NCBI GenBank assembly: GCA_937888435.1
Contig: CALAQS010000277.1
Location: 1 to 51,797 of the forward strand
Source: an uncultured Acidobacteriota bacterium
GTDB taxonomy: Bacteria; Acidobacteriota; Thermoanaerobaculia; UBA5066
Reading direction: 5' to 3'
Length of the DNA: 51,797 nucleotides
Shown: piece after piece, positions 1 to 51,797 of the stretch
Layout of the letters: every line of letters starts with the position of its first letter
Numbering within the stretch: position 1 is the stretch's first letter
The notes under the pieces: model-generated
Databases searched by the model: none
Told to the model about the DNA's origin: nothing
The model's input: only the letters and a program-made list of their open reading frames with translations
Made by a program: the position numbers and the translations under genes

Positions 1-82
1 GGATCGCGACGACGATGGGGACGCGCGCGACGTAGTCGTTCGAGAGGTTGTTCTCTCCATACGTGAAGACGATCCAGGCCAT
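1..82 (-). CDS. 5' part of a gene running off the window edge (MAWIVFTYGENNLSNDYVARVPIVVAI...), product unknown
   Basis: ATG at 82 on the minus strand, downstream of holB in the same orientation; frame stays open to the window edge with GC-rich third positions. Confidence 0.4.
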   Translation of the reverse strand, partial: MAWIVFTYGENNLSNDYVARVPIVVAI

Positions 83-156
83 TCGCGCGGGTGCGAGCAG
101 CGCGAGCGCGATCGCGAGGGCCTTCGCGCCTCGGGAAACGGACCGCTCGTCTCCGC

Positions 157-1104
157 TCACAGCCCGAGCGCGAACGCTTCCGTCGCGAGCTTCACGTTGC
201 GGCGCGAGTCCGTGAGGCTCGCGGCGAGGGCGAGAGCGCCGGACGCCGCGTCGAGGAGGTCGGCAGCCGGAGCCGTGCCAAGGCGCGCGAGGTCGGCGAA
301 GCGCTCGCGGAAGAGGATGTGGCGGCCGGCGGGATCGACGGGCGCAGCCGCGGCGTCGCGCAGGAGCTGCGCGAGGAGCTGGAGGCGGCGCACGGCCTCG
401 GGGCCGTCGTCGGCTCCGAGGAGCGTTCCTAAGGCGAGCGACCAGGACAAGGAGCGCGTGAGGAAAACCCCGGAGACGGCCTCGAGGAGCGCGTCGCGCG
501 TGGCGCGCGCACCGGCCACGTCCAGCTCGGCGGCTTCGTCCGCGTCGTGCGGCGCGAAGGCCGCGCGCGCCTCGGCTTCTTCCTCACCCATGCCGCGGCC
601 CCTCAGGGCGGCGGCCGTTTCTTCGCGCGTGGCGCCCGGGACGGGCCGGAGCGCGACGCGCGAGAGGATCGTGGACGGGAGGAGGCGCGGGCGCGTGGCG
701 GTGAGGATGAAGCGCGTCTTCGTGGGAGGCTCCTCGAGGATCTTCAGGAGCGCGCTGAAGGCCGCACTCTCCGTGCGGTCCACGTCGAGGAAGACGACGG
801 CGCGCCGCTGCGCCTCGTAGGGAAAGCGCGTCGCGTCGGCGGCGACCGCGCGCACGAGTGCGGTCGGCAGCGTCGTCTCCTTGCCGTCGGTCTCCTCGAA
901 CGGCGGGGGGTTGACGCGGCGCCGCCTCTCGGGAGCGACGACCATGAGGTCGGGATGCTCGCGCCGGAACACGCGGCGCGCGGCGGGAGATTCGGGGTCG
1001 AAGCCGGGTCCGCAGACGACCTCGGCCGCGGCCTCGATCGCCAGTGTTTCGAGTCGGCGGCTGCCCGGCCCGGAGAGGAGGACGACCGGAGCGCTTGCGC
1101 TCAT
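157..1104 (-). CDS. holB: DNA polymerase III delta-prime subunit (clamp loader), divergent
   Basis: HPDL motif, ALLKILEEPP and LLPSTILSRV motifs; 4-nt overlap with tmk, the usual tmk-holB order. Confidence 0.85.
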   Translation of the reverse strand: MSASAPVVLLSGPGSRRLETLAIEAAAEVVCGPGFDPESPAARRVFRREHPDLMVVAPERRRRVNPPPFEETDGKETTLPTALVRAVAADATRFPYEAQRRAVVFLDVDRTESAAFSALLKILEEPPTKTRFILTATRPRLLPSTILSRVALRPVPGATREETAAALRGRGMGEEEAEARAAFAPHDADEAAELDVAGARATRDALLEAVSGVFLTRSLSWSLALGTLLGADDGPEAVRRLQLLAQLLRDAAAAPVDPAGRHILFRERFADLARLGTAPAADLLDAASGALALAASLTDSRRNVKLATEAFALGL

Positions 1105-1772
1105 CGGCGCCTCGTCGCGCGCGGGCGGCGCGGGATGAAGAGGGCCTCGAGGTCTTTTTCGAGGCGTGCGAACACGGCGTCGGGCGTTCCGCTCGCGTCA
1201 AGCACGCGAAATCGGTGCGGCTCGCTCCGGGCACGGCGGCGATACGCGGTCCTCACGCGGCGGTGGAAAGCGATCTCCTCGCGCTCGAACTTGTCGATGC
1301 CGGCGCCGCCCCGCCGCGCGACGCGTGCGAGCGCGGTTTCGACGGGGCAATCGAAAAGATACGTGCGGTCGGGAACGCGAGGGCACCAGCGGCGGTGAAG
1401 CGCGTCGACGGCCGCTTCGCCGAGTCCGCGGCCGGCGCCCTGGTACGCGCGCGATGAGTCGATATATCGGTCGCACAGGACGTCCGTGCCCTCGGCGAGG
1501 GCCGGCTCGATCAGCTCGAGGACGTGCTGCCGCCGGTCGGCGACCATGAGGAGCAGCTCGGCGCCCGGCTCGACGTTCTCGCGCGCGTGGAGGAGGGCAT
1601 GGCGGAGACGCTGGCCGAGCGCCGTTCCGCCGGGCTCTCGGGTCGTCAAGACGACTCGCCCGCGAGCCGCGAGCCACTCTGCCGCACGATTCAACTGGGT
1701 GGTCTTGCCGCAGCCTTCGATCCCCTCGAAAGTCAGAAAAAGTCCACGGGTCACGACGCGGGATTCTCGCAC
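1101..1772 (-). CDS. tmk: Thymidylate (dTMP) kinase; true start may be GTG at 1754
   Basis: FLTFEGIEGCGKTT P-loop, TREPGGT, DRYIDSSRAYQG motifs. Confidence 0.96.
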   Translation of the reverse strand: MRESRVVTRGLFLTFEGIEGCGKTTQLNRAAEWLAARGRVVLTTREPGGTALGQRLRHALLHARENVEPGAELLLMVADRRQHVLELIEPALAEGTDVLCDRYIDSSRAYQGAGRGLGEAAVDALHRRWCPRVPDRTYLFDCPVETALARVARRGGAGIDKFEREEIAFHRRVRTAYRRRARSEPHRFRVLDASGTPDAVFARLEKDLEALFIPRRPRATRRR

Positions 1773-1831
1773 GCAGGTTCGGCGCCTGCCTCGGAACGAA
1801 GTGGCACGCCGTTCGTATACTGAGGCAGCGC

Positions 1832-4438
1832 ATGTCGGTTCTGACGCCGGACCCGAGCAGCCCGGAGGGCGCCGTCGGCGTAACCGGCCGCTCGCCGAGG
1901 CGCCTGCTCGTCTTCGTCGGGGTCCTCGCCTGCCTTCTTGCCGTCCTGTCCGTCGTGGACATGTTCATGGCGAAGGCCTACGACGGCGTCGTACCCGACC
2001 CGTACTCCGTGGGCGGCATCTTCGTCCGCGACCTCGTCCCCGGGGGCGCGGCCGAAAAGGCGGGTCTCAGGACCGGGGACACCGTGCTCGGCATCGGCCA
2101 CCACATGCTCAACAAGGCGGCCGAGGCGCCCGCCGAGCTGCGCCGCCACGGCGCGGGCGAGGCCGTGGACTACCTTGTCAGGCGCGGGGAGGACGTGTTC
2201 GAGACGAAGCTCATCCTCACGCCATTCCGTCTGGGTTCGGCGTTGTACTTCTACTTCGCGTTCCTCGGTCTCCTCTTCTTCGTCCTGGGGGCTTTCGTGA
2301 TCTCGCGGCGGGCGGACGACCCGGCCGTGCAGGTCTTCTACGTCCTGTGCATTCTCTTCATGCTCTTTTTCATCTGCCGGCTGCGTCCGTCCAGCTACTA
2401 CTGGATCGACTACGTCGTGCAGGTCGCCGGCACGCTCGCCCTGTTCCTTCTGCCGGCGGTATTTCTGCATTTTTTCCTCCTCTTCCCGAAGAAAAAGACG
2501 TTCCGGTTCGCCGACCGTGCACCCGGCGGAGCGCCCCCGGCGCCGTGGCTCTTCGCGCTCCAGCGTTTTCTCAATCGCTCGCCGCTGCTCCTGACTCTTC
2601 TGTACACCCTTCCGCCCGTCCTCTACGTTCTCCAGATGGCGGGCGCGAGAGGGGGCGGTCCGCGGCGGCTCATTTACGGCGCGCCCACGCTCAACTGGAT
2701 CCTTCTCGCGGACTACCTCATCCTCGGCCTCCTCGCGCTCGCGCACACGTGGTGGACGAGCGAAGACCGCGCGGCGCGCCGGCCGATCCTCGTCCTCCTG
2801 CTCGGCACCGTGGCCGGCATCGTGCCGTTCGTCGTCTTCGCCGTCTTTTTTCCGTCGCTCTTCCGCGAGGACCGGTATCTCGCGTGGGGCGTCGTCCCGA
2901 TGGCGCTCATTCCGCTCACGTTCGCGTATGCGATCGTCCGCTTCCGGCTCTTCGACGTCGAGGTCATCGTCCGCAAGTCGCTCGTGTACGCGATCCTGAC
3001 GGCCGTCGTCACGGGGTTCTACGCGCTCTGCGTCGTGGCGGGGAACGCGTTCGTCTCGACCGTCTCGTCGTCGACGCTGTTCTCGTCTCCCGCGTTCGCG
3101 TTCGGCTTCGGCCTCGTCGTCGTGCTTCTCTTCGATCCCCTGCGCAGGCGGATGCAGCGCGTCGTGGACCGCCTGTTCTTCCGCGACCGCGCGGACTTCC
3201 AGCAGGCGCTCCTGGACATGAGCCGCTCTGTCGTGTCGCAGCTCGAAAGGCCGAAGCTGCGGGCGCTCCTGACGTCGCGCACGGCCGATCTCCTGCGGCT
3301 CGAGAGCCTCGACCTCCTCCTGCCACGCGGCGAGGACGGGGCCTTCACGGACGGCTCGACCGGCGGTGGGGCCCTCCCCGCGCTTCCGATGGGGGCGGTG
3401 CTGCCCCGGCTCGTCCTCGAGAGGGGCGCTCCCGTGAGGCTCGCCGAGCTGGACGGCTGGATGCTCGACGCCGATTCCCGTGCGTTCGTGGCGGCGGCGA
3501 AGCGCCGGTTCGTCACGGTCGTCCTACCGCTCGCGACGCACGGCAAGCTCCTCGGGCTTCTCGCCGTCGGGCGCAAGCGCTCCGAGGAAGAGCTTTCCCG
3601 CGAGGACCTCGACCACTTGCTCACGATCGCGAATCAAGGCGCGCTCGGGCTCGAGGCCGCCGGCCTCCACGAGGAGCTCACGCGCCGGGCGGAGATGGAG
3701 CGCGATCTCGACATCGCGCGCGAGATCCAGACGAGCCTTTTTCCGCGCGAGCTGCCGCGCGTGCCGGGCGTGTCGTTCTTCGGCGTGAGCCGGCCGGCGC
3801 GCGTCGTGGGCGGCGACTTCTACGACTTCCTCGAGGTGGACGGCGACGTGCGCGGGGGCGGGCGACTCGGCCTCGTCGTGGGCGACGTGTCGGGCAAGTC
3901 GATCCCGGCTTCGCTCCTCATGGTCGCGGCCAAGGAGATCGTCTACGCCCGGGCGATGGCCGACCCCGATCCCGGCGTCGTGTTCCGCGAGGCGAATCGG
4001 CGCCTGTACGACATCAAGCGGCGGATGTTCGTGTCGCTCGCGTATTTCCTCCTCGACCAGAAGGCGCTCTCCCTCACCTATGCCTTCGGCGGCCAGCCAA
4101 CGCCCCTCCTCGTGCGCGCGGGCTCGGGCGTCGCGGTGGAAATTCCGGCACCCGCGAATCGCCTGCCTCTCGGCGCCTTCCGCGACGTTCCGTACGACAC
4201 CGTCACGTACTACCTCTCGCCCGGAGACCTTCTCCTCTTTTACACGGACGGCCTCAACGAGGCGATGTCCGCCGAAATGGCACCGTACGGGGACGAGAGG
4301 CTCAAGGCCTCGTTCGTCCGTCACGCAAAGCGCCCTCTGCCGGAGCTCGCCGACGAGCTTCTCGAGGACATCCGCCAGTTTACCCAGGACGCCGAGCAAT
4401 ACGACGACCAGACCTTCGTCCTGATGCGCATCGGGTGA
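1832..4438 (+). CDS. Membrane sensor phosphatase: N-terminal TM, PDZ-like domain, multi-TM region, GAF, SpoIIE/PP2C domain
   Basis: PDZ-like VPGGAAEKAGLRTGDTVLGI; several hydrophobic helices; PP2C motifs VGGDFYD, GDVSGK, YTDGLNEA, DDQT. Confidence 0.9.
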   Translation: MSVLTPDPSSPEGAVGVTGRSPRRLLVFVGVLACLLAVLSVVDMFMAKAYDGVVPDPYSVGGIFVRDLVPGGAAEKAGLRTGDTVLGIGHHMLNKAAEAPAELRRHGAGEAVDYLVRRGEDVFETKLILTPFRLGSALYFYFAFLGLLFFVLGAFVISRRADDPAVQVFYVLCILFMLFFICRLRPSSYYWIDYVVQVAGTLALFLLPAVFLHFFLLFPKKKTFRFADRAPGGAPPAPWLFALQRFLNRSPLLLTLLYTLPPVLYVLQMAGARGGGPRRLIYGAPTLNWILLADYLILGLLALAHTWWTSEDRAARRPILVLLLGTVAGIVPFVVFAVFFPSLFREDRYLAWGVVPMALIPLTFAYAIVRFRLFDVEVIVRKSLVYAILTAVVTGFYALCVVAGNAFVSTVSSSTLFSSPAFAFGFGLVVVLLFDPLRRRMQRVVDRLFFRDRADFQQALLDMSRSVVSQLERPKLRALLTSRTADLLRLESLDLLLPRGEDGAFTDGSTGGGALPALPMGAVLPRLVLERGAPVRLAELDGWMLDADSRAFVAAAKRRFVTVVLPLATHGKLLGLLAVGRKRSEEELSREDLDHLLTIANQGALGLEAAGLHEELTRRAEMERDLDIAREIQTSLFPRELPRVPGVSFFGVSRPARVVGGDFYDFLEVDGDVRGGGRLGLVVGDVSGKSIPASLLMVAAKEIVYARAMADPDPGVVFREANRRLYDIKRRMFVSLAYFLLDQKALSLTYAFGGQPTPLLVRAGSGVAVEIPAPANRLPLGAFRDVPYDTVTYYLSPGDLLLFYTDGLNEAMSAEMAPYGDERLKASFVRHAKRPLPELADELLEDIRQFTQDAEQYDDQTFVLMRIG

Positions 4439-4499
4439 AAACTCCGGCGCCGCGAGCGCGTATCATCAAAGGGCCGCTCGTGCGGCCGTCGGAGGCTGC

Positions 4500-5945
4500 A
4501 TGTCGCTCGCGTCCCGTCGCTCCCTGCGCCCGCTCACCCTCGCCCTCGTGGTGACGGGTCTCGTGGCGGCCGGGACCGCCGCGGCGTTCTTCCTCAGGAG
4601 CCGCCGCGACGTCACGACGTCCTCCGAGCAGGCCCGGAAGGCCTACAACGAGGCACGCGAGAACGACCTGAAGATGTACGACCGCGAGGCGATCTCCGGG
4701 TACGCGACGGCGCTGCAGTACGACCCACATTTCGTCATGGCGACGCTGCGGCTCGCCGACAAGATCCGGGGGCGCGACCCAGACCGGGCGAACTCCCTCC
4801 TCGCGTCGGCGGCGCGCTCGAGGGAAGAGATCACCCCCCGCGAGCAGCTCATGCTGCGGATCTACGAGGAGCGCTGGGGGCGGCGCGACACCGCGACCCT
4901 CGGCGCGCTCTACGACGAGTACCTGCGTCGATTCCCGGACGATCCCGAAGGCTATCTGATGCGTTGCTACTTTCTGGCGAGCCAGAAGCGCACCGCCGAG
5001 GCCCTCGCGGAATACGAGCGGCTTCTCACCGTGAATCCGAACTACGCCATCGCCTACAACACGCTCGGCTACGCCAGCGCGGCGCGCGGCGACTTCGCGA
5101 AGGCCGAGGATTACCTCAAGCGCTACCGCTACCTCGCGCCGGACCAGGCGAACCCTCTCGACTCGCTCGGCGAGCTCTACGCGCTCATCGGACGGTACGA
5201 CGAAGCCGAGGACGTCCTCAAGAAGGCGCTCGCCATAAAGAGCGACTTCTTTCCCGCTTACGGCCACCTCGGGACCGTGGAGATCGGCCGGGGAAATCCG
5301 GCGAAGGCCGCTCAGTACTTTCTCAAGGCGTCGGACGAAGCCACCCAGCCCCTCGTACGCCTCGATTTCCGTTTCTACGCTTCAATCGCGCTCCTCGACG
5401 CGGGCGACGGTGCGGCCGCGCGCAAGGAGAGGGATCTCTTCGTAGCGGAAGCGGCCGGCCTCCCGCCCGGATCGGAGGCGGCGCAGCTCGGCGCCAAGAT
5501 CGCATTTTATCAGGCGGCGTTTCTCGCGATCAAGGGCGAGACGACGGGACTCGACGCCCTGCTGGTGTCCGCGGCTGTCCCCTACGAGAAAGAGCCGGAC
5601 GCCGAGAAGAAGGGCGTGGAGCAAGGCGTCGCATTGGTTCGCGGAGTCGCGGCGGCCCGGTCCGGCCGCTGCGAGGAGGCGGTGGCGCTCCTCCGGGGGA
5701 TCCAGCAGCCGGAAGGGGAGTTCGGCCTCGGAGGAACGGAGTACTACCCGGGAAAGGACTTTGGCCGCGTCCTGGCGGCCAGCTGCCTCCGCGACCTGGG
5801 ACGCAACGAGGAGGCGGAGAAAGAGCTCGAGCCGCTTCTGAAGAGGAACCCGCACTTCGCGCCCGCCGTCGCAGTCGTCGCGCGCCTGGCGCCCGGGAAG
5901 CCAGCCGCCGAAGCCCGGGCCGCCCGCGCTTCGGGCGCACCCTGA
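4500..5945 (+). CDS. Membrane-anchored tetratricopeptide-repeat protein
   Basis: N-terminal hydrophobic anchor, then TPR-like repeats (NPNYAIAYNTLGY, PDQANPLDSLGELY, FFPAYGHLG). Confidence 0.85.
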   Translation: MSLASRRSLRPLTLALVVTGLVAAGTAAAFFLRSRRDVTTSSEQARKAYNEARENDLKMYDREAISGYATALQYDPHFVMATLRLADKIRGRDPDRANSLLASAARSREEITPREQLMLRIYEERWGRRDTATLGALYDEYLRRFPDDPEGYLMRCYFLASQKRTAEALAEYERLLTVNPNYAIAYNTLGYASAARGDFAKAEDYLKRYRYLAPDQANPLDSLGELYALIGRYDEAEDVLKKALAIKSDFFPAYGHLGTVEIGRGNPAKAAQYFLKASDEATQPLVRLDFRFYASIALLDAGDGAAARKERDLFVAEAAGLPPGSEAAQLGAKIAFYQAAFLAIKGETTGLDALLVSAAVPYEKEPDAEKKGVEQGVALVRGVAAARSGRCEEAVALLRGIQQPEGEFGLGGTEYYPGKDFGRVLAASCLRDLGRNEEAEKELEPLLKRNPHFAPAVAVVARLAPGKPAAEARAARASGAP

Positions 5946-5952
5946 GCCGTCG

Positions 5953-7442
<1,490 letters not shown>

Positions 7443-7446
<4 letters not shown>

Positions 7447-9704
7447 GGAGACTCCTTCCGGATCAGCCTCCCCAGGGCGACCCGATCCGGCGCCAGGAGC
7501 TCGGCGATGCGCTCGGGGTTGACGTCGGCGACGATGATCTGGCCGACTTCGGTCGTGACCTCGCGGAAGATGCCGTGGACCTTCATCTTCGCGGCCTGAT
7601 ACTGGTTGTCCTCGGTGGGGGAGACGTAGTGCACCGAGTCGATCCGGAAGCGGTGCACCAGGAAGAGGTGGACGAGGGTCATCAGACGCTTCTTGCGGAG
7701 CGCCACCGCGAAGGTGTTCTGGTCGCGGACCGAGAGGATGCTGCGGCCGCGCCGGTCGTGGATGGGGGCGAAGATGACGTTGGCGTGCTTCTCGTCCCCG
7801 CTGCCGTAGATGCCGAGCTCGAGGAGCTCCGAGCCGGCGCGGTGCGGCCGCAACTGGACGCGGAGCGTACCGGGGAGGCCGTAGTGCTGCGTCCACATCG
7901 CCAGCCACTCCTCGAGGAGCTTCTTCGGCACCTCGGTCTGCACGAGGTGCTGGTGCTGGGTCGAGCCCTTGCCCATCGCCATGGTGGTCGCCGTGCGCCC
8001 CGACGAGGCGGCCAGTGCGGCATCCGCCCGCGGCCCGCCGACGAGGGTCTGCGGCGTGCGGTACGGCGACTCGACCATGCGGAGCTTCCGCTGCAAGCGG
8101 GCGAGAGCGAGCATGCCGTCCTGCTTGAGGGCGGTCGCCAGCTCCTCGGCGGCGAGACCGTCGATCTGGTGGCCGCCATAGGTGACGAAGTTGAAAACGA
8201 AGCCCAGCTTGGCGAGCTCCTCGGGAAATCGACGCATCTCCTCGTCACTCATGCCGGTGGTGTCCCAGCTGAACGACGGCGAGAGGTTGTAGGCGAGCAT
8301 CTTGTCCGGAAACTCGGCGTGGATCGCCTCGGCGAACTTGCGGACGTCGGAGAGGTCGGCGGTCTTCGTCTCCATCCACAGCAGGTCGGTGAAGGGTGCC
8401 GCGGCGAGCGATTTTGCGATGGCGTACGGGACGCCGCCGCGGACCTGGTAGAAGCCCTCCGAAGTCCTGGCCAGCTCGCAGTCCCAGCCGACGTCGGCGC
8501 CGAGAGCGCGCGCCTTCTCGCGGGCGGCGTAGAACGAGGCGCGCGCGGCGAACCGCCGCCACTCGTCGGGGCTCATCTCCAGCGGCTCGCCCTCGCTGGC
8601 GCGGAAGTCGAGCACCTCGGCGACTGCCTCGCCGTACGTCTCGAGGCCGGCCTCGTCCTCCCACACCTCGAGGAAGCGGGAGGCGACCCCGTCGAAGGTG
8701 GCGTCGAGAGAGATCTCCTTCCCGTCCCGGTATGCCGCTGCGGCCTCCGCGGCCTGGCGCAGGAGGCCCTTGCGCTCGAGCCAGTCGGCGGCTGCGGTGT
8801 ACTCGCCTTCGGGGATGGCGTAGAGCAGATGGCCGTTGAGGTCGCGGACGCCCATCTCGTAAAAGCGCCGGATCAGCGCCAGGTAGCACGCCTTGTAGGC
8901 CGGCACTTCGAGGTTGGTGGCGCCGAGGAGGAACGGCTGGTCGCGCTCGTCGGCGCGGCCCTCGAGCAGGTTGGCCGCCTCGGCGTCCGTGCGGGCCACG
9001 ATGATGCCGGCGACCCCCATGACGTCGAGCTGGAAGCGGGCGGTGTTCAGCCGCTTGTTCTGCTCGTCCTGCCCGACCAGCACCTTGCCGCCCTGATGGC
9101 CGCACTTCTTGGTGCCCGGGCGCTGGTCTTCGATGTGGTAGCCCGGCACGCCGGACTCCACGAAGCGGCGGATCAGGTTGCGCACGTGCGGGTCACCGCC
9201 GTGGCCGGTATCGGCGTCGGCGATGATGAACGGCCGGAAGTCGTGGGCCGGCGCGGCGGCGCGCTGCGCCTCGGTCATGCGCGAGCGCAGGTACTGCTGG
9301 TTGCGGTCGGCGGTGAGCAGGGCACGCACCAGCGTGGCGGCTTCGTCGGGCACCTGGCTGAGCGGGTAGCTCGCGAGATCGGGTCCCGGGTCTTCGCTCG
9401 TTCCGCCTCTGGCGGAGATCGCCCAGCCACCCAGGTAAATCCCTTCGATCCCCATCCGCTTGATGGTCACGGCCTGCCCCGGCGAGTAGGGGCCGAAGGT
9501 GGTGATGCTCTTCCTCTGCGCGAAGAGCTGGCGCAGGCGGTCGTAAAACGCCGCGGCGGCCTCGCGCGCGACCGTGTAGTCGTGAGCGATGGTGCCGCGT
9601 TGCTCCACGACCTGGCGCGCGGTGTAGAGGCGGACGATCCCCGCGAAGCGGGGGCTGTCGAACCACCGCTGTGTGGCGGCGATTTCCTCTTCGAACGAGC
9701 TCAT
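7443..9704 (-). CDS. aceA: Isocitrate lyase, long ICL2-like form with C-terminal extension
   Basis: [16 protein letters not shown], catalytic [25 protein letters not shown]; 753 aa. Confidence 0.93.
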
Positions 9705-9923
9705 GGCGGGGCCCCCTATGACAGCCCTACAGTTTAGCGCCGACCGAACGGGCCGTCGGTTTTCTCGGCGACGGCTCTTTGTTTGATGGATGGCGCCGAC
9801 ACGGCCTCAAGAACCGAATTCCCGCTCTGAGGCGTTTTTGCACTTTGTAATGTTTTGTCCCATGAAAGGTAAGTAGTTTACTTAGAAGAGTAATATGTGT
9901 TTCTTCGGCGACAAGACCATTGA

Positions 9924-9940
9924 TGTGACATAGTGGCTCA
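9924..9940. promoter_or_regulatory. Candidate enhancer (UAS) for a Fis-type HTH activator
   Basis: Imperfect palindrome TGTGACA-TAG-TGGCTCA about 100-120 bp upstream of the -24 box, in an AT-rich intergenic region. Confidence 0.4.
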
Positions 9941-9989
9941 TCGCTGGCTTGGACTGCTCGCTCACGCCACTTTCTAAGAAATCTAATCT

Positions 9990-10002
9990 TTCCAACAGCT
10001 TA
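9990..10002 (+). promoter_or_regulatory. Candidate IHF site
   Basis: TTCCAACAGCTTA matches the CAAnnnnTTR core of WATCAANNNNTTR, follows an AT-rich tract, and lies between the candidate UAS and the sigma54 promoter. Confidence 0.35.
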
Positions 10003-10041
10003 CCTGTACTTCAGCCCCCTCGAAATTTGCCTGGGACGATG

Positions 10042-10056
10042 TGGCCCGGCACTTGC
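10042..10056 (+). promoter_or_regulatory. Sigma54 (RpoN) -24/-12 promoter
   Basis: TGGCCCGGCACTTGC = TGGC-N7-TTGC with exact GG-N10-GC spacing; followed by SD GGAGG (10073-10077) and ATG 10085. Confidence 0.75.
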
Positions 10057-10084
10057 GATGCAGACCCCAACCGGAGGCACCCAG

Positions 10085-10342
10085 ATGTTCAGCGAGGGCG
10101 GAATCAAGGCTGAGGCGACCCGCGTGTCGACGCGCACGTCGTCCGTGCCCGGGCGCTCCTCTTTTTTCGCCGCGTCCTCTTTTTCCGCATCTTTACCAGC
10201 GTCTCTCCCCGCATCGATCCGCACTTCACGCGTCGTCATGTCGCTCCTTCTCGCCGAAGCCGCCGCCTTCGCCCTCGCTGCCGCGTCGGGTAAGATCCCT
10301 GCGTTCCTCTTCATAGCGGTTCGCGCGCTCCTGACGTTCTAG
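10085..10342 (+). CDS. Small (85 aa) hypothetical protein, Ser/Ala-rich middle and hydrophobic C-terminus; first gene after the sigma54 promoter
   Basis: GGAGG 7 nt before ATG 10085; same orientation as the downstream operon; C-terminus VVMSLLLAEAAAFALAAASGKIPAFLFIAVRALLTF. Confidence 0.55.
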   Translation: MFSEGGIKAEATRVSTRTSSVPGRSSFFAASSFSASLPASLPASIRTSRVVMSLLLAEAAAFALAAASGKIPAFLFIAVRALLTF

Positions 10343-10370
10343 GGCTCTGAGAGGGGATTGCCGAAAAGCG

Positions 10371-10808
10371 ATGTCGTCGGTCGAGCGCCGCGAGGTGCAC
10401 ATGACCATTCCGGTTGCGCCGGAAATGGAGATCGCCGCCACGGCGCAGGTCTCGGCGCTCGGCGAGTGGATGGAGATGGGCCGCGACAAGATCGACGAGG
10501 TGAAGATGGCCGTCGTCGAAGCCTGCATCAACGCGTTCGAGCACAGCGCGACGCCCGACCGCAAGGTAGAGCTCGCCTTCCGCGTGGGTGCCGAGGAGGG
10601 CGGCCGGGGCGCCTATCTCGAGGTCGACGTCACAGACGCGGGCCATGGGTTTGATCCGACCCGGCTCAAGACCCCCGAAATCGCCGCCGCGCTGAGGTCC
10701 AGCCGGAAGCGGGGCTGGGGCATCAAGATCATCGAGAGCCTGATGGACGACGTCCGGATCGAGAGCGGCGAGCACGGCACCCGCATCGTCATGCGCAAGT
10801 ATCGATAA
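10371..10808 (+). CDS. RsbW/SpoIIAB-like anti-sigma factor serine kinase (GHKL fold)
   Basis: N box EACINAFEH, G1 DAGHGFDP, G2 RGWGIKIIESLMDDV, GTRIVM. Confidence 0.92.
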   Translation: MSSVERREVHMTIPVAPEMEIAATAQVSALGEWMEMGRDKIDEVKMAVVEACINAFEHSATPDRKVELAFRVGAEEGGRGAYLEVDVTDAGHGFDPTRLKTPEIAAALRSSRKRGWGIKIIESLMDDVRIESGEHGTRIVMRKYR

Positions 10809-10823
10809 GGTATAAAGGACCGA

Positions 10824-11186
10824 ATGAGCGAGACCCTGAAAGTGGTCGTGGACCGGCCGGACGTCAACGTCGCCGTTCTCCGCACGGACGGTTACATCAA
10901 CAACACCGGAGGCGAGGAAATCGCCAAGGAGGCTTACGCTCTCCTGGGGTCGGGCGTGAATCGCCTGCTCCTCGACCTCGAGAAGACGAAGATCGTCAAT
11001 TCGATCGGCATCTCCATTCTCATCGAGATTCTGGAGAAGCTGCTCGATCAGGGGGGAAAGCTCGCTTTCTGCCGGCTGACGCCCACGATCGAGAAGACCT
11101 TCCAGATCATGGGGCTGGCCCAATATGCGCGCATCTTCTCCGCTCCCGAGCCCGCCCTCGCCTGGCTCCGGGGCGAGACCGAGTAG
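10824..11186 (+). CDS. STAS-domain anti-anti-sigma factor (RsbV/SpoIIAA-like)
   Basis: LLLDLEKTKIVNSIGISIL with the phosphoacceptor-type Ser; GGKLAFC...FQIMGL; 120 aa; next to the kinase. Confidence 0.92.
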   Translation: MSETLKVVVDRPDVNVAVLRTDGYINNTGGEEIAKEAYALLGSGVNRLLLDLEKTKIVNSIGISILIEILEKLLDQGGKLAFCRLTPTIEKTFQIMGLAQYARIFSAPEPALAWLRGETE

Positions 11187-12795
11187 CGCGGCGATTCCCG
11201 GGCCTTCCGCCTCCGCGGCGGACCCGAACGCCGCGATTCTCGCGGCGCACCAGAGGCTCGCGGAGCTCGACCCGTTTTCCGACCGCGAGCGGCTCTTCGA
11301 CGGGATCCTCGCCGCTCTCCTGACGGCGGCTCACTCCGAGCGCGGCGTCCTCGTGGATCCCCTGCAGGCGTCGAGCTCCGCGCGTCCGGGCGTAGAGCCG
11401 CCGGCCGATCCGCCGATCACGATCCCGCTCACCGCGCGGGACGAGACGCTCGCGCTTCTCGTGCTCGAAAAGCCCCCCTTAGAGCCGGTCGGCTTCGCGT
11501 CGGTCACCGCACACGCGGCGCGCCTCCTCGATTCTGTGCGGATGGCCGACAAGGTGCAGAAGGCGGACTTCGAGCTGAAGTACAGGGTCTGGGAGCTGCA
11601 GAGTCTGTACGACGTCGGGCTCTCCATCGCGGGCACCCTCGATTTCGAGTTGCTCGCCGAGGACATTCTTTACAAGTCCATCTCGCTCCTCAATGCGCGC
11701 ACGGGGACGCTCATCGTGTGCGACCGCGCGGCGGACGGCCCGGTCACCGTACGCCATCTCGGCGAGCCGCTTCTCGACGGCGTGGCCGCGCGGCTGCTTC
11801 CCGCGACGGTGCTCCGCTGCAACACGCTCGCCGAGCGGGTGGGACTCCTCGTGCACGCCCCTGCCGAGAAGCTCCTCGCCGTGCCGATCCTCGCCGAGGG
11901 ACGCTGGCTCGGCGTGCTCGTCGTGGCCGACAAGGAGAATCGCGACGGCTCGATCGACGACTTCACCGAATCCGACGAGCGCGTGGCGTCGCTCTTCGCG
12001 AATCAGGCCGCGATCGCGCTCGAGAACGCGCGCCTGCACCGCGAGGCGGTCGAGAAGGAGAAGATGGAGCGGGAGATCGAGCTCGCCGCCTCCATCCAGA
12101 AGACCATTCTCCCCGAGACGCTCCCGGACGTACCGGGGCTCCTCGTGGCCGGCGGGAACCGGCCGACGAAGCAGGTCGGGGGCGATTACTTCGACGTCTA
12201 CCCGCTCGCGGACGGGCGCACGGCGCTCTGCGTCGCCGACGTCTCGGGCAAGGGCGTGCCCGCGGCGCTCCTCGTGTCCACGGTCCACGCCTGCCTCCAT
12301 CTTCTCGTGCCGGACGGCGCCTCCGACCTGCCCGCTCTCGTGGCGCGCGTGAACCGCCATCTCGTGGGCTTCTCCTCGACCCGCAAGTTCGCGACCCTGT
12401 TCATCGCCGTCTACGATCCCGCGAAAGGGACGCTCACGTACGTGAACGCGGGCCACAACCCCGGGCTCTGGGTCTCGCCGGGGGGCGTGACGCTGCTGCC
12501 GAGCGGCGGCGTGCCCGTCGGAATGATGCCGGGCGTCACGCACACGCAGGCCGTGATCCAGATCGCGCCCGGCGACACGCTTCTCCTGTACTCCGACGGA
12601 ATCACCGAAGCGCTGAACGGCGCCGACGAGGAGTTCGGCATGGAGCGTCTCACCGCGTTGGCCGTCGAGGGGCGCGCGCAGCCTCCCGCCGAGCTTTCCC
12701 GGCGCATCTTCGGCGCGGTGAGCGACTTCACGACCGGCGTCGCGCAGTACGACGACCAGACGGTGCTCATCGCGCGGGTCGTGTCGCTGGCGTGA
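11125..12795 (+). CDS. GAF-PP2C (RsbU-like) serine phosphatase; start codon uncertain
   Basis: GAF ending NQAAIALENARLH; VGGDYFD, ADVSGKG, YVNAGHNP, YSDGITEA, DDQT. Confidence 0.92.
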   Translation: MRASSPLPSPPSPGSGARPSSAAIPGPSASAADPNAAILAAHQRLAELDPFSDRERLFDGILAALLTAAHSERGVLVDPLQASSSARPGVEPPADPPITIPLTARDETLALLVLEKPPLEPVGFASVTAHAARLLDSVRMADKVQKADFELKYRVWELQSLYDVGLSIAGTLDFELLAEDILYKSISLLNARTGTLIVCDRAADGPVTVRHLGEPLLDGVAARLLPATVLRCNTLAERVGLLVHAPAEKLLAVPILAEGRWLGVLVVADKENRDGSIDDFTESDERVASLFANQAAIALENARLHREAVEKEKMEREIELAASIQKTILPETLPDVPGLLVAGGNRPTKQVGGDYFDVYPLADGRTALCVADVSGKGVPAALLVSTVHACLHLLVPDGASDLPALVARVNRHLVGFSSTRKFATLFIAVYDPAKGTLTYVNAGHNPGLWVSPGGVTLLPSGGVPVGMMPGVTHTQAVIQIAPGDTLLLYSDGITEALNGADEEFGMERLTALAVEGRAQPPAELSRRIFGAVSDFTTGVAQYDDQTVLIARVVSLA

Positions 12796-14156
12796 GGCTT
12801 CGCGGAGGAACCCTCGTCGTGGTGGCGCTCGGAGTCGCGGCCTGCACGTTCTCGCGGGATATCACGATCCTGCCTCACCGGCTCGTAAGGTCTTTTCCGA
12901 TCGGGCTCGTGAGCTCCTACAACGCCGAAGAGCAGCTCCAACGCGGGTACATCCCCGAGGTCTCCGAGTTTCTCGCCGGACCGGGCGGCCAAAGCCTCGA
13001 CGCGGTCCGCCTCGACCGGCTGGCCGGCCAGGTGCTTCTCGAGCGCGGTGACTTTCACGGCGCCGCGCCGCGGCTCGAACGCGCTCTGGCGGGCACGGGC
13101 CGCGCGTCTGACCGCGCGGACCTCGCGTGGCTCCTGTCGCAGGCCGCGTACTGGGAAGGAAACTTCCCCTCCGCGGGCCGCTGGGGGCGCGTGGCGCAGC
13201 GCGAGGGCAAACGCGTGCCGGACGGCTGGCTCGTCTTCATGGAGTCGCAGGCCGCCCGCGTGCTCTACGGCGGCGCGGCAGCGGGAGAACGCCTCTCGCT
13301 CCCCGTCGGGTTCGGGCGGCCAAATCTCCTGCGCGTCGCCGTGCGCGTGAACGGGCGTCCCGCGGAGGAGATGGTCCTCGACTCGGGCGCGTCGCTGTCT
13401 CTGCTGACGGAGAGCGCGGCGGCCCGCCTCGGCGTGACGTTCGTCCCGGGCGCCACGGCCATGGCGAAGGGTCTGCACGAAGCGGACCTCCCGATGCGCC
13501 TCGGCTGGGTCGATTCCATGCGCGTCGGCGATCTCACGCTGACGGACGTCCCGGTCGGCGTCCTGCCGGACGGCACGCTCACGTTCGAGACGGCACCGTC
13601 CGGAGTCTTCCGCCTGAACGGAGTCCTCGGCGTCCATCTCATGAAGGAATTCGACTGGAGAATCGAGTTCAAAGACCGCCTCCTCCAGGCGCGACGGCTC
13701 GACCGGCGCATCCTGCGCGGCTCGAAGGACCAGAATCTCTTTTTCCGGCGGATGAAACCCATGGTGCGCGCCTCGCTCAACGGGCAGCCGTGGTCGCTCT
13801 TCCTCCTCGACACCGGGTCGGAGCCGTCGATGATCACGCGCGGCGGGCTGCGAAAGACGCACCTCTTCGAACCGGAGGCGGCGTACCCGATCACCCTCGA
13901 GGGGATCGGACAGTCGCGCGTGTCGTGGTCCAAGATCTCGAACGTGACGGTGGGTGTCTCGGCCTACATGGTCCGGTTCAAGGACATCGTCGTGAAGGAA
14001 GAGGCGGACGGGATCGAGGACGGCATCCTCGGCGCGTCGTTTCTTTCCTCGTTCGACGTGGAGATCCGGTTCGGCGCGATGACGCTCGTGCTCGAAAACC
14101 CGTTGGAGCGCCACCTGCGCCAGACGAGGGCGGCCCCGCAGGAGATCGCACGATAG
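12792..14156 (+). CDS. Putative lipoprotein with two retropepsin-like aspartyl protease domains
   Basis: GTG overlapping the upstream TGA (GTGA); lipobox-like LGVAAC; TPR-like N-part; catalytic MVLDSGAS and FLLDTGSE, with closing motifs GVLG and DGILG. Confidence 0.82.
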   Translation: MRLRGGTLVVVALGVAACTFSRDITILPHRLVRSFPIGLVSSYNAEEQLQRGYIPEVSEFLAGPGGQSLDAVRLDRLAGQVLLERGDFHGAAPRLERALAGTGRASDRADLAWLLSQAAYWEGNFPSAGRWGRVAQREGKRVPDGWLVFMESQAARVLYGGAAAGERLSLPVGFGRPNLLRVAVRVNGRPAEEMVLDSGASLSLLTESAAARLGVTFVPGATAMAKGLHEADLPMRLGWVDSMRVGDLTLTDVPVGVLPDGTLTFETAPSGVFRLNGVLGVHLMKEFDWRIEFKDRLLQARRLDRRILRGSKDQNLFFRRMKPMVRASLNGQPWSLFLLDTGSEPSMITRGGLRKTHLFEPEAAYPITLEGIGQSRVSWSKISNVTVGVSAYMVRFKDIVVKEEADGIEDGILGASFLSSFDVEIRFGAMTLVLENPLERHLRQTRAAPQEIAR

Positions 14157-14157
14157 A

Positions 14158-14925
14158 ATGAGGTGCGTGCAGGAGCGCCATCCACGGGGAGCGGCGGCGG
14201 CCGCCGCGCTCGCGGCAATGGTCGTCCTCCACGCGGGAGGCTGCCAGGGTCCGGCCGATCCCATGCAGAAGAAGCGGAACGACATGGTCGAGCGCCAGAT
14301 CGCGGCGCGCGGGATTCGGGATCCGCGCGTCCTCGAAGCGATGCGCACCGTGCCCCGCCACCTCTTCGTCCCGCTCGCGGAGGAAGCGTCCGCGTACGAC
14401 GACCGGCCGCTTCCCATCGGGAGCGGCCAGACGATCTCGCAGCCTTACGTCGTGGCCTTCATGGCCGAGCAGCTTCGCCTGACCGGGAAAGAGAAGGTCC
14501 TCGAGATCGGGACGGGCTCGGGCTACTCGACGGCGATCCTCGCGGCCCTGGCCACGAAAGTCTTCTCGATCGAGATCCGCCCCGAGCTGTCGCGCCAGGC
14601 GAAGGAGCACCTCGAGAAGCTGGGCGTGAAGAACGTCGAGCTGAAGGCGGCCGACGGCTACCGCGGCTGGCCCGAGGAAGCCCCGTTCGACGCGATTCTC
14701 GTCACCGCCGCTCCGGAGCGGATCCCGCCCCCTCTCCTCGAGCAGCTCGCCCCGGAAGGGCGGATGGTCATCCCGGTCGGCGCGTTCTACCAGGAGCTGA
14801 AAGTGATCAAGCGGCAGGGCGGCGGCTACTCGGAGAAAAGCGTCCTGCCCGTGCGGTTCGTGCCGTTCGTGGGTGAGGCCGAGGGCGCCCCGCCCCCGGC
14901 CCGCGACCCCGGAGCCTCGCGATGA
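14158..14925 (+). CDS. pcm: Protein-L-isoaspartate O-methyltransferase
   Basis: VPRHLFVP, GQTISQPY, VLEIGTGSGY, APFDAILVTAA, VRFVP. Confidence 0.95.
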   Translation: MRCVQERHPRGAAAAAALAAMVVLHAGGCQGPADPMQKKRNDMVERQIAARGIRDPRVLEAMRTVPRHLFVPLAEEASAYDDRPLPIGSGQTISQPYVVAFMAEQLRLTGKEKVLEIGTGSGYSTAILAALATKVFSIEIRPELSRQAKEHLEKLGVKNVELKAADGYRGWPEEAPFDAILVTAAPERIPPPLLEQLAPEGRMVIPVGAFYQELKVIKRQGGGYSEKSVLPVRFVPFVGEAEGAPPPARDPGASR

Positions 14926-15200
14926 GCGCCGGGACGGCGCTCACGAATCCCACGGTCCTTCTCGAACGCGTGCCCGTAAGGGAGCGCGGCGCGTCGCTGA
15001 CGCGCTCGGCCTGGCGCATCGCGGTGACGGCGAATGAAGGCACGGGCACGATCGTCCGCCTCGAGGCGTCGGACGGCGCGGTTCATTTCCGCGGCGACGG
15101 CCTGTTTCTCGGCTGGGGCGCGGACGAGATGGGCTCCGCCTGGGACGTGCTCGCGCGCTCCGACGCCCCGCCCGAGCCCGAGCTCATGCAGCTCGGGTGA
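14922..15200 (+). CDS. Hypothetical 92-aa protein translationally coupled to pcm
   Basis: ATGA overlap with the pcm stop; codon usage like neighbouring genes. Confidence 0.6.
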   Translation: MSAGTALTNPTVLLERVPVRERGASLTRSAWRIAVTANEGTGTIVRLEASDGAVHFRGDGLFLGWGADEMGSAWDVLARSDAPPEPELMQLG

Positions 15201-15235
15201 GATGACAGTCAAACGTTTTTTCTCTTGGAGGACTC

Positions 15236-16018
15236 ATGCGATTTTCGACCCTCACTCTCACGGCTTTCGTACTCGCCGCCGGCTCGGCCGCGGCCTCCGA
15301 CGACCTGACGATCGTCTCGAAGCACACGCACGACGGCAAACCGGCGGGCACGTCCACGAGCTATCTCACCAGCGACCACGTGCGGATGGCCAGTGAAGAA
15401 GGACACGAGACGATTGTCGATTTGAAAACCGGTGTGATGACGATGCTGGACGGCAAGAAGAAGACCTACTACACCGTCACGAAGCAGGACATGGAACAGC
15501 TCGCGGCCAAGATGAAGGAGAGGATGAACGACCCGGAGACGAAGAAGGCCATGGAGATGATGGCCAGCATGAGCGGCTCGATGGCGACGTCGTTCGACGT
15601 GAAGAAGACGGGGGCGACGCGGAAGATCGCCGGGTACGGCTGCGAGGAATGGGCGATCACGATGGGCACGCTCTCCACGATCAAGGAGTGCGTCTCGACC
15701 GAGCTGCAGTACCCCGCCCACGCCTGGGACGCCTACAAGGACTTCGCCGAGAGCATGAAGAACATGATGAGCGCCTTCGGACCCATGGCGAAGAGCGGCG
15801 CCGAGCTGGCCGAGAAGATGAAGAACATGAAGGGATTTCCCCTCGGCTCCTCGACGGTCGTGGACGTCATGGGTCACAAGACCACCACGGAGAGCGAAGT
15901 GACGGAGGTCCGGAAGGGCTCGATTCCGGCATCCGCATGGGAGATTCCGGCCGGCTACACGAAGGTCGAGAACCCCATGCTGAAGGCATTCGAAGGCCAC
16001 GGCCACTCTCATCGTTGA
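15236..16018 (+). CDS. Secreted Met-rich protein, probably DUF4412-like
   Basis: SD GGAGG, signal peptide ending AAA-S, KTGATRKIAGYGCEEW and EIPAGYTKV motifs. Confidence 0.7.
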   Translation: MRFSTLTLTAFVLAAGSAAASDDLTIVSKHTHDGKPAGTSTSYLTSDHVRMASEEGHETIVDLKTGVMTMLDGKKKTYYTVTKQDMEQLAAKMKERMNDPETKKAMEMMASMSGSMATSFDVKKTGATRKIAGYGCEEWAITMGTLSTIKECVSTELQYPAHAWDAYKDFAESMKNMMSAFGPMAKSGAELAEKMKNMKGFPLGSSTVVDVMGHKTTTESEVTEVRKGSIPASAWEIPAGYTKVENPMLKAFEGHGHSHR

Positions 16019-16077
16019 TCGGGCTCGACCCCGACGGAGGCCCGTACGGCTGATCAGAGGCGCTGACGGGGGCGGGC

Positions 16078-16878
16078 CTAAATCCCTGCCCAGCCCGGCT
16101 CCAGGCGCGTCCAGCCCTCCTCGATCGCCCACAGATCCATCGCGAGCGAGACGAGGTCGTCCACCTCGGGCAGCGGCCGCGCGTCGAGCGTGAGGTCGAG
16201 CGACTTGACGTAGCGGCGGCACGTCTCGCAGGCCTCGATGCGAACGTTCTTGTGCACGTCGCTCTGGAAGCTCGGCAGCTTCGTGGGATCTTCCTCCTGG
16301 CAGGATGGGCAGCGGATTCGGTTGAAGGCCCACTCCGTCCCGCAGAGCCCGCAGACGAGGTAGCGCGCGGCGCCGTTGGAGTCGGGCAGCTCCTTGCGGA
16401 AGGAGACGATCGGGGCGGAGCCGCAGGCGGGGCAGTGGCCTTCGTGCCGGGGCCGGTCGGCCGCGATGCCCGCGCGAGCGAGGACCTCGGCGAACGGGCG
16501 AAGGAACGCCCGCGACAGATAGTCCTCCAGCGCATCGCGTCCGCCTTCCCAGTAGACGCGGAGCCGGGTGGCGGCGGTCGTCGGGTCGTCACTCGCGCGA
16601 GTCTCCGCGGCCTCCGCCAGCTCCGGCGGCCCGTCGGCGGCGGCGAAAGAAAGCAGAGGGGGCAGCAGATCGGCGATGCGCGGCAGGTCGGCCGCCCCGC
16701 CCGAGAACGGCGCGTCGGCGTGCCGCGCCGAGATGGCCGCGGCAAGACGCCCCTGCAGGCGGAAGAGCTTCGCGGCGAAGACGAGGGGCTCGGCGACGGC
16801 AGGGGCCGACGCGGCGAGCAGCTCGGCGCGCGCAGTACGCTTTTCGAATTGATCGGAGACGTTCATCGAGGTCGCCAC
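16078..16878 (-). CDS. fdhE: Formate dehydrogenase accessory protein FdhE; start may be ATG 16866
   Basis: CPACGSAP, RYLVCGLCGTEW, RIRCPSC, CETCRRYVK, DDLVSLAMD; last gene of the fdh operon. Confidence 0.92.
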   Translation of the reverse strand: MATSMNVSDQFEKRTARAELLAASAPAVAEPLVFAAKLFRLQGRLAAAISARHADAPFSGGAADLPRIADLLPPLLSFAAADGPPELAEAAETRASDDPTTAATRLRVYWEGGRDALEDYLSRAFLRPFAEVLARAGIAADRPRHEGHCPACGSAPIVSFRKELPDSNGAARYLVCGLCGTEWAFNRIRCPSCQEEDPTKLPSFQSDVHKNVRIEACETCRRYVKSLDLTLDARPLPEVDDLVSLAMDLWAIEEGWTRLEPGWAGI

Positions 16879-16941
16879 GGCCCTTGGCTCTTTCTGCGAC
16901 AGAGTGCCGCAAAAAACGAAAAAGACAACCAGGACCCGAGG

Positions 16942-17631
16942 CTACTTCTGTCCCGTCACTTCCCGGTACCAGCGCGGGTGGTGCAGTCGTGCCCAGGCCT
17001 TCGTGACGGTCCCACGCACCATGGATCCGAAGGTGCCCGGCTCGGCGGCCGTGCCGAGGTAGATGTGCCAGATGATCGCGGCCGAGAACAGGATGAACGT
17101 GACGTCATGGAGCAGAATCGAAAGCTCGCGAACGAGCTGAGAGAAGCTGAGCGGGTACCACATGACGACGCCAGACACGAGGAGTCCGAGCGCGCCGAGC
17201 GAAACGGCGAAAAAGAAAAGCTTCTGGCCCCCGTTGTACTTCCCGACTTCCGAGTCGTCGCCCTGATACTTGAGGTATTTCCAGGCCCGCGGGCCGAGCC
17301 AGTCCTTTTCGTTCGGCTCGAGCTTCATGTCGCCCAACCAGTGGAAAAACTGGACGGTGGAGATCACCGTGAAGACGATGCCCGCCCATGGGTGAATGAA
17401 CCGGCAGACCGAGAGGCCCCCGAAGAGGTCCGCCATCCAGCGGAAAAAGGGAGTCCAGATCGGCATCCCGGTGAGCACCGAGACGAAGAAGCTGAGAGCG
17501 ACGCTCCAGTGGATGAGGCGCGACGAGAGGCGGTGCCGGACGATCTCGTTTCCGACGGCGACGTCTTCACGATCCCGGGCGACGGTTACCGCGTCGTCCA
17601 ACGCACGGTCGCGGATCGGGACAGCGCTCAT
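16942..17631 (-). CDS. fdnI: Formate dehydrogenase gamma subunit (cytochrome b556)
   Basis: RLIHW, FIHPWAG, GKYNGGQK, WHIY, WARLHHPRWY; four TM helices. Confidence 0.93.
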   Translation of the reverse strand: MSAVPIRDRALDDAVTVARDREDVAVGNEIVRHRLSSRLIHWSVALSFFVSVLTGMPIWTPFFRWMADLFGGLSVCRFIHPWAGIVFTVISTVQFFHWLGDMKLEPNEKDWLGPRAWKYLKYQGDDSEVGKYNGGQKLFFFAVSLGALGLLVSGVVMWYPLSFSQLVRELSILLHDVTFILFSAAIIWHIYLGTAAEPGTFGSMVRGTVTKAWARLHHPRWYREVTGQK

Positions 17632-17653
17632 GGTGTTTTCTTCCTCTCCCCGC

Positions 17654-18538
17654 TCACACCTGCGGGAGGTTGGTCTCGGAATCCGCCGAGCCCTGCACTT
17701 GCTTGGCGCCGAAATTGAAGTAGTGGCCGACGGCGGCTACGAACGCGCCCGCGATCGCCAGCAAGCCGACGGGTCGGAGGATGTTCTTCCAGAACCTGAC
17801 TCCCAGCGGCACGTGCGGGTCGCGCGGCAGGCCATACCATTCCGGATGATCCGCGTGCGCGAGGACCGTGACGACGCTCGTCCCGCCGACGCCTTGCGGG
17901 TCGTAGAGCGCGGCGGTCGTGAAGCCACCCTTCTTGAGCTGATCCACGCGGAGACTCCCCAGCGCGACCATGTCTTCCTTGGTGCCGAAATGCAGGCAGC
18001 CGGTCGGACAGGCTTTCACGCACGCCGGCTCGAGTCCCACCGACGAACGGTCCACGCACAGCGTGCACTTCGCCATCTTTCCGGTCTTCGCGTGGAACTT
18101 CGGTACGTCGAAGGGGCAGCCCGTCTCGCAGTAGCCGCAGCCGATGCAGTTGTCCTGATTCACGTCCACGATCCCGTTGGCGTACTGCACGATGGCGCCC
18201 GGCGCGGGACAGGCTTCCAGACATCCCGGCTCGGCGCAGTGCATGCACTGGTCCTTGCGCATGAGCCACATCAGGCCGCCCTCGACTTCGCGTTCGTCGA
18301 AGCGGATGAGATTCCAGAAGCCCGCGTCGAGCGTCGGCATCGTCTGGTAGGTACCGACCTGTTGCGTCGAGAGCGGAGGCAGGTCATTCCATTCCTGGCA
18401 GGCCACCTCACAGGCTTTGCACCCGATGCATGTGGACGTGTCGATGTACTTGGCGACGGTGGGTACGCTTCGCATGCCCGAGGGACTTCCCCAGACCGAG
18501 GCGGAGGAGCGGCGGATCTCGAGGCTCTGTACGCTCAC
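17654..18538 (-). CDS. fdnH: Formate dehydrogenase beta (iron-sulfur) subunit
   Basis: CIGCKACEVAC, CMHCAEPGCLEACP, CIGCGYCETGCP, KCTLC; C-terminal TM helix. Confidence 0.95.
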   Translation of the reverse strand: MSVQSLEIRRSSASVWGSPSGMRSVPTVAKYIDTSTCIGCKACEVACQEWNDLPPLSTQQVGTYQTMPTLDAGFWNLIRFDEREVEGGLMWLMRKDQCMHCAEPGCLEACPAPGAIVQYANGIVDVNQDNCIGCGYCETGCPFDVPKFHAKTGKMAKCTLCVDRSSVGLEPACVKACPTGCLHFGTKEDMVALGSLRVDQLKKGGFTTAALYDPQGVGGTSVVTVLAHADHPEWYGLPRDPHVPLGVRFWKNILRPVGLLAIAGAFVAAVGHYFNFGAKQVQGSADSETNLPQV

Positions 18539-18551
18539 GATCGTCTCCCCC

Positions 18552-21500
18552 TCACGCCTTCTCGAGCTTGACGAGGAATGTCTTGAACTCGGGCGTCCAC
18601 GTGTTCGGATCCATGGCGGAGGGCGTCAGGAAATTCGCCAGCGGTCCGGTATGCCCGGTGTCGCCGGCCGCGTAGCCCCAGTGGAGGGGGAAGCCGATCT
18701 GCCAAAACTCCTTCCCGTTGATCTTCAGAGGAAATAGCCTCTTCGTGACCATCGCGACGCCTTCGATCGAGCCTCGCGCGGAGGAGACCTTCACCTTAGA
18801 TCCGTTCGCGATGCCTTTCTGCTCGGCGAGCGCGACCGGGATCTCGACGAAGAAACCGGGCTGAAGCTGGTTGAGGATGTTGGTGTGCTTCGTCCAGTAG
18901 TGGTAGTGCTCCGTGAGCCGGTATGTCGTGCAGACGACCGGGAAGTCCTCCTTCTTGCCGTAGACATCCTTGTCGGAGCTGAACTTCTTCGTCACGGGAC
19001 TCGATGTGACTTTCGGATGGAGGAGGTTCTCGACGGGGGCCTCGACGGACTCGTAATGCTCGGGGAACGGGCCGTCGTTGAGGGTCGCTGCGAAGAGTCG
19101 CGCGACGCCTTCCGCGTTCATGATGAAAGCGCCGAACTCGCCGGGCTTGCTGTCGGGCTTTATGTCGGGAACGTCGCCCACCCATTTCTCACCGTTCCAG
19201 ACGATGCCCGGCCGCGTCGGATCCCACGCTTTCCCTTCGGCGTCCGCCGAAGCGCGGTTGTACATGATGCGGCGGTTCGCGGGCCAGGAGAAACCCCAGT
19301 TGTGGTACATCCCGAGCCCGGTCGGATCGGCGGTCGAGCGGCGCTGAGCGTTGTTTCCCGCTTCCGTGTAGACGCCAAGGTGCAGCCAGTTTCCGCAGAG
19401 CGTGGAGCCGTCGTCCTGGAGCTGCCCGAAGTTCTCGAGCTGCTGGCCCGCCGTACGGATCATCTTCGTCTTGTCCTTCGGGTCCGGAATGTCGGTGATC
19501 GCCTTCCCGTTGATCTCCTTCAGTACTTCGCCGAGATCGGGTGCCGCCGGGTTCGTGTAGTTCCACGTGACGTTCAGGACCGAATCGGCGCCTGGGCCGC
19601 CTTCCTTCTTGTACAGGTCCCGGACCGCGAGGAAGATCCGCGCGAGGATTTCCTGGTCGGTTTTCGAGTTTCCGGGGGGGTCGATCGCCTTCCACTTCCA
19701 CTGCATCCATCGAGCGGAGTTCGTGAAGGTGCCGTCCTTCTCCGCGAAGCCCGACGCCGGAAGCTGGAAGACCTCGGTCGGGATCTTGGACGAGTCGGGT
19801 CCGCCGTACTCTTTCGGGGCCTTCCAGAACGTCGCCGTCTCGATCTCGTAGTTCTCGACCACGACCATCCACTTCAGCTTCGAGAGGGCGTTGATGATCT
19901 TCGAGCTGTTCGGTCCGATTCCGACGGGGTTCATGCCGAAGGTGATGAAGCCCTCGGGGACCGCTTCCTTGCCGCCGACCCGCATCGAGGAGCCGCGGTA
20001 CATGTCGTCGTAGATGTACATCCAGGAATAGTTGCCGTCGACTTTCGGGAGCCACGCGTAGCCGAAATCGTTCTCCTTCGTCGCGTTTTTGCCGTAGACG
20101 GCCTTCAGGAGCGAAATCATGAACTTCGAATAGTTCTGCCAGTAGTTCATCGACGCCCAGGCCTGTTTGTTGAGCGTCGTGGGCGTCGCGCTCTCGAGGT
20201 AGTCCTTCAGGGTCTGTTGGGGGCCCGCCGGCGTCTTGAGATATCCGGGCAGGATCTCGAACGTCCCGGCGAGATCGGTCGCGCCCTGGATGTTGGAATG
20301 CCCGCGCAGCGCGTTGACGCCGCCACCGGGCCGCCCCACGTTCCCCAGTAGCAGCTGCAGCATCGCCGCGCAGCGGATGATCTGGACTCCCACGGAGTGC
20401 TGCGTCCAGCCCAGCGCATACGTGATCGTGCCGACCCGCTGCGCGTTGCCCGTCGACGTGACGACCTCGCACACTTTGAGGAACGTCTCCTTCGGTGTGC
20501 CGCAGATCTTCTCGACGGTTTCCGGGGTGTAGCGGTCGACGTGTTTCTTCAGGAGCTGGAAGACGCAGCGCGGGTTCTCGAGCGTCGGGTCGACTCCGTA
20601 AGCCTTCGATTTCGCATCGGCCTCGTATCCCCAGTTTGCCTTGTCGTACTCGCCCTTGCCGGCGTCAAATCCCGAGAACAGCCCGTCGTCGAAACCGTAC
20701 TTTTCACCGATCAGGTAGGAAGCATTCGTGTAGAGCTTGACGTAGTCCTCGTGAAAGCGCTTCGTTTCGATCGCGTAGCGAATGACGCCGAGCAGGAACG
20801 CGATGTCGGAGCCCGCTCGCACCGGCGCATAGAGGTCGGCCACTGCGGCCGTGCGTGTGAAGCGCGGATCGACCGCAACGAGTTTGGCGCCGCGCGTCTT
20901 CTTCGCTTCGATGAACCACTTGAATCCGCACGGATGGTTCTCGGCGGGGTTTCCCCCCATCGCGAGGATGACGTCGGCGTTCTTGATGTCGACCCACCCG
21001 TTGGTCATCGCCCCGCGCCCGAACGTGGCGGCCAAACTGGCCACCGTGGGGCCGTGTCATACCCGGGCCTGACTGTCCCGGTACGGTATCCCCAGCGCGG
21101 TGATGAACTTCCACTGCAGGTAGTTGAACTCGTTCGTATCGGTACAGCCGCCGATCATCGCCATCCCCGGGTTACGGTTCACCACCTGGCCCTTCGCGTT
21201 CTTCTCGACGAAGCACTTGTCGCGGGTCGTCTTGATGTGCTTCGCGATCTGCGCGATCGCGTCGTCCCAGGAGATGGCCTCCCACTTATCGGAACCCGCC
21301 CGGCGGACCTTGGGGCTGGTGAGGCGATTGGGATTGTTGATGTCGTCCCGGAGGGTCGCGCCTTTCGGGCAGAGCGTGCCGCGGTTGATCGGATGGTCGG
21401 GATCGCCTTCGACGTGAACGACCGAGGCCGTCGCGTTCTTGGCCTTGTCCCCCAGGGTGTGGATGATCACGCCGCAGGAGACCGCGCAGTAGGGGCACGT

Positions 21501-21632
21501 GCTTCGTGTCTCCGTCGTGCGCGATATCTTGAACTCGCGCATCTCCGCCCGCGCTTCGTGGAGATCGAAGCCGAGGGCAAGACTGCCGCCGACGGTCCCC
21601 GCCTTAAGGAAAGTACGTCGGGTCAGGCCCAT
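18552..21632 (-). CDS. fdnG: Formate dehydrogenase alpha subunit, selenocysteine-containing (about 1026 aa, Tat-exported)
   Basis: SD GAGGAGG; Tat signal MGLTRRTFLK; CPYCAVSC; two in-frame ORFs join at TGA 21059-21057 to give SQARV-U-HGPTVASLAATFGRGAMTN, as in enterobacterial FdnG/FdoG; RGHSNIQG. Confidence 0.96.
21027..21045 (-). promoter_or_regulatory. Bacterial SECIS element
   Basis: Hairpin GGTGGCC-AGTTT-GGCCGCC beginning 11 nt after the in-frame TGA, with GU in the loop. Confidence 0.88.
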
Positions 21633-21727
21633 CCCGTCCTCCTCGTGTTTGTAGCTACCGAGGGATAGCAGATCGTGTTTCGACGGCCCTGTCAAGGAAT
21701 CGAGCGCCGCGTTAACGCTGTGCGCGC

Positions 21728-22590
<863 letters not shown>

Positions 22591-22594
<4 letters not shown>

Positions 22595-23658
22595 GCCGGA
22601 ACCTGCTGCGTGATGCAGTGGAAGGCTCCGCCGCCACCGAGGAGGTCCTTGGCCGGAATGGAAAGGACGCGGCGCGTGGGGAACAGCTTCGCGACGCCGG
22701 CGCGGGCCGCCTCGTCGTTCGGGACGCCGTACGCGGGGACGACGGCCGTCGTATTCGCTATATAAAAATTTACATAGCTCGCGGGCATCGCGTGCCCCGC
22801 GTCGTCCGTGACGATCCCAGGAGACGGCACGCTCTTCACGTTCAGGCGCCGGCCGCGCGCGTCCCGGAAAGAACGGAGGGCCGCGTCGACGGCGTAAAGC
22901 GCCTTCGTGTTCTGGTCGGAGGCGCCGGAGGGGCGCATGCAGACGGCGACCCCCGGCGCGACGAAGCGCGCAAGCGTGTCCACGTGGCCGTCCGTGTGGT
23001 CGTTGCGCAGCCCGTCACCCAGCCAGAGTACGGTCGTGACGCCGAGCGCGTCCTTGAGGCCCGCCTCGATCGCCTCCTGCGGCATCGCGGGGTTGCGCTT
23101 CGGGTGCAGGAGGCACTGGCGCGTCGTCAGGCACGTGCCCTCGCCGTCCACCTCCACGGAGCCGCCCTCGAGCACCCACGGGAAGCGGAAGGCGGGAAGC
23201 CCCGCCGCCTCCGCGATGCGCGCCGACACGCCGTCGTCGTGAGGCAGCACGTACTTGCCGCCCCAGCCGTTGAACGCGAACGACACGCTTGCCCGCGCGC
23301 CGCCCTCGCCCGTGAGGAAGACCGGCGCCGTGTCGCGCAGCCAGATGTCGCCGAACGGGATACGGTGGAGGCGCGCGCCGAGCCCCACGAGGGCGGAGCT
23401 CGCGAGGGCTTCGTTCGCCGCGTCCGGCACGAGAACCTCGAGCCTCTCGCCGCGCGGCCTGCCGGTCGCCGGGTCCACGTCCGCGATGGCCGACGCGAAA
23501 GCCGTGAAGGCCGTGCGCACCTTACCCAGCGCGTCGCCCCAGAGGTCTTGATGGCTCGGCCATGCGAGCCAGACGGCCTCGTGCCGGTCCCATTCGGCGG
23601 GCTGCCGGAACCCCGCTGCAAGCGGAGTCGTCGCGGTGAGAGCCGTCTTCGTCGACAT
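22591..23658 (-). CDS. aguA: Agmatine deiminase
   Basis: QPAEW, DIWLRD, FNGWGGK, LEGGS, DHTDGHVD, ASYVNFY, GGGAFHCITQQ; 4-nt overlap with aguB. Confidence 0.93.
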
Positions 23659-23679
23659 CGGGGGCGATAATCCGCCACC

Positions 23680-25356
23680 ATGTCCAAAGCTTCAAGGGTT
23701 CTTCTTCCCGGTTTTCTCGTGATCGCCGCGTTCGCGGCTCTGGCCCAGGACGCACCCGTCACGCCCGCTCAGAAGAGCGCCGGCAAGGAGATCACGCCCG
23801 AGCTGCTCCGCTCGCACATCCGGTTCCTCTCGTCGGACCTCCTCGAGGGGCGCGGCCCCGCGACGCGCGGCGACCAGCTCGCCGAGGCCTACATCCAGTC
23901 TCAATTAGAAGGCCTCGGCCTCGAGCCCGGAGCGCCGGGCGGCGGGTGGATTCAGAAGGTCCCGCTCGTCGGCATCAGGCGCACCTCGTCGGAGCCCGCG
24001 ATTTTCAAGTCAGGCCGCGGCACGCTGGGCGAGAACTTCGTCGCGGTCTCCGGCGTCCAGAAGCCCGAATCGAAGATCGACGCCGCGGAGGTCGTGTTCG
24101 TGGGCTACGGCATCGTCGCGCCCGAGTACAGATGGGACGACTACAAGGACGCGAACCTCGAGGGCAAGGTCCTCCTCGTCATGAACAACGACCCGGAGGG
24201 GAGCCCGAAAGAGCCGGACCTCTTCGCGGGCAAGACGCGGCTCTGGTACGGGCGCTGGGATTACAAGTACCTCATGGCGGCACGGAAGGGCGCCGCGGGC
24301 GCTATCGTCATCCACACCACGCCGTCGGCGGGATACGGCTGGCAGGTCATCCAGACGTCCTGGGCGGGCGAGCAGTTCGAGCTGCCCGACGACGGCGCGC
24401 CGCGCGTCGCCGCGAAAATGTGGGCGACCGAGGAGCTTGCGAAGAGGATCGTCGAGCTGGGGGGAAAGGACCTCGACTCGCTCCGCGCCTCGGCGGAAAA
24501 CCGCTCGTTCAAACCGGTTCCCCTCGGCGTGACGATGTCCGTCGCGATCACGAACACGATCGGCCGGAAGGAATCCGGCAACGTCATCGGCGTCCTCCGG
24601 GGATCCGATCCGAAGCGCGCCGGCGAGGCCGTGATCTACACCGCGCACCACGACCATCTCGGGATCCGCGTGGGCGCCAAGCCGGGTTCCGATGCGATCT
24701 ACAACGGAGCTCTCGACAACGCCTCCGGTGTGGCCGCGATCCTCTCCGTCGCGAAGGCGTTCGCGAGCCTGCCGGCGGCGCCCGCGCGCTCCACGTACTT
24801 CGCGTTCGTGGCGGGCGAGGAGCAGGGCCTTCTCGGGTCGGAATTCCTCGCGGTGCATCCACCGGTTCCGGCGGGGCGGATCGCAGCCGACATCAACATC
24901 GACGGCATCGGCTGGTATGGAAGAACGCGCGACGTCGCGCTGATCGGCCTCGGCAAGTCCTCGCTCGACGGGGACGTGAGGGCGGTCGCGAAGATGCAGG
25001 GCCGGCGCGTAGAGGGCGACCAGTTCCCGGATCGCGGCGCTTTCTACCGCTCCGACCAGTTCAGCTTCGCGAGGGTCGGCGTCCCTGCCGCATACCTGAA
25101 CAAGGGCACGGACGTGATCGGGAAGCCGGCGTCCTTCGGCCGCGAGCAGGAAGAGAACTACGAGAAGACCGATTACCACCAGCCGTCGGACGAGCTCCGG
25201 GAGACGTGGGATTTCTCCGGCGCGGTCGAGGACGTGAAGCTCGCCTTCTGGCTCGGTTGCCGCCTGGCCGACGCGCCGGAGCTGCCGCGCTGGAACAAGG
25301 GGGACGAGTTCGAGGCCGCGAGGCTGAAGGCGGTGGGGGAGGCCGGCGCGCACTAG
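23680..25356 (+). CDS. Secreted M28-family metallopeptidase with PA domain
   Basis: Signal peptide; AHHDHLG, NGALDNASG, GEEQGLLGS, RSDQFSF, YHQPSD. Confidence 0.9.
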   Translation: MSKASRVLLPGFLVIAAFAALAQDAPVTPAQKSAGKEITPELLRSHIRFLSSDLLEGRGPATRGDQLAEAYIQSQLEGLGLEPGAPGGGWIQKVPLVGIRRTSSEPAIFKSGRGTLGENFVAVSGVQKPESKIDAAEVVFVGYGIVAPEYRWDDYKDANLEGKVLLVMNNDPEGSPKEPDLFAGKTRLWYGRWDYKYLMAARKGAAGAIVIHTTPSAGYGWQVIQTSWAGEQFELPDDGAPRVAAKMWATEELAKRIVELGGKDLDSLRASAENRSFKPVPLGVTMSVAITNTIGRKESGNVIGVLRGSDPKRAGEAVIYTAHHDHLGIRVGAKPGSDAIYNGALDNASGVAAILSVAKAFASLPAAPARSTYFAFVAGEEQGLLGSEFLAVHPPVPAGRIAADINIDGIGWYGRTRDVALIGLGKSSLDGDVRAVAKMQGRRVEGDQFPDRGAFYRSDQFSFARVGVPAAYLNKGTDVIGKPASFGREQEENYEKTDYHQPSDELRETWDFSGAVEDVKLAFWLGCRLADAPELPRWNKGDEFEAARLKAVGEAGAH

Positions 25357-25437
25357 GGCGCTCCTGGAAATGCCTCTACAATTCACGCCGTCCTGGAACT
25401 GGAAGTACGAGAACTGCTGAGGAAAGTGAGGAGAATG

Positions 25438-25920
25438 ATGAACACGCGCGAGTACTTCAACCAGTGCTTCAAGGCCGAAGTCCCCAAGTTCGTCCGCGTC
25501 CTGAAGGCCGTGCCTAAGGACCAGTCCGCCTATCGGCCCCATCCGCGGTCGATGTCGGCGGGCGATCTCGCCTGGCTGCTCGCGAGCGAGCTCCACGACG
25601 CGTGCGAGCTCGTCGATCACGGCCAGGTGTCCTACGTCCAGAAGCCGGCTCCCGCGCTGGCCGAATCCGTCTCGGCATACGAGAAGAACGCGGCGGCGCT
25701 CAAGAGACGCCTCGCGAAGGTGAAGGACGCCGGCTGGAAGAAGAAAGCCGCCTTTCTCGTGGACGGCAAGGTCGCGTGGAAAACCTCGCTCGGCGACATG
25801 CTGTGGGGCTTCCTCTTCGACGGCATCCACCACCGCGGCCAGCTCTCGACGTACCTCCGGCCCATGGGCGCGAAGGTGCCTTCGATCTACGGGCCTTCGG
25901 CGGACGACCCGGGGATGTGA
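25438..25920 (+). CDS. DinB/YfiT-family protein
   Basis: YRPHPRSMS, IHHRGQLSTYLRPMG, VPSIYGPSAD; SD GAGGAG. Confidence 0.85.
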   Translation: MNTREYFNQCFKAEVPKFVRVLKAVPKDQSAYRPHPRSMSAGDLAWLLASELHDACELVDHGQVSYVQKPAPALAESVSAYEKNAAALKRRLAKVKDAGWKKKAAFLVDGKVAWKTSLGDMLWGFLFDGIHHRGQLSTYLRPMGAKVPSIYGPSADDPGM

Positions 25921-25970
25921 ACCGCCGGAACGGCTGGAAGTCCCGGGCAGGCCTCTGATAATCTCGCGGC

Positions 25971-26495
25971 ATGAAGAGATTGAGTCTCGCCCTCCCCCTC
26001 CTTCTCCTGGGCCGTCTCGGATGCGCCGCGGATCAGCCGGCCGTCGGCGCCAAGGCGCCCGCATTCTCCCTGCCGAGCCAGGAAGGCTCGACGGTCTCGC
26101 TCGACCAGAACAAGGGAAAGTGGGTCGTCCTCTATTTCTATCCGAAGGACTTCACGTCCGGCTGCACGGTCGAAGCCCACAACTTCCAGCGCGATCTCGC
26201 GAAGTACCAGAAGGCGAACGCGGTCATCCTCGGGGTCAGCGTCGATTCCGTCGACTCGCACAAGGGCTTCTGCGCGAAGGAGGGGCTGAACTTCAAGCTG
26301 CTCTCCGACGCCGACCATGCCGTGACGAAGGCGTACGGCTCCCTCGCGAAGTCGGGGGAGACGGAGTACGCCGCGCGGAATACGTTCCTCGTCGATCCGG
26401 CCGGCGTCGTCCGCAAGGTGTACGTGAAGGTCAACCCCTCGGCGCACAGCGAGGACGTGCTCGCGGACCTCGCAACGCTTCAGGCCTCGAAGTAG
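25971..26495 (+). CDS. Peroxiredoxin of the BCP/PrxQ type with N-terminal export signal
   Basis: YFYPKDFTSGCTVEA active-site motif, GVSVD, RNTFLVD; hydrophobic N-terminus. Confidence 0.9.
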   Translation: MKRLSLALPLLLLGRLGCAADQPAVGAKAPAFSLPSQEGSTVSLDQNKGKWVVLYFYPKDFTSGCTVEAHNFQRDLAKYQKANAVILGVSVDSVDSHKGFCAKEGLNFKLLSDADHAVTKAYGSLAKSGETEYAARNTFLVDPAGVVRKVYVKVNPSAHSEDVLADLATLQASK

Positions 26496-26507
26496 TCCAG
26501 CCCGGGT

Positions 26508-26927
26508 TCAGCGCCCCCGTGCCCCGCCCATGATCCTCATGAGGAGCGCGACGCCGAATCCCCATGCGCCATTCAGAAGCAGCGCGCCGACGATGAGGTC
26601 GGGCTTCCAGCCGCCGCCGATGGGCAGGCCCTTGAGAGGGAAGACGACGAGAAGCGCGACGAGCGTGGGCAGGATCGCCCCGAGGAGGATCGCGCCAAGC
26701 CAGTGACGCGGTCCCGAGGCGCCGCGAATCATCAGCCACAGCGCGACTCCCCAGAGGCCGCCCCAGAAAGCGAGCGACAGCACGGATGGGATTCCGAGCG
26801 GCGGGACGGGCGCCATCACCCACGGCTTGCGCGCCGTCACGCCCGCCCCGTGGAGGATCGCGAGAGCGCCCTGGTGGAAGACGAGCGTCGAGAGAAACCC
26901 GGCGAGAAATGCTTTGGCGGTCGTCAT
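26508..26927 (-). CDS. Hypothetical integral membrane protein (about 4 TM)
   Basis: Hydrophobic ORF with LVFHQG, PPLGIP and FWGGLWG; codon usage like neighbouring genes. Confidence 0.75.
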   Translation of the reverse strand: MTTAKAFLAGFLSTLVFHQGALAILHGAGVTARKPWVMAPVPPLGIPSVLSLAFWGGLWGVALWLMIRGASGPRHWLGAILLGAILPTLVALLVVFPLKGLPIGGGWKPDLIVGALLLNGAWGFGVALLMRIMGGARGR

Positions 26928-27016
26928 TCGTCAACTGTATCGCACGAAGGGACTAGAATTCGCCCCCGAAACCGACCTGACACTTTCGCGTGAGGGTGCG
27001 TGGAGGGCCTCGCCTG

Positions 27017-30000
27017 ATGGGAAAGATCGCGGCACTTTGTCTGGCCCTCGGCCTGGCCGCGCCGACGCGCACCCTCGCGGCGTCCGATCCGACTGGATCG
27101 GCGGGAAGCGTCGATCCCGCCCTCTTTTCAGAGCTCCGCTGGCGCTCGATCGGGCCCTTTCGCGGCGGGCGCGTGCTGGCCGTGGCCGGCGTGCCCGGTG
27201 AGATGCCGCACTTCTTTTTCGGCGGCGTCAACGGCGGCGTGTGGGAGACGAATGATGCCGGCCGGACCTGGCGGCCGATCTTCGACGCCCAGCCGATCGG
27301 TTCCATCGGTGCGCTCGCCCTGGCTCCTTCGAATCCGAAAGTGATCTATGTGGGCACCGGCGAGGCCGATATGCGCTCCGACATCGCCCAGGGTGACGGG
27401 ATTTACAAATCCACCGACGGCGGGAAGAGCTTTGCTCACATAGGGCTTCGCGACTCGCAGCAGATCGGGAGAATCCTGGTCGATCCGCGCGACGCGGATC
27501 GGGTTCTGGTCGCGGCCCTCGGCCACCCCTACGGTCCCAACACCGAGCGCGGCGTCTTTCTCTCCAACGACGGCGGCCGGATCTGGCAACGGGTGCTCTA
27601 TCGCGACGAGAACACCGGCGCCATCGATCTCGCGTTCAAGCCGGGCGATCCGCGCGTCGTGTACGCGGCTCTTTGGCAGACGCGCAGGCCGCCGTGGAAC
27701 GTCTATCCGCCGTCCCAGGGGCCGGGCAGCGGCCTTTACAGATCGACGGACGGCGGGGGCACCTGGACGGAGATCCGCGGGCGCGGCTTTCCGGCCGGCC
27801 CGGGCCGCATCGGGCTCGCCGTGGCGCCCAGCCGACCCGACCGCATCTACGCAATGGTGGACGCCGAGGGCGGGGGACTCTTCCGCTCGGACGATGACGG
27901 CGCGAGCTGGACTCTCACGAGCGACGATCCGCGGATCTGGGGACGCGGCTGGTACTTCGGCGGGATCGCGGTCGAGCCGCGCGACGCCGACGTCGTCTAC
28001 GCGTGCAACACCTCGGTCTACCGGTCACAGGACGGCGGCCGTACGTTCGCGCCGGTCAAGGGCGCTCCCGGCGGTGACGATTACCACGAGCTCTGGATCG
28101 ACCCCGAGCACCCCGAGCGCCGCATGCTCGGCGTCGACCAGGGTGCTGTCGTGTCTCTGAACGGCGGCGAGACCTGGAGCTCCTGGTACAACCAGCCGAC
28201 CGGGCAGTTCTACCGCATCGCGACGGACAGGCGCTTCCCCTATCGGGTGTACGGCTCGCAGCAGGACTCGGGCGCGGCCGCCGTTCCCAGCCGCACGACC
28301 CAGGTCGACGGGATCAACCTGACACAGCTCCACGTGGTCACGGCCGGCGATGAGAACGACTCGCTCGCTCCCGATCCGGGGAACCCGGACCTCATTTTCG
28401 GAGGCCGCGTCGAGAAGCTCGACCTCCGCACCGAGCAGACGCACACGCTCGATCCGATCCTGGCGTTTCCCGGCCGTCACCGCTCGGTCTGGACCCTGCC
28501 GCTCGTCTTCTCGCGGCGCGACCCGCGCGTCCTCTACTTCGCGCACCAGCAGCTTTTCCGCACCGCGGACGCCGGCCAGAGCTGGAGCGCGATCAGCCCG
28601 GATCTCACGCGCGAAGACGCCGGCGTCCCGCCGAACCTCGACCCCGCCACGGCCGCGTGGGACGGCGGGACGGGCAGGCGGCGGGGCGTCATCTACTCGA
28701 TCGCCCCCTCGCGCGTGGCCGATCGGGACATCTGGGTCGGCACCGACGACGGCCTCATCTGGCGCAGCCGCGACGAGGGCGGTCACTGGTCCGACATCAC
28801 GCCCCAGGCTCTCGGCGCGTGGTCGAAGGTCACGATGCTCGAGGTTTCGCACGCCGATCGAGACACCGCCTGGGCGGCCGTCGACCGGCATCGCCTCGAC
28901 GACTTCGCGCCTTATGTCTATCGAACGGTGGACGGCGGCAAGAGCTGGACACTTTCGGTCAGCGGCATTCCCCGCGGCAGCTTCGTCAACGCCGTGCGCG
29001 AGGACCCCGTTCGCCGCGGCCTTCTTTACGCAGGCACGGAGAAGGGCATGTACGTCTCGTTCGACGGCGGCGACGCCTGGCAGCCTTTCCAGCTCAATCT
29101 TCCGGTGACGTCGGTGCGCGATATCGACGTGCACGGAGACGACGTGGTGATCGCCACCCACGGCCGCGCTCTCTGGATCCTGGACGACGTCACGCCGCTC
29201 CGGCAGGTCGACGCCGCCGTCGCGCGCGAGGAGGTCTGGCTCTTCACTCCCGCGACCGCGGTGCGCGTGCGGCCGGCCGGGTTCACGGGCACGCCCATGC
29301 CCAGGGACGAACCGAGGGCGGAGAACCCGCCGCTCGGCGCGACCCTCGACTACGTGCTGAGTCGCGTGCCGGCAGGGGCAGTGACGCTCAGCATCCTCGA
29401 CGAAAAGGGCGATCTCGTGCGCCGCTACAGCAGCGCCGACAAGCTTCCGGCGCTGAGCCGCGAGGAGCGTCGCCTGGCTCCGGAGTGGCTCAGTCCTCCC
29501 GTCGTGCTTCCCGCGACGCCGGGGATGCATCGCACCGTCTGGCCGCTCCGCTACCCGGCCCCGCCGACGCTCGCCCGGGGAAACACGTTCGCGGACGGCG
29601 TCTGGGCGCCGCCGGGCCGCTACACCGTCGAGCTGAGCGTGGACGGGCAGCGCATCACGCGGCCTCTCACCGTCGAGCCCGACCCCCGCGTCACGCTTCA
29701 AGCCGAAGCCTACGGCCGGCAGTTCGAGCTGGCGCGGCGCGTGGAGCGAGCCCGTGACGCGGTCGCCGCCGCCATGAAGGAGGCCGAGGCGCTGCACAAG
29801 CAGCTCGTCGCGCGAACCGCCGGCGCGCCGGGGGCCGCCGCGCGTTCTGGAAGAGGCGCCGTCTCCTTGTCCCGCGCGATGGCGAACCTCGACGTTGAAG
29901 CGCAGGCGCTGTCCGAGAGCGAGGAGCCGAACCCGCGCGCCGTCCCCCCATCCCCGAAGAGCATCTCCAGCCTGCGTTTTCTCGAGGGCGCGCTCGCGAA

Positions 30001-30181
30001 GCTGGCTTCGGCCGTGGACGGTGCGGACGCCGATCCGACGCCGGACGCCCGAGCTGGATTTGCACAGCTCGAGTCCACGCTCACGAGGGCGCTCGCAGCG
30101 TGGGAAGCCCTGAAGGCGGGGAATCTCGCGGCGCTGAACGCCAGGCTGCGTCAGGCTGGCGAGCAGCCCATCGGTCTGTAA
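27017..30181 (+). CDS. Secreted BNR/Asp-box (VPS10/sortilin-like) beta-propeller protein, putative glycosyl hydrolase
   Basis: SD GGAGG, signal peptide, WRSIGPFRGGR, many S-x-D-G-G-x-T/S-W repeats, IATHGRALWILDD. Confidence 0.85.
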   Translation: MGKIAALCLALGLAAPTRTLAASDPTGSAGSVDPALFSELRWRSIGPFRGGRVLAVAGVPGEMPHFFFGGVNGGVWETNDAGRTWRPIFDAQPIGSIGALALAPSNPKVIYVGTGEADMRSDIAQGDGIYKSTDGGKSFAHIGLRDSQQIGRILVDPRDADRVLVAALGHPYGPNTERGVFLSNDGGRIWQRVLYRDENTGAIDLAFKPGDPRVVYAALWQTRRPPWNVYPPSQGPGSGLYRSTDGGGTWTEIRGRGFPAGPGRIGLAVAPSRPDRIYAMVDAEGGGLFRSDDDGASWTLTSDDPRIWGRGWYFGGIAVEPRDADVVYACNTSVYRSQDGGRTFAPVKGAPGGDDYHELWIDPEHPERRMLGVDQGAVVSLNGGETWSSWYNQPTGQFYRIATDRRFPYRVYGSQQDSGAAAVPSRTTQVDGINLTQLHVVTAGDENDSLAPDPGNPDLIFGGRVEKLDLRTEQTHTLDPILAFPGRHRSVWTLPLVFSRRDPRVLYFAHQQLFRTADAGQSWSAISPDLTREDAGVPPNLDPATAAWDGGTGRRRGVIYSIAPSRVADRDIWVGTDDGLIWRSRDEGGHWSDITPQALGAWSKVTMLEVSHADRDTAWAAVDRHRLDDFAPYVYRTVDGGKSWTLSVSGIPRGSFVNAVREDPVRRGLLYAGTEKGMYVSFDGGDAWQPFQLNLPVTSVRDIDVHGDDVVIATHGRALWILDDVTPLRQVDAAVAREEVWLFTPATAVRVRPAGFTGTPMPRDEPRAENPPLGATLDYVLSRVPAGAVTLSILDEKGDLVRRYSSADKLPALSREERRLAPEWLSPPVVLPATPGMHRTVWPLRYPAPPTLARGNTFADGVWAPPGRYTVELSVDGQRITRPLTVEPDPRVTLQAEAYGRQFELARRVERARDAVAAAMKEAEALHKQLVARTAGAPGAAARSGRGAVSLSRAMANLDVEAQALSESEEPNPRAVPPSPKSISSLRFLEGALAKLASAVDGADADPTPDARAGFAQLESTLTRALAAWEALKAGNLAALNARLRQAGEQPIGL

Positions 30182-30215
30182 GGCGATCGTCGAAGGGGCG
30201 TCTCTCGGAACGCGC

Positions 30216-31898
30216 TCAGGCCGTGCCGGAATACAGGAACCGCTTGATCTTCTTCGTCGGCGTCTTCTGAAACTCTTCCGAGTAGACGTCGATCTTCGCG
30301 ATCGAGGCATACGAGGGAAGGATCCGGTTGAGGAGGAGGCGGTTCTTCTCCATCCGCTGGACGAGCTCGCGCTCGTCGAGCCGAAGATGGTCGACCCGTT
30401 CGAGGTCGGGGTAGACGAGCGCGAAGAGCTTCCCCTTCCGTTCGATTACCAGGGATTCCCCGACAAAGGGAAGGCTGTTCAGCTTCGCCTCGATCTCTTC
30501 GGGATAGATGTTCTGTCCCGACGGCCCGACGATCACCGTCTTCGAGCGGCCGTGGATGAAAATCGTCCCTTCGGCGTCGATGACCCCGAGATCGCCCGTG
30601 TGCAGCCAGCCGTCCGCGTCGATCGCCGCGGCGGTGGCATCGGGGTTCTTGTAGTACCCGGCCATCACGTTGACTCCCCGGACGAGAATCTCTCCCGCGA
30701 CGGCGTGCGGGTCGGCCGAGTCGATCCGGACCTCGAGCGTGTCGACCTTCCGTCCGACGCCGCCGAGTTTGTGGTCGCGCCACCCGGAATAGCTGATGAG
30801 CGGCCCGCACTCGGTCATCCCGTAACCGCACGTGAACGGAAAGCCGATCGCGAAAAAGAAACGCTCCACGTCGCCGTTCAGCGCGGCCCCGCCGATGACG
30901 ATCTCCCGGAACCGTCCCCCGAAGACCGCGAGGAGCTTTTCGCGGATCTTGCGCTGGAGGATCCGCCGGACCGGCGGGATCTTCATCAGGAGCTTCGTCG
31001 TCTCTTTCTCGAGGGCCGGCCGCAGCCTCTTCGCGTAAATCTTCTCGATGACGAGCGGCACGGACAGGATGAGCCGTGGGCGGACCTTGCCGAACGCCTC
31101 GAGAATGATCTGGGGAGAGGGCGTCTGCGCGAGAAACGTGATCGCGCAGCCGGACGTGAACGGAAACAGAAACTCGAAGGCACAGCCGAACGCGTGCGCG
31201 AGCGGGAGAAAGGAGACGATCGTGTCTCCCGGCTCGAGGGGCATGTTGTCCCGCGCGAAGACGACGTTCGCGAGCAGGCTCCGGTGCGGAAGCATCACCC
31301 CTTTGGAGAAACCGGTCGTCCCCGACGTGTAGACGATCGCCGCGAGTCGCTCGTCCTCGACGGCCGCGAGCTGAAAGCGCTCGGGCGGTTCCTGTATGCG
31401 ACGCGCTTCCCGAGCCGGCACGAGGACGTCGGCGAGGCTTCGCGCGAGGCTCTCCTTCCTGCAATGGAGAGCCCGGAAATCCGTCAGCGAGAAGACGGCC
31501 GCGACGTCGCGCAGCTTTTCCGTGTCGAGAGGGGCGAGGAGGGCGTCCGCCACGAAGAAAAGGACGGCGTCGGAGTGGTTCACGATGTGGTGGACGTCGT
31601 CGGGGCGGAAATCGGGAAGGATCGGGACGACGACCGCGCCGTACGTGACGCTGGCCAGCCAGACGACTGCCCAGCTCGCGGAATTCCGCCCGAGAAGGGC
31701 GATCTTGTCTCCGGGCCCGACACGGCAAATGCGGAAGATCTCGTGCAGCCTCGCGATCTCGTCCGCCACCTGCCCGTACGTCAGCCCTTTTCCTTCCCAG
31801 TCCGCGAGTGCGGGGCGTGTCCAGTTCCGCCGCACGCTCTCTCCGATGAGACCGACGAGGTTCTCTTGCTTCTGGATGGTGGTGCCCCCGGTTTTCAC
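30216..31898 (-). CDS. Long-chain fatty acid-CoA ligase (AMP-binding family)
   Basis: YTSGTTGFSKGV, GYGMTECGP, GWLHTGDLG, GQNIYPEEIE; SD GGAGG before GTG 31898. Confidence 0.9.
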   Translation of the reverse strand: MKTGGTTIQKQENLVGLIGESVRRNWTRPALADWEGKGLTYGQVADEIARLHEIFRICRVGPGDKIALLGRNSASWAVVWLASVTYGAVVVPILPDFRPDDVHHIVNHSDAVLFFVADALLAPLDTEKLRDVAAVFSLTDFRALHCRKESLARSLADVLVPAREARRIQEPPERFQLAAVEDERLAAIVYTSGTTGFSKGVMLPHRSLLANVVFARDNMPLEPGDTIVSFLPLAHAFGCAFEFLFPFTSGCAITFLAQTPSPQIILEAFGKVRPRLILSVPLVIEKIYAKRLRPALEKETTKLLMKIPPVRRILQRKIREKLLAVFGGRFREIVIGGAALNGDVERFFFAIGFPFTCGYGMTECGPLISYSGWRDHKLGGVGRKVDTLEVRIDSADPHAVAGEILVRGVNVMAGYYKNPDATAAAIDADGWLHTGDLGVIDAEGTIFIHGRSKTVIVGPSGQNIYPEEIEAKLNSLPFVGESLVIERKGKLFALVYPDLERVDHLRLDERELVQRMEKNRLLLNRILPSYASIAKIDVYSEEFQKTPTKKIKRFLYSGTA

Positions 31899-31951
31899 GG
31901 CAATTCCTCCGCCATTGTCAGGCAAGGTTCTATGGCTTCACCGCCGGTAAA

Positions 31952-32863
31952 TCAAGGCAGGAGGGCACCGTCGAGAAACTCCGCGGCGACCTCGGCCGGC
32001 CGGCGGTGCTTTCCCACGACCTGGGCGTTGAGCTTCTGCATGGTGGCCGTCGTGAGCTGTCCGGAAAGCTCTTCGAGCGCGGCGCGAGCCCTCGGCTCCT
32101 TCGAAAAGAGGCCCTCGTTGACGACGAAGGCCGCCTCGTAGGGTGGGAAGTACTTCCTGTCGTCTTCGAGCACCTTGAAATCGCGCCCGGCGAGATGGCC
32201 GTCCGTGGAATTCGCGGCCACGAGGTCGACCTGCCCCTGTTCGAGCGCGGCATAGAGGAGGCCGAGGTCCATTGTCCGCGGCGTCCCTTCGAGGGGCAGC
32301 GCGTACGTCTTCTGAAGGCCGGCGAAGCCGTCCGGGCGGTGCAGGAACTCGTAGCCCACGCCGAGCACCCAGCCTTTTTTCCTTTGCGCGGCCTGACTGA
32401 GTGTCGTGATTCCCGAGGTTCGCGCGTCGACGCCGCGGATGACCATCGCGAACGTGTCGTCGAACCCGAGCGGGGAAAGCCAGACGAGTTTCCAGCGCGA
32501 GCGATACTCCTTCGCGACGGTGTCGAAGACGGCCTTCGGGTCGGTCGCGGCGGGGAGCTTCAGGATCGCCGTGAGGGCGGTGCCCGTGTACTCCGGATAG
32601 AGATCGATCTCTCCCGCGACGAGCGCCTCGTGCGCGAGCAGGGTGCCGCCGATGTCGAGCGTGCGCGTGACGCGCGTCCCGAGCCGCCTTTCGAGCTGCT
32701 GCGCGGCAATCTCGCCGAGGATCTCCTGCTCGGTGAAGTTCTTCGACCCGACGACGAGCGTGCGTGAACGTGCGCAGCCCGTCAGGCACGCGGTCGCGAG
32801 GGTCGTCGCCAGCGCGACCGAGAGTCCGGCCGCTACGGTCGCGCGAAACGCCGCTCGATCCAT
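31952..32863 (-). CDS. Glycine betaine/choline-type ABC transporter substrate-binding lipoprotein
   Basis: Lipobox LTGC; VGSKNFTEQEILGE, YPEYTGT, LEDDRKYFPPY. Confidence 0.9.
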   Translation of the reverse strand: MDRAAFRATVAAGLSVALATTLATACLTGCARSRTLVVGSKNFTEQEILGEIAAQQLERRLGTRVTRTLDIGGTLLAHEALVAGEIDLYPEYTGTALTAILKLPAATDPKAVFDTVAKEYRSRWKLVWLSPLGFDDTFAMVIRGVDARTSGITTLSQAAQRKKGWVLGVGYEFLHRPDGFAGLQKTYALPLEGTPRTMDLGLLYAALEQGQVDLVAANSTDGHLAGRDFKVLEDDRKYFPPYEAAFVVNEGLFSKEPRARAALEELSGQLTTATMQKLNAQVVGKHRRPAEVAAEFLDGALLP

Positions 32864-33450
32864 CCGAGACCTCCGTCGGCCGCGAGCGCGAGGAGCGCCG
32901 CAGGCACCGCGCCCGCGAGTATCTCCGAGGAATCGACCGAGGCGAGGCCGCGGAAGATGAAGACGCCCAGGCCGCCGCCGCCGACGGCCGCCGCGATCGT
33001 GGCCGTGCCGATCGTCGTGACCGCCGCGATGCGAACGCCGGCGAGGATCGTCGGGGCGGCGAGCGGCAGCTCGACCCGGAACAGCCGCTGCCGGTCGGTC
33101 ATCCCCATCGCCACGGCGGACTCCACGACGGCGGGGTCGACGCCGAGGATCCCGGTGAGCGTGTTGCGCAGGATGGGGAGGAGCGCGTAGAGGACGAGCG
33201 CGACGACCGCCGTCCTCTTGCCGATGCCTCCGATGAAGGGAAGCGGAATGAGGAAGCCGAAGAGGGCGAGGCTCGGGATCGTCTGGACCACGTTCGTGAT
33301 TCCGAGGACGGCGCCGCGCCAGGCCTCTTTTCGGGTGAGAGAGATGCCCGTCGGGATGCCGATGAGGGACGCAATTGAAAGCGCGACCGCGACGAGCACG
33401 ATGTGCTCGCCCGTCAGCTCGGCGATCTCGTGCGCGAGGGTGGCCGGCAT
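32833..33450 (-). CDS. Osmoprotectant ABC transporter permease
   Basis: QTIPSLALFGFL, YALLPILRNT, ESAVAMGMT (EAA loop), VELPLA. Confidence 0.92.
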   Translation of the reverse strand: MPATLAHEIAELTGEHIVLVAVALSIASLIGIPTGISLTRKEAWRGAVLGITNVVQTIPSLALFGFLIPLPFIGGIGKRTAVVALVLYALLPILRNTLTGILGVDPAVVESAVAMGMTDRQRLFRVELPLAAPTILAGVRIAAVTTIGTATIAAAVGGGGLGVFIFRGLASVDSSEILAGAVPAALLALAADGGLGWIERRFARP

Positions 33451-34193
33451 CAGGCCTCCGGAAGGTCTTCGAGCGCGGCGAGGAAGATCCGCGCTTCGCC
33501 GCTCTTTTCGGCGAGGAATTCGCGAGGCGTCGCGACGATCTCGAGCCGCCCACCGTGAAGGAGCGCGATCCGCGTCGCGAGCGCGAGGGCTTCGCGGACG
33601 TCGTGGGTGACGAAAAGCGAGGTCTTCGTCCACGTGCTCCGGAGCGCCAGAAACTCGAGCTGAAGGTCGCGGCGCGTCACGGGGTCGAGCGCGCCGAACG
33701 GCTCGTCCATGAGGAGGAGCGACGGCTCCGCGGCGAGCGCGCGCGCCACGCCGACGCGCTGTCGCTGGCCTCCCGACAGCTCTCGCGGATATCGCGACCG
33801 GAACTCCTCGGGCGGAAGGCCGACCCGCGAAAGCAGATCGTCGACACGCGCGTCGATCCGGTCACGCTCCCACCCCAAGAGCTGAGGCACGACGGCGACA
33901 TTCCGGGCGACCGTGTAATGCGGAAAGAGGCCCGCCTCCTGGATCACATAGCCGATCCGGCGCCGGAGGAGAATCGGATCCCATTCGCGCGTGGGCTTGC
34001 CCTCGACGTAGACGTCGCCGGAGATCGGCGTGAGGAGCGCGTTCACCATTTTCAGGGCGGTCGTCTTTCCCGAGCCGCTCCGGCCGAGGAGGACGAGCGT
34101 CTCGCCCGCCGCGACTTCGAGATCGAAGTGGCGGAGGACCTCTTTCCCGCGAATGCCGTATGAGACATCCCGGAAAGCGATCGCCGGCTCCAT
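33450..34193 (-). CDS. Osmoprotectant ABC transporter ATP-binding subunit
   Basis: GRSGSGKTT, LRRRIGYVIQ, LSGGQRQRVG, LMDEPFGALDP. Confidence 0.93.
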   Translation of the reverse strand: MEPAIAFRDVSYGIRGKEVLRHFDLEVAAGETLVLLGRSGSGKTTALKMVNALLTPISGDVYVEGKPTREWDPILLRRRIGYVIQEAGLFPHYTVARNVAVVPQLLGWERDRIDARVDDLLSRVGLPPEEFRSRYPRELSGGQRQRVGVARALAAEPSLLLMDEPFGALDPVTRRDLQLEFLALRSTWTKTSLFVTHDVREALALATRIALLHGGRLEIVATPREFLAEKSGEARIFLAALEDLPEA

Positions 34194-34217
34194 CTGAAGT
34201 CCGTATATCGACGCGGA

Positions 34218-34688
34218 TCAGTCTTCGATCTGCTGGGTGAGGTAGTTCGGCAGCCCGATCTCCTCGATCTGCCCGAGCTGCGCCTCCAGCCAGTCGATGT
34301 GCTCCTCTTCTTCCTTCAGGATCTTCTCGAGCAGAAGCCGCGAGCCGTTGTCTCCCTTGGCGCGGCACGCCTCCAGGCCCGCGTTCAGGCGCGCGACGGC
34401 CGTCCGCTCGACCTCGAGATCGAAGCGGTGCTGGTCGGGGACGGTCTGCCCGACCTGGATCTTGAAGTAGCGCTGCATGTTCGGGGCGCCCTCGAGGTAG
34501 AGGATGCGCTCGATGAGCTCCTGCGCGTGCTTCATCTCCTCGATCGACTCGGTGCGCGAATGCTCGGCGAGCCTCTTGTAGTGCCAGTTACGGCACATCA
34601 TCGCGTGGATGAAGTACTGGTTGACGGCGGTGAGCTCGGCCGTGAGCACCTCGTTGAGGAGGGTGATGACGTCTTCTTCTCCGCGCAT
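34218..34688 (-). CDS. bfr: Bacterioferritin
   Basis: ELTAVNQYFIH, EEMKHA (heme Met), ERILYLEG, EEEHIDWLE. Confidence 0.95.
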   Translation of the reverse strand: MRGEEDVITLLNEVLTAELTAVNQYFIHAMMCRNWHYKRLAEHSRTESIEEMKHAQELIERILYLEGAPNMQRYFKIQVGQTVPDQHRFDLEVERTAVARLNAGLEACRAKGDNGSRLLLEKILKEEEEHIDWLEAQLGQIEEIGLPNYLTQQIED

Positions 34689-34712
34689 TCTTCCTCCGGT
34701 TCACGAGGATTA

Positions 34713-36041
34713 TCAGTCGGGAAGGAGCTCCCGCGTGAGGTTGCGGTTCGCGCCCTTTGCCACGAGGATGTTGTCCTCGATGCGGATGCCGCCCGAAGGA
34801 ATGAGCCGGTCCACGAGCCCCCAGTCGAAGGCGTCCCGGTTCGTCCCCGAGCGGTACGGATCGAGCAGCATCGGAATGAAGTAGAGCCCCGGCTCGATCG
34901 TGAAGACCATGCGCTCCTCGATGACGCGCGTCGTCCTGAGGGCCGGGTGGCCGTCGGGCGGCGGTGCGATCGTGCCTTCGCGGTCGATCTGGCGGCCCGC
35001 GACGTCGTGCACCTGAATGCCGAGGAAGTGGCCGAGGCCGTGCGGCAGGAACGGGTGCGTGAGACCTTTTTCGAACGCCTTGGTGCCCGAGACGCGAAAA
35101 ACACCGGCCTCGGAGAGGAGCGCGCCCACGCCCCGATGGGTCTCGAGGTGCAGGTCGACGTACGAAGTTCCGGGGCGGCCCTGCACGCAGAGGCGCGCCT
35201 GCAGCGTCTTCATGCCGTCGAGGAGCAGCGCGAAGACGGGATCGGCCGCGGCCGTGACGTATGTGCGCGTGATGTCGGACGCGTAGCCGCGCACGGCCGC
35301 GCCGGCGTCGATCAGGAAGACGCGGGCATTTCCGGCCTCCCGCCCGCGCTTTCCGTGATAGTGGAGCGTGGCGGCGTGGTGGTCGAGCCCGACGATCGTC
35401 GTGTAAGGGAGCGCCTCCTCGACGTCGCCGAGCGCGGCGAGATATGAGTGGTGGATCTCGATCTCCGGGGCGCCGGCGCGGAACGCGGCCTCGGCGGCGC
35501 GGTGTGCGGGCGCGGCCTTCGCCGTCGCGGCCGAGATCGCGTCGACTTCCCAGTCGCTCTTGTACGAGCGCTCCCAGTCGAGGCGCGCGACGAGCGCCTT
35601 CGGGTTCACGCCCGCGGGCGGGACCCCGTGTGCGCCGGCCTCCTCCGCAGCGGCGCCCACGAACGCGGTGCGTTGGCCGGCCGCTCCGATTTCCTTCCAG
35701 GCCGCGTCGGGTGTCGCCACCTCCACGACGTCGAATTCACGGCGCACGAAGTCGGGCGCGGGCGCGGGCGGCGCGTACCAGAAGTCGCGCGGCTGGACGC
35801 GCACGAGGCGCGGCCGCTTGCCCGGCACGACGTCGAGCAGGTGGTGCGGGCCGTCCACGGGCGCCCAGTGCGTGAAGTGGGGTGTCGAATGGAACGGCGC
35901 GTCGTCGTCGTCGGCGAAGTACGTGAACGGGACGCCCGAGTGGATCAACAGCCGGTCGAATCCGGTCTCCTCGAGCGCGCGGGCGGTCGTCGCGGCGCGC
36001 GCGGCGACGTGGGCGGAGTAGGTCGCGAGAGAGGCCGCCAT
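34713..36041 (-). CDS. pepQ: Xaa-Pro dipeptidase (prolidase)
   Basis: LIDAGA, YASDITRT, PHGLGHFLGIQVHDV, FTIEPGLYF, GGIRIEDN. Confidence 0.9.
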   Translation of the reverse strand: MAASLATYSAHVAARAATTARALEETGFDRLLIHSGVPFTYFADDDDAPFHSTPHFTHWAPVDGPHHLLDVVPGKRPRLVRVQPRDFWYAPPAPAPDFVRREFDVVEVATPDAAWKEIGAAGQRTAFVGAAAEEAGAHGVPPAGVNPKALVARLDWERSYKSDWEVDAISAATAKAAPAHRAAEAAFRAGAPEIEIHHSYLAALGDVEEALPYTTIVGLDHHAATLHYHGKRGREAGNARVFLIDAGAAVRGYASDITRTYVTAAADPVFALLLDGMKTLQARLCVQGRPGTSYVDLHLETHRGVGALLSEAGVFRVSGTKAFEKGLTHPFLPHGLGHFLGIQVHDVAGRQIDREGTIAPPPDGHPALRTTRVIEERMVFTIEPGLYFIPMLLDPYRSGTNRDAFDWGLVDRLIPSGGIRIEDNILVAKGANRNLTRELLPD

Positions 36042-36048
36042 CGCGATC

Positions 36049-36654
36049 CTAGGGGTTCTTCTTGTTCGCCTCGACGGTAATGGCGAGGTCGACGTCGTCC
36101 GAGAGCATCGCGTTCCCGTCCACGATGCTGTTCCAGCTCACGCCGAAGTCTTTCCGGTTCAGCTTTCCCGTCACGTCGAAGCCGGCCTTCTGTCCGCCGT
36201 GCCCGTCGCTCGCGAAGCCGTTCGCCGACACGGTCAGGACGACGGGCTTCGTCACGCCCCGGATCGTGAGGTCGCCCGTCACATCGTAGACGTCCTTTCC
36301 CTTCGTGGCGACCTTCGTGGACGTGAACGTGATCTGCGGGAACTTCGCGGTGTCGAAGAAATCCGGGGAGTTGAGGTGCTTGTCGCGGGTCGGGTTGCCG
36401 GTGTCGAGGCTCGCCGCGTCGATCGTGAGGTGCACGGCGCTCGCCGCGGGGTTCGCGCGGTCGATCTCGATCGTGCCGTCGAACTTCGTGAAGCGGCCGC
36501 CGACCTTCGAGACGAAGTGGCGCACCTTGAAGTCGAACTCGGTGTGAGCCTTGTCGAACGTGAAGGTCTCCTTCTCGGCCCGTGCGCCGGGCGCGAGCGC
36601 GAGGACGGTGAGCGCCACGAGGGGCGCGAGGCGGCGGAGTCGGATCATGAGCAC
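36049..36654 (-). CDS. YceI-family periplasmic lipid/polyisoprenoid-binding protein
   Basis: Signal peptide; DKAHT, RDKHLNSPDFFD, GDLTIRGVTKPV, RKDFG. Confidence 0.92.
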   Translation of the reverse strand: MLMIRLRRLAPLVALTVLALAPGARAEKETFTFDKAHTEFDFKVRHFVSKVGGRFTKFDGTIEIDRANPAASAVHLTIDAASLDTGNPTRDKHLNSPDFFDTAKFPQITFTSTKVATKGKDVYDVTGDLTIRGVTKPVVLTVSANGFASDGHGGQKAGFDVTGKLNRKDFGVSWNSIVDGNAMLSDDVDLAITVEANKKNP

Positions 36655-36743
36655 AAGTTCTCCTTTTTCCGGTAGATTGTAGGCTTGGTCCCGGCGCGCG
36701 CGAGTCTAGACGAGTGACTTTTCAGAGGAAAGCGGAGGAGCTC

Positions 36744-37193
36744 ATGCCCGAAAACAGTGTTCAGGTTTATGCGTCTCACCGTCGATGGGATCCCTGGTAT
36801 CACTTTTTCGCCTTCTCAGTCGTCTCGATCTCGTTCTTCGGGGCGCTCTGGCTCTTCATCAAGAGCCTCGCGGGCGGCTTTTCGATCTGGGCCGCCTGGA
36901 ACGTGGTCGCTTGGGCGGCCGCGATCGTGCTGGCGCTGAGGGTCAGGGTCTACCCCTTGAAGGTACAGGACCGAATCATCCGCCTCGAGGAACGGCTGCG
37001 GCTCGCGACGCTGCTCGACGAGCCTCTCAAGGCGCGCATCGGCGAGCTCGACGTCAGGCAGCTCGTCGGGCTGCGCTTCGCCTCGGACGCCGAGGTGCCG
37101 GGGCTCGTGAAGATCGCGCTCGACGAGAAGCTGTCGGGCGAGGAGATCAAGAAGCGCATCCAGAGCTGGCGCCCCGACACCTTTCGCGTCTAG
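36744..37193 (+). CDS. Small membrane protein, probably DUF6526-like
   Basis: SD GGAGGAG; HRRWDPWYHF, two TM, LKVQDRIIRLEERLR, LRFASD, WRPDTFRV. Confidence 0.7.
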   Translation: MPENSVQVYASHRRWDPWYHFFAFSVVSISFFGALWLFIKSLAGGFSIWAAWNVVAWAAAIVLALRVRVYPLKVQDRIIRLEERLRLATLLDEPLKARIGELDVRQLVGLRFASDAEVPGLVKIALDEKLSGEEIKKRIQSWRPDTFRV

Positions 37194-37202
37194 ATTTTCC
37201 CT

Positions 37203-37994
37203 CTAGTCGAATCCGGCCGCAGCCTCCGCGAAGAGCTCGTGGCGGACGGCGTCCATCTCCGCTCGCGTGCGCGACAGCAGTGCCGGAAGGTCGTCCTCCG
37301 TCATTCCGGCCGTCGGGATCGGCTCGAGAACCTTAACCTTGAGGCGGCCCGGACGGACCAGCAGCCGCCTCGCGTCGAGGACGGCGGCAAGCGGCCCGAC
37401 GACGAACGGCACGACCGGCACCTGCGCCGCGATGGCGAGGTGAAACGCGCCCTTTTTGAACGGGAGCATCTCGGGGCCCTGGTTCCGGTGCCCCTCGGGC
37501 GCCATCCAGACGCGCCAACCCTCCCCCTGGATTCGGCTTGCGGCCTCTGCGATCGAGGTTCGCGCCTTCGCGGCGTCCTCGCGGTTGATCAGGATGTTGC
37601 CCGTCGCGCGAAACAGCCAGCCGAAGATCGGGATGAGGCCGATCTGCTTCTTGCCGATGACCACCGTCGAATCGGGAAAGAAGGCGGCCCACACGACGAT
37701 ATCGAGATTCGACTGGTGGTTTCCCACGAGCACCGCCGGGCGGTGCTCGACGAGCCGCTCGGCGTGCTCCACCTCGAGCGTCCAGCCGAGGGCCGCCATC
37801 ATCAGGCCCGACCATCGGTCCAACCAACGCCGCGTGGCGCGGTCGCGCTCCCACTTCAGGACGACGAGGCGAAAGAGCGCGAGGAGGGAGAGGCCGATGA
37901 AGAGGGCGCCTCCGAAGAGTGACGCGGCGACGAAATACGCCCGGATGAAGAGCCGGCGCAGGGCACCGGCAATTCCGCCTTTCGGTTCGGGCAT
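37203..37994 (-). CDS. plsC: 1-acyl-sn-glycerol-3-phosphate acyltransferase
   Basis: NHQSNLD (HX4D), PEGHR, PFKKGAF. Confidence 0.9.
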   Translation of the reverse strand: MPEPKGGIAGALRRLFIRAYFVAASLFGGALFIGLSLLALFRLVVLKWERDRATRRWLDRWSGLMMAALGWTLEVEHAERLVEHRPAVLVGNHQSNLDIVVWAAFFPDSTVVIGKKQIGLIPIFGWLFRATGNILINREDAAKARTSIAEAASRIQGEGWRVWMAPEGHRNQGPEMLPFKKGAFHLAIAAQVPVVPFVVGPLAAVLDARRLLVRPGRLKVKVLEPIPTAGMTEDDLPALLSRTRAEMDAVRHELFAEAAAGFD

Positions 37995-38012
37995 GCCGCA
38001 ATATAGCCCGCG

Positions 38013-39236
38013 GTGAAGCCGGACGTCGTCGTCTTGGGAGGGGGCGCGGCGGGCCTTCTCGCGGCGCTCGCAGCCGCGCGCGGCGGCCGGCGTGTCCTCG
38101 CGCTCGAGGCCGCGAAGGACGCGGGCCGGAAGATCCTCGTGTCCGGCGGCGGCCGCTGCAACATTTTGCCGATGGAGGACGCGCCCGCGCGCTTCGTCTC
38201 TGAGTCGCCGAACCGCCTCGTGCGCCGCTTTCTCGACCGGTGGCCGCTTTCCGAGCAGCGCCTGTTCTTCGAGGAGCTTCTCGGGGGAGAGCTTCGCGAG
38301 GAGCCCGAGTCCAGGAAGCTCTTCCCGCCCTCGAATCGGGCGAAGGACGTGCGCGATGCGCTGAGGGAGGCGCTGGCGGCCGCGGGAGGGACGCTGCGCA
38401 CGGCGGCGCCCGTGCGCGACCTCGTGCGCTCAAGCGACGGCTTCGCCGTACGCCTCGACGGGGGAGAGGAGATCGCCGCGCCGCGCGTGATCCTCGCGAC
38501 CGGCGGGCGCTCCGTGCTCGCGGGCGGCGCGGACGCGGCTGGATTCGCGTGGGCCGCGGCCATGGGCCACACGGTGCGGCCGACGTACCCGGCGCTCGTG
38601 CCGCTCACGGGCGACGCGCCCGCCCATCACGCGCTCGCGGGCGTCGCGCTCGCGGCGCGCGTCACCGCGCGGAGCTCCGGCGAGCGCGCGGCGTCGACCG
38701 GCGGCTTCCTCTTCACTCACAAGGGCTGGAGCGGCCCGGCGGTACTCGACGTCTCGCACGTCGTCGAGCGCGCCGCGCTCGGGGGAGCGAGCGCCGAGGT
38801 CCGGGTTTGCTTCGGCGGATCTCCCGCCTCGCAGTGGGACGCAGCGCTCAAGGGCGCAGCCGGGGCCCGTTCTCTTTCTTCCTTTCTAAGCAGATCTTCA
38901 TTGCCCGAGCGCCTGGCAAGCCTCGTTCTCGAAACGGCACGGGTCCCCGACGTCCAGCTTTCCTATCTCTCGCGCGAAGCGCGCGTGCGGGTCGTGGAAA
39001 CGCTGACCGCGTTTCCCCTCCCCGCGACGGGGACCGAGGGCTACCGCACGGCGGAGGTGACAGGGGGCGGCATCGCGCTCGAGGACGTGGACCCGGGAAG
39101 CGGGCGCAGCCGGCTCGTGCCCGGCCTCTTTTTGGCGGGTGAGATCCTCGACGCCTTCGGCCCGATCGGCGGCTTCAACTTCCAGTGGGCGTGGGCGACC
39201 GGCCGCACCGCCGGCGAGGCCGTGGCGCGCGCCTGA
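38013..39236 (+). CDS. HI0933/BaiN-like FAD-dependent oxidoreductase
   Basis: GGGAAG, GRKILVSGGGRCN, LFTHKGWSGP, VTGGG, GGFNFQWAWATG. Confidence 0.9.
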   Translation: MKPDVVVLGGGAAGLLAALAAARGGRRVLALEAAKDAGRKILVSGGGRCNILPMEDAPARFVSESPNRLVRRFLDRWPLSEQRLFFEELLGGELREEPESRKLFPPSNRAKDVRDALREALAAAGGTLRTAAPVRDLVRSSDGFAVRLDGGEEIAAPRVILATGGRSVLAGGADAAGFAWAAAMGHTVRPTYPALVPLTGDAPAHHALAGVALAARVTARSSGERAASTGGFLFTHKGWSGPAVLDVSHVVERAALGGASAEVRVCFGGSPASQWDAALKGAAGARSLSSFLSRSSLPERLASLVLETARVPDVQLSYLSREARVRVVETLTAFPLPATGTEGYRTAEVTGGGIALEDVDPGSGRSRLVPGLFLAGEILDAFGPIGGFNFQWAWATGRTAGEAVARA

Positions 39237-39238
39237 AT

Positions 39239-39913
39239 CTAGATCTTCGCGCCGTCCCACCAGCTCGAGAGATGCGCCGTCGGGAGTTCCGGGGCGCCGC
39301 GCTCGTAGTGGGAGACGTCGTTGAAAAGCGTCAGCCGGGCGTGGGAGGGGTCCTTGAAGTCGAGGACGTTGAGGCAGGCGGGGCTCTGGTCGAGGCGGTC
39401 CCGGTAGAAGCGCGGGTCGAAGCCGATGAGCACCGAGACGAGGAGGCGAATCGTGGCCTTGTGCGAGACGACGAGGAACGTGCGTCCGGCCTGCGCGGCG
39501 ACGAGCCCGATGAGCGCGGGAAGCGCGCGCGCCGTCACGGCCAGCCCGCTCTCGCCTCCTTCCGGGGCGAACGTATACGGGTCCGAGTCCCAGCGCGCGT
39601 ACTCCTCGGGCCAGAGTGCCTCGACCTCGCGGCGCGCCTTCGTCTCCCAGCGGCCGTGCGAGATTTCCCGGAGCGCCGGGACGGGAACGACCGGGAGGCC
39701 GTGCGGCTCGGCGAGGATGCCGGCGCTCTCGAGGGTGCGGCGCATCGGGCTCGCGTAGACGGTCGAGAGGGGCTCGTGCGCGAGGCGGTCGGCGAGATGG
39801 CGAAGCTGCGCGCGCCCCGAATCCGAGAGGTCCACGTCCGTCTCGCCGGCGAAGCGGTCCTCGGCCGAGAGCGTCGTGGCCCCGTGCCGGACGAGATAGA
39901 CGCGCGTCGGCAT
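39239..39913 (-). CDS. Histidine phosphatase (phosphoglycerate mutase family)
   Basis: LVRHGAT, SPMRRT, LREISHGRWE, VSHKATIR. Confidence 0.9.
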   Translation of the reverse strand: MPTRVYLVRHGATTLSAEDRFAGETDVDLSDSGRAQLRHLADRLAHEPLSTVYASPMRRTLESAGILAEPHGLPVVPVPALREISHGRWETKARREVEALWPEEYARWDSDPYTFAPEGGESGLAVTARALPALIGLVAAQAGRTFLVVSHKATIRLLVSVLIGFDPRFYRDRLDQSPACLNVLDFKDPSHARLTLFNDVSHYERGAPELPTAHLSSWWDGAKI

Positions 39914-39914
39914 G

Positions 39915-40268
39915 TCAGCCCTTCACCAGGAAGCCCTTCGAAGGCAAGAGGACACGCAGGCGCTCGCGCCACTCTCCCTGCAGCTCGATCGTCGCGTCGG
40001 CGACGGAGCCCCCGGTTCCGAGGGCCTTCTTGAGCTCTTTTGCCAAGCCTTCTAAGAAATCCGAATTCCGCGGCAACCCATCGAGAACCGTGACCGTTTT
40101 CCCACCGCGACCCTTCGACTCGAGCCGCAGCTTGACGACGACTTTCGAAGGAATCTTCTCTTCTTCCTTCGAAGAGCACTTGCATTGGTCCGACGGCCAG
40201 CCGCACGTCGCACAGACGCGCCCGACCCCGGTCGAGTACACGAGCCGCACGGGATCTGGCCGGGTCAC
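39915..40268 (-). CDS. yciH: SUI1/eIF1-like translation factor YciH
   Basis: LVYST, CxxC..C, KGRGGKTVT, LKKALGTGGSV, IELQGE. Confidence 0.9.
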   Translation of the reverse strand: MTRPDPVRLVYSTGVGRVCATCGWPSDQCKCSSKEEEKIPSKVVVKLRLESKGRGGKTVTVLDGLPRNSDFLEGLAKELKKALGTGGSVADATIELQGEWRERLRVLLPSKGFLVKG

Positions 40269-40291
40269 GCCGGGATTATCCTCTGCCCCCC

Positions 40292-40723
40292 ATGGCCGAT
40301 CCGATCCCGGTCGCCCCGGGCGTCACGATTCCGGCGGCCGCGCTCGAGGCGCGGCAGGTGCGGGCATCGGGACCGGGCGGGCAGAACGTGAACAAGGTGG
40401 CGTCCCGCGTGGAGCTGCTCGTGGATGTGGCGCAGATCGAAGGCCTCGACTCCGCCGCGCGCCTTCGGCTTTACGCCCTGGCCGGAAGGCGCCGGGCGGC
40501 CGACGGGCGGCTTCGCCTCGTCGCCCAGGAGAGCCGCGACCGGCACCGGAATCTGGAGACCGCCCGCGAGCGCGCCCGGGACCTCGTCGGCCGGGCGCTC
40601 CGGGTTCCCGCTGCCCGGCGGGCCACGCGGCCTTCCCGAGGCGCCCGGGAGGCCCGGTTGCGGGAGAAGGTGCGGGAAGGCCTCCTCAAGGCGGCCCGCC
40701 GCCCGGTCGGGGCCGACGAATAG
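40292..40723 (+). CDS. arfB: Alternative ribosome rescue factor B (peptidyl-tRNA hydrolase)
   Basis: RASGPGGQNVNKV, basic C-terminal tail RRATRPSRG. Confidence 0.92.
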   Translation: MADPIPVAPGVTIPAAALEARQVRASGPGGQNVNKVASRVELLVDVAQIEGLDSAARLRLYALAGRRRAADGRLRLVAQESRDRHRNLETARERARDLVGRALRVPAARRATRPSRGAREARLREKVREGLLKAARRPVGADE

Positions 40724-40809
40724 CACATCTGAACTACTGCAAGTCGCGGGTCCTGGCCACATGGTGGAGGCTGGCGGGCCAGGGGGCCTCGGCCGAGGAG
40801 GATTCGACT

Positions 40810-42142
<1,333 letters not shown>

Positions 42143-42156
<14 letters not shown>

Positions 42157-42559
42157 CAGGCAGGCGCGTGATCGGGGACGGCCGCCGTTCCTCGTCCACG
42201 TTCACGTAGACGACCTCGGCCTCGGTCACCTTCACGGTCTCGTCCGTCTTCCGCCAGCGCTCGGCGGTGACGACGACCTTGATGGTGATCGAGGTTCGGC
42301 CGACGCGGATGACGGTCGTGTAGAAGCTCACGATGTCGCCCACGTAGACCGGGGCATGGAAGACGACTTCGTTCATCTTCACGGTGAGAACCCGGTCGCA
42401 GTGCGGCCGCGTCGCGATCGCTCCGGCCTGGTCGATGTAGGCGAGGAGCACCCCGCCGAAGATCGTGCCGTGGCTGTTCGTGTCGCGCGGGAACATCGAC
42501 ACGCGGATCGCGGGCTGGAGGCCTGAGGAAGAAGATCGAGCGACGGTCTCGGAGTCCAT
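42143..42559 (-). CDS. Acyl-CoA thioesterase (hotdog fold, YciA-like)
   Basis: [35 protein letters not shown]. Confidence 0.9.
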
Positions 42560-42592
42560 GGCGGGATTATGGCCGGCTAATAGAATCCCCTC

Positions 42593-42967
42593 GTGCCGAA
42601 GATCTCTCCGCGCAAGGAAGTCACCGACCACCCGCTCTATCGGGCGGCCATGGCCGCGCAGCATCTTGCCTATCAGCTCATGCGCGGGGTGCCGCCCGAG
42701 CACAAGGCCGCCGCCACGCGGCTGCACGCATCGCTCGTCCATGCAACGACATACGCGGCCTACGTGGTCGACCCGGACGCCCCCGACAAGGAGGCGCAGC
42801 GGGCGGGCCTCGCCGGCACCGCCGCTCGGGCGAAAGAGCAGCTCGAGCCGCTCGCCCAGTTCGCCGCCGATGCGCGCGACGTGGAGAAGCTGAGCGAAAA
42901 GATCAGCGAGCTCTCCTCGGCAGGCGGAAAAGGGGTCATTCTTCCTTCTTCTTCGTCCCCAAGATGA
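42593..42967 (+). CDS. Helical hypothetical protein, possibly a highly diverged four-helix-bundle (23S rRNA IVS protein-like)
   Basis: TAGAAT 6 nt before GTG; [25 protein letters not shown] resembles the family N-terminus. Confidence 0.55.
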
Positions 42968-43262
42968 CGAGCACGATGAGAAGGAGCAGGACGATGAGCC
43001 CGATGACGATCGTCGTCGTGCGCGACGAGCCTGCGGGTAGCTCGGGTGTCGCAGCCTCTGTTTTCGCAGCGGACGCGGGCTTTGCGGCCTCGGCCATGGC
43101 GGGAGCCGCGGTCGAAGCAGAGGTCGTCGACACGGCCGGAGCCGCGGCGGCCTCGGTGGGCTTCGGCGTGGTACCCGAACTGGCCGTCGACTGCGAGAAC
43201 GCTGCGGGCGAGACGAGGGCGAGGGCCAGGAGGAGAGCGGAGATCGCGGAGCGTCGGTTCAT
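42936..43262 (-). CDS. Small exported Ala/Thr/Ser-rich protein with C-terminal membrane anchor
   Basis: Signal peptide ending AFS; low-complexity linker; C-terminal [24 protein letters not shown]. Confidence 0.7.
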
Positions 43263-43322
43263 AACCCGTGAAACTATCGGGCGGACGGGGATGCGTCAAG
43301 CGGCCTGCCGGGCCGTCCTGAC

Positions 43323-43694
43323 CTAGTGTGTCCGCTCGCCCGACCGTTCTTCCCGGAGCTGGGCCAGCTCGGCCCTGAGAGCGGAGAGATCGGTCAGGAG
43401 GCTCTCGCGGTCGGCCTCGGGGATCCCGGCGAGGGCGGGTTCGGAGGTCAGCAGGCTCGCCACCTCGGCCAGCTTCGTCTCGGCGAGGCCGAGCGCCTCC
43501 TCCACGTCGCTGCCCGGAAGGTCGAGAAAAGCCTCTCCGACGAGCGACGGAACCGAGACCGCGGCCTTCCGGAGCCGAGCGCCGGCCTCGGTGCCCTTCG
43601 CCCCGGCGGCCTCGACGGCGGCGTACACGGTGTGAGCAAAGCTCATTCCGCGCTTCCAGGTCGGGAGGTTCTTGTAGTCGCTCACCCTCGCCAT
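43323..43694 (-). CDS. Four-helix-bundle protein (23S rRNA intervening-sequence protein-like)
   Basis: YKNLPTWKRGM..VY and LRKAAVSVPSLVGE resemble the family consensus L.VW..A..VY and RRAAVSIPSNIAEG. Confidence 0.72.
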   Translation of the reverse strand: MARVSDYKNLPTWKRGMSFAHTVYAAVEAAGAKGTEAGARLRKAAVSVPSLVGEAFLDLPGSDVEEALGLAETKLAEVASLLTSEPALAGIPEADRESLLTDLSALRAELAQLREERSGERTH

Positions 43695-43793
43695 CCTAGT
43701 ACGTTTGCATGGTCGTCCGCGTCACAATCCCGGTGCTAGGCTCACTGTTCGGGCACGTCTGGCGACCTTGACGTGCGAGGAAGGAGCGAAGCC

Positions 43794-44720
43794 ATGCGAC
43801 GCAAAGTCACCGTGATCGGGGCTGGAAACGTGGGCGCAACCGTCGCCCAGAGACTCGTCGAAAAAGAGCTCGCGGACGTCGTCCTCGTGGACGTCATCGA
43901 GGGGGTCCCGCAGGGCAAGGGGCTGGACATGATCCAGTCGGGCGCCGTCGAGGGCTTCGACATGAGGATCGTCGGCTCGAACGGCTACGACGAGACCGAG
44001 GGGTCAGACCTCGTGATCGTCACGGCAGGCCTGGCCCGCAAGCCGGGAATGTCGCGGGACGACCTCCTCAGGAAAAACGAGGAGATCGTCGCGGGCTGCA
44101 TTTCGAAGACGACGCGCGGCTCGCGCGACCTCAAGGTCATCGTCGTCACGAATCCCCTCGACGCGATGTGCGAGGTCGTCCGCCGCATCACGAAGCTCCC
44201 GAAGCAGAATGTGATCGGGATGGCGGGCATCCTCGACAGCGCGCGCATGCGCGCGTTCATCGCGATGGAGCTCGGCGTTTCGATGACGAACATCCACGCG
44301 ACCGTCCTCGGCGGTCACGGAGACACGATGGTCCCGCTCCCGCGGTACTCCACGGTCGCGGGCGTGCCGATCACCGAGCTGTTGTCCCCCGAGCGCGTCG
44401 CGGCGATCGTCAAGCGCACCGCGGGCGGCGGCGCCGAGATCGTGAACTTCCTGAAGACGGGCTCGGCCTATTACGCCCCGTCCGCGGCCGCCGTCGAGAT
44501 GGCCGAGGCGATTTTCAACGACCGCAAGAAGATCCTGCCGTGCGCCGCGTACCTCGAGGGCGAGTACGGGATCAACGGCGTCTTCGTGGGCGTGCCGGTC
44601 GTGCTCGGCTCCGGGGGCATCGAGAGGATCATCGAGCTCAAGCTCACCCCGGAAGAGTCCGCCGCTCTCAAGAAGTCCGCTGCCTCCGTCCAGGAGCTCG
44701 TCGGATTGCTGACCGTCTGA
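43794..44720 (+). CDS. mdh: Malate dehydrogenase (LDH-like type)
   Basis: [41 protein letters not shown]; SD AGGAG. Confidence 0.96.
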
Positions 44721-44756
44721 TTCCGCCTTTGAACTGAGGGGAGGAGAATCGCTCGA

Positions 44757-45425
44757 ATGGCCGCGCCCGCAACTCTCCTGAATTCGTCGGTCGGCAAGAA
44801 GATCGTCATGGCGGTCACCGGGGTCGTCCTGTCGCTCTTCGTCCTCGGCCACATGGCCGGAAACCTCCAGGCCTTCCTCCCGAACGGGCCGGCGGCGCTG
44901 GACCACTACGGCGCCTTCCTGCGAGAGCTGCTGCACGGCACGGGCATCTGGTTCGTCCGGGCGGGGCTCCTCCTCGCGGTGGGCCTCCACATCTGGGCCT
45001 ACCTCGGCCTCACGCTGAAGAGCTGGGCCGCCCGCCCGACCGGCTACAGAGTGAACGACTTCGAGGAAGCGACCTTCGCCTCGCGCTCGATGCGCTGGAC
45101 GGGCCCTCTCCTCGGGATCTTCATCGTCTACCACATCTTCCACATGACGACGGGCACGCTGCACCCGCACTTCGTCGAGGGCAGGGTCTACCAGAACCTC
45201 GTCACGGGCCTCGCGCCCGTGCCCGTCGCGCTCTTCTACATCCTCGCGATGGGCTGTCTCGCCTTCCACCTGTGGCACGGAGCGTGGTCGATGCTGCAGA
45301 CCCTCGGCCTCTCGCACCCGAAGTACCTCGTGGCGCGGAAGGCCTTCGCCATCGTCTTCACCGTCCTCGTCACGGGCGGCTTCGTCCTCGTGCCGCTCGC
45401 GGTCCTCGCGGGCATGCTGAAGTAG
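44757..45425 (+). CDS. sdhC: Succinate dehydrogenase cytochrome b subunit
   Basis: [33 protein letters not shown]; five TM helices. Confidence 0.92.
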
Positions 45426-45433
45426 GGACCGAC

Positions 45434-47347
45434 ATGGAACTGAAATCGAACATCCCCGACGGCCCCCTCGAGAAGAAGTGGGACAAGTACCGCTTCGACA
45501 TGAAGCTCGTCAACCCGGCGAACAAGCGGAAGTACTCCGTCATCGTCGTCGGCTCCGGCCTCGCCGGCGGCGCAGGCGCGGCCTCTCTCGCCGAGCTCGG
45601 TTACAACGTCTCGTGCTTCTGCTATCAAGACAGCCCGCGGCGCGCGCACTCGATCGCGGCGCAGGGCGGCATCAACGCTTCGAAGAACTACCAGAACGAC
45701 GGCGACAGCATCCAGCGTCTCTTCTACGACACGATCAAGGGCGGCGACTTCCGCGCCCGCGAAGCGAACGTCTACCGGCTCGCGCAGGTCTCCTCGAACA
45801 TCATCGACCAGTGCGTGGCTCAGGGAGTTCCGTTCGGCCGGGAGTACGGAGGGACGCTCGGGAACCGCTCGTTCGGCGGGGCGCAGGTGTCGCGCACGTT
45901 CTACTCGCGCGGCCAGACGGGGCAGCAGCTCCTCCTCGGCGCCTATCAGGCGCTCGAGCGGCAGATCAGCCTTGGCAACGTGAAGATGCACTCGCGCCAC
46001 GAGATGCTCGAGGTCGTCCTCGTCGACGGCCGCGCGCGCGGCATCGTGACCCGCGACATGATCACGGGCGCCATCGAGTCGCACGTGGCCGACGCCGTCA
46101 TTCTCGCGACCGGCGGGTACGCGAACGTCTTCTATCTCTCGACGAACGCGGCGGGGTGCAACACGACCGCGATCTGGCGCGCGTACAAGAAGGGCGCGGC
46201 CTTCGCGAATCCCTGCTACACGCAGATCCATCCGACCTGCATCCCCGTCACGGGCGACCACCAGAGCAAGCTCACGCTCATGTCCGAGTCGCTGCGCAAC
46301 GACGGGCGCATCTGGGTGCCCCTGAAGAAGGGCGACAAGCGCGCCCCGGGCGACGTCCCGGAGGCCGAGCGCGACTACTACCTCGAGCGCAAGTACCCGT
46401 CGTACGGCAACCTCGCGCCGCGCGACATCGCCTCGCGCGCCGCCAAGCAGGTGTGTGACGAGGGGCGCGGCGTGGGCGAGACCGGCCTCGGCGTGTACCT
46501 CGACTTAGCGGACTCCATCAAGCGCCTCGGCGAGGGCACGATCCGCGAACGCTACGGAAACCTTTGCGACATGTACGAGCGCATCACGGACGAGAACCCG
46601 TACAAGGTTCCGATGCGCATCTTCCCGGCCGCGCACTACGTGATGGGCGGCCTCTGGGTGGACTACAACCTCATGTCCACGATTCCGGGCCTCCACGTCG
46701 CGGGCGAGGCGAACTTCTCGGACCACGGGGCGAACCGACTCGGCGCGAGCGCCCTCATGCAGGGTCTCGCGGACGGCTACTTCGTTTTGCCGTACACGAT
46801 CGGCAACTACCTGGCGTCGACGAAGCAGGCAAAGGTCGACACCTCACACGCGGCCTTCAAGGACGCGGAAGCCGCGGTCGCGACCCGCGTGAAGAAGTTG
46901 ATCGCGGTCAAGGGCCATCGCACGGTGGACTCGTTCCACCGCGAGCTCGGCAAGATCATGTGGGAGTACTGCGGCATGGGACGCACCCGAGAGGGTCTCA
47001 AGACGGCTCTCCAGAAGATTCCCGTCCTCCGCGAAGAGTTCTGGAAGAACCTCACGGTCGTCGGTGGGAACGACGAGATCAACCAGACGCTCGAGAAGGC
47101 GGGACGCATCGCGGATTTCCTCGAGCTGGGCGAGCTCATATGCCTTGACGCGCTCGAGCGCGAGGAATCCTGCGGCGGCCACTTCCGCGAGGAGTACCAG
47201 ACGCCGGAGGGCGAGGCCCTGCGCAACGACGAGAAGTTCTGCCACGTCGCGGCCTGGGAGTACGCGGGCGAGGGCAAGACGCCGATCCGGAACGTCGAAC
47301 CGCTCGTGTTCGAGAACGTCCACCTCACCCAGAGGAGCTACAAGTGA
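45434..47347 (+). CDS. sdhA: Succinate dehydrogenase/fumarate reductase flavoprotein subunit
   Basis: [51 protein letters not shown]. Confidence 0.96.
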
Positions 47348-48120
47348 GACTGACGCTGACCGTCTGGCGGCAGAAGGACGCGAAGTCCGAGGGGAAGTTC
47401 GTCACGTACGACGCTCCCGACATCAGCCCCGACATGTCCTTCCTCGAGATGCTCGACGTCGTGAACCAGCGCCTCATCGAGAAGGCCGAGGACCCCATCG
47501 CTTTCGACCACGACTGCCGCGAAGGCATCTGCGGGATGTGCGGAATCGTGGTGAACGGCAACCCGCACGGGCCGCGCCGCGGCACCACGAGCTGCCAGCT
47601 CCACATGCGCAGCTTCAAGGACGGCGACGCCATCACGCTCGAGCCCTGGCGCGCGACGCCGTTCCCCGTCCTCAAGGACCTCATCGTGGACCGCTCGTCC
47701 TTCGACCGGATCATCATGGCCGGAGGCTTCATCACGGTGCCGACGGGCAACGCGCCGGACGGCAACGCGATTCTGGTCCCGAAGGACTGCGCGGAGCGCT
47801 CGATGGACGCGGCCGCATGCATCGGCTGCGGCGCCTGCGCGGCGGCATGCCCGAACGGCTCGGCGATGCTCTTCGTGGCGGCCAAGATCTCGCACCTCGC
47901 GCTCCTGCCGCAGGGCCAACCCGAGCGCTACGACCGCGTGCTCTCGATGGTCGCGCAGATGGACGAGGAGGGCTTCGGCACGTGCACGAACCACGGCGAG
48001 TGCTCGCGCGCCTGCCCGAAGGAGATCCGCCAGGAGTTCATCGCGCAGCTCAACCGCGACTTTCTCTGGGGGAGCGTCTTCTCGCGTCCGAAGGTCGCAG
48101 GGGGCTCCGGCGCAGGGTGA
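47344..48120 (+). CDS. sdhB: Succinate dehydrogenase iron-sulfur subunit
   Basis: [32 protein letters not shown]; GTGA overlap with sdhA. Confidence 0.96.
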
Positions 48121-48148
48121 CGATCTAAACAGAAACCCGTCCGGCGCG

Positions 48149-48163
48149 TCAATTTCTTATTGA
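48149..48163. promoter_or_regulatory. Candidate operator for the toxin-antitoxin pair
   Basis: Inverted repeat TCAAT-N5-ATTGA in an AT-rich patch upstream of the toxin gene. Confidence 0.35.
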
Positions 48164-48203
48164 AATAATAGACGGCCTGTGGCAGGCTCCCTTCGGTGGA
48201 GCG

Positions 48204-48470
48204 ATGGAGTTCCGCTGGAATGACTGGAACATTCAGCACGTCGCCGAACACGGCGTCGATCCTGAGGAGTCCGAAAGCGTCGTTCAGGATGCGGCGCCTC
48301 CCTGGCCGCTCTTCAGGGGTGACGGTAAGTTCCTCGTGTGGGGCCGGGGGAGGGGAGACCGGCCACTTCAGGTCGTCTTCGTCCTCGATCCCGATGACAC
48401 CGCCTACATCATTCACGCGCGGCCTCTGACGGAGAAGGAGAAACGCAGATTCCGGAGGCGGAACCGATGA
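48204..48470 (+). CDS. BrnT-like (RelE-fold) toxin
   Basis: MEFRWNDWNIQHVAEHGV..E and IIHARPLTEKEKRRF motifs; 88 aa. Confidence 0.82.
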   Translation: MEFRWNDWNIQHVAEHGVDPEESESVVQDAAPPWPLFRGDGKFLVWGRGRGDRPLQVVFVLDPDDTAYIIHARPLTEKEKRRFRRRNR

Positions 48471-48787
48471 AGAAGAAGCAGCACCCGGCCGTCGAGTACC
48501 CGGAGAAAACCCTGTCGGAGCTGAGGGCCGCGACGAAGGACCTCGACCGCGATATGGTCGCGGACGAGTTCCATCCGATGGGGCCAGCCGAACGTGTCCG
48601 ATGGGAAAGGGCACGCCGGAAGCCGGGCCGCCCTCGCCGCGGTGCCGGGGCGAAGGTCATCTCGGTCAGCGTGGAGCGCGGCCTCCTCGTTCGCTCTGAT
48701 GCTCTCGCACGGAACCTCGGGATCACGCGGGCGTTGCTCGTCGAGCGCGGCCTCAAGGCGGTGCTTGCGGCCGAGGGGCGGCTGTAG
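48467..48787 (+). CDS. Putative antitoxin with GRP motif and C-terminal ribbon-helix-helix
   Basis: ATGA overlap with the toxin; KPGRPRRG then ISVSVERGLL...TRALLVERGL. Confidence 0.72.
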   Translation: MKKKQHPAVEYPEKTLSELRAATKDLDRDMVADEFHPMGPAERVRWERARRKPGRPRRGAGAKVISVSVERGLLVRSDALARNLGITRALLVERGLKAVLAAEGRL

Positions 48788-48806
48788 GCTCCAGCCTCAC
48801 GAACCG

Positions 48807-49781
48807 ATGAAACCGCGCCGGGCCACGGCCCTTGTCGCGCTTGTCGCCGCGTTCCATTTGCGCGCGGGGGAGCCGAAGAAGGCGACCACGCCTGCGCCAC
48901 CGCCCGCGATCCGCGTCACGCTCCTCGGCACCGGCAACCCGCGGCCGTCGATGACGCGCTTCGGGCCGTCGATCCTCGTCGAGGCCGGAACGAAACGCAT
49001 CCTCGTGGATGCCGGGCGCGGCGCGACGCAGCGCCTCTTCTCGCTCGGCGACGGCATGCTCTCCGGGATCGACCTCGTCCTTCTGACCCATCTCCACTCC
49101 GACCATGTCGTCGGGCTTCCGGACCTCTGGCTCACGGGCTGGATCTTCGGGCGCGAAAAGCCGCTTCTCGTCCGCGGCCCCGAAGGCACCGCGGCGATGA
49201 TGTCTCACCTGAAAGCGGCGTATGCGTTCGACATCGGCATCCGCCGTGACGTGGACGAGCGCTTCCCGGCGGCGGGGATCGAGGTCGACGCCGTCGACCT
49301 TCAGAGCGGCGCGAGCTTCGAGCTCGACGGCGTGAAGGTCACGGCGTTCGCGGTGGATCACGGCGTCGTGAAGCCGGCCTACGGCTACCGGATCGACTAC
49401 GCGGGGAGGTCGGTCGTCTTCTCGGGCGACACGCGCCCGTCGCGAGCGCTCGTCGAAAACGCGCGCGGCGTGGACGTCCTCGTCCACGAGGTCATCGTGC
49501 CGTCCGTCGAGATGATGCGGTCGGCGGTGGCCGACGCTACGAAGATCCGCAGCATCATCGACCACCACACGACGCCGGAGGACGCGGGAAAGATCTTCGC
49601 GGAAGTGAAGCCCCGCCTCGCCGTCTACTCCCACATCGTCCCGTCGCCCGCGGCTGAGAAGGACCTCGTCGGCCCGACCCGCAAGACCTACTCCGGTCCG
49701 CTCGCCGTCGGCTACGACCTCATGTCCATCTCGATCGGCGAGAAGATCACGGTCGAAAAGCGCGCCGTGAGCGTGGAGTGA
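48807..49781 (+). CDS. Exported metallo-beta-lactamase-fold hydrolase (RNase Z/arylsulfatase-like)
   Basis: Signal-like N-terminus; LLGTGNP, THLHSDH, FSGDT, LVHE, HHTT. Confidence 0.88.
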   Translation: MKPRRATALVALVAAFHLRAGEPKKATTPAPPPAIRVTLLGTGNPRPSMTRFGPSILVEAGTKRILVDAGRGATQRLFSLGDGMLSGIDLVLLTHLHSDHVVGLPDLWLTGWIFGREKPLLVRGPEGTAAMMSHLKAAYAFDIGIRRDVDERFPAAGIEVDAVDLQSGASFELDGVKVTAFAVDHGVVKPAYGYRIDYAGRSVVFSGDTRPSRALVENARGVDVLVHEVIVPSVEMMRSAVADATKIRSIIDHHTTPEDAGKIFAEVKPRLAVYSHIVPSPAAEKDLVGPTRKTYSGPLAVGYDLMSISIGEKITVEKRAVSVE

Positions 49782-49784
49782 CGT

Positions 49785-49862
49785 TCCGGCGTCGAGACGG
49801 TCCTCGTCCTCCTCATCCCCTTCGCCGCGGCGCTGATGGCGCGGGGGGCGTGGCTGTACTGA
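49785..49862 (+). pseudogene. Orphan 3' gene fragment, copy 1 (SGVETVLVLLIPFAAALMARGAWLY*), resembling a DUF2214-type C-terminus
   Basis: In-frame hydrophobic tail ending in TGA with no start; similar to a second copy about 210 bp downstream. Confidence 0.5.
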
Positions 49863-49984
49863 GGATCGGCGCGGACGAGCCGTCAGCGACGGGGGAGGGC
49901 GCTGGCCGCCAGGAAGGCCGGCGGAGAGTGGGGGCGCGGCGACGACGCCGCGGCTGCGTCGTCGCCGCCGCGCCCCACTTCTTC

Positions 49985-50070
49985 GTGAGGCTGAACGACG
50001 CAACGGTTGCTCTCGTCTTCGTCATCCGGTTCGCGCCTGCGCTGATGGCGCGGGGACGTGGCTGTTCTAG
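49985..50070 (+). pseudogene. Orphan 3' gene fragment, copy 2, frameshifted (VRLNDATVALVFVIRFAPALMARG/TWLF*)
   Basis: Shares GCGCTGATGGCGCGGGG..CGTGGCTGT with copy 1, with a 1-nt deletion. Confidence 0.5.
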
Positions 50071-50096
50071 GGTCCGAACGGTCGATCTGGGGGGGG

Positions 50097-51623
50097 CTAG
50101 TGCTTCAGTGTAGAGCCGCAACACCGCTTTACCTTGTTCCCACTCCCACAAGGGCATTGCTCGTTCCGGCTTCGCCCTTTCTTGAGCAGCCTTTCACCCC
50201 TTAGCGGATACTCATACTCACGGGCATGAGACGATCGAAGCTTTGACGGATCGTTCCAAATCCGTAGCTCGCGCTGCTCCCGTCGAGCCTCCTCTCTCAT
50301 ATCATCGTCCACCTTCGCTTCGAGAAAACCAAGATCCTCCGATTGAAGATCGTTCGGTTTTCCAAGGGGCCCTGTCGCGATTCCGACGACGCAGGAGGCG
50401 TCAGTGGTCGATTCGACTCTAGCGATCGTAATTGCCGCCCCCAACATCCGACGCCTCACGCGTCGGTAGGCTTCATCGGTCACACTCTGTGGCCTCTTGA
50501 GCGTCAAGAAGACGTAGGTTGGCTTCCCCTCGCCCCCGGGCACGACCCTGTGGAAACGATCCGAGTGATCGCCGGCTTCAAGGGCCCCTAGGAGAGCTCG
50601 TGAGAGCATTCGCCTATGGGTGCGGGGCTCGGCGGCCATGATCCGAAGAGCGCGCTCAACGTCTTCGATATCGCTTCCACCAGCCATGGACGTGCCTTCC
50701 AGCTGGTGGCTCGCAAACTTGTCGATCAGCCTGTCCCACGTGTAACTGATCTCGTCCGCCTTCTTCTGCGCCAGCCTCTCAGGATGGGATTCGAACGCGC
50801 GCCAGCCACCTTCCTCGAGGGCCCAAAGGTCGAATCGCTCAGGAACGCGGAACCCGTGTTCACCGTCCTTGTCGATGCCTCTTAGGTAGCGAGCCAGCAG
50901 GTCTTCTTCACCACAGGCGATGATCCGAACGGGCCCTTCGAAGAGAGCCTGTTTCTTAGAGAGATATCGGGTGAAATCGTCGATCGTGTCGAGCGTGTCC
51001 AGGAGAATGTCGAAGGTGGCGTCATCCACAACGTGAATGAAACCTCTTGAAGGGTCTAGATTTCCCACGGTAAACGGTCGGAACCCTGGAGCGCTCGGCA
51101 AGTGCTCAGTGCCCTTCAGCTTCGAATCAACCATTAGGGATCCAGAGCCGCCGAAGGCTTTCTCTGTTCGCCTGGCTGATCCGCGTGCAACGACAACTCT
51201 GTGAAATGTAGTGCCTTCATTGATGTCAATGGAGAAGGGCACGCGCGTCCTGCATGACGAGTCGGTGAACACGCGGTCCGGGTGCGAGCGAATCCACCGT
51301 TCCGCGCCCCAGACCTGCTCGGCAGACGCGAGCACCGCTTTCTTGAACCATCGACTCCAATCGACCGAAGTGTCACCAGTATCCGGAAACGCGCAGTCCT
51401 TATCCGAGAAGATAACTAGCTGATTTCCGAAGACAACGAGAACGTCGCAGATTTCGCGAGCGGGTGCGTCGTCTCGAAATACGTTGGGCCAACTCCAAAG
51501 GCGAAGGAAGGAGGATTCACAACGGCTCACGAGCTTGCGCTCAGAGCCGGTCAGCCCCGATCCCTTCGTAATCGGTTGGCGGCCCTTGAGCGTTTCGGCC
51601 GCGTCAGCCTTCTCTCCTGTCAC
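50097..51623 (-). CDS. Lower-GC hypothetical protein with N-terminal PD-(D/E)xK/NERD-like motif and C-terminal SEC-C zinc motif
   Basis: EICDVLVVFGNQLVIFSDK; RNEQCPCGSGNKVKRCCG; many A/T-ending codons compared with neighbours. Confidence 0.75.
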   Translation of the reverse strand: MTGEKADAAETLKGRQPITKGSGLTGSERKLVSRCESSFLRLWSWPNVFRDDAPAREICDVLVVFGNQLVIFSDKDCAFPDTGDTSVDWSRWFKKAVLASAEQVWGAERWIRSHPDRVFTDSSCRTRVPFSIDINEGTTFHRVVVARGSARRTEKAFGGSGSLMVDSKLKGTEHLPSAPGFRPFTVGNLDPSRGFIHVVDDATFDILLDTLDTIDDFTRYLSKKQALFEGPVRIIACGEEDLLARYLRGIDKDGEHGFRVPERFDLWALEEGGWRAFESHPERLAQKKADEISYTWDRLIDKFASHQLEGTSMAGGSDIEDVERALRIMAAEPRTHRRMLSRALLGALEAGDHSDRFHRVVPGGEGKPTYVFLTLKRPQSVTDEAYRRVRRRMLGAAITIARVESTTDASCVVGIATGPLGKPNDLQSEDLGFLEAKVDDDMREEARREQRELRIWNDPSKLRSSHAREYEYPLRGERLLKKGRSRNEQCPCGSGNKVKRCCGSTLKH

Positions 51624-51663
51624 TCAGCAATAATGCTTGAGAGAAGTTCAATGCGCACCTTCC

Positions 51664-51797
51664 CTACCTCACCGGCATCGCCGGCCTCTTCGGCCTGACC
51701 GGCGGGTTGTTCTTCAATTCCTTCATGACGATCGCGATCGCTTTCTCGAGCTGCGGGTCGTGGCCGGCGATGACGTCGGCCGGGGTCTGCTCGACCT
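51664..51797 (-). CDS. 3' end of an S41-family (tricorn-like) protease, partial
   Basis: Translates VEQTPADVIAGHDPQLEKAIAIVMKELKNNPPVRPKRPAMPVR*; the DPQLEKAI tail is typical of tricorn proteases. Confidence 0.75.
   Translation of the reverse strand, partial: VEQTPADVIAGHDPQLEKAIAIVMKELKNNPPVRPKRPAMPVR

Follow-up and report, generated by a model that had tools for sequence, protein, structure and literature searches.

What does a partner switch control when it lies under a sigma-54 promoter, beside the gene of an unusual sigma-54 activator, and is accompanied by no sigma factor gene? This combination, not previously described, occurs in contig CALAQS010000277.1 (the window, 51,797 nt, which is the whole stretch of DNA analysed), where domains were assigned by Pfam and NCBIfam profile searches. 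Our preferred answer, to which we give a probability of about 0.4, is a module spread across the Thermoanaerobaculia in which the partner switch gates the activator.

Gene content and the missing sigma factor

All the genes named in the original prediction were found by Pfam on the plus strand, and the features of the locus are as follows:

1832..4438, +, PDZ-PP2C membrane sensor phosphatase (Pfam SpoIIE E 2e-43, PDZ 5e-06, GAF 3.5e-04)
4500..5945, +, TPR protein with N-terminal hydrophobic anchor (matches to many TPR families)
5953..7446, +, predicted enhancer-binding protein, GAF/AAA+ sigma-54 interaction domain/HTH_8 (Sigma54_activat E 2e-64, GAF_2 1.6e-10, HTH_8 1e-12, AAA_lid_14 8e-24)
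7443..9704, -, long-form isocitrate lyase gene, aceA (Pfam ICL E 1.7e-115)
9850..9945, +, candidate enhancer (upstream activating sites) by site clustering: TGTCCC at 9856-9861, TGTGACATAGTGGCTCA at 9924-9940
10042..10056, +, putative sigma-54 -24/-12 promoter TGGCCCGGCACTTGC (TGG-N8-TTGC conservation)
10085..10342, +, 85-aa small membrane peptide at the head of the operon (conserved ORF without Pfam or NCBIfam family)
10371..10808, +, RsbW/SpoIIAB-type serine kinase, GHKL (HATPase_c_2 E 7e-22)
10824..11186, +, STAS-domain protein with serine in N59-S60-I61-G62 (STAS E 1.6e-11)
11125..12795, +, cytoplasmic GAF-PP2C phosphatase (SpoIIE E 1.3e-47, GAF_2 E 4.5e-10, GAF E 8e-10)
12792..14156, +, lipoprotein with lipobox, TPR region and two retropepsin-like domains, DSG and DTG motifs (Asp_protease_2 E 2.9e-21, two stretches)
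14158..14925, +, protein-L-isoaspartate O-methyltransferase, pcm, with lipoprotein-type signal …LHAGGC (PCMT E 2e-62)
14922..15200, +, small ORF, 92 aa, start overlapping the pcm stop (without family)

Two gene starts had to be revised: for the small peptide 10085, preceded by GGAGG, is likelier than the 10058 given earlier, and the protease start was corrected to a GTG at 12792 that overlaps the PP2C stop. The start of the GAF-PP2C is uncertain, its ATG at 11125 overlapping the STAS gene by 62 nt. The small ORF at 14922-15200 gave no Pfam or NCBIfam match, and its tblastn matches are confined to closer relatives.

The PDZ-PP2C, TPR and activator genes form one tight string with gaps of 62 nt and 8 nt, the TPR stop lying 8 nt ahead of the activator start. 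A crude hydropathy scan of the sensor gave about ten hydrophobic segments, the PDZ domain (about residues 59-125) lying between the first and the second, hence a domain order of N-terminal transmembrane segment, PDZ, about nine more hydrophobic segments, GAF and SpoIIE-type PP2C. The PP2C motifs GGD..D, DVSGKG/S, DG..E and DDQT could be read in both phosphatases (SpoIIE E 2e-43 and 1e-47). In some other families a short, 115-aa secreted version of the TPR protein is encoded ahead of the activator. The trio resembles PrsK/PrsR/PrsT of the PEP-CTERM/XrtA systems in its multi-pass GAF sensor, sigma-54 activator and TPR protein, but here the sensor ends in a PP2C rather than a histidine kinase and the activator begins with a GAF rather than a receiver domain. 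Identity with these regulators was rejected, all three NCBIfam scores being far under the equivalog cut-offs (PrsK against the transmembrane and GAF part of the sensor, 49 bits, cut-off 300; PrsR against the activator, 351 bits, cut-off 503; PrsT against the TPR protein, 84 bits, cut-off 312); these sub-cut-off matches point to a sensor-activator set with a PP2C at the position of the histidine kinase and a GAF at that of the receiver.

In the kinase, residues E50, N54, D89, G91, G93, G115 and G117, which we take to be those of the N, G1 and G2 ATP-binding boxes, are invariant among 45 sequences, and the protein matches the RsbW and SpoIIAB NCBIfam models below their cut-offs. The NSIG serine pointed out in the original prediction proved invariant in the STAS protein (48/48 sequences), together with N59, I61 and G62, in an alignment with a mean column identity of 68%; by its position in the motif, Ser60 is presumably equivalent to SpoIIAA Ser58. 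Judged by sequence, the cluster holds the parts of a partner switch, namely a GHKL kinase, a single-domain STAS protein with its serine and a SpoIIE-family PP2C, without a co-encoded sigma-70-family factor. The absence of a sigma factor gene was likewise borne out, with no Sigma70_r2 match on the contig and every one of the 15 such matches of the genome on other contigs; no sigma-70-family gene was seen in the related loci with the queries used.

RsbU/RsbV/RsbW-sigB and SpoIIE/SpoIIAA/SpoIIAB-sigF are the partner switches of Bacillus. The present locus shares with them the GHKL serine kinase, a STAS protein whose serine has the corresponding position, and PP2Cs of the SpoIIE family as inputs, and here too the switch operon would be driven by the transcription system under control. 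Unlike the Bacillus switches, it has no sigma-70-family gene in operon or contig, the order kinase-STAS-PP2C, a sigma-54-type promoter and two GAF-bearing PP2Cs, one of them with a periplasmic PDZ.

Conservation of the locus within the class

We compared 80 related Thermoanaerobaculia loci (close set) and 27 further loci of the class (wider set). In the close set the STAS gene (78/78), the GAF-PP2C (71/71), the activator (72/72) and the TPR gene (66/66) are always linked to the kinase, and the PDZ-PP2C, which precedes the activator, is so linked in 58 of 60; linkage of the activator and rsb blocks in relatives without aceA, a test set beforehand, holds across the close set. Activator and promoter, predicted to follow one another, are both present, but aceA sits between them on the minus strand (7443-9704). 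Found here in only 9 of 73 related loci, it is a recent lineage-specific insertion between activator and enhancer, outside the system. Activator, promoter, peptide, kinase, STAS and GAF-PP2C recur together as a core in 25/27 loci of the wider set. Among 38 other genomes of the class, 37 have the kinase and 36 the GVATGV pattern of the activator described below; one genome (G314, 98% complete) has neither, and in two (G357, G165) the activator gene lies on another contig and the promoter is retained. The cluster can be regarded, from these comparisons, as a class-wide regulatory module of Thermoanaerobaculia. In 13 loci of other classes with relatives of kinase, STAS and PP2C, neither the activator (0/13) nor an upstream sigma-54-type promoter (0/13) was found. 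Since these closest relatives outside the class are without the activator, the module would have worked before meeting it, with another output there.

Taken alone, TGGCCCGGCACTTGC is not significant, the window holding 10 two-mismatch matches against a chance expectation of 10.0; its significance comes from the comparison across related loci and not from a single-sequence count. TGG-N8-TTGC is present 150-460 nt upstream of the kinase in 80/80 related loci (twice in one, once in the other 79), compared with a background frequency of 0.054 per kb per strand, and it stays while its flanks vary, so the promoter predicted ahead of the small peptide gene is conserved at the same place and is probably of the sigma-54 type. 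The wider set has it in 24/27 loci, with near-variants in two more. GG and GC stand ten bases apart within TGGC-N7-TTGC, a string of which the whole genome holds 65 on both strands. Upstream, G[TG]GACA/TGTC[AC]C sites cluster at about 115 and 205 nt from the promoter in an analysis of 104 loci, with 1.31 per locus where shuffled sequences give 0.16, an enrichment of about eightfold; a crude scan of the bacterium's own genome found no second such promoter with the enhancer motif, save one weak candidate. The small membrane peptide shows a conserved C-terminal pattern (...SGKIPxxLxxxxRALLTF) in the related loci.

As to the last genes of the operon, pcm (NF001453, 249 bits, above the 188-bit cut-off) is linked to the kinase in 64/64 close loci, and a Cys after a hydrophobic stretch was also present in the four relatives' pcm N-termini that were read (L028, L030, L041, L072). 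In the wider set a pcm match lies in the fetched stretch of 8/27 loci, once on the opposite strand. The protease gene is a variable cargo, found in 24/64 related loci, swapped for an Amidohydro_3 gene in L050 and missing in L028 and L072. The envelope or protein-damage response suggested in the original prediction would fit this lineage by virtue of pcm, but the sparse pcm beyond it and the patchy protease speak against a wider validity.

The GVATGV loop of the activator

The identification of the activator as a sigma-54 enhancer-binding protein agrees with its AAA+ and HTH domains but not with its L1 (sigma-54-contact) loop, which reads GVATGV instead of the canonical GAFTGA, departing from it at three positions, the phenylalanine included. 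The loop is kept in 72/74 close and 25/25 wider-class orthologues and is shared by no other of the genome's 17 activator-type AAA+ genes with a readable loop, 15 of the others having the canonical type G[AS][FY]T[GD]A. The best NCBIfam model of the activator is NifA (356 bits, cut-off 529), and rpoN is present on another contig (Sigma54_DBD 215 bits on C315). The loop phenylalanine is reportedly necessary, according to mutagenesis of other activators; because GVATGV is without it, we judge the function of the activator from comparative evidence.

GVATGV proteins of other phyla are always full-length AAA+ proteins with intact HTH. A survey of the phylum gave 17 further GVATGV activators, 10 of them with an FHA domain; for 7 of these 10 the fetched stretch contains a Hanks kinase. 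No kinase, phosphatase or STAS neighbour was found, with the queries used, for seven GAF-type GVATGV activators elsewhere, and the 13 GVATGV-bearing genomes outside the class gave no kinase homologue at E <= 1e-10. As far as the available part of the source extends, the only other described GVATGV activator is DVUA0100 of Desulfovibrio vulgaris Hildenborough, a predicted driver of sigma-54 promoters (PMC4641369). It has the identical loop and is followed by a membrane sensor SpoIIE-type PP2C; it differs in its N-terminal low-complexity/coiled-coil region without GAF and in its location inside a type III secretion cluster, and the 50 kb covered contain no annotated kinase or STAS protein. It is conceivable, if rather unlikely, that the GVATGV activators form an enhancer-binding clade specialised for serine/threonine phospho-signalling, with FHA domains and Hanks kinases, with a sensor PP2C in Desulfovibrio, and with an RsbW/STAS/PP2C switch whose output is the activator in Thermoanaerobaculia. 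If true, this would be the first partner switch over sigma-54-dependent instead of sigma-70-family transcription, with the PDZ-PP2C in the place that a histidine kinase holds in two-component activators.

What the switch may act upon

How the parts of the cluster communicate is proposed here. The activator with its GVATGV loop lies directly upstream of the enhancer-like region and the sigma-54 promoter and would act there; this promoter heads an operon of membrane peptide, kinase, STAS substrate and GAF-PP2C, here also with the lipoprotein protease and the lipoprotein PCM. From what is known of these families, the kinase would phosphorylate the STAS protein on Ser60 and the two PP2Cs, the membrane PDZ-PP2C and the cytoplasmic GAF-PP2C, would undo it; the PDZ-PP2C, co-operonic with the activator, presumably reads a periplasmic signal. 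In the weakest step, the phosphorylation state of the switch would set the activity of the activator, through binding by kinase or STAS protein or through direct phosphorylation. With the switch genes sigma-54-dependent, the circuit would be closed and autoregulatory in the manner of the sigB operon, an enhancer-binding protein replacing the sigma factor. In favour of the loop step are the sensor PP2C in the same tight gene string as the activator, the Prs- and NifA-like scores of the three upstream genes, the dCache-HAMP-SpoIIE phosphatase that follows DVUA0100 in its string, the FHA-type GVATGV activators adjoining Hanks kinases elsewhere in the phylum, and the genome scan with its single weak candidate for a second such promoter. 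Against it, plain transcriptional control accounts in full for the position of the activator next to the switch, the closest modules of other classes do without activator and promoter, the activator gene is unlinked in two genomes of the class, and GVATGV activators outside it were found, at the threshold and with the queries given above, in 13 genomes lacking a kinase homologue and, in seven GAF-type cases, with no kinase, phosphatase or STAS neighbour.

Known systems offer partial likenesses. In NifL-NifA, the GHKL-domain protein NifL inhibits a GAF-AAA+-HTH activator by binding and not by phosphotransfer; NifL differs from our kinase in being a large PAS protein not of the RsbW type, and STAS and PP2C proteins are absent from that pair. 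The outputs of HsbR/HsbA and SiaABCD are FlgM, a diguanylate cyclase or RpoS, and we know of no sigma-54 involvement in them. These Pseudomonas systems share with the present one, as the portion available for HsbR/HsbA describes it, a PP2C, a kinase, a small phospho-protein and a non-sigma output (PMC6482189). Matches to the SiaA model are weak here (42-51 bits, cut-off 700). SypA, the STAS protein of the Vibrio fischeri syp locus, is thought to act downstream of transcription. That locus also encodes SypG, a sigma-54 activator, and SypE, a kinase/PP2C, and within the accessible parts of the reports (PMC3610818, PMC4517449) it is likewise a locus with sigma-less STAS, kinase and phosphatase functions whose transcription needs a sigma-54 activator; it differs in that SypG is a receiver-domain response regulator, SypE combines kinase, receiver and PP2C in one protein, a GAF activator and the GVATGV loop are absent, and a polysaccharide locus forms the cargo.

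A serious competitor, quite possible though short of even odds, is that a signal of its own, sensed by the GAF domain, leads the activator to fire the operon, while the switch acts on a target encoded elsewhere and leaves the activator alone; the target could be the group-2-like sigma on contig C351, an ECF sigma or, as with HsbA, SiaC and SypA, a protein other than a sigma factor. The same-family kinase-STAS-PP2C modules that do without the activator in other classes point this way, as do the two genomes with an unlinked activator and the genomic stock of Sigma70_r2 proteins, which includes a 295-aa sigma with regions 1.2-4 beside dnaK; sigma-less switches with unlinked targets are known, to the extent covered by the parts of the reports at hand (PMC6482189, PMC4517449). 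Against it, a SigB/F/G-type sigma is missing, the NCBIfam model giving 118 bits (cut-off 234) on the sole non-primary sigma with region 3, and that sigma shares its contig with a second kinase-STAS pair; moreover, the co-operonic sensor PP2C and activator, here and in Desulfovibrio, would be left unexplained.

We think it improbable that the switch serves its own products, the STAS protein or kinase controlling the membrane peptide, the PDZ-PP2C, or else how the lipoprotein hydrolase and PCM are exported or how active they are, in a post-translational envelope repair with no transcription factor as target. Class-wide, the operon opens with the conserved peptide gene and the kinase gene comes next, pcm with its lipoprotein signal is constantly linked in the close set, and the unusual conservation of the STAS protein is as expected with several partners; but the peptide-kinase link is one of gene order alone, most of the class's other families lack pcm and hydrolase in this stretch, and no partner switch of this kind is known.

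It is equally hard to credit that the GVATGV protein is a repressor, a poisoning subunit or a partner of another polymerase form, with one of the 15 canonical activators firing the promoter, as its departures from GAFTGA might suggest, given that the loop is invariant class-wide and is found again in other phyla, each time within a full-length AAA+ protein whose HTH is intact, that the gene lies directly upstream of the conserved promoter in 72/72 and 25/27 loci, and that Kazakov et al., in the part of their paper available, held DVUA0100 to be an activator from its sigma-54 promoters (PMC4641369).

Gene cluster and leader regions

The window is the whole of a 51.8-kb contig from a genome of 3.7 Mb and 99.95% completeness, and the genes that the original prediction had named on its + strand were all recognized by Pfam.

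Features of the cluster (coordinates, strand, description)
1832-4438, +, PDZ/GAF/SpoIIE-PP2C membrane protein (Pfam)
4500-5945, +, TPR protein (Pfam)
5953-7446, +, activator with GAF, sigma-54-interaction and HTH_8 domains (Pfam)
7443-9704, -, isocitrate lyase gene (aceA; long form, 753 aa), between activator and promoter
10042-10056, +, predicted sigma-54 promoter TGGCCCGGCACTTGC
10371-10808, +, RsbW-type HATPase_c_2 kinase (Pfam)
10824-11186, +, STAS protein (Pfam)
11125-12795, +, GAF-PP2C (Pfam; start codon uncertain)
12792-14156, +, aspartyl protease: TPR region plus two retropepsin-like domains (Pfam)
14158-14925, +, PCM (pcm; Pfam)
14922-15200, +, 92-aa ORF of no family, its start overlapping the pcm stop; kept only in closer relatives

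Sigma70_r2 matched nowhere on this contig, in agreement with the description of the cluster as sigma-less, and rpoN is located on contig C315 of the same genome. The operon is tightly packed, the GTG start of the protease gene overlapping the PP2C stop and its own stop being separated by 1 nt from the pcm start. A terminator scan past the last ORF returned a single weak site, inside that ORF, and does not fix the operon end; Rfam gave no match in window positions 1-20000. The residues N59-S60-I61-G62 of the STAS protein are invariant in 48 sequences, as are the ATP-binding residues of the kinase in 45. A simple hydropathy scan placed the PDZ domain of the membrane phosphatase (PDZ-PP2C) between the first and second of about 10 hydrophobic segments, which fits a predicted topology with periplasmic PDZ and cytoplasmic GAF-PP2C.

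The PDZ-PP2C gene is preceded, at a distance of about 15 nt, by a conserved CGTATACTG resembling a -10 element of the sigma-70 type, which would leave a very short leader. Another string in this place, TGGCAC (1802-1817, 15 nt from the start codon), is not accepted here as a second sigma-54 promoter, since GC is missing at -12 and a relaxed pattern is present in just 13 of 56 loci. On the other side (window 1101-1830) lies a divergent gene, by its N-terminus presumably a thymidylate kinase, followed by holB.

Conservation of the promoter and of the gene order

Taken alone, TGGCCCGGCACTTGC is at chance level, the window containing 10 consensus matches at two mismatches where 10.0 are expected; its credibility comes from comparison across loci and not from a single sequence. 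In 80 related Thermoanaerobaculia loci fetched by the kinase (identity 99% down to 59%), TGG-N8-TTGC lies 150-460 nt upstream of the kinase gene in every case (80/80; twice in locus L018, once in each other), the background in the same DNA being 0.054 per kb per strand. Only TGGC, one G and CTTGC are conserved and the flanks vary, a pattern that characterises sigma-54 promoters of the -24/-12 type. The sigma-54 promoter originally proposed ahead of the small peptide is thus borne out. Wherever this promoter is present, a small ORF lies between it and the kinase; the ORF encodes a single hydrophobic helix, and the C-terminus is conserved (as ...SGKIPxxLxxxxRALLTF, as ...SDRLPxVLIRSLQLFLRF or as ...IPxWIKxxAxLFLAF). 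The peptide is therefore a real first gene, its start codon being uncertain.

Further upstream, at distances from the promoter of about 115 and 205 nt, the words G[TG]GACA/TGTC[AC]C are concentrated; over 104 loci they number 1.31 per locus, and 0.16 after shuffling. Some of them form dyads such as TGTGGCGAATTGTCACA, and they are candidate enhancer sites. When the own genome was scanned crudely for TGGC-N7-TTGC, 2 of the 65 sites had an enhancer word (TGTGACA or TGTCACA) at 60-240 nt on their upstream side, one of the two being this operon; other targets may exist beyond this pattern. An inverted repeat, TAGTTTACTTAGAA / TTCTAAGAAATCTA (window 9874-9887 and 9972-9985), is found between the enhancer-like sites and the promoter, and may be the site of a bending protein or of a second regulator; CTTAGAA and TTCTAAGAAA (CCAAGAAA in two) recur in loci L003, L009, L014 and L021.

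Linkage was tallied in those of the 80 loci with enough flank, and the counts express conservation, not statistics, since the relatives are not independent. The activator gene lies upstream of the kinase on the same strand in 72/72 loci, and the TPR protein (66/66), PDZ-PP2C (58/60), STAS (78/78), GAF-PP2C (71/71) and pcm (64/64) are likewise linked. The aceA gene separates activator and promoter in only 9 of 73 loci, all from the nearest relatives, and is therefore a recent insertion; it is transcribed divergently from the intergenic region carrying the enhancer-like sites. Persistence of the activator and rsb blocks without aceA, named beforehand as a test of the arrangement, is what the 80 loci display: PDZ-PP2C, TPR, activator and kinase-STAS-PP2C stay together, but the protease, included in the same expectation, is linked in 24 of 64 loci only.

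In a locus of the sister order (L050) the protease is replaced, between GAF-PP2C and pcm, by a gene for a 557-aa exported Amidohydro_3 protein (12463-14136, +), which makes the cargo beside pcm a swappable hydrolase; in loci L028 and L072 the protease is absent and pcm directly follows PP2C. The linked PCM carries a lipoprotein-type signal, a hydrophobic stretch followed by Cys, as do the N-termini read in four relatives (L028, L030, L041 and L072), and a second PCM paralogue is encoded on contig C147 of the own genome (9241-9846). An exported isoaspartate methyltransferase would need a methyl donor outside the cytoplasm, and our literature search on exported PCM retrieved nothing relevant among the papers listed. 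A cargo of lipoprotein PCM with lipoprotein protease or amidohydrolase hints at a regulated handling of damaged envelope proteins.

In a phylum sample of 401 genomes a kinase homologue (E <= 1e-10) was present in 37 of 38 other genomes of the class. Among 27 further class loci, with kinase identities of 34-63%, 25 have a full-length activator immediately upstream, and 24 contain the strict promoter string, with clear GG-N10-GC near-variants in 2 more; the exceptions, genomes G357 and G165, keep the promoter and have the activator gene on another contig. PDZ-PP2C and the long TPR gene were not found in most of these 27 loci, the activator being preceded by a gene for a 115-aa secreted TPR-like protein in some and by uvrA in others, and pcm occurs in 8, once on the opposite strand. 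Judged from this pattern of presence and absence, the class-wide core is activator, putative enhancer, predicted sigma-54 promoter, small peptide, kinase, STAS and GAF-PP2C. Outside the class, 13 loci were compared (kinase 35-50% identical); behind kinase and STAS they carry one PP2C-domain gene or two, and neither an activator nor a sigma-54-type promoter was found upstream (0/13).

A clade of activators with a GVATGV loop

The phenylalanine of the sigma-54-contacting L1 loop is regarded as essential in sigma-54 activators (PspF mutagenesis). The window activator departs from the GAFTGA of known activators in having GVATGV at this place; G[AS][FY]T[GD]A is read in 15 of the 16 other activator-type AAA+ genes of the own genome with a readable loop, and the remaining gene is motifless. 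GVATGV is kept in 72 of 74 orthologues, the exceptions being one run of N and one divergent copy, and in all 25 of the linked orthologues from the wider class. FGIExGVATGV, written as a degenerate DNA pattern, matched 36 of 38 other class genomes and, in the rest of the phylum, 13; the reversed control had no match in the same genomes. This tally, like that of the kinase, includes one unpublished genome (G024). One genome, G314, has neither kinase nor pattern, and a kinase homologue at the same threshold was found in none of the 13 outside the class.

Searching the literature for GVATGV retrieved one relevant paper (Kazakov et al. 2015; PMC4641369). According to it, DVUA0100 of Desulfovibrio vulgaris has exactly the same loop and is argued still to be an activator, since sigma-54 promoters are co-localised with it in a type III secretion cluster. 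In the plasmid pDV1 record, DVUA0100 (26112-27839) shares the 11-residue loop stretch of the window activator. The next genes of its string encode a 124-aa hypothetical protein and a dCache-HAMP-SpoIIE phosphatase. A tblastn search of plasmids with the activator yielded generic activators (2111 records).

Seventeen further GVATGV activators of the phylum were typed, 10 proteins by Pfam scan and the rest by tblastn (loci L137-L153). Ten have an FHA domain, 7 of these with a Hanks-type kinase within the fetched stretch, and the other 7 have a GAF domain and no Hanks kinase neighbour there; the unlinked orthologue of G165 also adjoins a Hanks kinase. Thus, from its FHA/Hanks and PP2C neighbours, the loop marks a clade repeatedly found beside serine/threonine phospho-signalling genes. 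The orthologues of the class make a large natural set of sigma-54 activators with phenylalanine-less loops, each beside a conserved sigma-54 promoter, and how such loops engage sigma-54 becomes directly testable.

Output of the switch

That the activator and sigma-54 would drive the operon is well supported, on comparative evidence, by the conserved promoter, the enhancer-like sites, gene adjacency and the presence of rpoN. From what is known of these families, the kinase would phosphorylate Ser60 of STAS and both PP2Cs would reverse this. As the output we favour that the switch would set the activity of the activator, and give this step a probability of about 0.4. It is favoured because a sensor PP2C shares an operon with the activator here and in Desulfovibrio alike, because the GVATGV clade in general is linked to phospho-signalling, and because the three genes upstream bear a weak likeness, in every case below the cut-off, to the sensor-TPR-activator trio PrsK/PrsT/PrsR, a PP2C standing for the histidine kinase and a GAF for the receiver. 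A complex prediction of two kinase copies with activator residues 1-455 (45-row alignment each) gave scores of 0.02 and 0.00, the mark being 0.32, and weighs neither for nor against binding.

Many sigma-less partner-switch modules are known, their outputs being mostly unknown. The parts described here belong to known families (RsbW/SpoIIAB-type kinase, STAS, SpoIIE-type PP2C, sigma-54 activator and PCM), but no cognate sigma gene accompanies the switch in its operon, and the activator lacks GAFTGA. Besides DVUA0100, the closest described arrangement is the syp locus of Vibrio fischeri, where a sigma-54 activator drives a locus encoding a sigma-less STAS/kinase pair. Our literature search found no case of a partner switch joined to an enhancer-binding protein, and a review on STAS proteins (PMC8256260) mentions none of sigma-54, RpoN, NtrC or enhancer. 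A sigma-less switch locked class-wide to a sigma-54 promoter and a receiver-less activator is a testable candidate for a new output class.

Almost as likely as control of the activator by the switch is that the activator only serves to turn on its operon while the switch has a target elsewhere, as suggested by the kinase-STAS-PP2C modules that occur in other classes without any activator and by the 15 sigma-70-family genes of the genome, including a group-2-like sigma next to dnaK; however, the genome has no SigB/F/G-type sigma, and a second kinase-STAS pair resides on the contig of the group-2-like one. Less likely are a target of the switch among the membrane proteins or lipoproteins that the operon itself encodes, and a GVATGV protein that does not activate; the latter is to be set beside the activation argued for DVUA0100.

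The group-2-like protein (295 aa) is the only non-primary sigma with region 3 in the genome, and its gene lies on contig C351 beside dnaK and a MerR-family gene (fetched locus L156, 3671-4558). Located 30 kb from it is the second pair, in frames of 234 aa for the STAS and 353 aa for the kinase (fetched locus L157, 3338-4737).
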